NCBI GenBank assembly: GCA_017484065.1
Contig: JAFUTX010000031.1
Location: 98,581-162,580, forward strand
Origin: Bacilli bacterium
Lineage (GTDB): Bacteria; Bacillota_I; Bacilli_A; RF39; UBA660
Direction of reading: 5' to 3'
Length of the DNA: 64,000 nt
The notes beneath the pieces were generated by a model. The model was not told where the DNA came from. It saw nothing but the letters and a program-made list of their open reading frames with translations, and made no database searches. Every line of letters begins with the position of its first letter. Positions within the stretch are counted from its first letter, which is position 1. Shown here piece after piece: positions 1-64,000 of this stretch. Both the position numbers and the translations under genes were made by a program.

Positions 1-35
1 AGAAGTAATGTTTGGTTTACAGGAGTTGATTTTAA

Positions 36-434
36 ATGGGGAAAATATCACGAGATAAAATAAAAGGTTTTGGAATTAAAAGATTCTTTTTAAGTTTTAA
101 ATATTCAATAGAAGGTTTATTATATGCTTATCGTTATGAACAAAGCTTATGGGTTCATGCTATTGCTAGTATTTTTGTAATTATCATGGGAATAGTTTTT
201 GATATTAAGTTTAGTGAATGGGCAATTTTATTTATTGCTTTAGGTTCTATATTAAGTATTGAACTTATTAATACAGCTATTGAAGCTGCTGTTGATTTAA
301 CTACAACAGATATTCATCCGCTAGCTAAAATAGCTAAAGATTGTGGTTCTGCAGCAAGTTTTGTTTTAACCTTTGTTTCAATAGTGATTGCAATGTTTGT
401 ATTTGGACCATATATAACAGAATTAATTAAATAG
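36..434 (+). CDS. dgkA: diacylglycerol/undecaprenol kinase (DgkA family), polytopic membrane protein
   Basis: 132 aa, three TM segments, conserved DgkA-like motifs; classic dgkA-era-recO order. Confidence 0.8.
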   Translation: MGKISRDKIKGFGIKRFFLSFKYSIEGLLYAYRYEQSLWVHAIASIFVIIMGIVFDIKFSEWAILFIALGSILSIELINTAIEAAVDLTTTDIHPLAKIAKDCGSAASFVLTFVSIVIAMFVFGPYITELIK

Positions 435-451
435 AGATTAGGAGTGAAAGA

Positions 452-1336
452 ATGAAAAGTGGATTTGTAAGTATTATAGGAAGACCTAATGTTGGTAAGA
501 GTACATTACTTAATACTATAGTTAATTGTAAGGTGGCAATTACAAGTAATAAAGCTGGTACTACAAGAAATCTAATTCAAGGAATATATAATGAAAAAGA
601 CTTACAAATCGTTTTTGTAGATACTCCTGGAATTAATCGCCCAATGAATAAATTAGGCAAAGTTCTTAATAAGCAATCTTATACTGCTATGAAAGATGTT
701 GACGTTATTTTATTTGTTGTAGATGCTCTAGCAGGACTTGGTAAAGGCGATAAAATGATATTAGATAATTTATCTAAGAGTGAAGCTCCAGTTATATTAG
801 TATTAAATAAGATAGATAAGTTAACTAATGAAGAATTAATGTTTAGAATAAATGAATATAAAGATTTATTTCCATTTGCAGAGTTTGTACCAACTAGTGC
901 TTTAAAAAATGATAATGTTGATAGATTAATTCAAGTAATTCAAAAATACTTAACTGATAATATTAAATATTATGATGAAGATATAGTAACTAATAATAGT
1001 AAATATTTTATGTTAAGTGAATTAGTTAGAGAAAAGTTAATGCAAAAAACTATTGAAGAAGTACCTCATAGTTTAACTTGTCATTTAATTAATTATGAAG
1101 AAAAGAAAAATGTTATTAATGTATTTATTGATATTATTGTCGATAGAGATTCTATTAAAAAAATAGTAATTGGTAAACAAGGTGAACGTTTAAAAGAAAT
1201 AGGTATTCTAGCTCGTCAAGAGATGGAAGAAATGCTTGGCAAAAAAGTTTATTTAGAGTTATATGTTAAAACAATTAAGAATTGGAAAGACCGTGAAAAA
1301 TACTTAAGTGAATTAGGTTTCATGGATTTTGAATAA
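452..1336 (+). CDS. era: GTPase Era
   Basis: N-terminal G domain (GRPNVGKST, DTPG, NKID), C-terminal KH domain; 294 aa. Confidence 0.95.
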   Translation: MKSGFVSIIGRPNVGKSTLLNTIVNCKVAITSNKAGTTRNLIQGIYNEKDLQIVFVDTPGINRPMNKLGKVLNKQSYTAMKDVDVILFVVDALAGLGKGDKMILDNLSKSEAPVILVLNKIDKLTNEELMFRINEYKDLFPFAEFVPTSALKNDNVDRLIQVIQKYLTDNIKYYDEDIVTNNSKYFMLSELVREKLMQKTIEEVPHSLTCHLINYEEKKNVINVFIDIIVDRDSIKKIVIGKQGERLKEIGILARQEMEEMLGKKVYLELYVKTIKNWKDREKYLSELGFMDFE

Positions 1337-1346
1337 AAATAATAAA

Positions 1347-1387
1347 AAGTACCCATAATTAAAGTAAGAAGGGAAGGGTACTTTTTT
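1347..1387 (+). terminator. hairpin + T-tract after era (AGTACCC...GGGTAC TTTTTT)
   Basis: stem GTACCC/GGGTAC followed by T6; long loop so weak; directly abuts micro-ORF start. Confidence 0.35.
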
Positions 1388-1477
1388 ATGAATAAGAAAG
1401 AAGCTTGGAACAAATTTAAAAATTCAGGAAAGATAGAAGATTATTTAGAATATAAAAAAATAGAAAAGAAGGGTTAA
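1388..1477 (+). CDS. YqzL-like small protein (29 aa) between era and recO
   Basis: MNKKEAWNKFKNSGKIEDYLEYKKIEKKG; same position and W..F...G.IE.YL motif as Firmicutes YqzL; stop 2 nt before recO ATG; not in ORF track (too short). Confidence 0.45.
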   Translation: MNKKEAWNKFKNSGKIEDYLEYKKIEKKG

Positions 1478-1479
1478 TT

Positions 1480-2211
1480 ATGTTAACCAAAGTAGAAGGA
1501 ATTATTTTAAAGGAAACACCATATAGTAATACATCTAAAATTATTTCTTTATATACGAGGGAATACGGACTTATTAGTGTGCTATGTAAGGGAGCTAAAA
1601 GATTAAATAGTCCTTTAAGAGCTAATACTATTAAGTATACTTATGGATATTTTCATATAATGTATAAAGAAGATAAGTTATCTACACTAACAGATGTCGA
1701 TATAATAAATAATTTAACTAATATTAAAACTGATATTGTAAATGTTAGTTATTTAGGTTATATGTCTGAACTTACTATGCAAGTATTAAAACAAACAAGT
1801 GATGATATATTTGATATATTTATTAATGCAGTATTAAAGCTTAATGAAAATATGGATCCTTTAGTAATTACTAACATCTTAGAGATTAAATATTTACCTT
1901 ATTTGGGTATCGGACTTAATTTAGAAGGATGCTGTAAGTGTGGCAACCAAAATAGTATAGTTACTATTGATGGCGATGCCGGAGGATATATTTGTAGTAA
2001 TTGTTTAAGAAATGAAAAAATAGTGGATACTAAAGTATTACAAATGCTTAGAATGTATTACTATGTTGATATTAAAAGTATCAGTGAATTGAAAATAAGT
2101 AAGAGTGTTAAAAACGAGATTAATGATTTCTTAAATACATATTATGATAGATATTCAGGATTATATCTTTATAGTAAAGATTTTTTAAAAAGTTTGAGTA
2201 AATTAGGATAG
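1480..2211 (+). CDS. recO: DNA repair protein RecO
   Basis: N-terminal OB fold, C-terminal CxxC...CxxC zinc finger; 243 aa. Confidence 0.9.
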   Translation: MLTKVEGIILKETPYSNTSKIISLYTREYGLISVLCKGAKRLNSPLRANTIKYTYGYFHIMYKEDKLSTLTDVDIINNLTNIKTDIVNVSYLGYMSELTMQVLKQTSDDIFDIFINAVLKLNENMDPLVITNILEIKYLPYLGIGLNLEGCCKCGNQNSIVTIDGDAGGYICSNCLRNEKIVDTKVLQMLRMYYYVDIKSISELKISKSVKNEINDFLNTYYDRYSGLYLYSKDFLKSLSKLG

Positions 2212-2631
2212 GGTGATATATATGAAATCATTAACTAAAGTAGAAAATAATAAAGATTATAAAAATAAAAGTAATACTTTTGATAAACATATTTATAATA
2301 AATTGAAATAAGCTGAACAAGAAATGAACACCACTACGAAAAGATATACTGAAGCTGAAGTTTTAAAAAGTATGAATGATATTATAAGATAATATGTACA
2401 AATCCAATTGTTAGATTAATAACTGCATCGATGATGTAGTTTATTTCATAACACTCCTACCCATAAATTGTGTAGACATTTTAGATTATATCAATTTGAT
2501 ATAGTCCAAAGTGTCATTTTTTTATTTCTGCTATTATCTTCAGCTACTAAATAATTCCTGTTGACATTATATCAAGTTTGTTATTACTTATCAATAGTAA
2601 ACATTACAAATTGCAATCATAAACGTTAAAT

Positions 2632-2660
2632 TTGCAAAAATAGCCATTATGCTTTATAAT
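2632..2660 (+). promoter_or_regulatory. sigma-A type promoter for engB (TTGCAA-17-TATAAT)
   Basis: -35 TTGCAA 2632-2637, 17-nt spacer, -10 TATAAT 2655-2660, about 20 nt before engB ATG. Confidence 0.5.
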
Positions 2661-2678
2661 GTATGCAGGTGATTAAAG

Positions 2679-3266
2679 ATGCAAATTAACACTGTTGATT
2701 TAAAAAATGTTGCTGTACGTATTAGTCAGTATCCGACCGATAATTTACCAGAGTTTTTGTTGGTAGGTAGATCTAATGTAGGTAAAAGTAGTTTTATTAA
2801 CACAATGGTTAATAGAAAAAACTATGCAAGAACAAGTAGTAAGCCAGGTAAAACTCAAACACTTAATTTCTATTTATTAAATGATGAGTTCTATTTTGTA
2901 GATGTACCAGGATATGGATATGCAATAACTAGTAAGGAACGTCAACAAAAGTTTGGGTTAATGATTGAAGAGTATATTAAAAATAGAGATAATTTAAAAA
3001 AAGTATTCTTACTTATTGATTATCGTCATAAACCTACTGAAGATGATGTTTTAATGTATAATTTCTTAAAGTATTATAATTTAGAAGTTCAAGTAATAGC
3101 TACTAAATATGATAAAGTTACTAAGAATAATCGTATTAAACAAGATAAATTAATTAGAGATACATTAAAATTAAGTGAACAAGAAACATTTATTCCTTTT
3201 TCAACAATTACTAAAAAGGGTAAAGATGAAGTATTAGATTTAATAGAAAATAATATAAGAGGTTAG
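2679..3266 (+). CDS. engB: ribosome biogenesis GTP-binding protein YsxC/EngB
   Basis: GRSNVGKSS P-loop, DVPGYG, TKYDK; 195 aa. Confidence 0.9.
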   Translation: MQINTVDLKNVAVRISQYPTDNLPEFLLVGRSNVGKSSFINTMVNRKNYARTSSKPGKTQTLNFYLLNDEFYFVDVPGYGYAITSKERQQKFGLMIEEYIKNRDNLKKVFLLIDYRHKPTEDDVLMYNFLKYYNLEVQVIATKYDKVTKNNRIKQDKLIRDTLKLSEQETFIPFSTITKKGKDEVLDLIENNIRG

Positions 3267-3269
3267 ATT

Positions 3270-3695
3270 ATGAATAAAAAAGGATTTACATTAGTAGAAA
3301 TACTAGCAGTTATAGTTATTATTGCTTTATTATCAGTACTTGCAATAGCAGGAGCTACGGGTATTAGTAATAGAATTAAAAAAAAGAATTACGATACTAA
3401 AGTAGAAACATTAAAAACTGCTGCTTTAGATTATGCTGAAAGTTACTATAATGAAATAAAAAATAGCGGAGAAAAATGTGTAAGTATCGAAGATTTAATA
3501 GTTGGTGGATATATTAAAGCTGATAATGATCATATAACAAAAATTCCTAATTATCAAAATATATGTATGAATGGTGATAAATATACTGCAAAATGTTCAG
3601 TTGCAGATCCAACAGATGATACTAAATACATGTATGGAGTAGTAGTTAAATATGAAAATAAACAATTAAAAGCAGTTTATAACGGAAGTTGTTAG
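3270..3695 (+). CDS. type IV prepilin-like protein (N-terminal cleavage/methylation domain), 4 Cys
   Basis: MNKKGFTLVEILAVIVII leader (G/FTLVE class), 141 aa, C-terminal cysteines. Confidence 0.75.
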   Translation: MNKKGFTLVEILAVIVIIALLSVLAIAGATGISNRIKKKNYDTKVETLKTAALDYAESYYNEIKNSGEKCVSIEDLIVGGYIKADNDHITKIPNYQNICMNGDKYTAKCSVADPTDDTKYMYGVVVKYENKQLKAVYNGSC

Positions 3696-4124
3696 GTGAA
3701 GAAAATGAATAAAAAAGGATTTACATTAGTAGAAGTATTAGCTGTAATAGTTATAATTGGTATACTTGGAACTATAGCTTTTGTTAGTACTACAGCAGTA
3801 TCTAAAAAGAATAAAGAAAAAATATATAATAGTAAAGTTGATTCAATTGAACTAGCAGCTGTTAATTATATTCAAGAAAATAAAAATGTTTTTGATACTA
3901 GCCATAATTGTATATTTTTTAACGTAGCTTTTTTAATAGATCAAGGATATTTAAAAAAAGATAATGATAATTGTGGAGATGAAATTCGGTGTATAGAAGA
4001 CCCACGTGCAAAAGGGGAATATTTGGATTATTATTTTATAAAGATAATATTAGAAAATTACAAATATAAGGCAACTATGACAAAAAATAGACCATCATCA
4101 TCAACATGTAAAAGAATTAATTAA
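3696..4124 (+). CDS. type IV prepilin-like protein, second paralog (true start may be MNKKGF at 3705)
   Basis: KKGFTLVEVLAVIVIIGIL leader; 142 aa; Cys-containing C-terminus. Confidence 0.75.
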   Translation: MKKMNKKGFTLVEVLAVIVIIGILGTIAFVSTTAVSKKNKEKIYNSKVDSIELAAVNYIQENKNVFDTSHNCIFFNVAFLIDQGYLKKDNDNCGDEIRCIEDPRAKGEYLDYYFIKIILENYKYKATMTKNRPSSSTCKRIN

Positions 4125-4146
4125 TAAATGAAAGGGGGGAATTACC

Positions 4147-5454
4147 ATGAAAAAGCTAGTTTGTTTAATAGGTAAACCAAATGTTGGTAAAAGTAGTATT
4201 TTTAATCGACTTATTAAAGAACAAAAATCAATTATAATGGATACTCCAGGTATAACTCGTGATAGAATTTATGGAACTGTTAATTATCAAGATAAATCTT
4301 TTGATTTAATTGATACAGGAGGTATTGATTTAGGTAAAGAAGATTTTAATGAAGATATTAAGGTTCAAGCATCTTTAGCTATTAATGAATCAGATTTAAT
4401 TCTATTTGTTGTAGATGGTAAGATGGATTTAGATAGTAATGATTTAAAAATTAGAGATATGTTAATTAAAACTGATAAGAAAGTAATTGTTTTAGTTAAT
4501 AAAATAGATAACGAAAAAAGAATGGATAATATTTATAATTATTATGAACTTGGTTTTGAACATATAATTGGAGTTAGTGCAGAACATAATATAGGTTTTA
4601 GAGAATTACTTGAAGAAATAACTAAAGATATAACTGTAAAAGAAGAAGAAAAAGAAGATATTTTGAAATTTAGTATTATAGGTCGACCTAATGTTGGTAA
4701 AAGTAGTTTAATTAATGCATTGCTTAATGAAGACAGAGTAATAGTTAGTAATGTAGCAGGTACTACTCGTGATGCAATTGATACTAGATTTACTTATGAA
4801 AAAAAAGATTATATTGCTATTGATACAGCAGGGATGCGCAAAAAAGGTCGTATTTATGAAAATGTAGAAAAATATAGTTTACTACGTAGTCTAAGAGCTA
4901 TTGAACGTAGTGATGTATGTGTACTAGTTATAGACGCCGAAGAAGGTATTATTGAACATGATAAACATATAGTTAGTTATGCAGTAGAAAAGGGTAAAGG
5001 TATAGTTATTGTTGTTAATAAATGGGATACAGTAGAAGACCCTAATTTAGCAATTAAAAAATGGAAATTAGATGTAGAAAATAATTTTCAATTTATTCCT
5101 TATGCAAATATTGTATTCTTGTCAGCTTTAACTAAGAAAAGAATACATACTCTAATGCCAGAGATTATAAATGCTTATGAAAATAATCGTAAAGAAATAA
5201 AAACATCTTTACTTAATAATGTAATAGTTGATGCAGTTAGCCTACATCAACCACCTTCATATAAAGGTAAAAGATTAAAAATATATTTTGTAAGTCAAAC
5301 AGGTACATGTCCTCCTAAATTTACTTTTCAAGTAAATAATAAAGGATTAGTACATTTTAGCTATGAAAGATATTTAGAAAATAAAATTAGAGAAAACTTT
5401 GATTTTAGAGGAACACCAATAATATTCCAATATAAAAATAAAAATGAAAAATAA
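4147..5454 (+). CDS. der: ribosome-associated GTPase Der/EngA (tandem G domains + KH-like)
   Basis: two P-loops GKPNVGKSS and GRPNVGKSS; 435 aa. Confidence 0.95.
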   Translation: MKKLVCLIGKPNVGKSSIFNRLIKEQKSIIMDTPGITRDRIYGTVNYQDKSFDLIDTGGIDLGKEDFNEDIKVQASLAINESDLILFVVDGKMDLDSNDLKIRDMLIKTDKKVIVLVNKIDNEKRMDNIYNYYELGFEHIIGVSAEHNIGFRELLEEITKDITVKEEEKEDILKFSIIGRPNVGKSSLINALLNEDRVIVSNVAGTTRDAIDTRFTYEKKDYIAIDTAGMRKKGRIYENVEKYSLLRSLRAIERSDVCVLVIDAEEGIIEHDKHIVSYAVEKGKGIVIVVNKWDTVEDPNLAIKKWKLDVENNFQFIPYANIVFLSALTKKRIHTLMPEIINAYENNRKEIKTSLLNNVIVDAVSLHQPPSYKGKRLKIYFVSQTGTCPPKFTFQVNNKGLVHFSYERYLENKIRENFDFRGTPIIFQYKNKNEK

Positions 5455-5719
5455 GTTAGACTATTAAAAAATTGAATTGTTAATTTTTTGATAGTTTTTT
5501 TAATTACTATAAATCGGTATTATATTGTCGATATTTGTAATAATATTACTAATCTAATTTTATTACCTTCTTTTCTTTAACTGAATATTTAAAGTGTTAA
5601 ATATTCTTTGTATTTTACACAAATTTGTCACACAATTCACTTTTAAGTTAAGATAGTCTAAAAAAATTAAAGAAAATTGCAAGGAAAGCAGGGGATTTAA
5701 GATTTTTCTGACTATATGA

Positions 5720-5752
5720 ATAGTAGAGAAATATATTTATATTTCTACTATA
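5720..5752. repeat. near-perfect inverted repeat just upstream of the Rpn-family gene RBS
   Basis: TAGTAGAGAAATAT..ATATTTCTACTA read directly; one bulged base. Confidence 0.4.
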
Positions 5753-5773
5753 AATGAGAGGAGGTATAAGCTT

Positions 5774-6643
5774 ATGTCCAAAAAGAAATCTTTCTATACT
5801 TGTAAAGATGATAAAGTCTTTAAGACTATCTTTTGTAATTCTAATAATCCAGAACCAATGAAAGAATTATTAAGTCGTATATTAAAAGAAGAGATTAAAA
5901 CATTTGAGTTTCTAACTAATGAATTACCAGTTTCTTATGTATTGGAAAAATCTAAAAGAGTAGATTGCCTTATGTTAGTTAATAATAAGTATGTACACGT
6001 GGAATTAAATACTGAAACTGCAAAATTTATTAGAGTTAGAAATTATGCATCGTTTTCTTCGATATTTTCTAAAAATGTTATGGTCGGAGAAGAATATGAT
6101 GTAAATAAACAATTTATTCACATAGACATATCTTTTAACTTAAGTAAGAAAAAAGATTGTAAGATGAATAATACTGTTAATGATCATAAAGATGATTACA
6201 TAGAAAATTTACGATTAGTAGAATTTAATATGGACAAAATAATTGACTATTGGTATAATAATGATACAGAAATGATTAATAAGTATAAGCATTTAATCGT
6301 GTTGAATTTACCAAGAAAAGAATTAGAAAAAATAATTGAGAAAGAAGATGATGAATTTATGGTTTATGTTGGTAAGAGTATTTTAGAATTAAATGACCAA
6401 GAAAGATATGCTCCGTTAATAACTCCAGAAGAAGATTATATTTTAACTATGAATAGTTATAAACGTCTTGCTAGAGATGAGGGACTTGCAGAAGGTCGTG
6501 CTAAAGGCCTTGAAGAAGGACGCGCAGCTGAAAAGAATTCAATGGCACTTAATATGTTAAAAGAGAACTGTGATATAGCATTTATTACACGTATGACAAA
6601 ATTAAGTGAAAAAGAAGTTAAAGCTTTACAAACTACATTATAA
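5774..6643 (+). CDS. Rpn-family recombination-promoting nuclease / putative transposase (YhgA-like, PD-(D/E)XK)
   Basis: 289 aa; N-terminal nuclease-like region, C-terminal LAxxEGxAxGxxEGRAxE tail typical of Rpn/transposase_31 family. Confidence 0.65.
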   Translation: MSKKKSFYTCKDDKVFKTIFCNSNNPEPMKELLSRILKEEIKTFEFLTNELPVSYVLEKSKRVDCLMLVNNKYVHVELNTETAKFIRVRNYASFSSIFSKNVMVGEEYDVNKQFIHIDISFNLSKKKDCKMNNTVNDHKDDYIENLRLVEFNMDKIIDYWYNNDTEMINKYKHLIVLNLPRKELEKIIEKEDDEFMVYVGKSILELNDQERYAPLITPEEDYILTMNSYKRLARDEGLAEGRAKGLEEGRAAEKNSMALNMLKENCDIAFITRMTKLSEKEVKALQTTL

Positions 6644-6688
6644 AAAGCTGTTATGAAATTAACTATTTAATTTCTAGCAGCTTTTTTA
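6644..6688. terminator. bidirectional nested hairpin terminator between convergent genes
   Basis: AAAAAGCTG..GAAATTAA-CTAT-TTAATTTC..CAGCTTTTTT. Confidence 0.6.
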
Positions 6689-7612
6689 TTTATTGTATAA
6701 TCGATATAAATTAATACTTGAACGATTTAGAAATCTTATTTTAGTTGTTTTAGTACCAATACCATTATTTATATAAAGTTCAGTATCATTTACTTGGTAA
6801 TAATCACTTATGTAAGTTCTAGCACCTTTTATTTTTATTAATCCTTTAGTATATGGTAATCTTATTTGTCCACCAATAGAGTGTCCAGCTAAAATTAAAT
6901 TATAATTATTATCAGCTAATTCATTAATAGTATCAGGTTCATGAATGATACCAATTTTATAAGGTATACTTATATCATTATATAATGATGTATCATTAAT
7001 TTTATCCATATCTATTTTACTTGATATGCCAGTTAATAAAATAGGGGTATTACCATTGTTATAAAAGATTAATTCGTGTTCATTATCTAGTACTTTAAAA
7101 TTAGCATCTTCCATTATAGTAATATAGTTTTCTATTGATTCATAATCATCGTCACCAATAATAGCGTAAGATCCAATTGTAACGTTTATCTTTTTTAATT
7201 CCTTAATAATAGTTTTTACATCTTCTTCGTCGACATTACTAAATTTATCAAATAAATCACCATTATATATAACTATATCAGGTTCTAAATAGTTTATTTT
7301 TTTTACAACTCTTTTAATGGTATTAATATTAGTAGTAGATCCTAAATGAATGTCAGAAAATTGCACTATTTTTAAACCATTAAAATTTTGGGGGATATTG
7401 CTATTTATAATGGGATATTCATTAACCTTAATAAAATAACTTTCAAAGTACCTAGTGTAGCCATACATAATAAGTATTATTAATAAAATATATTTTATAG
7501 TTTTGAATATTTTTTTTCTTTTTGGATTTTCTTGTTTTTCTTCTTCGTCTTTTAAAGTTATTTCATCTTCAATAATATTATCTTCTTCTATAACTTCTTT
7601 ACTTCTTCTCAT
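6686..7612 (-). CDS. membrane-anchored metallophosphoesterase (calcineurin-like, YkuE-type)
   Basis: FSDIHLG, GDLFD, GHS/IIHEPD motifs; N-terminal TM; 308 aa. Confidence 0.8.
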   Translation of the reverse strand: MRRSKEVIEEDNIIEDEITLKDEEEKQENPKRKKIFKTIKYILLIILIMYGYTRYFESYFIKVNEYPIINSNIPQNFNGLKIVQFSDIHLGSTTNINTIKRVVKKINYLEPDIVIYNGDLFDKFSNVDEEDVKTIIKELKKINVTIGSYAIIGDDDYESIENYITIMEDANFKVLDNEHELIFYNNGNTPILLTGISSKIDMDKINDTSLYNDISIPYKIGIIHEPDTINELADNNYNLILAGHSIGGQIRLPYTKGLIKIKGARTYISDYYQVNDTELYINNGIGTKTTKIRFLNRSSINLYRLYNK

Positions 7613-8325
7613 ATAAATCTCTCCAAATACATTGCTAACATTACTAAGACTATAGTTAAACTATTATGAAATATATGTATTGTCATAGATGTATAAATAT
7701 TATCAGTTTCATAATAAGCTTTAGCAAAGTAATAACCAAGGCCACTATAAGAAACTATATATAATAATTCTATATAATTACCACTTTGTATAGAGGATAT
7801 CATATGTATAGATCCAAATATAAGTCCTGTAACTAAGCAAAATAGTTTTTTATTATTAAATATTTTTCTGAAGTTAGCTCTAAATACTAATTCTTCACAA
7901 ATTGGTCCAATTAACATAACTGATAGAATAGATGAAATAGGGCGAGCAGTAATCATTGCTCTATTAGCAGCTTCATTACTAGCTATATTACCAACTACTG
8001 TTAATATACAAGCATTACATATTATCATAAATAAAAATCCTTTACCCCAGTTTTTAAATACTGCTTTTATATTCGTTTTAAAATTTTTAAAAAACTTAGG
8101 TAAGGAAGTAGCAAGTTCTTCCCAAAATATTACTGAAAATACACACAATAATATTAAATATATTTCAAGCCTAGCTAAATCAGCAAGTATTGTATTAGAA
8201 CTATTATATGCCTTATAAAATAGAGGTACAATAAATGAGGGTAAAAATATATATAATAATATTAAAATAATTGCTAAAATAAACCTAAATATCTTTTTTT
8301 CTATAATATCTAACATGTTAATCAA
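7609..8325 (-). CDS. CPBP family intramembrane glutamic endopeptidase (CAAX protease/Abi-like)
   Basis: EELVFR and FGxxH motifs in polytopic membrane protein; 4-nt overlap with downstream gene. Confidence 0.75.
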   Translation of the reverse strand: MINMLDIIEKKIFRFILAIILILLYIFLPSFIVPLFYKAYNSSNTILADLARLEIYLILLCVFSVIFWEELATSLPKFFKNFKTNIKAVFKNWGKGFLFMIICNACILTVVGNIASNEAANRAMITARPISSILSVMLIGPICEELVFRANFRKIFNNKKLFCLVTGLIFGSIHMISSIQSGNYIELLYIVSYSGLGYYFAKAYYETDNIYTSMTIHIFHNSLTIVLVMLAMYLERFI

Positions 8326-8375
8326 TCCTTCTTAAATAAATATATCACAACCTTATTTTAATCTCAATTTAATGT

Positions 8376-8404
8376 TTGCAAAATTGTCTATTTTGTGTTA
8401 ACAT
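8376..8404 (+). promoter_or_regulatory. candidate promoter for the 8.4-21 kb cluster (TTGCAA-17-TGnTAACAT)
   Basis: -35 TTGCAA 8376-8381, extended -10 TG at 8396-8397 then TAACAT 8399-8404. Confidence 0.35.
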
Positions 8405-8416
8405 AGGAGCAAGAGG

Positions 8417-9133
8417 TTGGTGTATACTATGAAAAAAACATTTAATTTAGTCTTAACGACTGTATTATTGGGAGTATTTTGCTGTTTACCTGTAAAAGCA
8501 GCGGAGTGTAGTAATGATCTTTATCAAGCTGCTGATAAAGTAAAAGTAAGTAATGAGTTTGTGGAGGAAATTGATAACGAAACAGATATTGTTTTATCAA
8601 ATGGTTCTAAACCTATGATGTTGGTTGATAATATTAAAATAGAAAATGTTACAAATCAAATGACAATTGTAGTTACTGAAACCAAAAACAATACTTCAAA
8701 CACTTATAATTATAGTAATTCAAATAATGGTACAATAACTATTAAAGACACAATAGTAAGAAAAGTTAAAAACTATACAATAGATATATATGCTTCAGAT
8801 AGTACAAATTGTGGTGGAACTAAATTAAAAGTTAAATATCTAGAAACACTAGCTTATAATCCTTATTCAAAATCTACTAGATGTGAAGGTAATGAAAAAT
8901 TTGAATATTGTAAAGAATATTTAAATAGAGAAATTACTGAAGAAGAATTTCAAAAGAAACTTAGTGAATATTTAGGAGAAGATGAGGGGGAAAATGATAA
9001 AGAAGGAATATTAGCGTTTATTAACAAACACAAAGTATTATTAATTATAATTATTTCGTTGTTGGTAATAGGGGGTACTACTACCATAATAATTCGAAGA
9101 AGAAAAGGAGTAGATAAAAATGAAAAGAAATAA
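8417..9133 (+). CDS. signal-peptide protein with C-terminal TM anchor and charged tail (type I membrane protein); real start probably MKKTFN at 8429
   Basis: N-terminal signal sequence, Asn/Thr-rich ectodomain, C-terminal hydrophobic stretch + RRRKG; overlaps next ORF start by 14 nt (coupled). Confidence 0.5.
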   Translation: MVYTMKKTFNLVLTTVLLGVFCCLPVKAAECSNDLYQAADKVKVSNEFVEEIDNETDIVLSNGSKPMMLVDNIKIENVTNQMTIVVTETKNNTSNTYNYSNSNNGTITIKDTIVRKVKNYTIDIYASDSTNCGGTKLKVKYLETLAYNPYSKSTRCEGNEKFEYCKEYLNREITEEEFQKKLSEYLGEDEGENDKEGILAFINKHKVLLIIIISLLVIGGTTTIIIRRRKGVDKNEKK

Positions 9134-12100
9134 TTTAAAAAGATTAGGTATTGGTTTATTAAGTACAATACTTTTTGCTAGTTTTACTGGCGATGTAAAA
9201 GCTGGTACATGTGCAGATTATTCTCAAAGTTTTACAGTCACTGAAACTGGTGGAGCAAGCGGAATCACATCTCAAAATACTTATCAATCAAATTCCAATG
9301 GAAAATATCAATATTGGAACTATAGTGTTAAGTACAATGGTGGGAGTGGAAGTATTTCAGGTGTAGGATTCTGTATTGACCCTGCTAAAAGTGGTTGGAG
9401 CGGAACAGGATACTGTACAAGAGAGGTTAATCCATATGATTCAAGTAATGGAGTTAATGTTCAAAGATTTGATAGAGCTTTAACTTATTTATATGATAAA
9501 TATGCATATAACATTACTTCTAATAGAGAATTAGGAGATTTAACAGTTAAATTAATAACTTATTATTATGGTTTAGGAGAAAGCAATAATTCTTCTAATA
9601 ATACTATTAATTGGGGACCTTATAAATTAAGACATGAAACATTCTTAAAATACAGAAATAATGTTGGATATTCTGCTACTGATAAGAATGCACCTTTGTA
9701 TGATACTGCTAATAGCAATTATACAAAAGCATTATCTTATGCTAAAGAATCTGTAGAATATGCAAATAATGATGCAAATTGGACTACTATATCAAGTGAA
9801 AATATTGCATATATAAAAGATAAAGGTATAACAGAAAAAAATGCTGCAAATGCAAGTCAAAAAAGTAGTGAAGACTTATACTGGGCATTTACTGACGCTA
9901 GTGGTAAAGAAATTAATGCAACAAAAGCTGGAAATGTGTATGATTTAGGTGGATATACTGGAGAGTTTACTGCAACTGCTTATTTAAGAATACCATTTGT
10001 TGAAAAGCTAGCTTCAAATTATGAAACTGCATTAACAGCAGCAAAAAATATGTTTAATTTTAAATGTGATAATTCAACATGTCAATTAAGTAATATTACA
10101 AGTGTTGGAAATAAAAAATATATACTTGTAGGTATTTCTGTTAAAGGTAATACATCAACTTATAATGGTGGTATTGGTTCATTTAATGATACTAACAACT
10201 CTGCTTCTATACAATCTAAAGGTAATATTGTAATATTAAATTCAAAAAATGTTGATACTGGAAATCAAGGTACAGGAATGCAACGTTATGTATTCTTCTT
10301 AAACAATGAAATTAAAAAGAATGCTGATGGTAATAAAATTGCTGATATAATATTACCAAAATTACAAAGTGGTTGTAGAAAAGATGAATCTACTGGATTA
10401 TGCTATGGTCCAGATGGAAAAACTATAAGTTGTAGTGAATATGAAAAATATTGTCCATCAACTTGCTATATAAAAGATGGTAAATATTATGTATCAAATG
10501 GTAAAGAAGTTACGGAAAGTGAATATTTAAAACAATGTCCTATGACTTGTAAAGTCGAAACTGACGTAACTACAGGTAGAAAAATATATCGTGGTCAAGA
10601 TGGTAAAATAGTTGATGAAGCTACTTATAATACTCAATGTAAAAATGATAATGGACCTCAATGTGAAGTAAAAAATGGTAAATATTACATTGATGGTAAA
10701 TCAGTTAGCAAGAAAAAATACGAAGATGAATGTCCTTGTAGTTCATACATAAGAGCAGTAGATGCTTGTTATGAACCTGGTGATGCAGATAGTAAGAATT
10801 ATGACACTATCGCTGCTAAAATTTATGGACCTAGAAATGTAAAACAATGTTTCTTCCCAGATGGTGTAGAATTAAGTGATGATTCTAATAAAAAGGATGA
10901 AGCAAAAAATACATATAAACTATCAAATACTGATGAAGCAGTAGGAGTATTAGAAAATAAATATTGTGCTGTTTACTGTAAAGAAGATTATGTATTTGAA
11001 TATCCAAATGTTAAATATGGTAACCAAGGTGAATATTTCAAATTAAAATTAAATATTACTGGCGAGAAAACATGCTACGAAAAAGTAGATGTTGATAAAT
11101 TTAATAGTGATGTTGCAACACAACAACAAAAAGTTGTAGATGCTTATAATAAGTATTCTGCATTCAAGAAAATTAGTGATGCTTATAGATCATCTAGCAA
11201 AAATAGTTGTGGAGGAGCTTCATTTACTACATATTTTGATACTTATAACGTTAGTGGTAATAGAACTAGTAATACTGCTACAGTTAAAGTAGGTAAAGAT
11301 GAAAGTGAATTATTTGGTTGTGTAAGCGTTGCTGATTATCCAGATAGTTATCAATTTGCTGATTCAAACTCATTAGATAGTAAATTAAAAGCTACTAAAG
11401 AAGAATTTGACACAGCTAAAAAAGAATTAGATAAGATGTTAGAAGACATTGAAGACTGTATTCCAGAATCTGCTAAATCAGGTGGATGGGATGATGGTAT
11501 CAATGATAAATATACTACTTGGTATGATCCTGAAGTAAGTTATACTTACGATACTGAATACAAAAATCAAAAGGATATTACTATAGCTAAAGATAAAAAC
11601 TTCTCTGAGAATATCGATGATGATCAAGAAGTATGGTCATGTAATGGCGAAAGTAATAATTCATTAACAAGTTGTAATGGTACAAAATCTGATAAATTTA
11701 CATTTGATAGAAATCGTACATTTATAAACTGTACTGATAACGGTTGTTCAACTACTAGAAAAGATGTCCCAACAACTAAATACTATAAAGTAATTAGTTC
11801 AGTAGATGCTGATTATACAAGTAAAACACTATATAAATCTAGATATCCTGATGGTAAAACAACAAATACTGATATTAAAAATGATTATGAAATTAAAGAT
11901 AATTATAAAAACTTAGTTAATGGTGTTCCAATTCATATTGAAGAAACTGATGGATTACATAAATATTCAATAAACATTGACAACTTAGGACGTTATTACG
12001 ATAAAGATAAAGGTGATTTAGGACGTTTAATTGGTGGAAGTAAGAGTGTTTATGATAAATTTGATTTAGATAGTGAATACGTATGTAGTTACGATGTTAA

Positions 12101-12992
12101 TGATTGTGAAGAATACATTAAGGATCCAAATACTGGTGAATATTGTTGTATAACTGAAGCTATAAAAGGTGCTGATGGCAAATATTACTGTAGTAATCCA
12201 CAAAAAGATACATGTAAACTTGTAGTAGATGATAGAGACAATATTTGTTGTGAAGACGAAGAAGTGCTTCAACCAGATGGTACTAAACAATGTAGTGAAT
12301 GTACTGAATATACTGATAAAAATAACAATACATGTTGTAAAGAAGATGCTAAAGAGGATGATAAAGGCGATTTAGTATGTTGCCCTGAATGTAAGGTTGT
12401 TTGTTTCTGTCCATATACTGAAAAAGATGGTAAGAAGTGTGAAAAAATCGATGATTACACATGTAAATTTAGTAAAGATGAAGACAAATGTAAAGATGGA
12501 GAATGTAAGGTTGAATGTATTGGCTCTAACTGTATTAAATTAGAAGAAGGAAATGTTAATGTAAGACAAATTTCTGAAACTAATATTAATGCTAATGAAA
12601 CATCTAAAGTAAGTAACTGGACTGAGAAGAATGAAAAAGTTGAACAAACAATTAATCAAATTCAAAGTTCAGCTAGTGAAAATAAAACTCCTGAATATAA
12701 ATTTGTTTTATCTCCAAAAGCTTTAAGCTCTATTAGAGAATCAAATAAATCTTCTTGGAATGCATTATATCAATCTAAAGAAAATAATTACTTAACTTGT
12801 GATTATATTGGTACAAATACTCAAAGAATTGCATGTAAGAGTAATTATCTAGATTGGTTAGTTAAAGAAGTATATAATGGAAGTTGTCCAACTGATGGTA
12901 GTGGAGATTGTAAATATGATTTCAACAATACTGATAACTTCACAACTTGGACAGGTGCTTTAACTAAGGGCGTAGGTCCTGCTTGGAAATAA
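9120..12992 (+). CDS. giant (1290 aa) secreted Cys/Lys/Asn-rich protein with internal CPxxC-GKYY repeats; no LPXTG or TM anchor
   Basis: signal peptide MKRNNLKRLGIGLLSTILFASFTGDVKA; dozens of Cys in CxxC/CC pairs; uninterrupted ORF; immediately precedes Tad-like locus. Confidence 0.6.
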   Translation: MKRNNLKRLGIGLLSTILFASFTGDVKAGTCADYSQSFTVTETGGASGITSQNTYQSNSNGKYQYWNYSVKYNGGSGSISGVGFCIDPAKSGWSGTGYCTREVNPYDSSNGVNVQRFDRALTYLYDKYAYNITSNRELGDLTVKLITYYYGLGESNNSSNNTINWGPYKLRHETFLKYRNNVGYSATDKNAPLYDTANSNYTKALSYAKESVEYANNDANWTTISSENIAYIKDKGITEKNAANASQKSSEDLYWAFTDASGKEINATKAGNVYDLGGYTGEFTATAYLRIPFVEKLASNYETALTAAKNMFNFKCDNSTCQLSNITSVGNKKYILVGISVKGNTSTYNGGIGSFNDTNNSASIQSKGNIVILNSKNVDTGNQGTGMQRYVFFLNNEIKKNADGNKIADIILPKLQSGCRKDESTGLCYGPDGKTISCSEYEKYCPSTCYIKDGKYYVSNGKEVTESEYLKQCPMTCKVETDVTTGRKIYRGQDGKIVDEATYNTQCKNDNGPQCEVKNGKYYIDGKSVSKKKYEDECPCSSYIRAVDACYEPGDADSKNYDTIAAKIYGPRNVKQCFFPDGVELSDDSNKKDEAKNTYKLSNTDEAVGVLENKYCAVYCKEDYVFEYPNVKYGNQGEYFKLKLNITGEKTCYEKVDVDKFNSDVATQQQKVVDAYNKYSAFKKISDAYRSSSKNSCGGASFTTYFDTYNVSGNRTSNTATVKVGKDESELFGCVSVADYPDSYQFADSNSLDSKLKATKEEFDTAKKELDKMLEDIEDCIPESAKSGGWDDGINDKYTTWYDPEVSYTYDTEYKNQKDITIAKDKNFSENIDDDQEVWSCNGESNNSLTSCNGTKSDKFTFDRNRTFINCTDNGCSTTRKDVPTTKYYKVISSVDADYTSKTLYKSRYPDGKTTNTDIKNDYEIKDNYKNLVNGVPIHIEETDGLHKYSINIDNLGRYYDKDKGDLGRLIGGSKSVYDKFDLDSEYVCSYDVNDCEEYIKDPNTGEYCCITEAIKGADGKYYCSNPQKDTCKLVVDDRDNICCEDEEVLQPDGTKQCSECTEYTDKNNNTCCKEDAKEDDKGDLVCCPECKVVCFCPYTEKDGKKCEKIDDYTCKFSKDEDKCKDGECKVECIGSNCIKLEEGNVNVRQISETNINANETSKVSNWTEKNEKVEQTINQIQSSASENKTPEYKFVLSPKALSSIRESNKSSWNALYQSKENNYLTCDYIGTNTQRIACKSNYLDWLVKEVYNGSCPTDGSGDCKYDFNNTDNFTTWTGALTKGVGPAWK

Positions 12993-13010
12993 TAGAAAGG
13001 GAAGTATAAT

Positions 13011-13421
13011 ATGAAGAGTTCATACTGGGGATATTTGTTAGTAATCTTAGGAATATTTGTAGTGGCTATACTTATGTTAACTCAAAGTGTAACCACTTCT
13101 AATACTCAAGATTATTACATAGTAAAGGAAGTAACAGAGGCGGCAATGGTTGATGCTATAGATTACGGTTATTATCGTGAATATGGCGAGCTAAAAATAA
13201 ATAAAGAAAAGTTTGTTGAAAACTTTTTGCGTAGATTTGCTGATTCTGTTGGTTTAAGTAAAACCTATACAGTTGAATTCTATGATTTATACGAAGCTCC
13301 ACCTAAAGTTAGTGTACAAGTAAGTAGTGATGCTGGATCATTTACTGTTGGTACTGATACAACAGAAAAAAGTGTTACTAACAGAATAGATGCTATCTTA
13401 GAAATTAGTGGGGAGGAATAA
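13011..13421 (+). CDS. small N-terminally membrane-anchored protein (possible pseudopilin/assembly factor)
   Basis: 136 aa, single N-terminal TM; position between giant protein and cpaB-like gene. Confidence 0.4.
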   Translation: MKSSYWGYLLVILGIFVVAILMLTQSVTTSNTQDYYIVKEVTEAAMVDAIDYGYYREYGELKINKEKFVENFLRRFADSVGLSKTYTVEFYDLYEAPPKVSVQVSSDAGSFTVGTDTTEKSVTNRIDAILEISGEE

Positions 13422-13423
13422 GA

Positions 13424-14209
13424 ATGGGTAATATAGTTGCATCTCTTAAGCGTTTACTAGCTAATAAGAATACTGTTACATTCTTAGGTGTAATAGCTGC
13501 AGTAATAGTATTATATGTTGGATATAGTATACGTGTTGGACAAGCAATTAAACAAATTCCTATTCCTTATGCTAAAAAAGAAATAGGAGCTATGACCGAA
13601 ATAACTGAAGATATGATAGGAACAGTAGATGTTCCTTCTACTTTGGTTAGTAAACATAATTTAATAAGTAGTAAACAACAACTAGTTGATATGTATGTTA
13701 CTAGTGGAACCTCTATTCCTGAAGGAGGATTTTTCCATAAGAATCAAGTAGTTCAAAAAGGTTCTTTACCAAATTCAGTTTTAGAAGATATACCTGATGG
13801 TTATACTATTTATAGTTTATCAGTTAATAATCATTCAACTTATGGTAATTCCATTTATCCTGGTGATTATATCGATTTATATTTTAAATCAACTGATGAT
13901 ACTGGTAGAGTACAATTTGGTAAATTTATTGAAAGTATTCAAGTATTAGCTGTTAGAGATAGTTCTGGTAGAGATGTATTTAGTCAAACTCAAGCTGGAG
14001 TTCCTGCTGAATTATTATTCTCTGTAACTGATGAGTATTTCCAATTATTACGTAAAGCTGATTATATTAGTGGTTATTCAATTGAAATTACTCCAGTACC
14101 AAGAAATAAATCTTATACTGCTAAAGAAGGAGATACTTCAATAGTAAGTAATGATATTAAACAATTTATTTTAGCAAAATCAAGTCAAATAGATAGTAAT
14201 TTAAATTAA
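13424..14209 (+). CDS. cpaB: Flp pilus assembly protein CpaB/RcpC-like (SAF domain)
   Basis: N-terminal TM then IPIPYAKKEIGAMTEITEDMIG..VDVP pattern typical of CpaB; 261 aa. Confidence 0.65.
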   Translation: MGNIVASLKRLLANKNTVTFLGVIAAVIVLYVGYSIRVGQAIKQIPIPYAKKEIGAMTEITEDMIGTVDVPSTLVSKHNLISSKQQLVDMYVTSGTSIPEGGFFHKNQVVQKGSLPNSVLEDIPDGYTIYSLSVNNHSTYGNSIYPGDYIDLYFKSTDDTGRVQFGKFIESIQVLAVRDSSGRDVFSQTQAGVPAELLFSVTDEYFQLLRKADYISGYSIEITPVPRNKSYTAKEGDTSIVSNDIKQFILAKSSQIDSNLN

Positions 14210-14231
14210 TAAATAATTTAAGAATAAGAAG

Positions 14232-15410
14232 GTGTTTAGAGTGAATGAAGCTATATTTTCACAAATAGACTTTGGACCTTTGAAAGAATTTCTTAATGAT
14301 GAAGCTATCACCGATATATCTTATAGTAATAATGGACAAATTCATTTAAAAACTTTGGATAAAGGTGTATATGCAGTTAAAAGACCTGAAATTAACAATG
14401 CATTAATGGAGAAATTAGCATTTCAATGTTCCAATGTTATGGGTAAAACATTTAATATGGCCCATCCTTTTTTGGATGCTGAAAGTGCCGAGCTACGTTT
14501 AAATTTTATTCATGATTCTATTGCAACTAATGGTATAGCTTGCGTTATTCGTAAAACACCTGCTAAAATAAGATTAAATAAAGAAAAATTAATAAATGAA
14601 GAATATGTAACAGAAGATGTGTTAAACTTTTTATTACAATGCGTTAAGGGGCATTGTAATATTATCGTTAGTGGAGAAACTGGTTCTGGTAAAACTGAAT
14701 TAGTTAAGTATTTAGCTAGTAACACTAACGAAAATGAAAAAATAATAACAATAGAGGATACTCTTGAATTACACTTAGATAGAATATTTCCACATCGTGA
14801 TATAGTAGCTATGAAAACTAATAATATAGCTAGTTATTCTGATGTACTTGTTACATGTATGAGACAAAACCCTATTTGGATATTACTTTCCGAAGTACGT
14901 AGTGCTGAAGCAGTTATGGCAGTTCGTAACTCTATATCTTCAGGACACAACATTTTATCAACCATCCATAGTGATAAAGCAAGTAATATACCAATGCGTA
15001 TGTATAGTTTGTTGGAAAGTAATATTGATACTGAACAATTTATAAGAACTATACATAGATATGTTCAAATAGGAATATATGTAAAAGGTTATATGTCAAC
15101 TAAATTAAATAGATTTCAAAGAGAGATTATTGAAGTATGTGAATTTTATGTTGATGAAAATAATGAAGCTAAAGTTAATACTATATTTAGTAAATCATTA
15201 GATGGAACTTTTTCTTTAAATAATCCTACTAAGCATTTAAGAGATTATGTTAGTATTCAAGGTGTAACTTTTGAAGAAGATTTATTCCATATAAATAATA
15301 AAGTAGGTAACATTCAAAATCCTAATGCTAATCAAGTAACTCCACCTGTTGTTAATACACAGAATATTAAAGCTGAAGATGTTAATCAAGCTTTAATTGA
15401 AATGCTATGA
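14232..15410 (+). CDS. tadA: Tad/Flp secretion ATPase CpaF/TadA (VirB11/FlaI superfamily)
   Basis: Walker A GETGSGKT, Walker B ILLSEVRSAEA, His box STIHSDKAS; 392 aa. Confidence 0.85.
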   Translation: MFRVNEAIFSQIDFGPLKEFLNDEAITDISYSNNGQIHLKTLDKGVYAVKRPEINNALMEKLAFQCSNVMGKTFNMAHPFLDAESAELRLNFIHDSIATNGIACVIRKTPAKIRLNKEKLINEEYVTEDVLNFLLQCVKGHCNIIVSGETGSGKTELVKYLASNTNENEKIITIEDTLELHLDRIFPHRDIVAMKTNNIASYSDVLVTCMRQNPIWILLSEVRSAEAVMAVRNSISSGHNILSTIHSDKASNIPMRMYSLLESNIDTEQFIRTIHRYVQIGIYVKGYMSTKLNRFQREIIEVCEFYVDENNEAKVNTIFSKSLDGTFSLNNPTKHLRDYVSIQGVTFEEDLFHINNKVGNIQNPNANQVTPPVVNTQNIKAEDVNQALIEML

Positions 15411-15423
15411 AAGGAGTGAATTT

Positions 15424-16317
15424 ATGGAACTTATATTATTACTCATCATAGCTTTAACTGTAGTAGGATACCGTAAAGGTGGTAAAGCTGGTGTATCTAA
15501 ATTTTTCACTGGCCAAGTTACATCTATTTATAATAAATATGTACCTTATAGTTATGAAGTTGTTAAAGCAAAAGTTAAAGAATTAGGACAAGATTATAGT
15601 GTAAAACAATATACTACACAAGTAATTATCTTTGCAGTAGGAGGATTTGGTATATCATTTTTATATTTCTATAATATAATGATATCAGCTATTTATGCTG
15701 TAATTGCTGTAATGTTTGTACCATATCTTGCATATCTTAGAAGTCAAAGATTATATAGTGAATACATATTTGAACAAATACAAATATATACTACTAATAC
15801 TATAATGGAATTTAATACTACACAAAGTTTTGTTAAATCATTAGAAGGTGTTAGAGATAGTGGTATATTAGAAGATCCGGTTTTGACAGATGTTAAAAGA
15901 ATGATTGATATGTCTTATCAAAATGGTGTTATAGATGAATCGATAGAGTATTTTAATGCTAAATATCCATATTATATGGTTAAGAATATGCATCAATTAT
16001 TCCTACAAATAACTAAAGAAGGTGCTAAAGATAGTGGCGATGCCTTAGAGAACATGTCAATGGATATTGACTCATTAGTTGAAGGTGTATATCGTGACCA
16101 AATGGATCGTAAAGAATTCCATAAAAAGTTCTTAACATTTGGTGTTATGTTATATTTCTTAGTTATGACAATGCAATTCTTATTAGGTAGAGATGAATAT
16201 AAGAAAATGTTAGATTTATGGTATGTTAATCTAATCTTACATGTAATTATAATCATTAATACTTACTTCTTAGTAAGTGGAGAAAAGTATTATAATGAAG
16301 ATGTGGGGGTAGAATAA
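15424..16317 (+). CDS. tadB: TadB-like polytopic membrane platform protein (T2SS-F fold); ORF track start 15397 likely upstream extension
   Basis: AGGAG RBS 7 nt before ATG 15424; TM-cytoplasmic domain-TM topology; position after ATPase. Confidence 0.55.
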   Translation: MELILLLIIALTVVGYRKGGKAGVSKFFTGQVTSIYNKYVPYSYEVVKAKVKELGQDYSVKQYTTQVIIFAVGGFGISFLYFYNIMISAIYAVIAVMFVPYLAYLRSQRLYSEYIFEQIQIYTTNTIMEFNTTQSFVKSLEGVRDSGILEDPVLTDVKRMIDMSYQNGVIDESIEYFNAKYPYYMVKNMHQLFLQITKEGAKDSGDALENMSMDIDSLVEGVYRDQMDRKEFHKKFLTFGVMLYFLVMTMQFLLGRDEYKKMLDLWYVNLILHVIIIINTYFLVSGEKYYNEDVGVE

Positions 16318-16318
16318 T

Positions 16319-17107
16319 ATGTATATAGAGATATTTATAATTGGTGGAATAATTCTATTTGTATTATTCTATACTGGTCAAATTAATAGAAATAAGTTCT
16401 TTAATGATAATCATGCTTATTTTTCTAAGCTTAAAGAAGAAGATTATGATTTCTTAGTAAAAGTTAAATATGGTGAAGGTGTTAATGCTGATATCTTATT
16501 TAATAAGAGAATTAAAAATGCAGTTATGGTAGGAGCAGTTGTTCTAATTGTTACCTTAGGTGAAGCTTCTTACCTAACAGTGTTATTATCTTTAGGAGTA
16601 GGAGTATTTATTTTTAAATCGGGTTATTCTAGTTTAAAAAGATACTATAAAGCTCATTTAAATCAAGTTAATACAATGTTACCTTATTATTTAAAAAGCT
16701 TAGAGATTCTTATTCAACACTATACTGTACCAGTAGCTATTGGTAAGAGTTTAAATGATGCTCCAGGTATATTTAAAGATGGTTTACAAGAGCTCGTAAA
16801 TGCAATTAATGCTGGTGATGATTCAATTCAACCGTATATGGATTTTGCCAAGAAATATCCAGTAAGAGATTCAATGCGTATGATGCGTTTATTATATCGT
16901 TTAAGTTTAGGTAAACAAGAGAGAAAACAAGAACAATTAGTTACATTCTCTCATTCAATATCTAACTTACAACAAAAAGCAAGAGAATCTAAATATAAAG
17001 CCCGTCTTGATAAGATGGAAGGTAAAACAATGAAAATGCTTATGGTAACAGGAGCAGGAGTAATGGGTTTACTACTTTTATCTGTATTTATGTTAATGGG
17101 AATGTAA
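16319..17107 (+). CDS. tadC: TadC-like membrane platform protein
   Basis: 262 aa, N-terminal TM, helical cytoplasmic domain, C-terminal TMs; pairs with TadB-like. Confidence 0.5.
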   Translation: MYIEIFIIGGIILFVLFYTGQINRNKFFNDNHAYFSKLKEEDYDFLVKVKYGEGVNADILFNKRIKNAVMVGAVVLIVTLGEASYLTVLLSLGVGVFIFKSGYSSLKRYYKAHLNQVNTMLPYYLKSLEILIQHYTVPVAIGKSLNDAPGIFKDGLQELVNAINAGDDSIQPYMDFAKKYPVRDSMRMMRLLYRLSLGKQERKQEQLVTFSHSISNLQQKARESKYKARLDKMEGKTMKMLMVTGAGVMGLLLLSVFMLMGM

Positions 17108-17186
17108 AGTATAATTAAAATATTGATAATTATTAAAAAAAAAGTTATAATATAAATAGTTAAACTAAAGGAGGAATTAATAATTT

Positions 17187-17396
17187 ATGAAAGAAGCAAC
17201 AGGAGAACTAAATATGACAGTTATTGTTGTTATAGCATTAGCAGCTATTTCAGCATTATTTGTAACATTTATTATGCCAATGATACAAAATAGTATTACT
17301 ACTAATTCATGCCATTCTTCAGGATATAATACAAAAGATGTCAATGGTAAATTAGAATGTGACTATAGTAGTACATATACTGCTCCATCAAATTAA
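17187..17396 (+). CDS. Flp/Tad-type prepilin-like protein 1 (69 aa, leader MKEATGELN, 2 Cys)
   Basis: short charged leader ending in G, followed by hydrophobic helix TVIVVIALAAISALFVTFI; RBS AGGAGG upstream. Confidence 0.5.
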   Translation: MKEATGELNMTVIVVIALAAISALFVTFIMPMIQNSITTNSCHSSGYNTKDVNGKLECDYSSTYTAPSN

Positions 17397-17407
17397 GGTG
17401 ATATAAT

Positions 17408-17629
17408 ATGAAAGAGGCAACGGGAGAACTTAATTCAACAGTTATTGTTGTTATAATAGTAGGGCTTGTTATTGCCTTTTTCTTTTCTGTTGTATGGCCA
17501 ATGATTGATAGAGATGTTAGCGATACTGCAGATTGTAGTAAAGCAGTATGTGGGACAGATGTTGGTGATGACGGAAAAGTTGATTGCAAAAACGGAAACA
17601 AAACTATAAGATGTCCTTATAAGGGGTAG
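17408..17629 (+). CDS. Flp/Tad-type prepilin-like protein 2 (73 aa, identical leader, 4 Cys)
   Basis: MKEATGELNSTVIVVIIVGLVIAFFF; paralog of previous. Confidence 0.5.
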   Translation: MKEATGELNSTVIVVIIVGLVIAFFFSVVWPMIDRDVSDTADCSKAVCGTDVGDDGKVDCKNGNKTIRCPYKG

Positions 17630-17639
17630 GTGGTCATAA

Positions 17640-18056
17640 TTGAAAGAATCAATTGAAGGGACTACTTTATTAACAATTGTTATGGTATTTTTATTTGTAT
17701 TCACAGCAGTTATATGTGTATCTTTAAACTATTCAAATGCCTTTAAAACTAAAAATGATTTGATTAAGTATATAGAAAGACATGGTATAGAAGCTGCTAA
17801 AGATGCGGAATATATAGAAAATCTTAAACAAAATGGTTATACTGCAACTGGAACATGTCCTAATGAAGAGGGTTTTACACCGGTTGGCGATGATGACGGA
17901 ACTTTGTTTTGTTATAAAGAAAATAAAAGTAACAGTTCAGCAGAATTAAGTAATAGCAAATATTATGATATTGTTGTTTTTTATAAAATTGATGTACCAT
18001 TGGTTAATAAAATATCTTTTCAAGTTCGTGGTAGTACAAAAAGTATTTATAATTAG
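17640..18056 (+). CDS. TadE-like pseudopilin (TTG start), ATGTCP motif, 2 Cys
   Basis: N-terminal TM LLTIVMVFLFVFTAVICV then globular domain; RBS AAGGGGTAGGTGG. Confidence 0.45.
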   Translation: MKESIEGTTLLTIVMVFLFVFTAVICVSLNYSNAFKTKNDLIKYIERHGIEAAKDAEYIENLKQNGYTATGTCPNEEGFTPVGDDDGTLFCYKENKSNSSAELSNSKYYDIVVFYKIDVPLVNKISFQVRGSTKSIYN

Positions 18057-18071
18057 AAATGCGGTGATATA

Positions 18072-18650
18072 ATGAGAGAAAGTATGGGTTCGACTTGGAT
18101 AATGAGTTTAATGATTAGCTTTATCTTTATATTCACTGCTTTTTTAATACTTGCAATGAATTTTACTAAAGTTTATAAGATGAAAAATGAAGTAACTACT
18201 ATTTTAGAAAAATACGAAGGTGTAACAAGGAGTTCTAAAGGAGAAAAAAGCAATGGCTGGGGGTCTATATCACTAGTTAAAAATTATTTATCAGCTAGTG
18301 GTTATTCAGCAACTGGTAATTGTCCAGTAGATACTGAATCTGATCCTAAAGGTGAGAGATTAGGTTTGTGGTATGGAGCTACCGATTTAGTTGCTAATAA
18401 TGGAGTTTTAAAAAAAGTAAGTGATTCTAATGAAAAGTTTTATTTTTGTGTTAGAGCTAATAATATTGACAATTCCAAAATGACTTATTTTGATATAAGG
18501 TTATTTTTAAAATTTAATTTACCTGTAATTGGAAATATTACTGCTTTTAGAATTAATGGAAGTACCATAGATATAAAAAATGCCTATTGTAACGGATTTG
18601 AAAGTGGATATAGTACTGGTAAATGTATAGCTACTAAAGTAACTACTTAA
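18072..18650 (+). CDS. TadE/TadG-like pseudopilin paralog, ATGNCP motif, 5 Cys
   Basis: N-terminal TM IMSLMISFIFIFTAFLILA; shares GYxATGxCP motif with previous ORF. Confidence 0.45.
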   Translation: MRESMGSTWIMSLMISFIFIFTAFLILAMNFTKVYKMKNEVTTILEKYEGVTRSSKGEKSNGWGSISLVKNYLSASGYSATGNCPVDTESDPKGERLGLWYGATDLVANNGVLKKVSDSNEKFYFCVRANNIDNSKMTYFDIRLFLKFNLPVIGNITAFRINGSTIDIKNAYCNGFESGYSTGKCIATKVTT

Positions 18651-18681
18651 ATTTTGATTAACAGGAAGAAAAGAGGATAAT

Positions 18682-19695
18682 ATGAATATACTAGTAACAA
18701 ATAAACATAGTATGGAATTAACTAATCTGAATATTGATACTATTCAAGCTATTAATGGTGAATTTAGTATAGATGATTTAGTTAATCAATTTAGTAATTT
18801 TGTATTTAATAAAATGATTATTGATATAACTGCAATAAAAGATTATCAAAATATTAATACTATTCAACAATTATCAACTAAGTTTGATATGAGTAGGGTA
18901 ATATTATTATTAGACGATAGTATTACATCAGATATTTATTTATCAGAGTTAGTAGCATTCGGTATATATAATTTTACTAAAGATATAAATCAAATTAATT
19001 ATTTAATTGAACATACTAATTCTTATGATGAAGTTAAACAGTATCATAAGCAAGATATAGTAACTAGTAATAATGTTGAAAATAGAGAAAATGTTAATAA
19101 CTCACCAGTTACTAACACTGTAAGTGAAGGTTTAAAAATACTAGGTGTAAAAAATGTAACTCCTCATGCTGGAGCTACTACACTGGTATACATGTTAAAG
19201 AAACAATTAGAAGCATATTATAAAGTAGTAGCAGTAGAAGTTGACAATAAGGATTTTCTATATTTAAATGATCCTACTTTAAAGAATACAACTTCTCTAG
19301 ATTTACCAGCATTTATTGCTACAAACAGAGATGTAGAAGTAATATTAGTTGATTTAAATGATAAAGCATCTACAAATTCTTGTACTGATGTAATATATTT
19401 AATTGAACCAGGACTAATTAAACTAAATAAGTTAATTGGTAAAGATAAAAACGCTTTTGAAAGAATTAAAAATAATAAGCTAGTTCTAAATAAAAGTGTA
19501 TTAACTGATGCTGATAAATACGATTTTGAATATGAAAGTAAAACTAAAATATTCTATAATATTCCATATTTAGATGATAAAAAGAGTTATCATCCAGAAT
19601 TAGATGAATTTTTAGCTAATTTAGGCTTTAGTAAAATAAAACAAGGTGAAAAAAAGAAAAAAGGGTCATTCTTTGATCTATTTAAAAAATCTTGA
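18682..19695 (+). CDS. TadZ/CpaE-like protein: receiver-like N-domain + ParA/MinD-like domain with degenerate Walker A
   Basis: N-terminal REC-like fold pattern; GVKNVTPHAGATT in place of GGVGKTT; 337 aa. Confidence 0.45.
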   Translation: MNILVTNKHSMELTNLNIDTIQAINGEFSIDDLVNQFSNFVFNKMIIDITAIKDYQNINTIQQLSTKFDMSRVILLLDDSITSDIYLSELVAFGIYNFTKDINQINYLIEHTNSYDEVKQYHKQDIVTSNNVENRENVNNSPVTNTVSEGLKILGVKNVTPHAGATTLVYMLKKQLEAYYKVVAVEVDNKDFLYLNDPTLKNTTSLDLPAFIATNRDVEVILVDLNDKASTNSCTDVIYLIEPGLIKLNKLIGKDKNAFERIKNNKLVLNKSVLTDADKYDFEYESKTKIFYNIPYLDDKKSYHPELDEFLANLGFSKIKQGEKKKKGSFFDLFKKS

Positions 19696-19748
19696 CATAG
19701 ATATTAATGTTTAATATAATTAAAGAGTAAAGAAAGAGGTGTTTATTA

Positions 19749-20096
19749 ATGACTGAAACAGCTGAATTATGTAATAATGCCGCTCCATTTTTGAAAATTA
19801 TAGGTGTTGTATTATTAGTTGTAAAAATTGCAGTACCTATTATTCTTTTATTAACAGGTGCTATAGCTTATGGATCAGCAGTTATCTCAAACGATGAAAA
19901 AGCAATGAAAGGTGCTACTAGTAAATTAATTAGTAAAATTATTGCAGCAATAGTAATATTCTTATTACCTTATTTATTAAATACACTATTTAATTTAATT
20001 GATGATTATGCTCAATTAGGTAAAAGTTATAAGGCTTGCTGGAATTGTGTATTAAAACCTGACACTTGCCCAAAAACTGAAACTGTAAGTAACTAA
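19749..20096 (+). CDS. small 2-TM protein with C-terminal Cys motif (paralog 1 of 3)
   Basis: 115 aa; shared IxFxLP(T/Y) TM2 motif; tail CWNCVLKPDTCP. Confidence 0.4.
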   Translation: MTETAELCNNAAPFLKIIGVVLLVVKIAVPIILLLTGAIAYGSAVISNDEKAMKGATSKLISKIIAAIVIFLLPYLLNTLFNLIDDYAQLGKSYKACWNCVLKPDTCPKTETVSN

Positions 20097-20204
20097 AAGG
20101 AATAATTAGAATATGTCTATAAATAGACATGTTTTTTTATTTATTATCTTATTGCTAAGAAACTAATGCTTATGTTATAATAATCATGAAAGTAAGTGAT
20201 TTAA

Positions 20205-20636
20205 ATGTTAATTCTTGCCGAATTTTGTGAAGGTGGAGTTCTAAAAGTATTTAGAGCTACTGGTTATATATTATTAATTATAAAAATTATAATACCAATT
20301 GTATTATTAGTTATGGGTATAGTCGATTTATTTCAGGCTATATTTGGCACAGATCCTAAGGCATTAAATACATCAATTCATGCATTTATTCAAAGAATAA
20401 TTGCGGGAGTTATAGTATTTTTTGTTCCAACATTTCTTCATATAGTATTATGGTTATTAAGTGAAGCAGGAACTGCCGATGGCAATAAATTTGTTGGAGA
20501 AAATTTTCCTGTATGTAATGAATGTTTATATCGTCCAAGTGGTACAGATTGTAATAGTCATGTTGACAGCACTAAAGACTGGATGGAAAATGTTGAAGAT
20601 AAGATTGATGAATTAGATAAAAAAGCTGGTGATTAA
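20205..20636 (+). CDS. small 2-TM protein with C-terminal Cys motif (paralog 2)
   Basis: 143 aa; tail CNECLYRPSGTDCNSH. Confidence 0.4.
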   Translation: MLILAEFCEGGVLKVFRATGYILLIIKIIIPIVLLVMGIVDLFQAIFGTDPKALNTSIHAFIQRIIAGVIVFFVPTFLHIVLWLLSEAGTADGNKFVGENFPVCNECLYRPSGTDCNSHVDSTKDWMENVEDKIDELDKKAGD

Positions 20637-21017
20637 ATGAAAAAAAATAAATTAGAAATAATCATTATTATAATATTAACTTTTTTTGTTGGATTTTTTA
20701 TTAATCCAACAAATACATTAGCTGCGCAATGTGTTGATATTATAGGTAATCCTGAATCAGAGGGGACATTTGGTTATTATTTACAATTAATATTTAATAT
20801 TATGAAATATGCTGCTATTATATTATTTGCTGTTTTTTCGGTTAAAGATTTCTTTACTGCAATAATTAACCAAGATCAAAAAGGAGTAAAAAAAGCGTTT
20901 CCAGTTTTTACTAAAAGAGCAGTTTCAGTAGTTATCATATTTTTGCTACCAACTATAGTAAAATTTGTTATTTCAATCTTTGGAAAATTACAAGATCCAA
21001 CTTGTAATATATTCTAG
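20637..21017 (+). CDS. small signal-peptide 2-TM protein (paralog 3)
   Basis: 126 aa; N-terminal signal peptide ending AAQC; tail DPTCNIF. Confidence 0.4.
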   Translation: MKKNKLEIIIIIILTFFVGFFINPTNTLAAQCVDIIGNPESEGTFGYYLQLIFNIMKYAAIILFAVFSVKDFFTAIINQDQKGVKKAFPVFTKRAVSVVIIFLLPTIVKFVISIFGKLQDPTCNIF

Positions 21018-21043
21018 AATCACAATAAAGTTGTGATTTTTTC
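21018..21043 (+). terminator. rho-independent terminator (AATCACAA-TAAAG-TTGTGATT-TTTT)
   Basis: perfect 8-bp stem plus T-tract immediately after the third small gene. Confidence 0.7.
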
Positions 21044-21063
21044 TTTGGGGTGTAGACAACTGA

Positions 21064-21092
21064 TTTACATTTTGATACAATTTAACTATAGT
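21064..21092 (+). promoter_or_regulatory. promoter for tagA-like gene (TTTACA-17-TATAGT)
   Basis: read directly; 16 nt before ATG region. Confidence 0.45.
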
Positions 21093-21108
21093 AGAAAGAA
21101 GAAGCGAT

Positions 21109-21804
21109 ATGAAAGACTATATTAAAGATATTCCTGTTGATAATAAATCATATGAAGATATATTATTAGAAATTAAAGATGCTATTAAGAATAATCAAAA
21201 ATATACAATTTTTAGTATTAATCCTAAAAAAATAATGCATTCAATGCAAGATGAAAAACTAAAAAAGGGATTAATTAATGCTAGTGCTCATATACCTGAT
21301 GGTATGTTGGTTGTAAAAAAATGTAAATATATTAATAAACGTGTTACGGGTGTAGACCTAATGAATAAAATCTGTGAAAATTGTCATGATATTAATGGTA
21401 AAATATTTTTTTATGGAGCTAAAAAAGAAGTAGTAGAAAAACTAAATGTAGTTTTAAAAGAAAAATATCCAAATATTACGATAAGTGGTTATATAGATGG
21501 TTATTCTGATAGTGATAAAGTAATAAATGCTATAAATAAGTCTAAAGCTAATATATTATTTGTAGCTATGGGTTCTCCCAAACAAGAATTATGGGTTATT
21601 GACAATATAGATAATCTTAATGTCAATGTAATTATGGGGGTAGGAGGATCTTTTGATGTTTTATCTGGAACTAAGAAAAGAGCACCTAAATTCTTTACTA
21701 AACTTAATTTAGAATGGTTATATAGAATGGTGTGTGAACCAAAAAGAATGAAGGAACTACCGTTATATTTAAAATTTTTATTTACTGTTAAAAGAGATAA
21801 ATGA
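21109..21804 (+). CDS. tagA: WecB/TagA/CpsF family glycosyltransferase (ManNAc transferase-like)
   Basis: 231 aa, FFYGAKKEVVEKL..GSPKQELW pattern of TagA/WecG family. Confidence 0.8.
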   Translation: MKDYIKDIPVDNKSYEDILLEIKDAIKNNQKYTIFSINPKKIMHSMQDEKLKKGLINASAHIPDGMLVVKKCKYINKRVTGVDLMNKICENCHDINGKIFFYGAKKEVVEKLNVVLKEKYPNITISGYIDGYSDSDKVINAINKSKANILFVAMGSPKQELWVIDNIDNLNVNVIMGVGGSFDVLSGTKKRAPKFFTKLNLEWLYRMVCEPKRMKELPLYLKFLFTVKRDK

Positions 21805-21812
21805 GGTAAAAT

Positions 21813-23120
21813 ATGAAATATAAAGTATTATTAATTACTAATGAATATAATGAAGAATTATTAAAAAAACTAAATAGTGATTTTGTAGTAGATTGTCTAA
21901 ATAAAGATATAGTAGAAAATATTGATAAAAATAATATCAAATACTTAGACTATAAAAACTATATAAAGAATTATCAAAGTTTAGATGAGCTAATTGAAGT
22001 ATTAGATAAGTATAGAGATTATTCATTTATTCTTAGTTATAAAGAATTAAAAAATGATAAATATTGTAATGTAAATGATTTTATTAGTGATGATATTAAT
22101 CTTAAAAAATATGAATTAAAGAAACTAAACTTATTAATAGCAGGACATGACCTTAAATTTATTAATGGAATTATTCCGATGCTAAAACAAAGTTTTAATA
22201 TAGAAACTATTGAAAATAGTGATTATTTAGTTATAGATAAGAAAAAATATAAAGAAGCTATAATGAGTTGTGATATAGTATGGTGTGAATGGTTAGTAGA
22301 TAATGCAGTATGGTTTAGTAATAATCTATTATCCCATCAAAGATTAATTATTAGAGCTCATCGTTTTGAACTATTTAAAAATTATGGTTATAAATTAAAT
22401 ATGGATAATGTAGAAAAAATAATAACAGTAGGATATTACTATTATGAAGAATTTATAAAAAAATTTAGTATTCCAAGATGTAAAATGACTATTATTCCAA
22501 ACTTTATTGATACAAAGAAATATACTACTGATAAAGTAAAAGATTATAAGAAGAATATTGCTATTATTGGAACTCTTCCTAAAAGAAAAGGATTTCATCG
22601 AGCTTTAGAAGTACTATTTGAATTAAAAAAATTGGATAAAGATTATAAGTTACATGTATTAGGATTAAACCAAAATGATTTATCAAGTACTAAATTTGAT
22701 AAAGAAGAAGCTAGTTATTATGAACAAATATTAAGAGATATAAAAGTATTTAATCTAGAAGAAGATGTTGTTTTTACAGGATGGGTAGATACTAAGAAGT
22801 ATTTAAAAAATATTGGTTATGTTTTATCAGTTTCAGATAATGAAAAACCAGAGAGTTTTCATTTAACTCCTGCAGAAGGGTTAGTGAGTGGTGCTCTTGC
22901 TTTAGCAACTTATTGGCAAGGTATAGAATATATTTATCCAGATTATATTATAAAGAAAGATGTTAGAGAAATTGTTGATACAATAGTAGAATTAGAAACT
23001 GATGATAAAAAGTATCAAAAGTTAGTTAATGATGGAAGAAACTTTATTATAGATAATTATGATATTGAAGTTGTTTATAAATATTTTATGAATTTATTAG
23101 AGGGTTATTATGAAAGATAA
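21813..23120 (+). CDS. glycosyltransferase, GT-B fold (family 1/4-like) C-terminal domain
   Basis: 435 aa; GTLPKRKG..H..E motifs in C-half; N-half unassigned. Confidence 0.5.
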   Translation: MKYKVLLITNEYNEELLKKLNSDFVVDCLNKDIVENIDKNNIKYLDYKNYIKNYQSLDELIEVLDKYRDYSFILSYKELKNDKYCNVNDFISDDINLKKYELKKLNLLIAGHDLKFINGIIPMLKQSFNIETIENSDYLVIDKKKYKEAIMSCDIVWCEWLVDNAVWFSNNLLSHQRLIIRAHRFELFKNYGYKLNMDNVEKIITVGYYYYEEFIKKFSIPRCKMTIIPNFIDTKKYTTDKVKDYKKNIAIIGTLPKRKGFHRALEVLFELKKLDKDYKLHVLGLNQNDLSSTKFDKEEASYYEQILRDIKVFNLEEDVVFTGWVDTKKYLKNIGYVLSVSDNEKPESFHLTPAEGLVSGALALATYWQGIEYIYPDYIIKKDVREIVDTIVELETDDKKYQKLVNDGRNFIIDNYDIEVVYKYFMNLLEGYYER

Positions 23121-23454
23121 AATTATTAAAACTATTAGAAGTAATAAAATACTATTTAATATAGCTAAGAAAGCAAATAATATAATAGATAAACCAAGTA
23201 AAAATGTATATAAAGATAATTATACTTATTTTGTATATAAGCTTAATAACATTGATGATATTGATTCTATTATAAAAAAATATAATGAAAAAAAACATAA
23301 TAATTCTAGATTAGTTATTATGGTAGATGAAAATAATTATAATTCTATATATAATATAGTGAATAATTATGATGTAAGTATTATTACTCTAAAAGAATTT
23401 AATCTATTAAATAATAGTAATTATAAGTTGGTAGAGCCAAAAATTGTCGATTAA
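23110..23454 (+). CDS. hypothetical protein (114 aa)
   Basis: ORF in operon context only. Confidence 0.3.
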   Translation: MKDKIIKTIRSNKILFNIAKKANNIIDKPSKNVYKDNYTYFVYKLNNIDDIDSIIKKYNEKKHNNSRLVIMVDENNYNSIYNIVNNYDVSIITLKEFNLLNNSNYKLVEPKIVD

Positions 23455-23521
23455 TATTAAACGGCAATTTTTTATTGTTTAAATAATTAATTTATGGTAT
23501 CTTTATAATAGGAGTAAAGTA

Positions 23522-24592
23522 GTGTATATGAAGTATTTAAAAAGTGTTTTTAAACAAGATAATATGATTACTGGATATCTATATTTTTATGTTCATTTTA
23601 TAACAGAAATAGTATGTTTTTTCTATCTTTCGAGAGAGTTAGGAACAACATCACTTTATGTATGGTTAATACCTTTATTATATGACGCATTAGCCTTTGT
23701 ACCTCAATCTTTAATAGGAGCAATAAGCGATAAATATCCTAAAATAAATATTGGATTAGTTGGAGTCTTTTTACTTATTTTAGCTATAGTATTTAAAATA
23801 TTAAGTGTTAATTTATTTATACCTTTAATTATTCTTTGTTTAGGCAATGGTTGTTTACATATTGAAGGTGCTACTACAACATTAACTTCTTCTAAGGGAA
23901 AATTAAGTCATAGTGCTATCTTTGTTGGAGGAGGATCCTTTGGAGTTATTACCGGAAGAATAATGGCTAAAAGTAGTTTAAATATTAGTGTTTTAATCCC
24001 ATTAATACTTACGATGATACCTTTTATATTACTGGCTAGTACTTATAAAAATAGAAATTATTATAATAGTATTTGTAAAGAATTTGATTATCAGAATAAA
24101 CATATTAATTCTAAAGTAATTGTATGGTTAATGTTGTTTGTTGTAATTATAAGAGGGTATATTGGTTATGGTATTCCAACTAGTTGGAATAAAACAACTT
24201 ATCAAGCAGTATTACTTTATTCATTTATGGGAATAGGTAAATGTTTAGGTGGTATTTTATCAGATGCTTTTGGAATTAGAAAAGTAGCAATGCTATCAAC
24301 AATAGTAGCTATCCCATTTTTAATATTTGGTGATAACTATATGACTATCTCATTAATAGGAGTAATGTTTTTTAGCATGACAATGGCTATTACATTAGCT
24401 ATGCTTGTATCTGTTTTAAAAAGAACACCAGGATTAGCTTTTGGGATTACAACAATCGGTTTATTTTTAGGAACACTACCAATTTTCTTTTATAAAGTTA
24501 TAAATAATAATATTAATATTATTTTAATAGTTATTAGTTCATTATTATGTTCTTATATAATGATGAAAGTTATAGATAAGGAGGGTGGTTAG
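23522..24592 (+). CDS. polytopic membrane protein (10-12 TM; transporter- or flippase-like)
   Basis: hydrophobicity pattern only. Confidence 0.4.
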   Translation: MYMKYLKSVFKQDNMITGYLYFYVHFITEIVCFFYLSRELGTTSLYVWLIPLLYDALAFVPQSLIGAISDKYPKINIGLVGVFLLILAIVFKILSVNLFIPLIILCLGNGCLHIEGATTTLTSSKGKLSHSAIFVGGGSFGVITGRIMAKSSLNISVLIPLILTMIPFILLASTYKNRNYYNSICKEFDYQNKHINSKVIVWLMLFVVIIRGYIGYGIPTSWNKTTYQAVLLYSFMGIGKCLGGILSDAFGIRKVAMLSTIVAIPFLIFGDNYMTISLIGVMFFSMTMAITLAMLVSVLKRTPGLAFGITTIGLFLGTLPIFFYKVINNNINIILIVISSLLCSYIMMKVIDKEGG

Positions 24593-24731
24593 TTATTAAA
24601 AAAGTGTTTTTTAAAGAGTATCTTCATCTTCATTTTGTACCATTAATATTATTACTAATTAGTATACTAATATGTCTAATTACAACATTTATTTTAGTAA
24701 AAAAACAAATTGAAAATAGAAGTGATAAAAA

Positions 24732-25076
24732 ATGAATTTAAGATATTTCCCTTTATATATGCTTAAGTTCTTAATTATTACTATAATTATAGAAATTATA
24801 TTTGCTTTTATCCTAGGGTTAAGAAAGAAAGAGTTACTAAATGTAGTGTTAGTTAATATATTAACTAATCCTTTAGTAGTAAGTATAACTGTATATGTAA
24901 ATATAACTTATGGATTATATTATAGAAAAATCACCTTAATTATACTAGAAGTTCTTACTATTATAATAGAAGCATTTATTTATAAAAAATATATAAAAAA
25001 TAAAAATTCTATCAGATTAGCAATACTTTTGAATTTAGCATCATTTTTCGTAGGAGAATTAATTAATTATTTATAA
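24732..25076 (+). CDS. small integral membrane protein
   Basis: 114 aa, 3-4 TM. Confidence 0.3.
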   Translation: MNLRYFPLYMLKFLIITIIIEIIFAFILGLRKKELLNVVLVNILTNPLVVSITVYVNITYGLYYRKITLIILEVLTIIIEAFIYKKYIKNKNSIRLAILLNLASFFVGELINYL

Positions 25077-25091
25077 AAAGGAGTAGAAAAA

Positions 25092-26405
25092 ATGAAAAAA
25101 ATTTATTTATTATTATTAAGTATATTATTAATTATACCGATGAGCGTAAAAGCAGATATGTCAGCTCCATACATTGAACCTTATGAAGCTACTGTATCTA
25201 ATCCAGATGGAGCAATTTATTATAATATGGCTTATTCTGATAAACAATATTTATATAAAGAAGATAAATTAGCTTATGGAAAAAAGATTAAAATAGATTA
25301 TGAAGAAAAAATTAATAATGATTATTATGGTTCATATTTTGATGAGAATAAAAACAGGAATTATTATATTAAGTTAAGTGATATTATTAGAATTAATAAG
25401 AAATATACTTATGATGAAAGTGATTATAAAAAAGCTAAAGATGGTATAGTGCTATATCCAAATGGTATTGTTATGAAAAGTGGACCTAGTGCTGCTTTTG
25501 ATGATGTAGCTGTTGTACCTGGTAATACTAAATTAGAATTAAAGCAAACAAAGGATATTGAGTATAATGATAGTGGATGGTATTTAACTACTTATAAAGG
25601 TAAAACTGGATTTGTTTGTGAATTAGAGGGTGCCATTGGTTATGAATTAGCCGAAGAAAACAATGGGGCTTTATTTACCTCAACTGATTTAGATATAAAG
25701 AATGAAGAAGGAGATACTATTGAAGTTATACCTGCTAATACTTTGATAGAAAAAAATAATAAGAAATATGATTTAGATGCATGGTCAAGAAGTTATTATA
25801 TAGAGTATAATGGAGTAAAAGGCTATATAAGTTATCTAGATTTAGCTTCAGAAAATCTAGGAAAGCTTAACGTTCTTTATGATAATATCAAGTTATATGA
25901 AAAAGGAGTAGATACTTCTAAGGTCCTTGTTAAGAGTTTACCTAAGAATGAAGAATTAGATGCTTATTATTCTAGTTGTGATTGGGGTAGTTGTATATAT
26001 TATGTTAAATACAAAGATAATTATGGCTGGATTTTAAAAACTTATATTGATGATGAAACAGAAACTGTAGAATTTAAAGAATCTGGTGATGTTAAGCCTT
26101 TAATTAAAAAAGAAGAAAATAAAAAAGAAGAAAAAGAAGATTCAAATGAAGAAGAAGTTATTGAAGTTAATACACTTACTAATAGAGAAATAGTTATCTA
26201 TTCAGTAGGGGGAGCTATTATCTTAGCTTTAACAATGATAGTTATTATTATGCTAGTTAATAAGAAAAAAAATAGTAAAGTAAATAATAATTATATTAAA
26301 GATGAAAGTAATCATATCGAAGAAGATTTGAAAGAATCAAGTGTTATAGAAGATCAAGATGATGATAATAATGATAATACAGAAGAAGATGATGGTACAA
26401 TGTAG
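25092..26405 (+). CDS. secreted protein with repeated SH3b-like modules, C-terminal TM anchor and acidic tail
   Basis: signal peptide, repeated GW/GY-containing ~70-aa modules, TM VIYSVGGAIILALTMIVIIML, D/E-rich tail. Confidence 0.45.
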   Translation: MKKIYLLLLSILLIIPMSVKADMSAPYIEPYEATVSNPDGAIYYNMAYSDKQYLYKEDKLAYGKKIKIDYEEKINNDYYGSYFDENKNRNYYIKLSDIIRINKKYTYDESDYKKAKDGIVLYPNGIVMKSGPSAAFDDVAVVPGNTKLELKQTKDIEYNDSGWYLTTYKGKTGFVCELEGAIGYELAEENNGALFTSTDLDIKNEEGDTIEVIPANTLIEKNNKKYDLDAWSRSYYIEYNGVKGYISYLDLASENLGKLNVLYDNIKLYEKGVDTSKVLVKSLPKNEELDAYYSSCDWGSCIYYVKYKDNYGWILKTYIDDETETVEFKESGDVKPLIKKEENKKEEKEDSNEEEVIEVNTLTNREIVIYSVGGAIILALTMIVIIMLVNKKKNSKVNNNYIKDESNHIEEDLKESSVIEDQDDDNNDNTEEDDGTM

Positions 26406-26428
26406 ATTTTTGTCTACATTTTTTTATA
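26401..26428 (+). terminator. hairpin + T-tract after SH3b gene
   Basis: GTAGA-TTTTTG-TCTAC then TTTTTTT. Confidence 0.5.
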
Positions 26429-26605
26429 TTATGTAATAAGTTTAAAAGTTGTGGCATTGCTACAAATTTTTTTAATGTTGTTTACATAATATTCATTATT
26501 TAAAGGATAATAATAATTAGTTAAAAGTGTTAAAAAATGTCAAAATGTTTGGTAAAGATTAAGATGTATGATATAATAGTAACGAGTAAAGATGGAGGAT
26601 ATAAA

Positions 26606-27343
26606 GTGAAGAAAGAAAAAAATGCTATAGAAGTTGTTAATATGTCAAAGAATTTTAAACTTCATTATGATAAACCTACAACTTTAAAAGAAAGATTAGT
26701 TTTTTGGAATAATAAAAAAAGTGAAGAACGAACTGTTCTAAAAAATATAAATTTAGAAATAAAAAAAGGTGAAACTGTTGCGTTAATTGGTGTTAATGGT
26801 AGCGGTAAATCTACATTATTAAAACTAATGACTAAAATAATATATCCAACTAAAGGAAATATTGAAGTTAATGGTAAACTTACTTCCTTACTTGAATTAG
26901 GAGCAGGTTTTCATCCGGATTTTACAGGAAGAGAAAACATTTATTTTAATGCATCAATATTTGGGTTAACTAGAGCGGAAATAGAAAAAAGAGTAGATGA
27001 TATAATTGAATTTTCTGAACTAGGAGAATTTATCGATAATCCAGTTAGAACATATTCATCTGGTATGTATATGAGATTAGCATTTAGTGTTGCTATTAAC
27101 GTTGATGCTGAAATATTACTTATTGATGAAATTCTTGCAGTAGGTGATCAACATTTTCAAGATAAGTGTTTTAAAAAATTAGAAGAGTTAAAGAATAGTG
27201 AAAAAACAATAGTAATTGTCTCTCATAGTTTAGGGTCTATTGAAAAATTATGTGACAGAGCTATTTGGATTTATAATGGTGAAGTCTATCGTGATGGTAA
27301 TTCTTCCGAAGTTATAAAAGAATATTTAGAGACTTGTAAGTAG
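26606..27343 (+). CDS. tagH: teichoic acid/polysaccharide export ABC transporter ATP-binding protein (TagH-like); GTG start with GGAGGA RBS preferred over ORF-track ATG 26537
   Basis: Walker A GVNGSGKST, signature SSGMYMRLAFS, Walker B ILLIDE. Confidence 0.85.
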   Translation: MKKEKNAIEVVNMSKNFKLHYDKPTTLKERLVFWNNKKSEERTVLKNINLEIKKGETVALIGVNGSGKSTLLKLMTKIIYPTKGNIEVNGKLTSLLELGAGFHPDFTGRENIYFNASIFGLTRAEIEKRVDDIIEFSELGEFIDNPVRTYSSGMYMRLAFSVAINVDAEILLIDEILAVGDQHFQDKCFKKLEELKNSEKTIVIVSHSLGSIEKLCDRAIWIYNGEVYRDGNSSEVIKEYLETCK

Positions 27344-27351
27344 GTGATATA

Positions 27352-28131
27352 ATGAGTTTTTTTAAAGAATTATATAATTATAGAGAACTATTAAAATCTA
27401 ATGTAAAAAAAGATATTAGAGGTAAATATAAAGGTTCCTTTTTAGGAATATTATGGTCATTTGTAAATCCACTTTTGATGACGCTTGTATATGCTATGGT
27501 GTTTCCATTCTTGATGCGAAGTGCAAACTATGAGCATTATACAACTTTTGTTGTAATAGGTGTACTTGCATGGAACTGGTTTACAACTAGTATTGCTCAA
27601 GGCACATATACAGTATTAGGTAATGCAGGTATTATAAAAAAAGTTTATTTTCCTAGAGAAATATTACCAATATCAGTAGTAACAAGTGGCTTAGTTAATT
27701 ACCTTATTTCTTGTATAATAATTGCTATATTTTTAATAGCGAGTGGTATAGGATTTTCGAAATATTTATTGTTTTTACCATTAATAGTAATTACTCAGTA
27801 TTTATTAACATTAGGAATTGTTTTTATTACTAGTGCAATAAATGTATATGTTAGAGATTTTGAATATATAGTTAACTTTATAATTCAAATGATGTTTTAT
27901 GCAACACCAATACTATATTCAATGGATATATTTAAAGGAAGCAAAATTGCTGATATTATAAAACTTAATCCTATGGCAACTATAATGAATAGTTATAAAG
28001 ATATAATGTATTGGCAACAAGCACCTATGTGGGGAAATTTATTAATAATCTTAGGATTTAGTATTATGCTTTGTATATTAGGTAGATTATTCTTTAAAAA
28101 ATTAGCAAAAGGATTTGCAGAAGAAGTTTAG
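27352..28131 (+). CDS. tagG: ABC-2 type polysaccharide/teichoic acid export permease (TagG-like)
   Basis: 259 aa, 6 TM, ABC-2 pattern; adjacent to tagH. Confidence 0.85.
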   Translation: MSFFKELYNYRELLKSNVKKDIRGKYKGSFLGILWSFVNPLLMTLVYAMVFPFLMRSANYEHYTTFVVIGVLAWNWFTTSIAQGTYTVLGNAGIIKKVYFPREILPISVVTSGLVNYLISCIIIAIFLIASGIGFSKYLLFLPLIVITQYLLTLGIVFITSAINVYVRDFEYIVNFIIQMMFYATPILYSMDIFKGSKIADIIKLNPMATIMNSYKDIMYWQQAPMWGNLLIILGFSIMLCILGRLFFKKLAKGFAEEV

Positions 28132-28142
28132 TAGAGGTTAAT

Positions 28143-29006
28143 ATGATTTCATTTATTATTTTACATTATAAAAATTTAAAAGATACTATAGAATGTATTG
28201 ATTCAATAAAAAAAATAAATTATAACAAAGATAAAATATCTATTATTGTTGTTGATAATGGTACTTTAGATAATGAAGGCAAAGAACAATTATCAAATTA
28301 TACAAATGATTTGATAGCTTTAGAAGAAAATGTAGGATTTGCAAAAGCTAATAATATTGGTTGTAAATATGCTATTAATAAATATAATCCTGATTTTCTT
28401 TGTGTAATTAATAATGATACAATTATAAAACAGTCTAACTTTATAAAAATAATAAATGAAGCTTATGAAAAGTATGAATTTGATATATTAGGACCAAAGA
28501 TAATTTGTCCGGCAGGAAGTGGATCAGTTAATCCCTATAAACCTTTAAAAAATAGACAAGAAGTTATTGATAAACTTAATTATCAAAAAAGATTATTGAA
28601 AATATATCAAAATAAATTATTAAGATTAATATTAAATATTTATTTGAATATAAAGAAGAAAATAAAAAAAGTAAACATACCAGTTAATGGAGATAAAGAA
28701 GAAATTAATTGTGCATTACATGGTTGTGCAATCATATTTTCAAAAAAATATTATAAAAAGTATCAAGATGTTTTTTATAATGAAACCTTTTTATATCATG
28801 AAGAGGATTTCTTATATCATAGAATAGTTAAGGATGAGCTTAAGTCTTTATATTTACCAAAATTAGAAATAGAACATAAAGAAGGGGCAAGTCTTGATTT
28901 AACTTTTAATGGTGATAAATATAGTAAGTTGATTTTTAGAACAAAAGAAATAATAATTTCATTAGAAAAATTACTAGAATTATATAACAATGGAGGAGAA
29001 AAATGA
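28143..29006 (+). CDS. family 2 glycosyltransferase
   Basis: IIVVDNGT, DxD-like motifs. Confidence 0.7.
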   Translation: MISFIILHYKNLKDTIECIDSIKKINYNKDKISIIVVDNGTLDNEGKEQLSNYTNDLIALEENVGFAKANNIGCKYAINKYNPDFLCVINNDTIIKQSNFIKIINEAYEKYEFDILGPKIICPAGSGSVNPYKPLKNRQEVIDKLNYQKRLLKIYQNKLLRLILNIYLNIKKKIKKVNIPVNGDKEEINCALHGCAIIFSKKYYKKYQDVFYNETFLYHEEDFLYHRIVKDELKSLYLPKLEIEHKEGASLDLTFNGDKYSKLIFRTKEIIISLEKLLELYNNGGEK

Positions 29007-30958
29007 AGAAAGAAAGTAAAAAAGAATTATCAATTATAATACCTTGTTATAATTCGGAAAAGTATATTGTAAAATGTTTAAATTCTCTAAAAAAACAGTT
29101 ACAAAACATCAATCATGAGATTATTATAGTTGATGATTGTTCTCAAGATAATACTGTGAATGTTATAAAAGAATATATAAATAATAATATTCTAAATATC
29201 ATATTTCTACAAAATGAAAATAATAAAGGAGCTGGATATTCAAGAAATAAAGCTATTAAAATTGCCAAGTTTGATTATATATCTTTTATTGATTCAGATG
29301 ATTATTTAGATGATAATTATTATGAAACATTATTAAATATATTATATACTAATAATTTAGATGTTGTTGTTTGCGACATTAATTGTGTTTATGAAGATCA
29401 AACTCCATCAGTTATTGGTGAAGGATGCTGTGGAAAAGTTTCTAATATTAATATTATAAATACAGGTTTTGCTGCATCGCCTTGTAATAAAATTATTAGA
29501 AAAAATTTGTTAGAAAAATATCCTTTTGCTGAAGGTATTATGAATGAAGATATAGCATCTATTATTGCAATTATAGCAAATTGTGAAAGGATAGGTTATA
29601 CTAATAAAACGAAATATAATTATGTACAACATAGCAGTTCCGTTCAAAACTCAGGTTTATCTGACAAAAGGTTTGATATTTTTAAATCTATTGAGTTATT
29701 AGAAAAAAGAATTAGGGATAATGAAAACCATGATAAAATAATGAAAATTATATGTTATCAACAATTGTTTTTATTCTTTATTTATGTAATTCCAAGAGAA
29801 AAGAAATTATTAAAAAGAACTAAATTTTTAAGAAAGTTTAATAGAATGTCTAAAAAGTATAACTTAAAACAGAATAATCTGTGCTTTGAAAACTTGGAGA
29901 GAAGAGGCAAAAAAGCTTCATTCTATTATAAATTACTATTTTATTTGAATTATTATGGTTTTAGTTTTCTTACTAGTTTAATTATATCGGCATATAATAG
30001 TTATCATAAATTTAAATATAGTAGTTTTATTGTTAATAAAAAATCTGTTATAAAGAAGAACATTGATATAAAGGATTTGATTAATGTTGCTAAAAAGCAA
30101 AGTAAAATGCATGATAACAAAATTAAGCTAACGGCTATTATACCTAATTATAATTATGAAAAATTTATGTATCAAAGAGTATATAGTATTTTGAATCAAG
30201 ATTATAAAATTGATGAATTAATAATACTTGATGATTGTTCTAAAGATAATTCGAGAGAATTAATAGATTGTATTGTAGATAATTTGAAAGAATATATAAA
30301 TATAAAAAAGATATATAATGAAAAGAATAGTGGTAGCCCTTTCAAACAATGGAAAAAAGGTTTTGATAATGCTTCTGGTGATTATGTATGGATTGCAGAA
30401 GCAGATGACTATTGTGAAAATAATATGGTTTCTTGTTTGATGAATACAATAAAAAGAAATAATGATATAGTTTTAAGTTATGTAGATACTGCCTTTGTTG
30501 ATGAATTTGGAGTGGTTAGAGTAAAATCAATTAAGCCAGAAATAGATATTCAAAAGACAAATCATTGGAATAAAGATTTTATTAATGATGGTGTCGATGA
30601 AATTAAGAATTATTGTTATCTGAATTGTACAATAGCCAATGTGTCTAGTGTTATTTTTAAAAATGGTGATTATGATCAATATTTCAAAATTTCAAGTGAA
30701 TTTAAGCAAGCTGGCGATTGGTTATTTTATGTTAATGTAATAAAAAACGGGAATATATCTTTTATAAATAAACCATTAAATTATTATAGAGTGCATGGAA
30801 ATAATGTTACAAGTACAACAAAAAAAGAAATGCATTTAGAAGAAATAAAGAAAATACATAAAATTATAAATGACGAATTTAATTTAAATGATACATGCCA
30901 TGATAATATGAAAAAAAGAATTGAATTTTTGAAAAAAGTATGGGATTTAAATAAGTAA
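29003..30958 (+). CDS. tandem two-domain family 2 glycosyltransferase
   Basis: two GT2 modules (LSIIIPCYN..IIVDDCS and LTAIIPNYN..LIILDDCS); 651 aa. Confidence 0.75.
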   Translation: MKKESKKELSIIIPCYNSEKYIVKCLNSLKKQLQNINHEIIIVDDCSQDNTVNVIKEYINNNILNIIFLQNENNKGAGYSRNKAIKIAKFDYISFIDSDDYLDDNYYETLLNILYTNNLDVVVCDINCVYEDQTPSVIGEGCCGKVSNINIINTGFAASPCNKIIRKNLLEKYPFAEGIMNEDIASIIAIIANCERIGYTNKTKYNYVQHSSSVQNSGLSDKRFDIFKSIELLEKRIRDNENHDKIMKIICYQQLFLFFIYVIPREKKLLKRTKFLRKFNRMSKKYNLKQNNLCFENLERRGKKASFYYKLLFYLNYYGFSFLTSLIISAYNSYHKFKYSSFIVNKKSVIKKNIDIKDLINVAKKQSKMHDNKIKLTAIIPNYNYEKFMYQRVYSILNQDYKIDELIILDDCSKDNSRELIDCIVDNLKEYINIKKIYNEKNSGSPFKQWKKGFDNASGDYVWIAEADDYCENNMVSCLMNTIKRNNDIVLSYVDTAFVDEFGVVRVKSIKPEIDIQKTNHWNKDFINDGVDEIKNYCYLNCTIANVSSVIFKNGDYDQYFKISSEFKQAGDWLFYVNVIKNGNISFINKPLNYYRVHGNNVTSTTKKEMHLEEIKKIHKIINDEFNLNDTCHDNMKKRIEFLKKVWDLNK

Positions 30959-31005
30959 TAATGTATAATATTTTTATATTACATGAAATTTAGGGAGGTA
31001 GTACA

Positions 31006-32700
31006 ATGAATATAGATATTGTGTTTGTAACTTATAATTCTGAAAAATGGATAGATGGGTGCATAAATAGTATATTAAAAAACAAATATGATTTAAGCAA
31101 AATTTCATTAATTTTTTACGATAACAATTCAAAAGATAACACTTTAAAAAAGTTAGAAGAAATAAAGAGTAAAAACAAAAAAATATTTAAAGACTTTATT
31201 GTTGTTAAATCTAATAAAAATAAGGGATTTGGGTATGGTAATAATATTGGTGCAAGATATGGCAATTCACCCTATATTTTCTTTTTAAATGTTGATACAG
31301 AAATTAATGAAGACACTTTTTCTAAATTAGAAAATGCCATAAAAAATTCTGATGAAAAATTTGCAATGTGGGAATTGGCACAAAGGCCATATGAACATCC
31401 TAAATTTTATAATCCAATTACTGGTGAAACATCGTGGGCTAGCGGAGCTTGTATGATAGTTAAAAGAAATGTATATGAAAAGCTTGGCGGATTTGATACC
31501 AAAATATTTATGTATTGTGAAGATGTAGAAATAAGTTGGAATTTTAGAAAAAATGGCTATGCCATAAAGTATTTATTTGATATTCCAATTATCCATTATT
31601 CTTATGAAAAACCTAACGAATTTAAATATACACAATTTGTTTATGGTTTTATTAGCAATTGGTATATAAGAGCAAAGTATGGACAATTTAAAAATTTTAT
31701 GCGAGGTACACAATATATGTTTCAAACTGCATTTAAAGGAACTAGTATACCAAAAAGTTTAGATAAAAATACTATTAAAAAAATAAAAAGTTCTTTACGA
31801 TATGAAATTTTTAAACATTTCTTTAGAAATCTATTTATTAACATATTTACTGAGAAAATGTGTTTTGAACCAAGATTTATTTTTGGATTAGATTATGAAA
31901 TATCTAATGAGAATCCATTTTATATTCAACCTGATATAAAATCTAATCCTCTAGTAAGTATAATTGTACGTACCTGTGATCGAAAAGAAGCTTTAAGAGA
32001 AAATTTAATTTCTTTACGCAATCAAACATATAAAAATATTGAAATTATAGTAATAGAAGACGGGGAAAATATCTCAGAACAGATGGTAAAAAGAGAATTT
32101 TCTGATTTAAATATATTGTATGAAGCAACAGGAAAAAATGTGGGACGTTCAAAAGCTGCGAATATTGCTATGTCAAAAGCAACAGGAAAATATTTAAATT
32201 TTTTAGATGATGACGATGTTTTTTTTCCAAATCATGTAGAAACATTAGTAAAAGTTATTGAAAATAACAATTATGATATTGTTTATGATGGTGCCTTTGA
32301 AACTAAAATCAATGTTATTAGTAAAAAACCGTATAAATATGAAGTCAAAGCAAAAGGATTATGTGAAAGTAAAAAATATAGTAAAAAGAGACTATATAGA
32401 GTTAATTTATTTCCAATTCAAACAGTTATGTTTAAAAGAGATTTATTTATTGAATGTGGTGGATTTGATGAAAACATAGATGCATTAGAGGATTGGGATT
32501 TTTGGGTAAGGTTATCTTTAAAGCACGAATTCCATCAAGTTTTAGCTACTACGAGTATTTTTAGAACACCTTATGATAAAACAATTGAAAAAGAAAGAGA
32601 TAAATTTTTGTTAAGCACTTTAAATTATTTGAATGATAAGTTTAAAACATATAAACCAGAATTATCTGTTTCTGATTTTTATATAGATGATAAATATTAA
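31006..32700 (+). CDS. tandem two-domain family 2 glycosyltransferase
   Basis: two GT2 modules (DIVFVTYNS.. and VSIIVRTCDR..IIVIEDG); 564 aa. Confidence 0.75.
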   Translation: MNIDIVFVTYNSEKWIDGCINSILKNKYDLSKISLIFYDNNSKDNTLKKLEEIKSKNKKIFKDFIVVKSNKNKGFGYGNNIGARYGNSPYIFFLNVDTEINEDTFSKLENAIKNSDEKFAMWELAQRPYEHPKFYNPITGETSWASGACMIVKRNVYEKLGGFDTKIFMYCEDVEISWNFRKNGYAIKYLFDIPIIHYSYEKPNEFKYTQFVYGFISNWYIRAKYGQFKNFMRGTQYMFQTAFKGTSIPKSLDKNTIKKIKSSLRYEIFKHFFRNLFINIFTEKMCFEPRFIFGLDYEISNENPFYIQPDIKSNPLVSIIVRTCDRKEALRENLISLRNQTYKNIEIIVIEDGENISEQMVKREFSDLNILYEATGKNVGRSKAANIAMSKATGKYLNFLDDDDVFFPNHVETLVKVIENNNYDIVYDGAFETKINVISKKPYKYEVKAKGLCESKKYSKKRLYRVNLFPIQTVMFKRDLFIECGGFDENIDALEDWDFWVRLSLKHEFHQVLATTSIFRTPYDKTIEKERDKFLLSTLNYLNDKFKTYKPELSVSDFYIDDKY

Positions 32701-32718
32701 GAAAGGATTGTTAGCAAA

Positions 32719-34584
32719 ATGACTTATTTGATTCCAATTTTATATTTTCTATTTTTTACTATATCTTTAGTAGTTATAACTAAGAAGAGCTTTGGTAAAT
32801 GTTTGCCTCTTTCAGTTTTTATTAGCTCATTTATTATGTTTTTTAGTGTAATACTATTTAAAACTTTTAATATAGGCTTTTGGATAAATGTTCTATTAGC
32901 ATTGTCATTTATAATTATAATTCCTTTTTATATATGGAAAAAAACTATTAAGTTAGAAGAAATAAAAAATCTTGTTTTTACAAAGGGATTTTACGCTTAT
33001 ATTATTTGTTCAATAGCTGTATTTGTATATGACTATAATAGAGGATTTACTGGTTGGGATGAATTTTCTCATTGGGGTGTAATGATAAAAGAAATGTTAA
33101 GGCTTGATTCTCTTTATTCAGTTAAATCTTCAACATTATTAGTTCATAAGGATTATCCACCGATTGTTCAAATTTATGAATTGCTATTTGTAAAACTTTC
33201 AGGAGGATTTAGTGAAGAAAGATTAATTAGTTCTATTCATTTGTTGGAAATGATGCTTTTTATACCAGCAATTTGTGAAATAAGGCTGAACAAGAGTAAA
33301 ATAAGTGAATATTTTTCTGGAATTGCTTTATTTTTTATAGTCTTGTTTTTAATTTTGTTTCTTGATTGCCATTCTGTTATGAATTGCATATATACTGATT
33401 ATGTTATGGCAATTTTAGTTGGATATATTATGTTTTCAATTATATCAGAAAAGGACAATTTTAAATTATTTCAAATAGTAAATTTAACCTTAGCATTTTC
33501 CTTCTTATTACTAACTAAACAAATGGGATTACCTCTATTTGCAATGTGTATTTTTTTAATTATATTAGATATGATTTTGAAAAAACAAATAAAATTGAAA
33601 AATGTAGTTAAACTAGCAGTTATCATTATTATTCCATTCTTATTCTGGAAAGGCTGGGATATTTATGTAAACAAATTAGATTTAGTTAGACAATTTAAAT
33701 TTTCAGACATAAATCTATCTAATTTATATAATATTATTCTTGGAAGTGGAGGAGAAGAATGGCAGCATACAACTGTTATGAATTATTTAAAGGGGATAAG
33801 TAATATACCTAATACAACTTCTTATATTCAATTAAACTATTATCAATTAGTAGCGTTTGGATTAGCTATGCTACTAGTATTATATAAATTTTTTAATAAA
33901 TATTTTTATAAAAAACAAGTTCAATCAATATTTATTACATTATTAATTGGAGCATTAGGATATGCGTTTACGATGCTTGTTTTATATGTATTTTCTTTTG
34001 GAGCAGGTGAAGGACCTACATTAGCTTCTTTTAATAGATATATGCCTACATACGTTATGATTATATTTTCCATGTTAATTATGTTATTTTTACATTTTTC
34101 TAATTTATCTAAAAAGTATAATAATATATACTTTTTAGCAATATTAATGTTGATTATACAATCGCCAAATGTATTAGATAGAATTACTTTCCCAATTATA
34201 GATAATACTAATAGTATATATAAACTTAATGCGGAATGTATAGAAAATGATATTAAAGATGATTCTAAAGTATATATTATAGCGCAAGATAGTGCGGCTG
34301 AATATCAATATTTTATAAAGTATTATTTAGATGATAATATTGTTAATACTACTTTTTATAATTTGGAAAATGATAACTCAATTGATATTATAGATTATTT
34401 CTACAGTCAAGTTTATCCTTTAATCAAAAATTATGATTATCTATATTTAGCAAAAATAAATGATGACTTTAAGAATAATTATAGTTTTTTATTTGATAAC
34501 GAAGTTATCGAACATCAATTATATAAGATTATAGTAAATAAAGGTAAAATAAAATTCATTTTGGAAGAGTGGTGTGAGCTATAA
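32719..34584 (+). CDS. large polytopic membrane protein (candidate GT-C glycosyltransferase/polymerase)
   Basis: 621 aa, >12 TM, large extracytoplasmic C-terminal domain. Confidence 0.4.
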   Translation: MTYLIPILYFLFFTISLVVITKKSFGKCLPLSVFISSFIMFFSVILFKTFNIGFWINVLLALSFIIIIPFYIWKKTIKLEEIKNLVFTKGFYAYIICSIAVFVYDYNRGFTGWDEFSHWGVMIKEMLRLDSLYSVKSSTLLVHKDYPPIVQIYELLFVKLSGGFSEERLISSIHLLEMMLFIPAICEIRLNKSKISEYFSGIALFFIVLFLILFLDCHSVMNCIYTDYVMAILVGYIMFSIISEKDNFKLFQIVNLTLAFSFLLLTKQMGLPLFAMCIFLIILDMILKKQIKLKNVVKLAVIIIIPFLFWKGWDIYVNKLDLVRQFKFSDINLSNLYNIILGSGGEEWQHTTVMNYLKGISNIPNTTSYIQLNYYQLVAFGLAMLLVLYKFFNKYFYKKQVQSIFITLLIGALGYAFTMLVLYVFSFGAGEGPTLASFNRYMPTYVMIIFSMLIMLFLHFSNLSKKYNNIYFLAILMLIIQSPNVLDRITFPIIDNTNSIYKLNAECIENDIKDDSKVYIIAQDSAAEYQYFIKYYLDDNIVNTTFYNLENDNSIDIIDYFYSQVYPLIKNYDYLYLAKINDDFKNNYSFLFDNEVIEHQLYKIIVNKGKIKFILEEWCEL

Positions 34585-36263
34585 TGAATTTAAAATGTTT
34601 TAATAAAATAAGTAATAAAAAATTGTTAATTACTTTTTTTATCAGCATCTTTATTTTTGGATTGCTCTTTTTACCAAAAATAAGTCCAAATTTTGATGAA
34701 AATATAGAACAAAATATATTAAGAAGTAATATTTTGCAATATTCAAAAATATTAAAATTAAATAGTTTGACAGAATATTATGAGAATATGGGAATAGTCC
34801 CCATTTCCCAAAGTAGTGAAAAAGATCATGGAATAGCCTCTTATTATTTAGCTTCACCAATATTATTATTATATAACGTTTCAGCTAATTATGTATCTGT
34901 TCTTTGGCATATTTATACATATTCTATATTTTTCTTAAGTGTTATATATATATTTAAATTGATTATGTATTTATATAAAAAACGGTCAGTTGCTTTTATT
35001 ACTACTATGATGTATTTCTTTTCGCCGAGAATATTGATTGATTCATTACACAATAATAAAGATATTATATTTATGTCATTGCTTATAATAATGCTATATT
35101 ATGGATTAAGATTTACTAATGAACGTAAATATAAAGATTCTATTAAATTTGCAATAGTAAGTGCATTTGTGTGCAACATTAAAGTATTAGGACTTTATTT
35201 TTTAGGTGTTGTAGGATTAGCTTATATATATAAAATGATTGTTAATAAAGAATTTAATCGGAAAAATTTTTGTTGTGGATTGGTCGCTGCTATTATATCA
35301 TTAGTGTTATATTTTTTGCTAACGCCAGCAATATATGGTTCGGGTAGTTTTGATTTAGTTAATTTTATTACTTACTGTTTGAGTAATTCTATTAATTTTA
35401 GAGGAACCCCTAATGTTTTATTTGAAGGTAATATATATAATAAATCTATTAATCCATTACCTTGGTATTATGTTCCTAAGATGATATCTGTAACATTACC
35501 TTTGTTTTTAATAGTAATGTTCTTAATATCTTTTATGTTAATTATATACAATAATTTTGTTTATTTAAAAAAAATTATTACTTTTAAGAATAAAAATAAA
35601 AAAGTAAAATATAATGAAAATTTGTTGAATCTAAATGTAGTATTATTAATATTTATAGTTCCATTGGCAATAGCAATCTTTACAAGGCCAAATTTATATA
35701 ATGGGTGGAGACATTTCTATTTCTTGTATGGTTTAATACTAATAATAACATCCTTTGGTATAAATCATATATATGTTAAATATTTAAATAAAAAAATGAT
35801 ATATTATATATTTACTATTTCATTAATTATATCATTAACTTATAATAGCTATTGTTTATTGAAATATTCTGTAGCTAATACAGCTTACTTTAATATATTA
35901 GTAAAAAAGAGTAATTTAGAAAATTACTATGAATTAGATTATTATGGAGTTACAACAGGTGAAGCTTTGGTAGAGTTTTTAAATACTAATCCTAAAACAG
36001 GTCCGGATGGAAAGGTTAATTTGTATGGATTTGGTTTTAATAGTAGAGTTATAGGAGATTTTTTTAGAACAGCTAATGGACATTTAAGAAAACAAATAAA
36101 TTATTTAAATAACGAACAATATGATGAATATGTTGATAAAAAATATCCAATATATATAGTTAGTAATAGTGTATATCAGACAAAAGAGTATGAGAATTAT
36201 CCTATTGTATTTAATTATAAAATATTTGATAATCACATAATTGATATTTATGAAAAAAAATAG
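34584..36263 (+). CDS. GT-C fold membrane glycosyltransferase (PMT/ArnT-like, Und-P-sugar dependent)
   Basis: 559 aa; DE motif (NFDENIEQ) in first extracytoplasmic loop; polytopic. Confidence 0.5.
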   Translation: MNLKCFNKISNKKLLITFFISIFIFGLLFLPKISPNFDENIEQNILRSNILQYSKILKLNSLTEYYENMGIVPISQSSEKDHGIASYYLASPILLLYNVSANYVSVLWHIYTYSIFFLSVIYIFKLIMYLYKKRSVAFITTMMYFFSPRILIDSLHNNKDIIFMSLLIIMLYYGLRFTNERKYKDSIKFAIVSAFVCNIKVLGLYFLGVVGLAYIYKMIVNKEFNRKNFCCGLVAAIISLVLYFLLTPAIYGSGSFDLVNFITYCLSNSINFRGTPNVLFEGNIYNKSINPLPWYYVPKMISVTLPLFLIVMFLISFMLIIYNNFVYLKKIITFKNKNKKVKYNENLLNLNVVLLIFIVPLAIAIFTRPNLYNGWRHFYFLYGLILIITSFGINHIYVKYLNKKMIYYIFTISLIISLTYNSYCLLKYSVANTAYFNILVKKSNLENYYELDYYGVTTGEALVEFLNTNPKTGPDGKVNLYGFGFNSRVIGDFFRTANGHLRKQINYLNNEQYDEYVDKKYPIYIVSNSVYQTKEYENYPIVFNYKIFDNHIIDIYEKK

Positions 36264-36283
36264 ATTTAAAGAGGAAGTATTGT

Positions 36284-37249
36284 ATGAAAAAAAATGATGT
36301 TTTATATGTTGTAGTGCCTTGCTACAATGAAGAAGAGGTATTAGAAGAAACTAACAAGAGATTAGTTGAAAAACTAAAAGATTTAATTAATAAAAGTAGT
36401 ATTTCAAAGAATAGTCGTATTATGTATGTAAATGATGGCTCAAAAGATAAAACTTGGGAATTGATTGAAAAACTACATAAAAGCAATGAACTAGTTTGTG
36501 GATTAAAACTATCTAGAAATCGTGGACACCAAAATGCATTATTTGCAGGTTTGATGACTGCTAAAGATAAAGCAGATATGATTATTTCAATGGATGCTGA
36601 TTTACAAGATGATATAAACGCGGTAGATGAAATGATTGAAAAGTACTATAATGGTTGTGAAGTTGTATATGGTGTTAGAAGTTCTAGAAAAAAAGATACA
36701 TTTTTTAAAAAATTTACTGCAGAAGGCTTTTATAAGATTATGAAATTTATGGGAGTTGATATTGTATTCAATCATGCAGATTACAGATTGACATCTAAAA
36801 GAGTTCTAAGCGAACTATCTAATTATAAAGAAGTTAATTTATTTTTAAGAGGTTTATTTCCAGTTATTGGTTTTAAATCAGATGTAGTATATTATGAAAG
36901 GGCTGAAAGGTTTGCAGGTGAATCTAAATATCCATTAAAGAAGATGGTGAGTTTTGCTTGGGAAGGAATAACATCATTTACTGTAAAGCCTTTAAAAATG
37001 ATTATGAATTTAGGCTTAATAATAGCGTTATTTAGTTTTATATTTTTGATTTATGTAATAATAGGTTATTTTACAGGAAATAGTGTTTCTGGTTGGACTA
37101 CTATTATTGTATTACTATGTTTATTTAGCGGTATTCAAATATTTTGTATTGGGATTATTGGTGAATATTTAGGAAAGGTATATATTGAAACAAAAGAAAG
37201 ACCTAGATATATAATTGCTCAAGCGTTAATTCATGAGGGAAAGGAATAA
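36284..37249 (+). CDS. gtrB: undecaprenyl-phosphate sugar synthase (GtrB/CsbB/ArnC-like GT2 with C-terminal TMs)
   Basis: YVVVPCYNEEE, DGSKD, DADLQDD motifs; two C-terminal TM. Confidence 0.8.
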   Translation: MKKNDVLYVVVPCYNEEEVLEETNKRLVEKLKDLINKSSISKNSRIMYVNDGSKDKTWELIEKLHKSNELVCGLKLSRNRGHQNALFAGLMTAKDKADMIISMDADLQDDINAVDEMIEKYYNGCEVVYGVRSSRKKDTFFKKFTAEGFYKIMKFMGVDIVFNHADYRLTSKRVLSELSNYKEVNLFLRGLFPVIGFKSDVVYYERAERFAGESKYPLKKMVSFAWEGITSFTVKPLKMIMNLGLIIALFSFIFLIYVIIGYFTGNSVSGWTTIIVLLCLFSGIQIFCIGIIGEYLGKVYIETKERPRYIIAQALIHEGKE

Positions 37250-37490
37250 GAAAAAAACACCTTTTATAGTAACATATACCAAAATTTTTGTATTACTATT
37301 TTTGTAACATAATTAATAAGAATAATTATGATAATATGGTGAACTATAAAAAGTATAGTAAAAAAACATTATAATATTTATGCAGAGTAAAATAGTAGTA
37401 ATTTTTGCTCATCACAACCTTATGAAGTGCATTATGAATATTGGTTACAGCAATATTTTGATATACCAGATACTATAGAAATGAAATGGA

Positions 37491-38687
37491 GTGAATGTAA
37501 TGAATAAATACAAAGGAATGATAAAACAGTTTATAAGATTTGGGATAGTAGGTTGTATTAATACTTTTAGTTCTTGGTTTTTTTATTATCCTTTAATATT
37601 TATTAATGTTAATTATAAAATAGCAACGACAATTGCTTATATTTTAAGTTCTATTATTGGTTATATTTTAAATAATGGTTGGGTATTTAAAAAAACAATT
37701 TATGATTCGAACTCTGTACTTAAGTATTATGTTGTATATGGTAGTTCATATATTTTAAATATTGGATGTATGTATTTATGGGTAGAAGTATTACAATTAT
37801 CAGCTTATATTGCACCAATATTAACGTTATTCATAACCGTACCATATAATTTTATATTTAGTAAACTATGGGTCTTTACTAAAAAGAAAAATATATATTT
37901 GAATAATCCTAAAAAATATCATACATTTGCAATATGCGCTTATAAAGAGTCAAAATATTTAGAAGAATGTATTAAATCAATAAAAAAACAATCAATAAAG
38001 ACTAATATTATTATTACATCATCTACCAAAAATAAGCATATAGAAAATTTAGCTAAAAAATATAATATTCAAACATATTTTAGAAATGGCAAAAGTGATA
38101 TTCAAGACGATTGGAATTTTGCAGTAAAAAAATGCAAAACTGAACTAGTAACTGTAGCTCATCAAGATGATATATATAATGAATATTATGTAGAAAATAT
38201 TTTGTCAAATTATACTGGAAAAGAGATAATGTTATCAACAAATAATTATTATTTAGTAAAAAATAAAAATTTATATAATAAAAATTTAAAATTAAAGGGA
38301 ATATTAAAAATACCATTAACTATCCCAGGTATATCCAATATAAGATGGATAAGAAAAATGACATTATCACTTGGAAATACAATTCAATGTCCTTCAGTTA
38401 CATACAATAAAAATATAATTGGTGATGATATTTTTACTTCGAATTTGAAATTTGGATTAGATTGGGATACTTTTTTTAAGTTATATAAAATGAAAGGTAA
38501 AATAAGATATATACCTAGAAAACTACTATCATTTAGAATAAGTAATGAATCTACGACAAAGCAATGTATGGATAATTCTTTAAGAATTAAAGAAGATAAT
38601 ATAATGTTTAAAAAATTTTGGCCAAGTTGGTTAGTAAAGATAATTATGAAATACTATGTAAAATGTTATGATGTATATAATGAGTAA
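37491..38687 (+). CDS. GtrA-like flippase domain fused to a GT2 domain
   Basis: N-terminal 4-TM GtrA pattern (FIRFGIVGCINT...), C-terminal GT2 (AICAYKES..). Confidence 0.6.
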   Translation: MNVMNKYKGMIKQFIRFGIVGCINTFSSWFFYYPLIFINVNYKIATTIAYILSSIIGYILNNGWVFKKTIYDSNSVLKYYVVYGSSYILNIGCMYLWVEVLQLSAYIAPILTLFITVPYNFIFSKLWVFTKKKNIYLNNPKKYHTFAICAYKESKYLEECIKSIKKQSIKTNIIITSSTKNKHIENLAKKYNIQTYFRNGKSDIQDDWNFAVKKCKTELVTVAHQDDIYNEYYVENILSNYTGKEIMLSTNNYYLVKNKNLYNKNLKLKGILKIPLTIPGISNIRWIRKMTLSLGNTIQCPSVTYNKNIIGDDIFTSNLKFGLDWDTFFKLYKMKGKIRYIPRKLLSFRISNESTTKQCMDNSLRIKEDNIMFKKFWPSWLVKIIMKYYVKCYDVYNE

Positions 38688-38778
38688 CTAAATATATTAG
38701 TAGATTTAAATGAAATAAGTAAAATTATATGTAAATCTTAGAAGTTGTGTTATAATATGTCTAAAGGAGTAATTATTT

Positions 38779-39720
38779 ATGAAAAAAGAAAATAAAAAAG
38801 TTGCAGTATTAATACCTTGCTATAACGAAAGTAAGACAATAGAAAAAGTTGTAAAGGATTATCAAAAAGTTTTGCCAGAAGCTGATATATATGTTTATGA
38901 TAATAATAGTAAAGATCATACTGATGAAATTGCTCAAAAAGCTGGTGCCATAGTTCGATATGAATATAAACAAGGTAAAGGTAATGTTATTAGGTCAATG
39001 TTTAGGCAAATTGATGCTGATTGTTATCTTATGATTGACGGTGATGATACATATCCAGCTGAAAATGCTCGAGAAATGTGTGATTTAATTCTTAGTGGTA
39101 AAGCAGATATGGTAGTGGGCGATCGTTTATCTAGTACATATTTTACTGAAAACAAAAGACCATTCCATAATTTTGGTAATAGAATAGTTAGATTATTGAT
39201 TAATAGATTATTTAAAAATGATGTTAAAGATATAATGACTGGATATAGAGCATTTAGTTATGAATTTGTAAAGGGTTTTCCAGTTCTATCTAAAGGATTT
39301 GAAATAGAAACTGAAATGACTATTCATGCAGTAGATAAAAACTTTAAAATAGTAGAAGTTCCTGTAACTTATCGTGATAGACCAGAAGGAAGTGTATCAA
39401 AACTTAATACTTACTCTGATGGTTTTAAAGTATTAAAGACTATAGCTACCTTATTTAAAGAATATAAGCCTATGGGATTCTTCGGATTATTAAGTTTCTT
39501 ATTGGCTATTATTTCATTAATATTTATTATTCCACCATTCAAAGAATACTTTGATACTGGATTAGTAATGAAAGTTCCTTCATTAATAGTAGGTTGTTTT
39601 ATAATTCTTACAGCTATATTAATGTTAGTATGTGGAATTATATTACAAGTAATAGTTAAAAAAAATAAACAAGAATATGAGTTATATTTAAATACGTTAC
39701 CTAAAAGAGAACAAGAGTAG
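38779..39720 (+). CDS. second GtrB/DPM1-like undecaprenyl-phosphate sugar synthase
   Basis: VAVLIPCYNES, DNNSKD, DGDDTYP motifs; C-terminal TMs. Confidence 0.8.
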   Translation: MKKENKKVAVLIPCYNESKTIEKVVKDYQKVLPEADIYVYDNNSKDHTDEIAQKAGAIVRYEYKQGKGNVIRSMFRQIDADCYLMIDGDDTYPAENAREMCDLILSGKADMVVGDRLSSTYFTENKRPFHNFGNRIVRLLINRLFKNDVKDIMTGYRAFSYEFVKGFPVLSKGFEIETEMTIHAVDKNFKIVEVPVTYRDRPEGSVSKLNTYSDGFKVLKTIATLFKEYKPMGFFGLLSFLLAIISLIFIIPPFKEYFDTGLVMKVPSLIVGCFIILTAILMLVCGIILQVIVKKNKQEYELYLNTLPKREQE

Positions 39721-39762
39721 AAATATTCTTGTTTTTATTATAAAATAAGTGTATATGGAGAT

Positions 39763-40473
39763 GTGTTTATGAAAATAGGGATTATATTTGCAATGCAAGA
39801 AGAATTGGATGCTCTAAAAAAGCATTTATCAATAGAAAATGAATATAATATATTTGATTTAAATTTTTATGAAGGGAATATCGAAGGAGTTAATTGTATA
39901 CTAGTAGAAAGTGGTATAGGCAAAGTTAATGCAGCACGTACTACACAAATATTAATAGATAACTTTAAAGTTGATTATATCTTTAATGTTGGTGTAGCTG
40001 GAGGTATATCAAATAATCTAGCAGTAGGTGATATAGTAATAGGTGAAAAACTAGTTCAACATGATTTTGATTTAACAGCATTTAATCACGAAAAAGGATT
40101 TATACCTAGTGTTGGAAAGTACATAGATGCTGATACATATTTACTTAGTATAGCAAGCCAAACACTAAATAATATTAAAGATATTAATGTAGTAAGAGGA
40201 GTTATAGCTTCAGGTGATATCTTCTGTACTGAAAGTAGTATGGCTAGTAAAATAAATAATAAATTTAATGCATTATGTGTTGAAATGGAAGGAGCAAGTA
40301 TAGCTCAAGTATGTTTCTTAAGTAATATACCTTTCTTGATACTTAGAAGTATATCGGATGTACCTAATAATGATAATGTTATTACTTATGAAAAGTTTAT
40401 GGAGAGTAGTGCAATAAATATTGCTAATGGTATGAAAGAAATATTAAAAACATTGAAACAGGAATTAGAATAA
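39763..40473 (+). CDS. mtnN: 5-methylthioadenosine/S-adenosylhomocysteine nucleosidase
   Basis: MKIGIIFAMQEE..; 236 aa PNP/UDP family. Confidence 0.9.
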   Translation: MFMKIGIIFAMQEELDALKKHLSIENEYNIFDLNFYEGNIEGVNCILVESGIGKVNAARTTQILIDNFKVDYIFNVGVAGGISNNLAVGDIVIGEKLVQHDFDLTAFNHEKGFIPSVGKYIDADTYLLSIASQTLNNIKDINVVRGVIASGDIFCTESSMASKINNKFNALCVEMEGASIAQVCFLSNIPFLILRSISDVPNNDNVITYEKFMESSAINIANGMKEILKTLKQELE

Positions 40474-40488
40474 TTCTTTTTTTTTATG
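40453..40488 (+). terminator. hairpin (GAATTA-GAA-TAATTC) + T9 at mtnN end
   Basis: read directly. Confidence 0.5.
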
Positions 40489-40643
40489 ACAAAATATGAC
40501 AATATATTTTATTGATTGTAATAATTACTTGAGGCAAAATATATATATCAAAACATTAGTGATAGTCATTATAAAAAAAGATTTTTGAACTTTACAAGTA
40601 ACTGGACACCAATAAAGCATTAATCTAAGAGGAGTGATAAAAA

Positions 40644-41492
40644 ATGAATGAGATAAAAGATTATACAGAAAAATTATTTGACGATATTAAACATATTGAT
40701 TAATATGGTAATGAATATTGGCTAGCGAGAGAACTGATGATAGCGCTTAATTATGTACAATGGAGAAGATTTTCAGATGTAATATATAAATCAAAAATAG
40801 CTTGTGAGAATAGTAACTATAATATTTGTGACCATTTTGCCAACGTCGGCAAAATGGTTAAAACAGGAGATTCAAAAAGAATAATTGAAGATTATAAATT
40901 ATCAAGATATGCATGCTACCTTATAGCACAAAATGGAGATAGTAGGAAAAAAGTAATAGCACTTGCTCAAACTTACTTTGCAATTCAAACAAGAAAACAA
41001 GAAATATTAGAAAGTGATTATAATTCTTTGAATGAAGATGAAAAAAGATTATATCAAAGAAGTTTAACTAAAAAAGGTAACAATTCACTTAATCAAACAG
41101 CAAAGAATGCTGGGGTTAAAAATTTTGATAAATTTCATAATGCTGGATATAAAGGATTATATAATGGTGAAACTGCTAATGATATAGCTAAAAGAAAAGG
41201 TTTAAGATATCGGGAGGATATTTTAGATAATATGGGAAGTGAAGAGCTAGCTGATAATATTTTTCGAATAGTTCAAACAGATGCTAAACTTAAAAGAGAT
41301 AATGTAAAAGGTGAAATTAATGCTAATAATACTCATTATAATATGGGTAAAAATATTAGAGAGTTTATAGCTAGACAAGGAGGTACAATGCCAGAAGATT
41401 TACCAACACCAGATAAAAGTTTAAAAGAAATAGAAAAAAATCATAAGATACATGAAAATAAATTAGAAGTAAAATTAATAAAAGATAATTAA
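40644..41492 (+). pseudogene. dinD: DNA-damage-inducible protein D (DinD-like) interrupted by in-frame TAA at 40701-40703
   Basis: MNEIKDYTEKLFDDIKHID*YGNEYWLARELM... single nonsense codon 20; 5-prime 19 codons have good RBS GGAG; downstream 251-aa ORF in same frame. Confidence 0.6.
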
Positions 41493-41531
41493 CAATAGTG
41501 CCAAAATACTAAAACTAACATATAATTAAAT

Positions 41532-41915
41532 ATGAATAGTAGAGAGTTAAATGAAAGAATAAAAGAGTTAAATATTGAAGATTTTATTTGGGTAATTTAT
41601 ATCGGGATAATTGCCTTAAGTTTTTATTCTAATAGTTTAGAAAGAAAATATTTTTTATCAAATAACCAGTTTTTTAAAGATAAGTATCGTAGCATTATGA
41701 TTTTAATATTTTCTATTTTAATTATTGTATATCTTTATTTTCTAAAAGATTCTTATGATTCAGTAAGAGAATTAAAACCAGATGATTCTGAGAGTAAAAA
41801 AAATCTTGTATGGTTATCTTTCATTGCATCTTTACTAATTGCTATTAGTGGTGCTATCTTCTTATACATTGCATTTAGTGATGAACAGTTAGATGTTGAA
41901 CTAGCTTTTAATTAG
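41532..41915 (+). CDS. small integral membrane protein (3 TM)
   Basis: 127 aa hydrophobic pattern. Confidence 0.35.
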   Translation: MNSRELNERIKELNIEDFIWVIYIGIIALSFYSNSLERKYFLSNNQFFKDKYRSIMILIFSILIIVYLYFLKDSYDSVRELKPDDSESKKNLVWLSFIASLLIAISGAIFLYIAFSDEQLDVELAFN

Positions 41916-41973
41916 TTTTTACTTAAACTTTTTTATGATTAATGATATAATTAATTAGGAAAGTAGAGGTAAC

Positions 41974-42432
41974 ATGAAAACAAGAGGATTTGAAATAGCA
42001 AAAGGATTTGAAGATAAAGGAATTAATTTACCTGTTAGAAAAACTAAACATGCAGCAGGTTATGATATTGAAGCTGCAGAAGATACTGTAATTCCTAAAT
42101 TTGTACCAGGAGTTAAACCAGTATTAGTTTCTACTGGTGTTAAAGCATATATGATGGATGATGAAGTATTATATTTATATAATAGAAGTTCTAATCCTAA
42201 AAAGAAAGGTTTAGTATTAGCTAACTCAGTAGGAGTAGTAGATGCTGATTATTATGGTAATGAATCAAATGATGGTCATATAATGTTTGCTTTTTATAAT
42301 TTTTTTGATGAAGATGTAACTATTAAAAAAGGTGAAGCAATTGGTCAAGGTGTATTTGCTAAGTACTTAATTACTGATAATGATGAGGCTAGTGCAGAAC
42401 GTACTGGTGGATTTGGTTCAACTGATAAATAG
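41974..42432 (+). CDS. dut: dUTP diphosphatase (dimeric/Firmicutes-type dUTPase fold)
   Basis: 152 aa; AAGYDI, NSVGVVDADYYG motifs. Confidence 0.8.
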   Translation: MKTRGFEIAKGFEDKGINLPVRKTKHAAGYDIEAAEDTVIPKFVPGVKPVLVSTGVKAYMMDDEVLYLYNRSSNPKKKGLVLANSVGVVDADYYGNESNDGHIMFAFYNFFDEDVTIKKGEAIGQGVFAKYLITDNDEASAERTGGFGSTDK

Positions 42433-42440
42433 TATTTAAC

Positions 42441-42478
42441 ATATAACTTTTATAAGAGTTATATGTTTTTTCTTGCAT
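42441..42478 (+). terminator. rho-independent terminator after dut
   Basis: ACATATAACT..AGTTATATGT stem + TTTTTT. Confidence 0.65.
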
Positions 42479-42674
42479 TGAACTATTTAATATGATAAAT
42501 TGGTTTTGAGGTAATAGTGATGAATATCCAAAAGTTAATTAAAATCATGTATTGTTTAATATATTTATTTACTGCTCTTATTGGTGTATGTATAGGAACT
42601 TTATTATCTAAAATATTTTAGTATAAATAATATAATAAAACATATAATAATTAATGAAAAAATAAAAAAATATA

Positions 42675-42703
42675 TTGACAAAAAAATATATAGGTTATAT
42701 AAT
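42675..42703 (+). promoter_or_regulatory. consensus sigma-A promoter for tRNA-Asn (TTGACA-17-TATAAT)
   Basis: perfect hexamers read directly; 11 nt upstream of tRNA 5-prime end. Confidence 0.7.
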
Positions 42704-42714
42704 GAATGAGTAAT

Positions 42715-42790
42715 GCCCGATTAGCTCAGTCGGTAGAGCGCACGGCTGTTAACCGGTAGGTCGTAGGTTCGAGTCCTACATCGGGCGCCA
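42715..42790 (+). tRNA. tRNA-Asn (anticodon GTT), CCA encoded
   Basis: cloverleaf: acceptor GCCCGAT/ATCGGGC, T-arm GTAGG-TTCGAGT-CCTAC, loop CTGTTAA; anticodon stem has two mismatches at its outer end as read. Confidence 0.7.
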
Positions 42791-42839
42791 TTAAGAATTT
42801 AAGCTATTATCTTATGATAATAGTTTTTTTGATATAGGA

Positions 42840-43706
42840 ATGATGTTTATGATAGTAGCAATAGTTGGGCCTACTGGAGTAGGTAAGACTAAAATGAGTG
42901 TTGAACTAGCCAAGAAGTTTGATGGTATTGTAATTAATTGTGATGCTATGCAAGTCTACATTGGTATGGATATAGGTACAGCTAAAGTAACTGAAGATGA
43001 AAAAGAAGGTGTGCCTCATTATTTATTTGATATTTGCGATGTTACAAAAAATTATACGGTGTATGACTATCAAAAAGATTTAAGACTTCTATTAGAAAAA
43101 TATAAAGATAAAAATATTTTCATTGTTGGAGGTACTGGTTTATATTTAAAGAGTGGTTTATTTGATTTTAGATTTCCTTTAGAAGAGAATATCAGTAATA
43201 ACTATGATGAATTAACTAATGAAGAATTATATAAAATGGCATTAGAAAAAGATAAGAATATGAATATTCATGTTAATAATCGTAAAAGGCTAGTTAGATT
43301 TTTAAATAAAGAAAATATAGAGATTGTAGAGCCTAAACAGTTGTATAATGCATTATTTATTGGCTTAACCACCGATAGAGAAAATCTTTATAACATAATT
43401 AATAATAGAGTAGATAAGATGTTTAATAATGGTTTATTAGAAGAAGCTAGAAAGTTTTATGATATGCATATAGAATCTAAGGCTTTATCTACTGCTATTG
43501 GATATAAAGAATTATTTGAATACTTTGATGGTAGTATTTCTTTAGAAGAAGCTAAAGAATTAATAAAACAACGTTCAAGAAGATATGCTAAAAGACAATA
43601 TACATATTTTAATAATCAGTTAGATGTTAATTGGTTTAATGTTGATTATGATAACTTTAATAATACTATTAATGAAGTAGTAGAGTACATAAAAAAATCA
43701 TCTTAA
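42840..43706 (+). CDS. miaA: tRNA dimethylallyltransferase
   Basis: GPTGVGKT P-loop, 288 aa. Confidence 0.9.
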   Translation: MMFMIVAIVGPTGVGKTKMSVELAKKFDGIVINCDAMQVYIGMDIGTAKVTEDEKEGVPHYLFDICDVTKNYTVYDYQKDLRLLLEKYKDKNIFIVGGTGLYLKSGLFDFRFPLEENISNNYDELTNEELYKMALEKDKNMNIHVNNRKRLVRFLNKENIEIVEPKQLYNALFIGLTTDRENLYNIINNRVDKMFNNGLLEEARKFYDMHIESKALSTAIGYKELFEYFDGSISLEEAKELIKQRSRRYAKRQYTYFNNQLDVNWFNVDYDNFNNTINEVVEYIKKSS

Positions 43707-43715
43707 TTGATGATT

Positions 43716-44678
43716 TTAGTTTGCATTAAATTCTTGATAAACACTGTGATTAAATTTATGTTCAATAACTTCAGCATCTTTATTATCGCTTTTATCTGCT
43801 AGAGCCATTTCTTCAGTAGTTATTAAGAAATAATTATGAAATAGTTGATGTGATCCATCACTCATAACTGGATCGTCCCAAGTTAAATCTAAATGACGCC
43901 ATTCGTTGTTTATATATACAGCATTCCAAACATGTCCAGTTTTACCTTCTCCAATTTCTTCAGGAGTAGAACCTACTTTAAAGTTTTGGATACCGAATCT
44001 ATCTAAGAATAAAGCCATAACATCGGTATAACCATTACAAGTAGCATAACCATCTATTAATGGTCCATAAGCAATATAGGATAAGTAAGTACTTTCTCCT
44101 GTATTATTTCTTTTTATATCATAATCACTATTATTAATAATGTAATCATGTATTACCTTTATTTTATCTATTGTATCCATATTATCAGTAATTTTTTCAC
44201 TTATAATTTTGCTGATTTCAGCATTAATAATCTCTATTTGTTCTTTTGTATATAAGTATTTAACGCTTAAACTTATTTCTCCAGAATCTGATATAGTAGT
44301 TTGGATATTAGTAAAACTATTAAATGGACTAACAAAATTATTAATATGAGTTAACAATATGTTGTTACCACTTAATTCTTCCATATCTTTTGTACAATTA
44401 GTATATTCACTAGGACAATAGAAAGTAAATGTTTCCCAGCCATTATTTATTGTACTATATATTATATTTACTAAATCTTGTTTACTTAATGGTTTATAAT
44501 CGACAGATTGTTTAACATATTTATATTCGTAATCTCTTTTATATTCATTACTAGAAGCTATTATTACTTTAGGATCATTTTCAATTAAGTCAGCCACTTT
44601 ATTAGATATAGGGTCTAAGTTAAAAATAACAAAAGCAATTACAAATAAACATAAAATAGGAATAATTGTTTTTTTCAT
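43716..44678 (-). CDS. secreted/lipo-protein with transglutaminase-like cysteine protease domain
   Basis: signal peptide; C..H..D triad context CNGYT, GHVWN, DLTWDDP. Confidence 0.7.
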   Translation of the reverse strand: MKKTIIPILCLFVIAFVIFNLDPISNKVADLIENDPKVIIASSNEYKRDYEYKYVKQSVDYKPLSKQDLVNIIYSTINNGWETFTFYCPSEYTNCTKDMEELSGNNILLTHINNFVSPFNSFTNIQTTISDSGEISLSVKYLYTKEQIEIINAEISKIISEKITDNMDTIDKIKVIHDYIINNSDYDIKRNNTGESTYLSYIAYGPLIDGYATCNGYTDVMALFLDRFGIQNFKVGSTPEEIGEGKTGHVWNAVYINNEWRHLDLTWDDPVMSDGSHQLFHNYFLITTEEMALADKSDNKDAEVIEHKFNHSVYQEFNAN

Positions 44679-44704
44679 AGTATCACCATATTTATTTTAA
44701 CATT

Positions 44705-44741
44705 AAAAAATGAAGTACACAATTATTACTTCATATTTTTT
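44705..44741. terminator. bidirectional terminator for rpsT (ATGAAGTA..TACTTCAT flanked by A/T tracts)
   Basis: 8-bp perfect stem with T6 on both strands. Confidence 0.7.
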
Positions 44742-44989
44742 ACTTTTTGAGATAATCTAGATTTTTGTCTATCAGCAGTATTCTTCTTAATTAAACCTTT
44801 GCTTACTGACTTATCAATATATTTTTGAACGTCTTTACAAATTGAAGTAGCAGTTTCTACATCATTACTAGCTATAGCTTTTTCGCAATTTTTAATTAAG
44901 TTTTTAACTCTTGCTTTTAGTTCATGATTGTTATCTGTTTTCTTTGCGATAACTTTTATAGCTTTTTTAGAACTTTTAATATTTGCCAT
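44726..44989 (-). CDS. rpsT: 30S ribosomal protein S20
   Basis: MANIKSSKKAIKVIAKK...; 87 aa. Confidence 0.95.
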   Translation of the reverse strand: MANIKSSKKAIKVIAKKTDNNHELKARVKNLIKNCEKAIASNDVETATSICKDVQKYIDKSVSKGLIKKNTADRQKSRLSQKVKNMK

Positions 44990-45068
44990 TATAATCTCCT
45001 TCCATTCGATACATGTCTAATTGTAACAAAAGATTGGCTTATTTGCAAGAATTTTGTGCAAAAATGTG

Positions 45069-45098
45069 TTGACATGATAAAAATAGTTATGTTATAAT
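45069..45098 (+). promoter_or_regulatory. promoter for tRNA cluster (TTGACA-18-TGnTATAAT)
   Basis: -35 45069-45074, extended -10 TG + TATAAT 45093-45098. Confidence 0.65.
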
Positions 45099-45117
45099 CA
45101 ACGTGTTGGCAGAGATT

Positions 45118-45210
45118 GGAGGAATACCCAAGTCTGGTTGAAGGGACCGGTCTTGAAAACCGGGAGGTCGAGCAATCGGCGCAGGGGTTCGAATCCCTTT
45201 TCCTCCGCCA
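45118..45210 (+). tRNA. tRNA-Ser (anticodon TGA), type II with long variable arm
   Basis: GGAGGAA acceptor, loop CTTGAAA, long extra arm, CCA encoded. Confidence 0.85.
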
Positions 45211-45226
45211 TTTTGAATTTTGTTAT

Positions 45227-45303
<77 letters not shown>

Positions 45304-45306
45304 TTT

Positions 45307-45383
45307 GGTTCCGTAGTGTAGCGGTCTATCACGTCTGCCTGTCACGCAGAAGATCGCGGGTTCAAATCCCGTCGGAACCGCCA
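45307..45383 (+). tRNA. tRNA-Asp (anticodon GTC)
   Basis: GGTTCCG acceptor, loop CTGTCAC; 3-nt spacer from previous tRNA. Confidence 0.85.
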
Positions 45384-45391
45384 TTTTTTTT

Positions 45392-45467
<76 letters not shown>

Positions 45468-45478
45468 TTTAGTATATT

Positions 45479-45505
45479 AAAGCCTTTATTTAAAGGCTTT
45501 TTCTT
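45479..45505 (+). terminator. rho-independent terminator of tRNA operon
   Basis: AAGCCTTTA-TT-TAAAGGCTT + TTTTC. Confidence 0.75.
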
Positions 45506-45629
45506 ATGCAATCAATTATTAAAACACACTTGTAAACACATTTTTATTAATTTCAAGTTTAGATAGTTCGGGTTTTATTATTCTTAAATTTGTGATATTC
45601 TAGTTTTAGTAAAGAGTTGATTTAATAAT

Positions 45630-46028
45630 ATGAGAAAAGTACATAACATGAACAATGAAATATTAAGACAGATGAGAAAGATATACTATGATAAAGAACA
45701 TGAATATATTGACTGGATGGGTTATAAAATAACTCTAGAAAATAAACCGAGTTATCATCATATAGTAAAAGCTGAAAATTTAAAAGAAAACAATGAAGAT
45801 TATACAGCTACTATTGATAATGGTGCTTATTTAGGTAAAATAAGTCATGACTTATTACATGTTATTGAAAAGTTAGATATAGATTTATATCATACTTGGA
45901 ATAACCTTTTCTTACTTATTAATAAATCAAGGAAATATCCCACTGAAGAGATGTGGAGTATGATTTATTCTTTACAAGAAAAAACAAATGAAAAAATTTT
46001 AGAATACAAAAATACTAAAAAGAGATAA
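45630..46028 (+). CDS. hypothetical small protein with HNH-like His pattern (YHHIV...N...HDLLH)
   Basis: 132 aa; motif-level only. Confidence 0.3.
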   Translation: MRKVHNMNNEILRQMRKIYYDKEHEYIDWMGYKITLENKPSYHHIVKAENLKENNEDYTATIDNGAYLGKISHDLLHVIEKLDIDLYHTWNNLFLLINKSRKYPTEEMWSMIYSLQEKTNEKILEYKNTKKR

Positions 46029-46058
46029 AATTAAATTATAAATAGGAGTGAAACAATT

Positions 46059-47201
46059 ATGGCAAATATAAATGATTATTTAGAATGGAGAGGAGATCTA
46101 TCATTAAGAGATTATCAATTTAATGAAATAGATAGTATGATCTTAGCAAGGTTTTCTTATCTTAGATTTGATAAAATTAAATTTAATAATGGTGATACAA
46201 TAAAATCAATCTCTAAAAAAATGAGTAATTTAGATAATGATGAGTTTTTATATAATGGTGATAAGGAACTGATAACTAATTTAGGTAATAGTGATAGATT
46301 TAATAATATGTTGATAACTGATTATGTAAATAATTCTTCTAAGGAAATAGAAAAACAATTTGGAGCTATTACTATTCATTTAAATAACGATGAGATGTAT
46401 GTTTCATTTATTGGTACAGATAGTACAATTAATGGTTGGAAGGAAGACTTAAATATGTCTTTTATGGAAAATGTTCCGTGTCAACTTGATGGTAAAAAAT
46501 ATTTAGAAGATATAGCAAGCAAATATCCAAATAAAAAAATTAGAATAGGTGGTCATTCTAAAGGTGGCAATGTAGCTATTTATTCAGCTATAACTGTTGA
46601 TTCTCTAATTCAAGATAGAATTATTAAAGTTGATAACTACGATGGACCTGGCTTTAACAAAAAAATTGTTAATCAATATGGCAATAGTAAAATAATAAAA
46701 AAAATAGAAACTTATATACCACAAGACTCTGTAGTAGGTCGTATTCTTTATCATAAAGAAAAGGTAAGTATTTCATATAGTAATGAAAAAGGAATATATC
46801 AACATGATATATATTCATGGCAAGTTATTAAAGATAAAATGATTAAATCAGAAAAGAATACAGAAAATAGTGAAAATATAACTAAGACAATTAATAATTG
46901 GTTAGAAACTACTACTAACGAACAAAGAAAAATATTTATTGATTCAGTATTTGAATTATTCTATAAAACAGAGTCTAATACCTTTAAAGAAGTATCTAGT
47001 AATTTAGGAAGTAATGTTTTAAAAATATTACAAGAATATAGTAGTATATCTAAAGAAGATAAAAGGGTTATAACTGATATGTTAAAGAATATGACTAAAT
47101 ACTATTTAACTATTTTAAAAGATAATCAAACTATGAAGTTTGAAAATATGAAAGAACATTATAAAGCTGAATTAGAAAAGACTTTTAAGAATAAAGATTA
47201 A
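46059..47201 (+). CDS. DUF2974 (Mbeg1-like) alpha/beta-hydrolase/lipase-like protein
   Basis: GGHSKGGN nucleophile elbow; 380 aa. Confidence 0.55.
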   Translation: MANINDYLEWRGDLSLRDYQFNEIDSMILARFSYLRFDKIKFNNGDTIKSISKKMSNLDNDEFLYNGDKELITNLGNSDRFNNMLITDYVNNSSKEIEKQFGAITIHLNNDEMYVSFIGTDSTINGWKEDLNMSFMENVPCQLDGKKYLEDIASKYPNKKIRIGGHSKGGNVAIYSAITVDSLIQDRIIKVDNYDGPGFNKKIVNQYGNSKIIKKIETYIPQDSVVGRILYHKEKVSISYSNEKGIYQHDIYSWQVIKDKMIKSEKNTENSENITKTINNWLETTTNEQRKIFIDSVFELFYKTESNTFKEVSSNLGSNVLKILQEYSSISKEDKRVITDMLKNMTKYYLTILKDNQTMKFENMKEHYKAELEKTFKNKD

Positions 47202-47219
47202 GAAGGAGTTGAATTTTTA

Positions 47220-47444
47220 ATGAAAATGATTGATAAAGGTAGTACTAAACATTTAATATTATTAATAATTATTACGGCGATTATTGCTATGATAATTTAT
47301 CCATTACTTGATTACTTCTATTACAAGTTAATTGTGAACAGAGAGTTTGTGTATACAGTACATAACTATATAGTAGAGCCAATTGTATTTGCTTGTATAT
47401 TTGGAACAACGTGTTGGATATTAAGCAAGGATAGCAGAAAATAG
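47220..47444 (+). CDS. small 2-TM membrane protein
   Basis: 74 aa hydrophobic. Confidence 0.3.
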   Translation: MKMIDKGSTKHLILLIIITAIIAMIIYPLLDYFYYKLIVNREFVYTVHNYIVEPIVFACIFGTTCWILSKDSRK

Positions 47445-47456
47445 TTAGGTGATTTC

Positions 47457-48923
47457 ATGAAAAAACATTATATACTGAAATTTGGTTTATTAGCTATTAT
47501 TTTATTTATTATATCTTTTTTTGTTATCTTAACTAGTGGTAAAACAATAATTTATAAAACTAATATAAATCAAAATATTAAATCTATAAATGATATTGAA
47601 ATAAAAATAGTACAAAATAAAAAAATTATAAAAATAGTTGATAAAAAAATGAAGGATAATAATTTATTATTAAAAATTAAATCAGTAAATAAAGGTAAAG
47701 CTTATATTGATATAGGTAATGATGATTCATATATGTCGGAAGTTTTCTATGTTCATAATTTAGGTATAATTACACAAAATTCTTATTTTGGAAAAAGTAG
47801 AGGAGATTCAGTTATTCCACTATCAGTAATAATATATATTAGTTTACTATTAATAGTACTAATTAGAAAATATAGGCATAATGTAAAAACAAATCTTTAT
47901 CAGTATAAAAATGTAGCTTACTTAGGTATTATTATCTTTTTATCTTTTACACTTGTATATCAAATATTACAACTATCTAATAATACAGGATTAATAAACT
48001 CAATAAATAGTATAATAGCTTCATTTAATTTCTTTTCAATTATAATATTTCCTGTTGCTACCATAGTATCCATTTTAGTTATATTGAGCAACATAAAACT
48101 ATTGAGAAAAGAAGGATTTACATGGCGAAATATGTTAGGGATTATTCTTGGCATATTAATAATTCTTGGTACGATGTTTCCGGATTTTGCATACAATCAA
48201 TTACAAAATACTGCATTTATAGATATTCATAATCAAAAAGGACTTGCTTTATATATTTATGAATTTATTGAGACATTTATTTATATAGGTATAGCTTATT
48301 TAGAATGTGTTTTATTGGCAACAGTAATTCTAGGAATAAAATCAGCTAAACATAAACCTTTATATAACAAAGATTATATAATAATACTTGGATGTATGAT
48401 AAAAAAAGATGGAACGTTAACTCCTTTATTAAAAGGAAGAGTTGATAAAGCAATACAGTTTAGTATGGAACAAAAAGAAAAGACTAATAAAGATATAATA
48501 TTTGTTCCATCAGGTGGTCAAGGTAATGATGAAGTAATTAGTGAAGCACAAGCTATGAAAAATTATTTAATAGAGCAAGGAATAAGTAATGATAATATAA
48601 TTATAGAAGATAAATCTAAAAACACGTATGAAAATATTAAGTTTTCTTATAAATTAATAAATAAAAACAGTAAGATTGCTAATATAGCATATGCTACAAC
48701 TAATTACCATGTGTTTAGAGCAGGAATAATTGCTACTAATCAAAATATTAAATTAGAAGGCATAGGATCCAAGACAAAATCTTATTTTTGGGTTAATGCT
48801 TTTATAAGAGAATTTATAGCAACACTTTCTAGCGAGAAAAAGAAACATATAGTGGTAGTTAGTGTAATACTTTTATTTTCTATAGCAATAATATTACTAA
48901 AATATGTATCTAATTTATTGTAA
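47457..48923 (+). CDS. polytopic membrane protein with C-terminal YdcF/ElyC (DUF218) domain
   Basis: IIILGCMIKKDG..VPSGGQG motif of DUF218; 488 aa. Confidence 0.6.
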   Translation: MKKHYILKFGLLAIILFIISFFVILTSGKTIIYKTNINQNIKSINDIEIKIVQNKKIIKIVDKKMKDNNLLLKIKSVNKGKAYIDIGNDDSYMSEVFYVHNLGIITQNSYFGKSRGDSVIPLSVIIYISLLLIVLIRKYRHNVKTNLYQYKNVAYLGIIIFLSFTLVYQILQLSNNTGLINSINSIIASFNFFSIIIFPVATIVSILVILSNIKLLRKEGFTWRNMLGIILGILIILGTMFPDFAYNQLQNTAFIDIHNQKGLALYIYEFIETFIYIGIAYLECVLLATVILGIKSAKHKPLYNKDYIIILGCMIKKDGTLTPLLKGRVDKAIQFSMEQKEKTNKDIIFVPSGGQGNDEVISEAQAMKNYLIEQGISNDNIIIEDKSKNTYENIKFSYKLINKNSKIANIAYATTNYHVFRAGIIATNQNIKLEGIGSKTKSYFWVNAFIREFIATLSSEKKKHIVVVSVILLFSIAIILLKYVSNLL

Positions 48924-48955
48924 ATAACTAAAGGACTATTTAAGTCTTTTTTTTC

Positions 48956-49004
48956 TTGCTTTAATGATAAACTATATGTATAATAAATATGAAAATCATT
49001 TTCA
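48956..49004 (+). promoter_or_regulatory. promoter (TTGCTT-17-TATAAT) with overlapping 7-1-7 palindrome TGAAAATCATTTTCA (Fur-family operator) at 48990-49004
   Basis: perfect inverted repeat immediately downstream of -10, upstream of Fur-family regulator start. Confidence 0.55.
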
Positions 49005-49023
49005 AATTCAAAGGACAGATTAT

Positions 49024-49425
49024 ATGATAATAAATGATAGTTACAATACTAAACAAAAAGAATTAATATTAGAAGAAATAAAAAAACAAAAAGGTGAATT
49101 TACAATTAAAGATATTTATACTAATCTTAAAAATAAAACGGGGTTAACTACTGTATATAGATTTGTGGATAAACTATTTAAAGATGAAAAGCTTAATAAA
49201 TTTATTGGTAAAGATAATATTACATATTATGAGTATTTAGAAGATTGCAGTGAATCTAATCATTTTTATCTTAAATGTATTTATTGTAAAAAATTAATTC
49301 ACATAGATTGCGATTGTATAACAGAATTGTCAAATCATATATTAAAAAAACATAAATTTAGACCTAGTAAAGAACATATAATTATTAATGGAATTTGTCA
49401 AGAGTGTTTTAATGAAGGAGAATAG
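49024..49425 (+). CDS. zur: Fur-family metalloregulator (Zur-like by context); ORF-track start 48964 lies upstream of promoter so 49024 preferred
   Basis: HTH region + CxxC...CxxC structural zinc site; RBS AAAGGA 7 nt before ATG 49024. Confidence 0.65.
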   Translation: MIINDSYNTKQKELILEEIKKQKGEFTIKDIYTNLKNKTGLTTVYRFVDKLFKDEKLNKFIGKDNITYYEYLEDCSESNHFYLKCIYCKKLIHIDCDCITELSNHILKKHKFRPSKEHIIINGICQECFNEGE

Positions 49426-49430
49426 AGCAT

Positions 49431-49721
49431 ATGAAAGCAAAATATAAAGTTGTTGCTACGATATTACTAATATCAATAATATTTCGTTTTTGTTTTGTTA
49501 TAACTCATCTAAAACATGACTGTTCTCATGATGATAATTGTCCTATTTGTGAAATAATTCATCGATTAAAAAATGATATAGATTTAATAACTCCAAATAT
49601 AAATAATATAATAATTGCTATAATTTTATTATTTCCTCCAATAGCATTGTATTGTAAATATTGGTTAAGCGACAAAAATGAAAGTACCTTAGTAGGATTA
49701 AAAGTCAAATTACTTAATTAA
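49431..49721 (+). CDS. small 2-TM protein with CSHDDNCPIC motif
   Basis: 96 aa; Cys/His cluster between TMs. Confidence 0.35.
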   Translation: MKAKYKVVATILLISIIFRFCFVITHLKHDCSHDDNCPICEIIHRLKNDIDLITPNINNIIIAIILLFPPIALYCKYWLSDKNESTLVGLKVKLLN

Positions 49722-49758
49722 AATCTATCTAAAAAATAATTATATAGATGGAGGAAAA

Positions 49759-50712
49759 ATGAAAATAGTAAGAAGAATAATAATTATTGCAATGCTGTTT
49801 TTTTCTATAGTTAGTTTAGCAGGTTGCAATAAAAATAACGAGAATAATAAATTAACTATAATATCAACCAGTTTTCCTGGGTATGATTTAGCAAGAGCTA
49901 TTATAAAAAATAATAGTAATATAGAGGTAAATATGCTATTAAAACCGGGAGCAGAATTACATGATTTTGAGCCTACACCACAGGATATTAAGAATATAAA
50001 AAATAGTGATATTTTTATTTATGTAGGTGGCGATTCAGATGCATGGATAGAAGATATATTAGATGATATTGATACTGATAAAACGAAAATAATTAAATTA
50101 ATGGATTTAGTTGATACGGTAGAGGAAGAACACGTTGAAGGCATGGAAGAAAATCATGATGAAGATGAAGAAGAGGAAGTTGAATATGATGAACACGTAT
50201 GGACTAGTCCTATTAATGCAATTACTATAACTGATAAATTAAAAGAAAAAATAATAAAAATTGATACTGCTAATAAAGATTTATATGAAAAAAATGCAAG
50301 TAATTATATCAATGAATTAAATATTATTGATAAAAAAATTAGAGATTTGGTAGATAATTCTAAGAAAAAAGAAATAATTTTTGGGGATAGATTTCCATTA
50401 CGTTATTTTGTTATGGAATATAATTTGAATTATTATGCTGCTTTTCCTGGATGTAGTGAAGCAACTGAAGCTAGTGCTAAAACTGTCAGTTTTTTAGTGA
50501 ATAAGGTAAAGCAAGATAAAATACCTGTAGTATTTAAAATAGAACTATCAAGTGGTAAGATAGCTGAAACTATAGCTAAAGAAACTGGGGCAAAGGTATT
50601 AGAATATAATACTGCTCATAATATAACTCAACAGGATTTTGATAAAGGTGTAACTATTGTAGATATAATGAATAATAATATAAAAGTATTGAAAGAAGCT
50701 CTTGTATCTTGA
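49759..50712 (+). CDS. znuA: metal (zinc-type) ABC transporter substrate-binding lipoprotein with His/acidic loop
   Basis: lipobox LAGC; ZnuA/AdcA fold pattern; EEHVEGMEENHDEDEEEEVEYDEH loop. Confidence 0.85.
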   Translation: MKIVRRIIIIAMLFFSIVSLAGCNKNNENNKLTIISTSFPGYDLARAIIKNNSNIEVNMLLKPGAELHDFEPTPQDIKNIKNSDIFIYVGGDSDAWIEDILDDIDTDKTKIIKLMDLVDTVEEEHVEGMEENHDEDEEEEVEYDEHVWTSPINAITITDKLKEKIIKIDTANKDLYEKNASNYINELNIIDKKIRDLVDNSKKKEIIFGDRFPLRYFVMEYNLNYYAAFPGCSEATEASAKTVSFLVNKVKQDKIPVVFKIELSSGKIAETIAKETGAKVLEYNTAHNITQQDFDKGVTIVDIMNNNIKVLKEALVS

Positions 50713-51389
50713 ATTTGATTGAATTAAATAATCTTTCTTTAGGTTATAATAATAATATAGTTATTGATAATATTAATCTAAATATTGAAGATGGTGACTT
50801 TTTATGTATAGTTGGGCCTAATGGAAGTGGAAAATCAACGCTTATTAAAGGAATATTAGGTTTAATTAAACCAATTAAAGGTAAAATTATTTATAATGAT
50901 TTAAAACCAAATTTTATTGGCTATATGCCACAAGAAACTAAGGTTAATTCTAATTTTCCAGCAACTGTTTTTGAAATAGTATTATCTGGGACACTAAATA
51001 GGTTAGGATTAAAGTCATTTTACACAAAAAAAGAAAAGCAAATAGCTTTAAGTAACTTAAAAATACTTGGCATTGAAAGTTTAAAAAATAAAAGTTTTGG
51101 TGATTTATCTGGTGGTCAAAGACAAAAAGTATTATTAGCTAGAAGTCTTTGTGCCACTTCTAAATTACTTATTTTAGATGAACCATCTAATAATTTAGAT
51201 AGCAAGTCTAAAAAAGAATTATATAAAATAATATTAGATTTAAATAATAATTATAAGATTACAATTATAATGATTACTCACGATTTAGACCATAATAATT
51301 TAATTGGTAATAAAATATTATCTTTAAAAGATGATGATATATTTTATGGAACTGTTGATGAGTTTGTAAGGAAAGTCCATCATGAATAA
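50709..51389 (+). CDS. znuC: metal ABC transporter ATP-binding protein (TTG start overlapping znuA stop)
   Basis: GPNGSGKST, LSGGQRQ, LILDEP. Confidence 0.85.
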   Translation: MNLIELNNLSLGYNNNIVIDNINLNIEDGDFLCIVGPNGSGKSTLIKGILGLIKPIKGKIIYNDLKPNFIGYMPQETKVNSNFPATVFEIVLSGTLNRLGLKSFYTKKEKQIALSNLKILGIESLKNKSFGDLSGGQRQKVLLARSLCATSKLLILDEPSNNLDSKSKKELYKIILDLNNNYKITIIMITHDLDHNNLIGNKILSLKDDDIFYGTVDEFVRKVHHE

Positions 51390-52203
51390 TATTATTGAAA
51401 TGTTTTCTTACGCTTTTATGGTAAGAGCTTTTATAGTAGGTACTCTAATATCTTTATGTGCTTCTTTAATTGGTGTATCTTTAGTTTTAAGAAAAAATTC
51501 TATGATAGGAGATGGACTTTCACATGTTGGGTTTGGGGCATTTTCTATTGCTACTATTCTAGGTTTCTCACCAATTGAGTTTTCTATTCCAGTTGTAGTA
51601 ATTGTTTCATTTTTAATCCTAAAACTAAATGACAGTAATAAAATTCATGGGGATAGTGCTATAGCTCTAATTTCAGCAAGCTCTTTAGCAATAGGCACGT
51701 TTTTGGTATCAATAGTTAAAGGGGTTAATACAGATATAAATAATTATTTATTTGGTAGTATATTATCACTTAATAATACTGATGTACTTTTAAGTATAAT
51801 ACTATCTATATTAATAATGCTATTATACATAATTTCTTATAATAAAATTTTTGCAATTACTTTTGACGAAAGGTTTTCTAAAGGAATAGGCATTAATACT
51901 AATTTTTATAATATGATTTTTGCTTCTCTATGTAGTATAGTGATAGTTTTAGGAATGCGTTTAATGGGAGCATTACTTATTTCAAGCTTAATTATTTTTC
52001 CAACTATATCTTCTATGCAATATTTTAAAAGTTTTAAAAGTGTAGTTATATCAAGTGCCTTTATTGGAGTATTATCCTTTATTGTAGGATTAATTATTTC
52101 ATATAGTTTTGAAACTCCCACTGGATCAACTATTGTAATTATTAATCTAATCATGTTATTATTATTTAAGGTGATAAATTATTTAAGAATAAGGAGGATA
52201 TGA
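51382..52203 (+). CDS. znuB: metal ABC transporter permease
   Basis: 273 aa, ZnuB/ABC-3 family TM pattern. Confidence 0.85.
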   Translation: MNNIIEMFSYAFMVRAFIVGTLISLCASLIGVSLVLRKNSMIGDGLSHVGFGAFSIATILGFSPIEFSIPVVVIVSFLILKLNDSNKIHGDSAIALISASSLAIGTFLVSIVKGVNTDINNYLFGSILSLNNTDVLLSIILSILIMLLYIISYNKIFAITFDERFSKGIGINTNFYNMIFASLCSIVIVLGMRLMGALLISSLIIFPTISSMQYFKSFKSVVISSAFIGVLSFIVGLIISYSFETPTGSTIVIINLIMLLLFKVINYLRIRRI

Positions 52204-53120
52204 TGGACGTAATAAAAAACATATCAATAATATTTACTTCAATATTTTTTGAAAGTTTACCTTTTTTACTATTAGGTTCGCTTTTATCAGCTATTATTGA
52301 GACATATGTATCAAATGAAACAATAAGTAAGCTTATCCCAAAGAATAAAGTATTAGGTTCTATTGTGGGTGTGTTTTTAGGCTTTTTCTTACCAGCTTGT
52401 GATTGTGCAGTAATACCTGTATCTAAAAGGTTATTAAAAAAGAAAGTACCTATTAATGTAGCAATATCATTTATGTTAGCATCGCCGATTATTAATCCGG
52501 TAGTTCTACTTTCAACTTATAATGCTTTTTATCGAACTAATCCGAAGATTTTTTGGTATCGATTATTATTTGGCATCATAATTTCATTACTTATTGGAAT
52601 TATTATGGGAATTATCTTCAATAAAAAAGAGGTAATAACTAATAATATGGATGAAGATTGTTGTCATAATCATGATGAAGAATGTGGATGTAATCATACG
52701 CATCATCATGGTTTAAAAAAGGATACAATGTCTATATGTCGACATACTGCAATTGATTTATTTGAAGTTGTTAAATATCTAATTTTTGGAGCATTAATTG
52801 CATCGTTTGTTCAAGTACTGTTACCAAGAAATATATTAATGATATTTAATAATAATCAAGTATTATCTATTATTGTATTAATGTTATTTGCTTATCTAAT
52901 ATCTTTATGTTCAACTTCAGATTCTTTTGTTGGTAAATCTTTATTAGGAGTGTTTAATCAAAGTTCAATAATTGCTTATCTTTTACTTGGGCCAATGATT
53001 GATATTAAAAATACGATAGTTTTATTAGGTAATTATAAGAAGAGTTTTGTTATAACTTTAATATCATTAATATTTATTATCATCTTTATATGTAGTTTAT
53101 TGGTGGTGAAGATATTATGA
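52200..53120 (+). CDS. COG0701-type permease with Cys/His-rich loop (CCHNHDEECGCNHTHHHG)
   Basis: two 4-TM halves split by metal-binding loop; pairs with TIGR03943 gene. Confidence 0.6.
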   Translation: MMDVIKNISIIFTSIFFESLPFLLLGSLLSAIIETYVSNETISKLIPKNKVLGSIVGVFLGFFLPACDCAVIPVSKRLLKKKVPINVAISFMLASPIINPVVLLSTYNAFYRTNPKIFWYRLLFGIIISLLIGIIMGIIFNKKEVITNNMDEDCCHNHDEECGCNHTHHHGLKKDTMSICRHTAIDLFEVVKYLIFGALIASFVQVLLPRNILMIFNNNQVLSIIVLMLFAYLISLCSTSDSFVGKSLLGVFNQSSIIAYLLLGPMIDIKNTIVLLGNYKKSFVITLISLIFIIIFICSLLVVKIL

Positions 53121-53962
53121 GTAAGAGATATTTAGGAGTAATTTGTCTATTATATTCAGGTATTATTACTTATGTATGGATATTTGATAAGTTAAAAAAC
53201 TATTTAGCTCCAACTTTACAAATATACCTTAAGCTATCTTTAATACCAATGATTTTCATCGGACTTGTAATGTTATTTAATAATAAAGTTCATTATCATT
53301 TTAAGATTAGTGACTTAATTTTAATATTACCGCTTATATTATTAATTTTATCTAATGATGGTAGATTAACATCTAGTTTTGCTAGTAATAGGACAATGAA
53401 TATAAAAATGGATAATAAAAAAAGTATCAAAAAAGATAATCAAATAACAAATAAAAAAGAAGAACAAGAGAGTACTAAAGAATTAGAAGTTAATAATGAA
53501 GAAATAAAAGAAGAAAAACAAGCAGAAAAGTATGATTTTTCTAATGTTGATTTTGATATAATTGATTCAGTTTATGATGAGTTATCTAACTATCTTACTT
53601 TTGCTCCAATGGCTAATAAATATGAAGGAAAGACTATAAAATTAAAAGGTTTTGCTTTAAATGATGCAGTATTTTTACCTAAAGGATATTATGCAATAGG
53701 GAAGTATTTAATTAGTTGTTGTGCTGCTGATGCTGAGTTTACCGGTTTTGTTATTAAGTATGACGGTAATATCATTAATGATAATTGGTATGATATAGAA
53801 GGAGTACTTAAACCAGGTAAAGATAAAGATGGTAATGATATAATGTATATTGAAGTTATTAATATAAAAGATATAGCTAAAGAAGAACAATATGTTTATC
53901 CTTGTTATGCTTATGATGATGGTAAATGTGCAGATGTAGCTAAATATAACTTAGAATATTAG
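53117..53962 (+). CDS. TIGR03943-family putative permease partner subunit
   Basis: N-terminal TMs + C-terminal CCAADAE-containing domain; canonical partner of COG0701. Confidence 0.55.
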   Translation: MSKRYLGVICLLYSGIITYVWIFDKLKNYLAPTLQIYLKLSLIPMIFIGLVMLFNNKVHYHFKISDLILILPLILLILSNDGRLTSSFASNRTMNIKMDNKKSIKKDNQITNKKEEQESTKELEVNNEEIKEEKQAEKYDFSNVDFDIIDSVYDELSNYLTFAPMANKYEGKTIKLKGFALNDAVFLPKGYYAIGKYLISCCAADAEFTGFVIKYDGNIINDNWYDIEGVLKPGKDKDGNDIMYIEVINIKDIAKEEQYVYPCYAYDDGKCADVAKYNLEY

Positions 53963-53998
53963 TAATATAATTATAGTCTATTATTATGGAGTGAAAAT

Positions 53999-54742
53999 AT
54001 GAAAAAGAAAAGATTAAAAATATGGATAGTAATTATTTTTGCAATTATATGTTTAGGGTTATGTATATATTCAATTTATAATATTGTTATTTGGAAATTA
54101 AATGTAGATTCTAATAATGATATTAATGAAAAAGTAAAAGAGTATATCAATATAGATGATGATGGTACAGAGAATTATGATATTGATTTTAAATCTTTAA
54201 GAATTATTAATTCTGAAGTAGTAGGATATATAAAAGTTAATGGAACTAACATTGATTACCCTGTAGTACAAGGAACTAACAATAGTTATTATCTTAAACA
54301 TAATTTAAAAAAAGAATATAATATTGCCGGATGGATATTTGCTGATTATAGAAATAAACTAGATGGTAGCGATAAAAATTTAATTATATATGGTCATAAC
54401 ACTAAAGATGGTAGTATGTTTGGCTCTTTAAAAAATATATTAGATAGTACTTGGCAAAATAATAAAAATAATTTACAAGTAATCCTTGTTACAGAAAAAG
54501 GTCAATTTAAATATCAAGTATTTTCTACATATAGTATAGAACCAGAAGATTATTATATAAATACTAACTTTAATAGTGATACTGATTATGAAAAGTTTTT
54601 AAAGACAATTAAGAATAGATCTAATCATGATTATAGTGTATCAATTAGTACTAATGATAAAATACTTACATTATCTAGTTGTATGAATGCTGGTCAAAAA
54701 AGAGTGGTATTACATGCTAAATTAATAGAAGGAGAGGATTAA
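53999..54742 (+). CDS. srtB: class B sortase
   Basis: N-terminal TM, YGHN His, LTLSSC (TLxTC) catalytic Cys, R near C-terminus; 247 aa. Confidence 0.85.
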   Translation: MKKKRLKIWIVIIFAIICLGLCIYSIYNIVIWKLNVDSNNDINEKVKEYINIDDDGTENYDIDFKSLRIINSEVVGYIKVNGTNIDYPVVQGTNNSYYLKHNLKKEYNIAGWIFADYRNKLDGSDKNLIIYGHNTKDGSMFGSLKNILDSTWQNNKNNLQVILVTEKGQFKYQVFSTYSIEPEDYYINTNFNSDTDYEKFLKTIKNRSNHDYSVSISTNDKILTLSSCMNAGQKRVVLHAKLIEGED

Positions 54743-54744
54743 TA

Positions 54745-55731
54745 ATGGAAAATTTAAAAATAACACAAGAATGGGATAAAGTATTTGAAAAAAGGGAGAA
54801 TGTTAAACATAAGAAAGTAACATTTAAAAATCATTTTGGCATTACCTTAGTAGCAGATATGTATGCTCCTAAAAACTATAGTGGTAAGCTAGCTGCTGTT
54901 ATAGTAAGTGGCCCATTTGGCGCAGTAAAAGAACAAGCTAGTGGTTTGTATGCAGAGGAAATGGCTTCTAGAGGTTTTATGAGTTTGGCATTTGATCCTT
55001 CATTTACTGGTGAATCAGGTGGTGAACCAAGATATATGAACTCACCTGATATAAATGTTGAAGATTATCAAGCCGCTATAGATTACGCATCTAACTTAGA
55101 TTTTGTTGATCCAGAAAAAATAGGTATTATTGGTATTTGTGGATGGGGAGGTATGGCTTTACAAACAGCTTGTATTGATACAAGAATAAAAGCAACTGTA
55201 TCATCTACTATGTATGATATGTCTAGAATTGCTGGTAATGGCTATTTTGATGAAGGCGATAATGAAGAAGCTAGATATGAAGCAAGAGTTAATATAAATA
55301 AACAAAGAACTGAGGATTTTAAAAATGGTAGTTATAAGCTAGGCGGAGGATGTTTGGATTTACCAGTACCTGTAGATGCTCCATTCTTTGTAAAAGATTA
55401 TAGTGAGTATTATAAAGGAAGAGCTTATCATAAAAGAAGTTTAAATTCAAATGGTGGATGGAATATTACAGCTAATACATCTTTAATGAATACTAGATTA
55501 TTACATTATTCTAACGAAATTAGAAGTGCAGTTTTAATAATTCATGGTGAAAAAGCTCATTCTTGTTATATGAGTAAAGATGCTTATAAAAATATGATTG
55601 ATAATAGCAAGTATAAAGATAATAAAGAATTACTTATTATTCCTAATGCTGTACATACTGATTTATATGATAATAAAGAGGTAATACCGTTTGATAAAAT
55701 AGAAATATTCTTTAAGGAAAATTTTAAATAA
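54745..55731 (+). CDS. alpha/beta hydrolase (dienelactone-hydrolase/peptidase S9-like)
   Basis: 328 aa; GICGWGG nucleophile elbow region. Confidence 0.65.
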   Translation: MENLKITQEWDKVFEKRENVKHKKVTFKNHFGITLVADMYAPKNYSGKLAAVIVSGPFGAVKEQASGLYAEEMASRGFMSLAFDPSFTGESGGEPRYMNSPDINVEDYQAAIDYASNLDFVDPEKIGIIGICGWGGMALQTACIDTRIKATVSSTMYDMSRIAGNGYFDEGDNEEARYEARVNINKQRTEDFKNGSYKLGGGCLDLPVPVDAPFFVKDYSEYYKGRAYHKRSLNSNGGWNITANTSLMNTRLLHYSNEIRSAVLIIHGEKAHSCYMSKDAYKNMIDNSKYKDNKELLIIPNAVHTDLYDNKEVIPFDKIEIFFKENFK

Positions 55732-56156
55732 TGAAAAAAATATTGTTATTTAGTTTAATTATTGTTTTACTAACTAGTTGTAATAATAATAATGAAAGTG
55801 TAAAGGTAAGTGATAACTTGATATCAGTTTTAAAAGTAAATATTAATAACGTAGATTATACTATGAATCTAGAAAACAATAAAACAGTAGAAGAATTTGT
55901 TAATATATTGCCTAAAACATTTAAAATGAATGAATTAAATGGAAATGAAAAATATGTATATTTGGATGAATCTCTTACAACAAATAGCAGTAATCCTAAA
56001 ACTATAAATGTAGGTGATGTAATGTTATATGGTGATAATTGCCTAGTTATTTTTTATAAAACATTTGATACATCATATAGTTATACTAAGATTGGTCATA
56101 TTGATAATTTACCTGATTTAGGTGCTTCTAGTATAACTATCAGTATAAGTAAATAA
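55731..56156 (+). CDS. lipoprotein, cyclophilin-like fold family
   Basis: lipobox LTSC; 141 aa. Confidence 0.4.
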   Translation: MKKILLFSLIIVLLTSCNNNNESVKVSDNLISVLKVNINNVDYTMNLENNKTVEEFVNILPKTFKMNELNGNEKYVYLDESLTTNSSNPKTINVGDVMLYGDNCLVIFYKTFDTSYSYTKIGHIDNLPDLGASSITISISK

Positions 56157-56229
56157 ATATACTCTATATTTTATCTTGCATAAATAGATAATTGTGTTAG
56201 AATATTTGGCAAGAGAGGAGTTATTATTT

Positions 56230-56664
56230 ATGAAGAGTGGAAAAATTATTATAGCAAGTTTATTAGCAGTATTTTTACTAACAGGATGTGCATCTAAAGA
56301 ATCAAAATTAACTTGTACTCAAACAACTAGTGGAGTAGATGTAATATTTATTGTTGATTTTAAAGGTAATGTAATTGATAATATGGATATTAATTATAAT
56401 ATGGATTTATCTAAATATTCAGATGCTCAAATAGAAGCAGTAGGTAAACAAGATTTTTGTTCATCAGTAAAAAATGCTTTTGGTTCATATAAAGAAGCTT
56501 TTAATAATTGTAAGCAAAATATAGCTGATAAGAAATTAGAAGTAACTGCTGATTTAGAAATTGAAAAAGTTTCTGATAGTATTCTTGATAAATTAGCATC
56601 ACCTGAAGCTGCTAAAGAAGAATTAGAAGACGAAGGTTATACTTGTACATTAGAAACAAAATAG
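56230..56664 (+). CDS. YehR-like lipoprotein (DUF1307); ATG 56230 with RBS preferred over 56194
   Basis: lipobox LTGC, conserved Cys pairs. Confidence 0.5.
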   Translation: MKSGKIIIASLLAVFLLTGCASKESKLTCTQTTSGVDVIFIVDFKGNVIDNMDINYNMDLSKYSDAQIEAVGKQDFCSSVKNAFGSYKEAFNNCKQNIADKKLEVTADLEIEKVSDSILDKLASPEAAKEELEDEGYTCTLETK

Positions 56665-56752
56665 TTTTAATTAATAATAATTGATAGATTGAAATACATC
56701 TATCTTTTTTTGATTTTTAAAATATGATAAGATGATATTAGGTGAAGTTCTG

Positions 56753-57481
56753 ATGGATTTTAATAGAGATTTAATAGTACGTAAAATAACTTTACAAAGG
56801 GATAAAATAGAATCATTTGATAAGTATCCATTTAACATTGAAGTTATTAAAAGTTTCAATGAATTAAAGTTTGACAGCCAAGTTACTTTTCTAGTTGGGG
56901 AAAATGGAGTAGGTAAATCAACATTTATAGAAGCTTTAGCAGTAGCTCTAGGTATGCCAGCTGAAGGTGGAACTAATAATTTTAGGTATGAAACAAAGAA
57001 TACTACATCAGAATTATCGGATTATTTAATAGTTAGTTTATATAACAAAGCTAAAACAAAATTTTTCTTAAGAGCAGAGAGCTTTTATAATTTTTGCAGT
57101 GAAGTAGATAATATTAGGGCTACGTGTTACTATGGTGGAAGTTTACATGAATGTTCTCACGGAGAGTCTTTTATTCAATTAATACAAAATAGATTTTCTG
57201 ATCATGGATTATATATTTTAGATGAACCAGAAGCGGCATTATCTGCACAAAGACAATTATCACTTCTTTGTTTAATTGATCAATTAGTTAAAGATGGAAG
57301 TCAGTTTATAATAGCTACTCACTCTCCAATTTTAATAAGTTATCGAGATGGTAAAATCTTAGATTTAAATAATAATTTTAAAGAGATTAAATATGAACAA
57401 ACTGATATTTATACTTTATATAAAATGTATTTAGATAATCCAGATGCAATGCAACATAGATTATTTGATACGTATGATTAG
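56753..57481 (+). CDS. standalone ABC/AAA_21-type ATPase (Walker A GENGVGKST)
   Basis: P-loop, Q-loop, signature-like and Walker B DEPE; RBS AGGTGA 8 nt before ATG 56753. Confidence 0.6.
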   Translation: MDFNRDLIVRKITLQRDKIESFDKYPFNIEVIKSFNELKFDSQVTFLVGENGVGKSTFIEALAVALGMPAEGGTNNFRYETKNTTSELSDYLIVSLYNKAKTKFFLRAESFYNFCSEVDNIRATCYYGGSLHECSHGESFIQLIQNRFSDHGLYILDEPEAALSAQRQLSLLCLIDQLVKDGSQFIIATHSPILISYRDGKILDLNNNFKEIKYEQTDIYTLYKMYLDNPDAMQHRLFDTYD

Positions 57482-57579
57482 AATAAAACTTTTATTCTAG
57501 TTAATAGTATGATACTATTATTATGTAATTAAGTGGGTATTACAAAAGTGAAATTTCAATATTAGAAAGGAATGATAAA

Positions 57580-57894
57580 ATGATATTGGTTAATATTGAA
57601 AGTATTCCAGGTAAAGAAATATCTGAAGTATTAGGTTTAGTAAAAGGAGAAGTTGTACAATCTAAACATGTTGGTAAAGATTTTATGGCAGGCATGAAAA
57701 CACTAGTTGGAGGAGAAATTAAAGGTTATACTGAAATGATGAAAGAAGCGAGAATTATTGCTACAGATAGAATGATTGAAGAAGCTAAAAGTTTAGGTGC
57801 TGATGCTATAGTTGGTGTAAAATATGGTTCTTCAGCTGTTATGCAAGGTGCTAGTGAAATACTTGCTTATGGTACTGCAGTTAAGTTAAAATAA
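57580..57894 (+). CDS. ybjQ: YbjQ/UPF0145 family protein
   Basis: 104 aa, characteristic GGE..GY and GADAIVG motifs. Confidence 0.8.
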   Translation: MILVNIESIPGKEISEVLGLVKGEVVQSKHVGKDFMAGMKTLVGGEIKGYTEMMKEARIIATDRMIEEAKSLGADAIVGVKYGSSAVMQGASEILAYGTAVKLK

Positions 57895-57959
57895 TCTAAG
57901 TTATTTTAACTTTTTTTGTTATTCTTTTTTTGATAATATAAATATGGAGGTAAACTATT

Positions 57960-59159
57960 ATGAATGAGATTAAATGTCCTAAATGTGGAACAGTATTTCA
58001 AATAGATGAAAGTGATTATGATTCTATTGTTAAACAAATAAGAGATAAAGAGTTTGCTAAAGAATTAGAAGCTCATGATAATTTACATAAACTAGATAAA
58101 GAAAGTGCAATTAAAATAGCTTTAAATAATCTTGAAAAGAACTATAATGAAAAGTTAAAACAAAATGAAATAGAAATAAATGAATTGAATAATAAATTGA
58201 AATTACAAGAAACAAAAAATGAACTAGCTATAAAAGATGCATTATCTTTAAAAGAAAAAGAAATAAGTTCACTACAAAATAAATTAGAATTAAGTAATAA
58301 TGAGTATTTAATTAAAGAAAAAAATTTAAAAGAAAGTTATGAAGAAAAAATTAAAACTAAAGATGAACAAATATCTTATTATAAAGACTTTAAAGCTAAA
58401 CAATCTACTAAAATGATAGGAGAATCTCTAGAAGTACATTGTAGTACTGAATTTAATAAATTAAGGCCATTATTTAAAAATGCTTACTTTGAAAAAGATA
58501 ATGATGTTAAAACTGGTTCTAAGGGAGATTTTATATTTAGAGATTATGATGATGATAATACTGAGATAGTTTCTATTATGTTTGAAATGAAAAATGAAGC
58601 CGATGAAACTGCTACTAAACATAAGAATGAAGATTTCTTTAAAGAATTGGATAAAGATAGAAAAGAAAAAAAGTGTGAGTATGCGGTATTAGTATCTTTA
58701 CTAGAAATTGATAATGATTATTATAATAATGGAATAGTGGATGTATCTTATAAATATGATAAGATGTATGTTATACGTCCTCAATTCTTTATTCCTTTAA
58801 TAACTTTAATAAGAAGTTTGGCAATTAATTCATTAACTTATAAAAAGGAATTACAAGTAATTCAAAATCAAAATATAGATATATCTCATTTTGAAGAAAA
58901 TATGAATGCTTTTAAAGAAGGGTTTAGTAGGAATTATCGCTTAGCTAGTGAAAAATTTAATAAAGCTATTGAAGAAATAGATAAAACTATTGATCATTTA
59001 CAAAAAACTAAAGATGCTTTATTATCAAGTGAAAACAATCTAAGATTAGCTAATAATAAAGCTGAGGATTTATCAATTAAAAGATTAACTAAGAATAGTG
59101 AAACTATGGCTAAAATGTTTGAAGAACTACATAGTGATGAAGAAAAAGTTAAAATATAG
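57960..59159 (+). CDS. DUF2130 protein (N-terminal zinc ribbon CPKCG, coiled coil, C-terminal globular domain)
   Basis: 399 aa. Confidence 0.55.
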   Translation: MNEIKCPKCGTVFQIDESDYDSIVKQIRDKEFAKELEAHDNLHKLDKESAIKIALNNLEKNYNEKLKQNEIEINELNNKLKLQETKNELAIKDALSLKEKEISSLQNKLELSNNEYLIKEKNLKESYEEKIKTKDEQISYYKDFKAKQSTKMIGESLEVHCSTEFNKLRPLFKNAYFEKDNDVKTGSKGDFIFRDYDDDNTEIVSIMFEMKNEADETATKHKNEDFFKELDKDRKEKKCEYAVLVSLLEIDNDYYNNGIVDVSYKYDKMYVIRPQFFIPLITLIRSLAINSLTYKKELQVIQNQNIDISHFEENMNAFKEGFSRNYRLASEKFNKAIEEIDKTIDHLQKTKDALLSSENNLRLANNKAEDLSIKRLTKNSETMAKMFEELHSDEEKVKI

Positions 59160-59249
59160 ATAATAGTTATTTTGATAATTAATATTTATTAGATTTAGTT
59201 TATATTAATTGAATAATGTGATAGAATAACAATCGAGGGTAGTGATAAA

Positions 59250-60419
59250 ATGTACCGTAAAACATATGCAACAATCGATGGTAATATTTTAAAAGAGAAT
59301 ATAAATAAAATAATTAATAAATATAATAGTTATCAATATTATATTGGAGTAGTTAAGAATAATGCTTATAATCACGGAATGTATGTAGTTAATGATTTAA
59401 TAGCAGGTGGTATCAATTATTTAGCAGTAGCAAATTTTGATGAGGCTTTGCATGTACGTAAATACAATATAGAAATACCAGTTCTTTTATTAGAACCAAT
59501 AGATATAGAATATATTTATGATTGTATAAATAATAATGTTACCATAACTATTGAAAGATTAGATTATTTAAAAAAATTGATTGAATTAGATTTAAGAGAT
59601 GATTTAAAAATACATCTAAAAATAGATAGCGGTATGAACAGATTAGGATTTAAAACTAAGGATGAGATTAATACATCTATCAAACTAATTAATGAAACAA
59701 ATCATTTAATCTTAGAGGGCATTTATACTGATTTTGCTACTAATGGTATTAATGATCCTTATTGGGATATTCAACTTTCTAATTTTAAAGAGTTAACTAG
59801 TGATATAAACTTAAAAAATATTCCTATTGTCCATTTAGGAAAAAGTGAAACTTTGATTCATCATGATAAAATAGGTTTTTGTAATGGAGTAAGACTTGGA
59901 TTAATTATGTATGGTATTGTTCCTTCTTATGATGAAGGTGGCTTTTTTAAGAAAACTAAAAGAAATATAAGAATAAAAAAATATGATATTAGTGATACTT
60001 ATTTAAATAGTGAAATAGATTTAAAAACTGCTTTTATATTAAAAAGTGAAGTAATGAGTATTAGGCATGCTAATGTTGATGAATTTGTCGGATTTGGCGC
60101 TCATATTAAAGTAGTAGATGATATGAATATCGCAACAATTCCTGTAGGTTATGCAGATGGTATAGATAAAAAATATAATGTTGTATCTATTAATAATGAA
60201 TTATGTGATATTCTATCTGATTCAATGGATATGTTAATGGTTAAAGTTAATGATAATGTTAAAGTTGGAGATGAAGTAGAAATATTTGGTAATAATATTA
60301 ATATAGATTCAGTAATGTCTACATTAGATATAGATGCCTATCATTTGTTTAATAATATCACTACTAGAGTACCGAGATTACATTTAAGAGATAAAGAAAA
60401 AGAAGAAGTCAAATATTAA
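59250..60419 (+). CDS. alr: alanine racemase
   Basis: PLP-Lys motif VVKNNAYNHG, 389 aa. Confidence 0.9.
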   Translation: MYRKTYATIDGNILKENINKIINKYNSYQYYIGVVKNNAYNHGMYVVNDLIAGGINYLAVANFDEALHVRKYNIEIPVLLLEPIDIEYIYDCINNNVTITIERLDYLKKLIELDLRDDLKIHLKIDSGMNRLGFKTKDEINTSIKLINETNHLILEGIYTDFATNGINDPYWDIQLSNFKELTSDINLKNIPIVHLGKSETLIHHDKIGFCNGVRLGLIMYGIVPSYDEGGFFKKTKRNIRIKKYDISDTYLNSEIDLKTAFILKSEVMSIRHANVDEFVGFGAHIKVVDDMNIATIPVGYADGIDKKYNVVSINNELCDILSDSMDMLMVKVNDNVKVGDEVEIFGNNINIDSVMSTLDIDAYHLFNNITTRVPRLHLRDKEKEEVKY

Positions 60420-60437
60420 ATAAACTTCTTCTTTTAT
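60401..60437. terminator. bidirectional terminator between alr and lexA
   Basis: AGAAGAAGT..ACTTCTTCT stem + T-tract. Confidence 0.65.
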
Positions 60438-60443
60438 ATTGAT

Positions 60444-61076
60444 TTAAAATTTACGATATAAGCCAATAGCTTTACCAAGTATTGTACATGTATCTAGTAT
60501 TATAGGAGCCATAGTATCATTTTCTGGTTGTAATCTAATGTGTCCATCTTCTTTATAAAATGTTTTTAGTGTAACTTCATTTTCAGTAGTCATTGCAACA
60601 ACCATATCACCATTACGAGCTACTCTAGATCTTTCTACTATTACATAATCTCCATCCAATATACCAGCATTAATCATACTCGTACCACTAACTTCTAATG
60701 TAAAAACTTCTTTTTTCTTAGGAACTAATGCAGCTGGTAGGTCAAAAAATTCATTTGGCCTTTCAATAGCTTCAATAGGTAATCCTGCAGTAACTTTACC
60801 AAGTAAAGGAACTTTAACAACGTTTTCATCTTTTTCTAAATATTCATTGTCAACAAGTATTTCAATTGTTCTAAATTTTGAATTAGCTTTTTTGATATAT
60901 CCAGCATCTTCTAATTTTTTTAAATGTGTATGTACTGTAGCAGGACTAGACAATCCTAATGCTGCGCATATTTCTCTGATAGCAGGAGGGTAGCCATGAG
61001 TAGCACTATATTTTTTTACGTAGTCTAATACCTCAGTTTGTTTAGCAGTTAGTTCTTTTTTTACAAAATTAACCAT
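60444..61076 (-). CDS. lexA: LexA repressor (ATG 61076 with AGGTGA RBS; ORF-track 61157 is an upstream extension)
   Basis: wHTH + S24 peptidase with Ala-Gly cleavage site context and Ser/Lys dyad (GTSM..K). Confidence 0.9.
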   Translation of the reverse strand: MVNFVKKELTAKQTEVLDYVKKYSATHGYPPAIREICAALGLSSPATVHTHLKKLEDAGYIKKANSKFRTIEILVDNEYLEKDENVVKVPLLGKVTAGLPIEAIERPNEFFDLPAALVPKKKEVFTLEVSGTSMINAGILDGDYVIVERSRVARNGDMVVAMTTENEVTLKTFYKEDGHIRLQPENDTMAPIILDTCTILGKAIGLYRKF

Positions 61077-61121
61077 TATTTCATCACCTATATGTATATT
61101 AACACAAAAAAATGTAAAGGT

Positions 61122-61135
61122 CAAACATTTGTTTG
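61122..61135. promoter_or_regulatory. Cheo-type LexA box 1 (CAAACATTTGTTTG)
   Basis: palindrome AAAC-N4-GTTT read directly between divergent lexA and small ORF. Confidence 0.5.
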
Positions 61136-61144
61136 AAAATGTTA

Positions 61145-61176
61145 TTGACACGAACAAATGTATTATGATAATATCA
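61145..61176 (+). promoter_or_regulatory. promoter TTGACA-17-ATAAT region overlapping LexA box 2 (CGAACAAATGTATT, 61151-61164)
   Basis: TTGACA 61145-61150; GAAC-N4-GTAT half-degenerate box inside spacer. Confidence 0.45.
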
Positions 61177-61197
61177 ATTTGAAAGAAGGTAAGTTTT

Positions 61198-61338
61198 ATG
61201 GAAAAAGTAATTAAAAAATATTTTGGAGTAGTATTATTCTACTTAACAATTATCGGCGGTATACTTCTACTAAATGAAAGATTTAGTTTAATTAATAGCC
61301 AAAATGTTAATAATGAAATCTCCATAATGCAGAAATAA
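61198..61338 (+). CDS. 46-aa single-TM protein divergent from lexA (candidate SOS-induced division inhibitor, SosA/YneA-like)
   Basis: RBS GAAGG 8 nt upstream; MEKVIKKYFGVVLFYLTIIGGILLLNERFSLINSQNVNNEISIMQK; not in ORF track. Confidence 0.35.
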   Translation: MEKVIKKYFGVVLFYLTIIGGILLLNERFSLINSQNVNNEISIMQK

Positions 61339-61418
61339 TGCATTTTTTTTATGCTTTATACCTTAATTCGACAAAATATTTAACATTCATCTGATATAGT
61401 AAAGATGGTGATAATAAT

Positions 61419-61835
61419 ATGAGAAATTTTTATATGTTTAATATTTCAGATGAAATAGCTATTTTAACAAAAAATAATCCTTATAATTTGTTTAAAGTAT
61501 TTGAGAATATCTATTATTTAGATAAAGATGAATATAATACTGCTATGGATGTATTAGAACAAATTACTTTACCTATGGAAAAAGAGGTAATCAAAGATAA
61601 TATATTAGCTAAATATAAAGATAACGACTTTTATAGTGTCGTTAATAATAAACATACTTTTAATAACTTGTATTTAGCTGAAGTTACTAACCTTTATGTT
61701 AAATCTACTTATCTTTTATTAAAATCTAGTGCTATAAGACCAGTATTCTTTAAAGAATTACAAGATATTAGTAATCTATTTATTTGTGATTTTGAAAACA
61801 AAGATTACTTTTGGTTAAAAGAACTGGCTATATAA
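61419..61835 (+). CDS. hypothetical protein (138 aa)
   Basis: ORF only. Confidence 0.3.
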   Translation: MRNFYMFNISDEIAILTKNNPYNLFKVFENIYYLDKDEYNTAMDVLEQITLPMEKEVIKDNILAKYKDNDFYSVVNNKHTFNNLYLAEVTNLYVKSTYLLLKSSAIRPVFFKELQDISNLFICDFENKDYFWLKELAI

Positions 61836-61836
61836 T

Positions 61837-62757
61837 TTAAACTAATTCATATTCTCTAGATATAATTCTTTCATCGCTAGAGTATTTAACTATGTACTTA
61901 TTATCTTTTCTTACTAGGATAATACCAATAGTTTTATCATGATTAATCTTTTTAACATTAGTATCTATATAATTCATATAAACTTGTATTTGTCCTAAAT
62001 GTTCTTTTTTTAATTCAGTTACTTTTAGTTCAATAACAACGTAACAATTATATTCAATATTAAATAGCAGTAGATCGATGTAATTAAAAGTATTACCTAT
62101 CTTTATTTTATATTCGTTACTAACATAGGTATAACCAGATCCAAGCTGAGATAAGAAATTATCTAAATCATCAAGTATTGTTTCTTTTAATACATATTCC
62201 TTAATATGTTCTTTATCTTTAATATTACTACTTTTTATAACTATGGGATTAGGTACTAAATCAGTAATAGTAGTATCTTCTTTATTAATTAATTTTAATT
62301 TGGTTTCATCATCTAATCTTTCATATTCTTTTAATTTAATTCTTTCGTGTAGTTGTCTTTTGGAAATATTTTTTATTGATATTTGTTTTATATAGTAATT
62401 TATCTTATTAATATCTTTTAATGGTAGTAAAAGTAAGCAATGACTCCATGTTAAATGTGGCGCCAGCGGTGCCACTTTCTCATTAGAAAAAACTAAATAA
62501 AACTTTCTTATTTTATACAAAGTACTTTTATCATATTTTCTACCAACCTCAGTAATTAGTTTTTCAGCATATTTTCCAATAATATTATTGCCATAATGTT
62601 TACCAGCTTCTGCTAACATTTTACCTACGTCATAATAAGTTTCTAATCTATGTCTTTCTTTAGACATATCTTTTATAGCACTATAAGCTATATCTTCAAG
62701 TAATCTTTCTTTTATTTCACTATAATAATTATCTTTTAATTTGCTTGTTTTATTCAT
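61837..62757 (-). CDS. DUF1016/YhcG-like PD-(D/E)XK nuclease family protein, tandem copy A
   Basis: 306 aa; C-terminal E..D..ELK nuclease core (IDLLLFN..VVIELK). Confidence 0.6.
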   Translation of the reverse strand: MNKTSKLKDNYYSEIKERLLEDIAYSAIKDMSKERHRLETYYDVGKMLAEAGKHYGNNIIGKYAEKLITEVGRKYDKSTLYKIRKFYLVFSNEKVAPLAPHLTWSHCLLLLPLKDINKINYYIKQISIKNISKRQLHERIKLKEYERLDDETKLKLINKEDTTITDLVPNPIVIKSSNIKDKEHIKEYVLKETILDDLDNFLSQLGSGYTYVSNEYKIKIGNTFNYIDLLLFNIEYNCYVVIELKVTELKKEHLGQIQVYMNYIDTNVKKINHDKTIGIILVRKDNKYIVKYSSDERIISREYELV

Positions 62758-62808
62758 TGTGTTATCCTCTTTTCTAATATTTAGTAAATCAACTTAACCC
62801 CTTTATTT

Positions 62809-63726
62809 TTAAATTAATTCATATTCACGAGATATAATTCTTTCATCGCTAGAGTATTTAACTATGTACTTATTATCTTTTCTAACAAGGATTATACCTA
62901 TAGTTTTATTATGATTAATCTTTTTAACTTTAGTATCTATATAATTCATATAGACTTGTATTTGTCCTAAATGTTCTTTCTTTAATTCACTAACCTTAAG
63001 TTCAATAACTACATAACAATCGTATTCAATATTAAATAGCAGTAAATCTATGTAATTAAAAGTATTACCTAGCTTTATTTTATATTCACTTTTTATAAAG
63101 GTGTATCCCGCACCTAATTGTTCTAAAAAATCTTCAATATTATCTACTATTAATTTTTGTAATGCCTTTTCCTTTATTGTTGCCAATGAATTAGTATTTT
63201 TTATAATAATAGGATTGGGTACTAAATCAGTAATAGTAGTATCTTCTTTATTAATTAACTTTAATTTAGTATCATCATCTAACCTTTCATATTCTTTTAG
63301 TTTGATTCTATCTCTTAACTGTCTTACTGATAAATTTTGCTTATTAACTAAATTAATATAATAATTAATAGCTGATATATCTTTTAGAATTAATAATTCT
63401 GAATAGTGGCTCCAAGATAATCTGGTCGACAATGTCGACCATTTTTGATGAGTACTAAATAATAAATAAAACTGCCGATATCTTCTTAATGTACGCTCAT
63501 TATATTTTTTATCAATCTCATTCATAAGTTTGATAGAATAGTTTTTAATAATACCTTCTCCGTAACGTTTGCCAGCATTAGCTAACATCTGACCTACATT
63601 ATAATAAGTTTCTAAATCGCTTTTGTTTTTGCTGTAATCTTTAACTTTATTAGTTATTTCATTATTTAATAATTGATTTTTTATTTCATTATAATAATCA
63701 TCTTTTAAGTTTTTTGCTTTATTCAT
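62809..63726 (-). CDS. DUF1016/YhcG-like nuclease family protein, tandem copy B
   Basis: 305 aa; C-terminal 120 aa nearly identical to copy A. Confidence 0.6.
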   Translation of the reverse strand: MNKAKNLKDDYYNEIKNQLLNNEITNKVKDYSKNKSDLETYYNVGQMLANAGKRYGEGIIKNYSIKLMNEIDKKYNERTLRRYRQFYLLFSTHQKWSTLSTRLSWSHYSELLILKDISAINYYINLVNKQNLSVRQLRDRIKLKEYERLDDDTKLKLINKEDTTITDLVPNPIIIKNTNSLATIKEKALQKLIVDNIEDFLEQLGAGYTFIKSEYKIKLGNTFNYIDLLLFNIEYDCYVVIELKVSELKKEHLGQIQVYMNYIDTKVKKINHNKTIGIILVRKDNKYIVKYSSDERIISREYELI

Positions 63727-63777
63727 TTTGTTATCCTCTTTTCTATAGTTTAGTAAATCAACTTAACCCCTTTATTT

Positions 63778-64000
63778 TTAACTTAATTCATATTCTCTAG
63801 ATATAATACGTTCATTGCTAGAGTATTTAACTATGTACTTATTATCTTTTCTTACTAGGATTATACCAATAGTTTTATTATGATTAATCTTTTTAACATT
63901 ATTATCTATATAATTCATATAGACTTGTATTTGCCCTAAATGTTCTTTTTTTAATTCAGTTACTTTTAGTTCAATAACAACGTAACAATTATATTCAATA
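63778..64000 (-). CDS. DUF1016/YhcG-like nuclease family protein, tandem copy C (3-prime part only; runs off window)
   Basis: nucleotide near-identity to the 3-prime ends of copies A and B. Confidence 0.5.
   Translation of the reverse strand, partial: IEYNCYVVIELKVTELKKEHLGQIQVYMNYIDNNVKKINHNKTIGIILVRKDNKYIVKYSSNERIISREYELS

Follow-up and report, generated by a model that had tools for sequence, protein, structure and literature searches.

A small membrane-protein gene divergent from lexA in uncultured gut Bacilli, a candidate SOS-induced division inhibitor

We consider a small gene that lies head to head with lexA in the window, by which we mean the whole 64,000-nucleotide stretch of Bacilli DNA analysed here. 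The two genes are proposed to form a divergent SOS unit, and on the grounds of position and architecture we hold it to be moderately probable that the small gene encodes an SOS-induced bitopic inhibitor of cell division. Control of the small gene by LexA, as read from the operator sites, is strongly supported. The gene represents a new, unannotated sequence family, which by analogy is best filed among the SOS-controlled small membrane division inhibitors. An earlier note on this DNA had placed a 46-aa ORF on the plus strand, divergent from lexA on the minus strand, and this ORF is present where the note put it. The features of the locus are as follows.

60444 to 61076, minus strand: lexA, 210 aa, with the Pfam domains LexA_DNA_bind and Peptidase_S24.
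61085 to 61089, minus strand: ribosome-binding site of lexA, AGGTG, from a reading of the sequence; relatives have GGAGG-type sites at the same place.
61096 to 61124, minus strand: predicted lexA promoter from a promoter scan, with -35 TTGACC (61119 to 61124), a 17-nt spacer and an extended -10 TGTTAATAT (61096 to 61104; TG-n-TAATAT).
61122 to 61135, no strand: predicted LexA box 1, CAAACATTTGTTTG, of the AAAC-N4-GTTT type, perfectly palindromic (5+5) and overlapping the lexA -35.
61145 to 61174, plus strand: predicted small-gene promoter from a promoter scan (11 of 12 matches), with -35 TTGACA (61145 to 61150), a 16-nt spacer and a -10 read as GATAAT (61167 to 61172) or TG-n-TAATAT (61166 to 61174).
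61151 to 61164, no strand: predicted LexA box 2, CGAACAAATGTATT, of the form GAAC-N4-GTAT, filling the spacer between the -35 and -10 of the small-gene promoter.
61185 to 61189, plus strand: ribosome-binding site of the small gene, GAAGG, 8 nt before the ATG, from a reading of the sequence.
61198 to 61338, plus strand: the small gene, 46 aa, with an ATG start, divergent from lexA, taken from the ORF list.
61419 to 61835, plus strand: SirA-like gene, 138 aa, 80 nt past the small gene, matching Pfam SirA over its full length (E 3.3e-9, above the curated cut-off).

The small gene and lexA share an intergenic region of 121 bp (61077 to 61197) that contains both LexA-box-like sites, in a window with a G+C content of about 25%. 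Solved LexA structures can be aligned with the whole of the lexA product. In this alignment the Ala-Gly cleavage site and the catalytic Ser and Lys motifs are kept (VTAGLP, VSGTSM and VTLKTF, for which the E. coli LexA counterparts are VAAGEP, VSGMSM and VTVKRL), so that the LexA of the window looks cleavable. Gut metagenome contigs encode an identical LexA among the same neighbours, and on them the 46-aa ORF has already been called by gene callers.

The small-gene product (MEKVIKKYFGVVLFYLTIIGGILLLNERFSLINSQNVNNEISIMQK) has a simple layout: a basic N-terminus (MEKVIKKY), a TM helix at about F9 to L25, a juxtamembrane stretch (LNERFSLIN) and a polar tail of about 21 residues. Its hydrophobic stretch is about 17 residues long, and the best 17-residue Kyte-Doolittle mean is 2.55. 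The AlphaFold2 model, made with the family alignment, is one continuous helix with pLDDT of 92 to 96 at residues 11 to 30 and a tail of low confidence. The GAAGG site, the single TM helix and the short polar tail described in the earlier note are all recovered here.

To place the gene among its relatives, we use a LexA scan with one genome per species, which gives 80 loci whose LexA is 70 to 82% identical. All are MAGs, and their labels are uncultured Bacilli, Tenericutes, Erysipelotrichaceae or Mycoplasma, with one Candidatus Ventrenecus. A small ORF with a GGAGG-type ribosome-binding site stands at the same place in 73 of the 80 species, on the strand opposite to lexA and with its start 105 to 260 nt from the lexA start. 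Its length is 42 to 57 aa, apart from two cases of 30 to 35 aa, and the sites kept before it in relatives read AGAAAGAAGG or TAAGGAG. The family consensus is MxKxLKKYGGxILLYxVIxxGIxxLNxRxxxLN. Residues M1 and Y15 show little or no variation, G10 is present in at least 90% of the sequences (alignment A2), and the post-helix motif LNxRFxxLN is conserved among the small proteins.

The pattern of substitutions was examined in 17 pairs of equal length with 75 to 99% nucleotide identity. Over these pairs, the differences at codon positions 1, 2 and 3 number 97, 69 and 195; codons with a single change are synonymous in 123 cases versus non-synonymous in 76; and the ORF frame has no stops, versus a mean of 5 to 7 in the other two frames. 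Judged by these substitutions, the small ORF is a protein-coding gene under purifying selection. Loss of the reading frame among related genomes, named in advance as an observation that would count against the proposal, is not what we find: the frame is kept in the 73 species and the substitutions are of the coding type.

The small gene is missing in seven of the 80 species (L037, L041, L056, L062, L066, L067 and L075). Sister species have an M16 peptidase gene after the small gene, and in L037 and L062 lexA stands directly opposite this peptidase gene. The short versions of 30 to 35 aa end just past the TM helix and are found in L035 and L069 and as proteins P0065 (8 contigs) and P0067 (3 contigs); they are either decaying copies or evidence of a dispensable tail.

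The family is not easily seen from a single sequence. A word-indexed search with the 46-aa protein finds only the protein itself, and its relatives are reached only through an alignment built from the genomic neighbours of lexA. With this locus-derived alignment, a profile search returns 73 database clusters, none of them functionally named, and an exhaustive HMMER search of 1.84 billion representatives returns 211 matches at E<=1e-3 and 17 at E<=1e-10, the 211 being representatives of clusters at 50% identity. The representatives are nearly all 43 to 60 aa long, and the names carried by members of the clusters are, among those seen, always "hypothetical protein". No family covering the small protein is found in Pfam, NCBIfam or PADLOC. 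The PADLOC defence models give nothing meaningful, Rfam gives nothing at the locus and only tRNAs elsewhere in the window, and a search of the literature found no description of the family.

Two leads from these searches were rejected. The longer family members (60 to 83 aa) might have represented a larger domain; in those inspected, the extra length comes from a TGA read as Trp or from an upstream start call, and they contain no additional domain. The public calls of P0015, P0070, P0080, P0133, P0147 and P0153 overrun the true end by 10 to 30 residues, with Trp at the TGA stop, and it appears that genetic code 4 has been applied to MAGs labelled Tenericutes or Mycoplasma, inflating the protein lengths in the databases. 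The other lead, a match of the window protein to Pfam DUF6814, has an E-value of 0.0064, which is below the cut-off, and is shared by only 5 of 72 members; we regard it as noise from the TM helix.

The genes of three distant members of the family, picked by sequence alone (P0066, P0058 and P0071), are all divergent from lexA across a gap of about 120 bp. The other neighbours differ around these three, and the lexA/small-gene pair is therefore seen as a conserved unit. The likeness in position to yneA of Bacillus and sosA of Staphylococcus, which the earlier note had drawn, reaches to distant members of the family. On the downstream side it is extended by the sirA-like gene of the window and the transketolase gene of other species.

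The operator sites are considered next. The two boxes had been proposed to be of a GAAC/AAAC-N4-GTTT type, which holds for box 1 (AAAC-N4-GTTT) but not for the right half of box 2, where the sequence is GAAC-N4-GTAT. In 28% of the related species, box 1 itself has this weak GTAT on its right side. Box 1 has two mismatches to the 10 specified bases of the Cheo-type CGAAC-N4-GTTCG, and the two boxes deviate from the strict Cheo-type consensus and fit the conserved motif of their own clade. In the window, GAAC-N4-GTTY has no match, RAAC-N4-GTTY is found 2 times versus 3.6 expected, and CGAAC-N4-GTTCG with two mismatches is found 3 times versus 2.7 expected. Such bare patterns show no enrichment over the 64 kb and are uninformative by themselves, so the argument for the boxes has to come from the comparison between species.

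In this comparison, 81 of 81 loci contain the box 1 motif GTCAAAC-A-W-W-T-G-T-[T/A]-[T/C], which mostly lies 42 to 50 nt from the lexA start. Its GTCAAAC part is invariant in all 81 and contains the reverse complement of the lexA -35 core, so that part of the invariance of box 1 is due to the overlap with the lexA -35. On the side of the small gene, the arrangement of TTGACA followed by a box is kept in relatives. A position matrix was built from the orthologous sites of other species and scored over the 64-kb window, where boxes 1 and 2 have the top two scores (19.6 and 15.2) and the next best site scores 9.8. No further LexA box above 9.8 is found in the 64 kb, and hence no other SOS genes are visible in the window. 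Shuffling the window by mononucleotides gives maximum scores with a mean of 13.6 and a highest value of 18.2, which puts box 2 alone (15.2) within the range of chance. Taken by their pairing, their position and their conservation across species, the boxes are non-random.

The link between box 2 and the small gene is drawn from a second matrix, which was trained on box 1 only, with random stretches of the same loci as the control. In 74 of 74 ORF-bearing loci this matrix picks out another site, located between box 1 and the small ORF, with a median score of 13.8 versus a control median of -5.9, and each of the 74 loci scores above the 95th percentile of the control. Box 2 of the window scores 14.7 with the same matrix, and the spacing between box 1 and box 2 is 28 to 29 bp in 40 of the 74 loci. 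In the 7 loci without the small ORF, box 1 is kept and no second site is found with the box-1-only matrix (best score 5.1). The conservation of the boxes in relatives, which the earlier proposal had left as a point to check, is borne out in that a second LexA-type box is found in all 74 loci that have the ORF and in none of the 7 loci that lack it. This joint presence of box 2 and the gene is the strongest evidence for LexA control of the small gene.

Variants of the boxes are found in other lineages. One clade (L020, L026, L028, L029, L033, L035, L039, L040 and others) has CGAAC-N4-GTAT followed 2 to 3 nt later by CGATATAATGTTCG. In loci of this L020/L026 type, CGATATAATGTTCG spans the -10 (GATATAAT), and two overlapping half-perfect boxes cover the promoter. 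The S. aureus primer Up-sosA_rev (supplement of PMC6851548) has the reverse complement CAAACAAATGTTCTAGGAGTGAAA. The 14-mer CAAACAAATGTTCT, which this primer places just upstream of the ribosome-binding site of S. aureus sosA, is the same as box 1 of L005 and L018, and from this match AAAC-N4-GTTC variants would seem to function as LexA operators in Bacilli. The clade-specific LexA motif (CAAAC-AWWT-GTTY / CGAAC-N4-RTWY) can be used for predicting the SOS regulon in these MAGs.

From these elements we assemble a model of the divergent unit. LexA would repress its own promoter through box 1, which lies over the lexA -35, and would repress the small-gene promoter through box 2 in the spacer, where the bound repressor would exclude RNA polymerase. 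Upon DNA damage, the self-cleavage of LexA stimulated by RecA would free both promoters. Given a promoter close to consensus, a leader of about 20 nt (measured from the predicted promoter) and a good ribosome-binding site, the product of the small gene would be expected to appear quickly. According to the positive-inside rule, the small protein would insert in the N-in/C-out orientation, with the basic N-terminus in the cytoplasm and about 21 residues, from LNxRFxxLN onward, outside. It would then delay septation until repair is complete, as YneA, SosA and SidA do. The most likely route would be docking of the TM helix and the juxtamembrane stretch onto a septal peptidoglycan synthase of the FtsW/PBP2B type, and the spacing of G10, Y15 and G21 is compatible with a helix-packing face.

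The division-inhibitor part of this model draws on the characterised Gram-positive inhibitors. YneA, SosA, ChiZ and DivS are unrelated in sequence, and each is a single-TM protein encoded beside lexA (PMC6851548), as is predicted for the small protein. SosA is alike in plan. Its gene, like the small gene, is divergent from lexA, with LexA-box control inferred for the small gene from operator sites, and an operator of the same type, CAAACAAATGTTCT, lies near it. Both proteins have a small single-TM architecture, predicted to be N-in/C-out, without a LysM domain. The essential residues of SosA are just outside its TM helix (PMC6851548), and the conserved residues of the small proteins are likewise within and just after the helix, with a conserved stretch directly following it where the essential part of SosA lies; this pattern speaks for a division inhibitor. 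The difference is in size, the small protein having 46 aa with about 21 residues outside and SosA having 77 aa with about 47 outside. SosA is inactive after removal of 30 to 40 C-terminal residues (PMC6851548).

YneA offers a likeness of another kind. The small gene occupies the same slot, from lexA to tkt/sirA given the gene order of B. subtilis, with operators in the shared region and a single TM helix at the N-terminus of the product. The TM helix of YneA docks on TM7 of FtsW, and other SOS inhibitors are predicted to do likewise (PMC13396833), which also speaks for the division-inhibitor reading. Inhibition by YneA requires its LysM domain (PMC13396833), whereas the small protein has no LysM and less than half the length of YneA; a LysM match is found neither in the window protein nor in any of 72 members of the family. 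Homology to YneA is not detected, as judged from the profile search of the 1.84 billion representatives, where the matches are almost only of 43 to 60 aa. With the SosA model (NCBIfam NF041581), no member reaches the cut-off; 5 of 72 give sub-threshold matches (best E 0.034) and the window protein gives none. Going by the LysM search, the SosA cut-off and the search for homology, the small protein is not a member of the YneA or the SosA family.

More distant systems can be compared by description. The SidA gene is not known to lie beside lexA in the manner of the Gram-positive genes. SidA and DidA of Caulobacter crescentus are described as minimal, damage-induced single-TM inhibitors that act on late divisome proteins and not on FtsZ (PMC6851548). 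The small protein resembles them as a minimal single-TM protein and differs in that they come from another phylum. ChiZ (Mycobacterium) and DivS (Corynebacterium) are damage-induced single-TM proteins encoded beside lexA (PMC6851548); they differ from the small protein in being larger and actinobacterial, and ChiZ in having a LysM domain (PMC6851548).

Several points weigh against the division-inhibitor reading. The requirement of YneA for LysM, and of SosA for more than 37 outside residues, is set against the roughly 21 outside residues of the small protein. The gene has been lost in 7 of the 80 species and ends after the TM helix in a few others, and it has no detectable similarity to YneA, SosA or any curated family. 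The model as a whole is also weakened by the weak right half (GTAT) of box 2 and by the labels Tenericutes or Mycoplasma on some of the related MAGs. An alanine racemase gene adjoins the locus and is the sole wall-synthesis gene seen there, and the other large ORFs of the window that were examined encode envelope glycosyltransferases, the Der GTPase and unknowns.

The genes downstream of the small gene bear on what else the protein may do. Between the small gene and the SirA-like gene of the window there is no convincing intrinsic terminator. A possible promoter of the SirA-like gene itself (TCGACA...TGATATAGT) is partly conserved in L004. In Bacillus, SirA (sporulation inhibitor of replication) is a protein that binds DnaA. 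The adjacency of the small gene and a SirA-like gene is found only in the window, L004 and L031; in many species the next gene is transketolase (confirmed in L019), and elsewhere it encodes an M16 peptidase, an MGDG-synthase-like glycosyltransferase or a MiaB-like radical SAM enzyme. In about 18 species (L005 to L018, L021, L032 and L057; for example L006:3393-3722, minus strand), an unannotated gene of 90 to 110 aa follows so closely that its start falls in the interval from 8 nt before the stop of the small ORF to 14 nt beyond it. This coupled gene has no Pfam match; its three best PDB sequence matches are all MazG-type pyrophosphohydrolases (YpjD 2gta, 5ie9 and 1vmg) and are weak, with E-values of 0.03 to 0.3. 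It is probably in the same SOS operon as the small gene. In B. subtilis we take the order to be lexA, the divergent yneA-yneB-ynzC (ynzC being BSU17880), then tkt, then sirA (yneE). By analogy, the small gene would occupy the yneA slot of an old Bacilli neighbourhood made of lexA, a small TM gene, and tkt or sirA.

One alternative is a small membrane protein, likewise SOS-induced, whose role is different: it could modulate or anchor a membrane protease, a transporter or an envelope enzyme, or aid a co-transcribed downstream product. The translational coupling to the MazG/YpjD-like gene of about 100 aa in some 18 species speaks for this alternative. However, the downstream gene varies by clade (sirA-like, tkt, MazG-like, M16 peptidase, glycosyltransferase or radical SAM) while the lexA/small-gene pair is constant, and a partner role with a neighbour is unlikely because of this change between clades. 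We consider this alternative rather unlikely overall.

The main rival, which we hold to be a little less likely still, is that the small gene encodes a toxin or persistence peptide like TisB or DinQ, induced in the SOS response and acting on the membrane. It would reduce the membrane potential and hold back growth as a whole instead of targeting the divisome. Such a peptide agrees with the small size, the lone TM helix and the inferred LexA control, and single-TM peptides of this sort are made under LexA control in E. coli. TisB and DinQ, small single-TM peptides under LexA control like the small protein, are paired with antisense RNA antitoxins and made from mRNAs with long processed leaders, and their genes are not known to lie beside lexA; the mRNAs of type I toxins typically have a long structured 5' UTR. 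At the small gene, which adjoins lexA, neither an antisense antitoxin nor a long leader is found: Rfam gives no antisense or sRNA partner, and the leader is only about 20 nt. In the species with the coupled gene, the start of the next gene at -8 to +14 nt from the stop leaves no room for an antitoxin locus. The conserved polar motif outside and the invariant Tyr of the helix suggest a specific partner, against a general action on the membrane. The fixed place beside lexA, moreover, is the hallmark of the division inhibitors (PMC6851548).

The weakest alternative, that of a chance ORF in an AT-rich promoter region whose boxes serve only the autoregulation of lexA, could appeal to a short ORF with no database name, missed by ORF tracks, and to a bare box pattern that is not enriched in the window, but it is very improbable in view of a frame, length, ribosome-binding site and residues conserved in 73 of 80 species, the third-position bias and synonymous excess, the 211 family representatives, and a box 2 that is found only where the ORF is present.

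The remainder of the window adds some observations of its own. Beyond the SirA-like gene, two full-length tandem paralogues of the YhcG/DUF1016 PDDEXK nuclease (61837 to 62757 and 62809 to 63726, minus strand; 306 and 305 aa) have near-identical C-terminal halves, and they are followed by the C-terminal end of a third copy (63778 to 63918, minus strand); L001 has a further partial copy beyond. In the segment 60001 to 64000, the GC and AT skews flip sign (GC skew of -0.08 versus +0.12 to +0.32 elsewhere), and this flip coincides with the switch to minus-strand genes, namely lexA and the nuclease paralogues. Three ORFs on the plus strand (9120 to 12992, 32719 to 34584 and 34584 to 36263; 1290, 621 and 559 aa) have no Pfam match at E<=1e-5, and those of 621 and 559 aa sit within a cluster of glycosyltransferase genes (29003 to 38687).

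Returning to the reading of the small protein as an SOS-induced division inhibitor, small membrane proteins encoded beside lexA are thought to pause division during DNA repair in most Gram-positives. Such inhibitors go unannotated because few have been characterised and they have no sequence in common. A gene of this kind beside lexA would be expected by specialists in Bacilli; here it is unannotated, widespread and unusually small. The new family belongs to abundant, uncultured, low-GC gut Bacilli, and its clear operator architecture, together with the natural variants by loss and truncation, makes the hypothesis easy to test.

At 46 residues, the protein is smaller than SosA and YneA, and if it does block division, what inhibition requires would shrink to a TM helix with a short juxtamembrane motif. 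A more daring form of the model, to which we give only a slim chance, is that of a minimal Gram-positive DNA-damage checkpoint, in which a TM helix and about 20 outside residues would act on FtsW/PBP2B through Y15 and LNxRFxxLN, with no peptidoglycan-binding domain, and in which some lineages would have a wider SOS operon (with a MazG/YpjD-like gene, or the SirA-like gene in the window). Were the wider operon real and to include the SirA-like inhibitor of DnaA, DNA damage would arrest division and new initiation of replication together. If the division block is true, the small protein would be useful for understanding, and perhaps for mimicking, the inhibition of FtsW-type wall synthases.

Follow-up and report, generated by a model that had tools for sequence, protein, structure and literature searches.

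Tandem DUF1016/YhcG-type nuclease genes of an uncultured gut Bacilli bacterium combine a gene conversion mosaic with an intragenic palindrome

Results

The array consists of two intact nuclease genes and a pseudogene

The window (the whole stretch of DNA analysed in this study, 64,000 nt) ends with three co-directional units on the minus strand. Their start-to-start spacings are 972 and 969 bp, in agreement with the minus-strand repeat unit of about 970 bp reported in the first-pass annotation of this DNA. Two complete open reading frames, coding for proteins of 306 aa (gene A) and 305 aa (gene B), were found together with the 3′ end of a third copy (psi-C):

61837..62757, minus strand: gene A, intact DUF1016/YhcG-type nuclease, 306 aa (ORF, Pfam, PADLOC)
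62758..62808, minus strand: spacer/leader before gene A, 51 nt with the RBS (GGGGTTAAGTTGATTTACTAAA..AGAAAAGAGGATAACACA ATG)
62809..63726, minus strand: gene B, intact DUF1016/YhcG-type nuclease, 305 aa (ORF, Pfam, PADLOC)
63727..63777, minus strand: spacer/leader before gene B, 51 nt with the RBS
63778..64000, minus strand: 3′ end of psi-C (final 73 codons and stop), YhcG_C match with E 1e-17

In transcriptional order, gene A comes last in the array, and the products of A and B are identical to the NCBI proteins MBR1414208.1 and MBR1414209.1, respectively. The leader with its RBS is near-identical upstream of 6/6 paralogs, other loci included. The likeness of the last ~300 nt of the genes and of the 51-nt spacers, noted earlier, was borne out, the DNA being ~90% identical. 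A scan of the sense strand found no terminator between the array genes; psi-C, B, and A would probably be read as one transcript from a promoter upstream of psi-C. At least three further paralogs (D, E, and F) probably lie elsewhere in the same genome, which is not closed; E and F were placed there by shared samples and the numbering of the NCBI accessions. Two antisense ORFs of 50 and 86 aa (62243–62395 and 63101–63361), located over the conserved linker, are regarded as shadow ORFs.

The remainder of psi-C extends ~0.7 kb past the window edge and was completed on the contigs L001 and L083, which match the window end at 99.99–100%. The full copy was read at positions 6748–7661 of L001 and is identical (100%) on L083. 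It is a pseudogene, in which the start codon ATG is changed to ATT and a 1-nt deletion (−1 frameshift) creates a stop. The gene callers reported only a 169-aa DUF1016_N fragment at this place in three assemblies, the third of which (L085) is 99.2% identical there and carries the same truncated gene call. On L001 and L083, the array has three units and is ended by psi-C, with a divergent yneF upstream. The earlier statement that the array has at least three copies and runs on past the edge was therefore wrong, the dead third copy being the end of the array.

The first-pass annotation had also named an assembly artefact as a danger. The source is a short-read metagenome assembly, in which ~1-kb repeats are error-prone, but an expanded or chimeric repeat can practically be dismissed, as the order psi-C, B, A was assembled in three samples (L001, L083, and L085; contigs of 31.6, 213.7, and 113.2 kb), a 2-kb contig from a fourth sample (L002) agrees with it, the copies differ by at least 7–10% even where they are most alike, and dozens of other MAGs contain arrays of this kind. 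The units differ by 7–40% depending on the segment and are therefore not collapsible duplicates.

Both products are two-domain nucleases of a candidate defence family

Both Pfam domains were found above their gathering cut-offs (32.8 bits for DUF1016_N and 32.5 bits for YhcG_C), and the earlier assignment to the DUF1016/YhcG PD-(D/E)XK family was correct. Gene A matches DUF1016_N (PF17761) with 81.3 bits (E 9e-23) and YhcG_C (PF06250) with 114 bits (E 8e-33); the scores of gene B are 82.7 bits (E 3e-23) and 115.2 bits (E 3e-33), respectively. The catalytic motif E215, D228, E243-L-K245, encoded in A at ~62023–62115, is present in both proteins. Its columns are 98–100% conserved among 108 homologues, and it is the E-D-E(I/L/V)K motif described for the family (PMC1189080). 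The AF2 model of A (pLDDT 84.8) has helices at residues 2–166 and a strand-rich core at residues 208–304. The C-terminal domain resembles the structures of EndoMS/NucS, Cas4-like proteins, and MGME1; the PDB sequence search gave only a marginal match to Cas4 (E 0.011). The proteins are built of a helical domain at the N terminus and a NucS/Cas4-like PD-(D/E)XK core, joined by a linker.

The array is flanked on one side by sirA, lexA, and alr, and on the other by yneF and the genes of a 520-aa secreted protein, a Schlafen-like ATPase, an SDR, and an HTH protein. Past the window edge, genes for a Schlafen-like ATPase, KilA-N, RhuM-Fic, and Ku-LigD are found. The position of the array between sirA and yneF was not conserved in the related loci fetched. 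Among these loci, only L025 has a DUF1016 gene adjoining lexA. Although lexA adjoins the array, nothing pointed to SOS control: a scan for LexA boxes (GAAC-N4-GTTC, up to one mismatch) in 60000–64000 and in the three lead-gene promoters gave no match.

Both proteins match the PADLOC family PDC-S02 (PDLC04807; A, E 1.8e-59; B, E 1.2e-59), which makes a defence role a candidate one. In a preprint, one PDC-S02 gene was assayed in E. coli B against the phages T4, T5, and T7 and fell outside the four protective candidates. DUF1016 genes often reside inside type I RM operons, and RM-embedded homologues were found in Serratia, Aeromonas, and Acaryochloris. Here, a look for neighbouring RM genes gave none, as hsdM, hsdS, and hsdR do not adjoin the array. 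For the defence cassette proposed earlier, the basis is this candidate family; neither RM neighbours nor the homologue assayed supports it. The biological role would probably be one in genetic conflict, either defence or competition between mobile elements.

The genes are mosaics of homogenised and divergent segments

The segments into which the genes fall are as follows:

62353..62667, minus strand: divergent N-terminal module of A (aa 31–135), DUF1016_N helical core
63319..63636, minus strand: divergent N-terminal module of B
62224..62372, minus strand: homogenised interdomain linker of A (~aa 130–178; core IKLKEYERLDDETKLKLINKEDTTITDLVPNPI), repeat D3
63190..63338, minus strand: homogenised linker of B, repeat D3
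61836..62135, minus strand: homogenised nuclease core and 3′ end of A, repeat D2
62808..63107, minus strand: homogenised nuclease core and 3′ end of B, repeat D2

The members of repeat family D3 are 85% identical and those of D2 are 90% identical. Among A, B, and psi-C, the first 30 codons are intermediate (69–81% nucleotide identity), and identity falls to ~60% at the nucleotide level and 44–51% at the amino acid level in aa 31–135. It rises to 87–97% of nucleotides in the linker (aa 136–175) and is 88–93% in the nuclease core (aa 211–306). Between the latter two, in aa 176–210, B is divergent and A is 95% identical to psi-C. The N-terminal halves are therefore not equally conserved, and the divergence reported for them in the first-pass annotation is real, but the split into two halves is not: the genes are mosaics in which the linker is alike again. 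When all six paralogs were compared, the linker was 82–97% identical at the nucleotide level, yet it is variable between species, and aa 176–210 occurred in three types that are shared across loci.

The synonymous divergence follows the same pattern. The dS values are 1.3–1.5 in aa 31–135 and 176–210; in aa 136–175 and 211–306, they are 0.4–0.6 for A/B and 0.02–0.16 for A/psi-C. As synonymous divergence ranges from 0.02 to 1.5 along the gene, we conclude that gene conversion, and not constraint alone, accounts for the pattern. In a nearest-neighbour test, the homogenised segments were the only ones in which the paralogs were each other's closest relatives. The divergent blocks are 60–67% identical to copies in other species versus 44–50% to their array neighbours, which rank 49–105 of 108 as relatives of each block. 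Segmental likeness within the genome is thus combined with heterogeneous synonymous divergence, as in concerted evolution. Across related loci, the within-locus excess of similarity is ~0 for aa 73–136 and +0.1 to +0.56 elsewhere.

A plain recent tandem duplication, with the 3′ part held by purifying selection and the 5′ part freed to diverge, would involve neither conversion nor modularity. It agrees with the C-terminal domain being the more conserved half throughout the family (between-locus identity of 0.71 vs. 0.55). However, dS differs 3- to 70-fold among the segments of one gene pair, the non-coding spacers are conserved too, the species-variable aa 136–175 are alike in all six paralogs, and the closer relatives of the divergent blocks are in other species rather than in the array. 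We consider this explanation very improbable.

These comparisons demonstrate that repeated conversion or recombination, also between non-adjacent paralogs, homogenises the leader, the first ~30 codons, the linker, and the nuclease core. A block of ~100 residues in the N-terminal domain escapes it and, on the same comparisons, consists of old, mutually distant lineages under purifying selection. The blocks are thus not fast-diverging recent duplicates but retained lineages. The modules were earlier called diversifying; the dN/dS ratio of aa 31–135 (Nei–Gojobori) is 0.28–0.44, a weak test as dS is near saturation, and does not bear this out. What does stand is the coupling of a common nuclease module to differing N-terminal modules, a pattern that recurs in other genomes: tandem arrays of 2 to ~8 copies, with some members frameshifted or truncated, are present in many MAGs of related gut low-GC Bacilli. 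As a whole, the locus can be described as a tandem family of two-domain DUF1016/YhcG nucleases with birth-and-death evolution, in the MAG of an uncultured gut low-GC Bacilli bacterium. It fits neither a shufflon operating by programmed inversion nor site-specific cassette switching, as all copies are direct repeats, and no recombinase was found among the called genes of the ~10 kb flanking the array on each side.

A palindrome lies at a fixed codon in the divergent block

Every copy has a GC-rich palindrome of its own, about midway along the zone left out of the homogenisation (aa 73–136). Those of the two intact genes are:

62457..62475, no strand assigned: palindrome of A, GTGGCACCGCTGGCGCCAC, degenerate
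63423..63441, no strand assigned: palindrome of B, TGGTCGACA-T-TGTCGACCA, perfect 9-1-9

The palindrome of B folds as DNA with −8.1 kcal/mol (z −3.25) and is the only perfect one with a GC content of at least 40% and an arm of at least 7 nt in the 64-kb window. The palindrome of A has 7/9 Watson–Crick pairs, one G.T, and one A.C (−6.1 kcal/mol, z −1.6), and it lies at the family-wide fixed position, six codons ahead of W104. Since A is intact despite these two defects, a perfect palindrome is not indispensable. The encoded peptide is a low-confidence surface loop (residues 90–102) between two helices in the AF2 model.

The palindrome is present at the fixed codon in 105 relatives of the clade. 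Perfect arms of at least 8 nt were found in 64/105 of these genes versus 6/10,500 synonymous recodings of the same peptide, and in 72/105 it is the longest palindrome of the gene. The arms covary: 92.9% of the cells are paired versus 56.8% in shuffles (0/500 reach the observed value), with 279 double-sided changes and only 26–46% pairing in slid controls. The centre is mostly one nucleotide and A.C mismatches are as frequent as G.T ones, a signature of the DNA type.

The identity of the palindromes tracks that of the N-terminal domains, as descent alone also predicts, and in close pairs no palindrome divergence faster than neutral was detected. Outside their own genes, no extra copies of the palindrome of any paralog (up to three mismatches) were found in the window and related contigs, nor does the half-site recur in the promoter of the gene itself. 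TTCGACA repeats are common to the upstream regions of psi-C, D, and E and show no covariation with the internal palindromes. A mutual information analysis of 83 related sequences linked palindrome bases to the protein columns Y81, K77, K82, L108, K133, and H137; this is the only such signal for residues beyond the loop, and it is inseparable from shared ancestry.

The palindrome is conserved throughout the DUF1016 family

In 15/15 alignable distant DUF1016 genes, which represent at least six phyla and range from E. coli to actinobacteria, the palindrome was present as well. Its centre is at codon position 1, four codons ahead of the L-x-W-x-H motif. E. coli K-12 yhcG has a perfect 33-nt palindrome and two shorter ones that share the half-site; the three lie at nt 309–323, ~347–361, and 378–410 of the gene. 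The outer arms keep ATTG...CAAT(TG), and CAA-TTG at the base is retained even in genes with 64–69% GC, where these codons make up 0–13% of their synonymous sets. From these alignments we conclude that the position and the dyad symmetry of the palindrome are conserved across the whole DUF1016 family, with covarying arms. An Rfam search of 61000–64000 gave no match at E ≤ 1, and that of E. coli yhcG gave only a spurious 21-bit miRNA match. The intragenic DUF1016 palindrome appears to be undescribed before, as no description was found in the literature naming DUF1016 or in wider searches, and there is no Rfam model.

Discussion

Taken jointly, the conversion mosaic, the family-wide covarying palindrome, and a modular reading of the genes form an account that we consider reasonably likely. 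Each paralog would consist of the same nuclease engine and a different specificity module. The first-pass annotation had spoken of recognition modules, which is a putative role of the N-terminal domain. The palindrome may be a cis-acting DNA element, either a dyad operator or an extrudable cruciform, read together with the N-terminal module and most simply by the dimeric product of its own gene, which would serve autoregulation or self-recognition. Module and site lie inside one ~300-bp segment and would therefore remain linked while their surroundings are exchanged.

It is possible, and we propose it only tentatively on the sequence patterns, that the palindrome is recognised by the nuclease that its own gene encodes. 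Each gene would then carry the cognate site of its specificity domain within the coding sequence of that domain. Such a gene would join reader and site in an unbreakable cassette, and for this reason the block would resist homogenisation in the arrays. The roles of such a cassette could be autoregulation, self-marking, or allele-against-allele homing.

Alternatively, the palindrome might act in an antisense RNA in the AT-rich clade, as an intrinsic cis-antisense terminator or read-through block controlling the mRNA of a potentially toxic nuclease, as in type I toxin–antitoxin systems. A candidate unit of this kind lies inside B:

63180..63450, plus strand: candidate antisense unit inside B, consensus matches only

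Its sigma-70-like promoter (TTGCCA-16-TATAAT, 63180–63207) matches the consensus at 11/12 positions, ~215 nt upstream of the hairpin. A terminator scan found 6 sites versus 0.5 expected; 4/6 are these palindromes, 3/4 of which read antisense, with TTTTT following in B and TTTCT in A. At least five A residues are present among the 8 nt 5′ of the palindrome in 85/105 clade genes, but this A-run also encodes conserved Glu-Lys codons. The region shows no enrichment of promoter-like sites (24 found vs. 33 expected), and a comparable promoter is absent from A. Moreover, the high-GC homologues have the palindrome without a T-run on either strand, G.U-compatible mismatches are not in excess on either strand, and a centre of mostly a single nucleotide is unusable as a hairpin loop. 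We therefore regard the antisense RNA as unlikely.

Quasi-palindrome correction by template switching is an established mutational mechanism. A functionless palindrome could perpetuate itself by such intrastrand switching and mimic covariation in a tolerant loop. The encoded loop, modelled with low confidence at the surface, is indeed more variable than any other part of the protein (identity 0.30), the palindrome drifts at a roughly neutral rate, and copy A tolerates two defects. Nevertheless, the codon and the phase of its position agree exactly across at least six phyla, the CAA-TTG base persists in the 64–69% GC genes, the 64-kb window has no other GC-rich palindrome of such size, and E. 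coli yhcG holds three related copies. This makes a palindrome devoid of function improbable.

The DUF1016/YhcG family is very widespread, with at least 8,000 protein matches and 504 plasmid records with a homologue, and it is often carried in type I RM operons and on mobile elements. The arrays of gut low-GC Bacilli indicate that the family evolves modularly there: the engine is homogenised by conversion while the variable block is kept apart. The covarying palindrome within this protected block is a property of the whole DUF1016 family and makes it a testable object in E. coli K-12 yhcG. If the palindrome is the site of the gene's own protein, there would be a rationale for arrays keeping their N-terminal modules distinct. 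Such self-recognition would define a self-referential nuclease gene of a new kind and offer the first functional handle on a family that occurs in thousands of genomes and in RM loci, E. coli K-12 yhcG being one of its members.

Comparison with known systems

The closest known counterpart is E. coli YhcG (PF17761 and PF06250, COG4804; PADLOC PDC-S02), which has the same two-domain architecture with a helical N-terminal domain, the same E-D-E(I/L/V)K motif, and the intragenic palindrome. YhcG is longer (375 aa vs. ~305 aa), as the array proteins are without its insert of ~40 residues after the palindrome and its C-terminal tail, and it is encoded by a single-copy gene, whereas the array genes are multi-copy and tandem. 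Five YhcG paralogs in two clusters have been described in Rickettsia (PMC1189080), with duplicates in R. felis and R. bellii (PMC4316617). There, too, a small genome carries DUF1016 paralogs in clusters; the published descriptions, by which we compared them (PMC1189080, PMC4316617), mention no mosaic, concerted evolution, or palindrome.

The best matches of the C-terminal domain alone are NucS/EndoMS and Cas4-type nucleases (5gke, 2vld, 4r5q; Pfam NucS_C with E 5e-4). They are weak (Foldseek E ~0.01, TM ~0.25–0.33) and cover only the nuclease core, the N-terminal domain being unrelated. In the HsdS genes of type I restriction systems, variable target-recognition domains are set between conserved regions that serve recombination as substrates. 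The array likewise has a variable, putative specificity block between conserved segments, with exchange among the copies of one genome. Unlike HsdS systems, the array consists of direct repeats without an invertase or recombinase, hsdM, hsdS, or hsdR nearby; its exchange is deduced from sequence mosaics, and the DNA specificity of its variable block is putative.

Integron attC sites and the ends of IS200/IS605 elements are structured DNA sites whose shape is conserved while the sequence varies, and parS within B. subtilis spo0J is a binding site inside the gene of its binding protein. The integrase, TnpA, or ParB partner of these systems is absent here. In contrast to parS, the palindrome differs in sequence from gene to gene, and in contrast to attC, it lies inside an ORF at a fixed codon. 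What the DUF1016 palindrome has in common with these systems is a dyad kept by compensatory change amid drift and a site placed within a coding region.

Organization of the Array

Three co-directional units on the minus strand, with start-to-start spacings of 972 and 969 bp, occupy the final 2.2 kb of the window (GC 25%). These tandem copies of a DUF1016/YhcG-type nuclease gene are referred to as A, B, and psi-C.

61837-62757, minus strand: gene A, complete ORF, 306 aa
62809-63726, minus strand: gene B, complete ORF, 305 aa
window edge, minus strand: third unit (psi-C), cut off, 73-residue fragment within the window

Pfam YhcG_C was matched by A, B, and the 73-residue fragment, and DUF1016_N by A and B with scores well over the gathering cut-off. 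The catalytic motif is intact (E215, D228, E243-L-K245); the E-D-E(I/L/V)K motif of the YhcG family was described by Kosinski et al. (PMC1189080). The near-identical 3' ends and spacers reported in the first-pass annotation were found again, with ~90% identity over the 51-nt spacers and the terminal ~300 nt of the genes. As the spacers between the units bear an RBS and no sense-strand terminator was found in them, psi-C, B, and A are probably co-transcribed from a promoter ahead of psi-C.

Contigs extending beyond the window edge were located in independent samples by exact-protein look-up. Two of them, L001 and L083, match the window end at 99.99–100% and place psi-C as the final unit, followed upstream by a unique promoter region and the divergent yneF. 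The array, expected to comprise at least three copies and to continue past the edge, thus consists of psi-C, B, and A only. Of these three units, one is dead: psi-C starts with ATT in place of ATG, and a 1-nt deletion within an A-run leads to a stop after residue ~217. The psi-C sequences of L001 and L083 are identical. A third assembly, L085, is 99.2% identical across psi-C with four gaps and shows an identically truncated gene call of 169 aa.

Mosaic Pattern and Gene Conversion

Comparison of A and B by segment showed that the N-terminal divergence is real, but that the genes are mosaics rather than composed of a conserved and a divergent half, as had been proposed.

Amino-acid identity and dS between A and B
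aa 1-135: ~50% (dS 1.5 for aa 31-135)
aa 136-175: 90% (dS 0.58)
aa 176-210: 45% (dS 1.27)
aa 211-306: 89% (dS 0.41)

At aa 31-135, psi-C has a third version, unlike A and B; from aa 136 onward, it shows 93–97% DNA identity to the non-adjacent A, not to B, and the A/psi-C dS in the linker (aa 136-175) is 0.02. Differing protein constraint cannot yield such heterogeneity of dS, which is the hallmark of gene conversion or recombination. In the divergent block, nothing points to positive selection (dN/dS 0.28–0.44, though dS is near saturation). Diversification of the presumed recognition modules is therefore not demonstrated, and conversion together with the retention of old modules accounts for the pattern.

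A, B, and psi-C were also compared with 105 homologues from other genomes (the clade). At aa 31-135, each copy is 60–67% identical to copies of other species versus 44–50% to its array neighbours, which rank only 49–105 of 108. At aa 136-175 and 211-306, the three copies are mutually nearest (88–95% versus at most 80% to any other). By this comparison of sequences, the divergent blocks are old and the shared segments young. Since the linker varies between species like the N-domain (column entropy 1.37 versus 1.48), its near-identity within the genome reflects concerted evolution, not family-wide constraint.

Protein searches and contig look-ups revealed at least three further paralogs, probably of the same genome: D (304 aa), which shares a 213.7-kb contig with the array and lies 9 kb past it, and E and F (303 and 311 aa), which make up a separate tandem pair on a different contig of the same samples. 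The NCBI accessions MBR1414208, MBR1414209, MBR1414219, and MBR1413095 lie within a single MAG's numbering range. For all pairs among the six paralogs, identity is 41–58% at aa 31-135 and 82–97% in the linker DNA. Segment 176-210 occurs in three types across the loci (A/psi-C/E; D/F; B alone), and all six have in common a leader of ~45 nt that includes the RBS. This sharing of linker, segment types, and leader indicates that exchange also takes place between loci.

Tandem arrays are common among the 80 other-species loci, which are mostly MAGs labelled gut 'Bacilli', 'Tenericutes', or Erysipelotrichaceae (~8 units in L032; 4-5 in L061; 4 in L033; 3-4 in L021, L031, and L048). As many of them also have frameshifted or N-terminally truncated members, we conclude that this is a birth-and-death family. 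The excess of within- over between-locus similarity is ~0 (-0.05 to +0.07) at aa 73-136 and +0.1 to +0.56 across most other parts of the protein. Paralog clustering as such is not new, since five YhcG paralogs in two clusters were already noted in Rickettsia by Kosinski et al. (PMC1189080). Taken alone, an array of a known family is of moderate interest; what most deserves follow-up is a conserved palindrome within the genes.

An Intragenic Palindrome in the Clade

The divergent blocks, like those of nearly all homologues, contain GC-rich inverted repeats made of rare codons.

63423-63441: gene B, TGGTCGACA-T-TGTCGACCA, 9-1-9
62457-62475: gene A, GTGGCACC-G-CTGGCGCCAC, two defects
psi-C (L001 7025-7041): TTGCGACA-G-TGTCGCAA, 8-1-8
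D: TCCCGACA-C-TGTCGGGA, 8-1-8
E: CACTCA-C-TGAGTG, 6-1-6
F: TGAACGCA-C-TGCGTTCA, 8-1-8

The statistics were anchored on the conserved Trp codon, not on the palindrome. The palindrome centres on the first position of the codon six before W104. Perfect arms of 8 or more were found in 64 of 105 genes versus 6 of 10,500 re-encodings of the same peptides with family codon usage, and in 72/105 cases it exceeds every other perfect palindrome of the gene in length. The segment has a GC content of 37% versus 22% in host genes, and its codons TCG, GCG, CCG, and GTG each make up only 5–13% of their synonymous sets. Of 107 palindromes, 95 are distinct. In a formal count of pairs (ungapped alignment), 92.9% of cells are paired versus 56.8% in shuffles (0/500 as high), and 26–46% are paired when the partner arm is slid. 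Changes on both sides affect 279 cells, and the covariation score is 0.76 versus 0.18. The encoded peptide corresponds to an interhelical loop (residues 90-102), where the AF2 model is least confident within the N-domain; going by this model, the protein evidently tolerates a DNA-dictated sequence there.

In other MAGs, arrays are often closed by N-terminal-only remnants that end 10–20 codons past the palindrome. Remnant or frameshift sites are L003 7836-8213, L004 3832-4131, L048 8692-9012, L059 4630-4947, and L067 11925-12840; in L067, the frameshift coincides with the palindrome. The palindrome could represent a fragile site.

The Palindrome across the DUF1016 Family

The conserved palindrome reaches beyond this array and spans the whole DUF1016 family. 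E. coli K-12 yhcG has CCAGACA-A-TGTCTGG at the same place (L090 8136-8150), another repeat of the GCAGAC type, and a perfect palindrome of 33 nt, AAAGATTTGGCAGAC-GCT-GTCTGCCAAATCTTT (L090 8205-8237; DNA fold -16.9 kcal/mol, z -7.4). Eighteen more homologues of 23–62% identity were taken from Proteobacteria, Acidobacteriota, Bacteroidota, Cyanobacteria, Actinomycetota, Campylobacterota, Clostridia, and Fusobacteriota. All 15 distant genes with a locatable L-x-W-x-H motif have the palindrome, with arms of 8–16 bp and the centre at codon position 1, exactly four codons ahead of the motif. The Burkholderia and Acidisarcina genes, which share the ~40-residue insert of YhcG and so lie outside the reach of the motif search, have perfect 12-1-12 and 15-1-15 palindromes at the homologous place.

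The outer arms, ATTG...CAAT(TG), are conserved, and the 3'-base CAA-TTG is retained even in actinobacterial genes of 64–69% GC, where TTG/TTA are 2–8% of Leu codons and CAA 0–13% of Gln codons. Together with the conserved dyad, this indicates a nucleotide-level constraint on the symmetry and on part of the sequence. Rfam has no entry for the palindrome, and no mention of it was found in the searchable DUF1016/YhcG literature.

DNA or RNA

As the pair flanking the centre is A-T in 93/107 genes of the Bacilli clade, the loop is truly a single nucleotide, and the centre is a single nucleotide in most distant homologues as well. Such a loop is unusable by a folded hairpin but usable by a duplex dyad, which favours DNA. 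Mismatches are symmetric, with 13 of the G.T and 15 of the A.C type in the clade and 4 and 3 among the single mismatches of the distant set (hand tally), and the palindrome is strand-neutral. Loop size, mismatch symmetry, and strand neutrality point to a palindrome that acts as DNA.

The main rival is that it works as antisense-strand RNA in the AT-rich clade, which we consider unlikely. An A-run precedes the clade palindromes on the sense strand, so that, read on the antisense strand, the element looks like a classical intrinsic terminator, with the palindrome and then a T-rich run in both A and B (62457-62485 and 63424-63450, plus strand). B also has a good antisense promoter-like TTGCCA-16-TATAAT (63180-63207, plus strand) ~215 nt upstream of the palindrome, so a cis-antisense RNA of ~235 nt is conceivable there. 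High-GC homologues, however, have no T-run at all; an antisense terminator is thus not the family-wide role, though it could be a local one in the clade. Still less probable is a functionless palindrome perpetuated by template switching, which would fit the tolerance of the loop but leaves unexplained the conservation of both codon phase and outer arms, as well as the rarity of such palindromes, that of B being the sole one of its class within the 64-kb window.

Neighbourhood of the Array

The array is inserted in a lexA–(46-aa ORF)–sirA ... yneF neighbourhood (60444-61835), which we take to resemble the lexA/sirA(yneE)/yneF region of B. subtilis. A scan of 60000-64000 gave no LexA box of the Firmicute type, not even at lexA. 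The lead genes psi-C, D, and E have a common promoter region (L001 6640-6700; L083 ~9890-9960; L088 ~1960-2030) with a direct repeat TTCGACA-N4-5-TCGACAA and a TGTTATAGT -10-like box; this repeat shows no covariation with the internal palindromes.

Other features observed were the following:

56194-56664, plus strand: 156-aa ORF directly upstream of the next gene
56732-57481, plus strand: 249-aa AAA_23/SMC_N-type ATPase
57960-59159, plus strand: 399-aa DUF2130 protein (Pfam E 5e-93), flanked by the ATPase region and alr
62243-62395, plus strand: antisense ORF, 50 aa
63101-63361, plus strand: antisense ORF, 86 aa (MGLGTKSVIVVSSLLINFNLVSSSNLSYS...)

The ATPase matches the PADLOC ATPase models mad3, AriA, PtuA, and GajA (E 1e-17 to 1e-10), although it falls far short of them in length. 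The DUF2130 protein combines a long coiled coil with a zinc-ribbon-like CPxC motif at its N terminus. The antisense ORFs resemble type I toxins in hydrophobicity; they overlap the homogenised linker in every copy and are probably shadow ORFs of conserved sequence.

Four paralogous secreted proteins of ~520–531 aa (40–54% identical) each lie beside a DUF1016 locus (L001 4705-6267, minus strand; L083 6685-8274 and 8264-9859; L088 333-1925). They have no Pfam domain, and their N-terminal membrane anchor, which ends in G-(V/T)-T-Y-(A/S)-L-W, resembles a SipW-type signal. One such protein is also found near a DUF1016 gene in L044 and L076 of other MAGs.

The 20 kb past the window edge contain Schlafen-like ATPase, KilA-N, RhuM-Fic, Ku-LigD, and WXG100-type genes, along with the secreted proteins of ~525 aa, and look like a variable island. 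The stretch 9–20 kb past the edge (L083 10001-20915) has the appearance of a variable or conflict island: here, D precedes KilA-N, a RhuM-Fic fusion, a protein of 270 aa, Ku together with an ATP-dependent ligase, and a group of clustered small proteins of the WXG100/DUF4176 types. PADLOC classes the family as candidate PDC-S02. DUF1016 genes are enriched beside phase-variable RM genes (PMC9881135) and elsewhere often lie between hsdM and hsdS; no RM genes were found at this array. The sole PDC-S02 gene assayed in E. coli did not belong to the set that protected against T4, T5, or T7. The array may plausibly have a conflict-related role.

Proposed Mechanism

In these two-domain nuclease genes, the leader, linker, and nuclease core are homogenised by conversion, and the N-domain block, with its own covarying palindrome near its centre, is shielded. 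The N-domain block would set specificity and the palindrome would be read along with it. In the simplest scheme, the dimeric product would bind its own gene at the dyad or at the cruciform formed by it, possibly for autoregulation or self-marking. Reader and site, lying within the same ~300 bp, would be inseparable by recombination, and selection against mismatched reader–site hybrids would leave exactly this block unhomogenised.

We propose such self-recognition only tentatively. It is supported indirectly by the half-site that occurs three times in E. coli yhcG, by the half-site GCAGACA being present in both E. coli and Burkholderia (62% identical), and by the nuclease core of the DUF1016 proteins, which is of the NucS/Hjc-like kind. 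NucS/Hjc-like nucleases are dimers and act on distorted or branched DNA.
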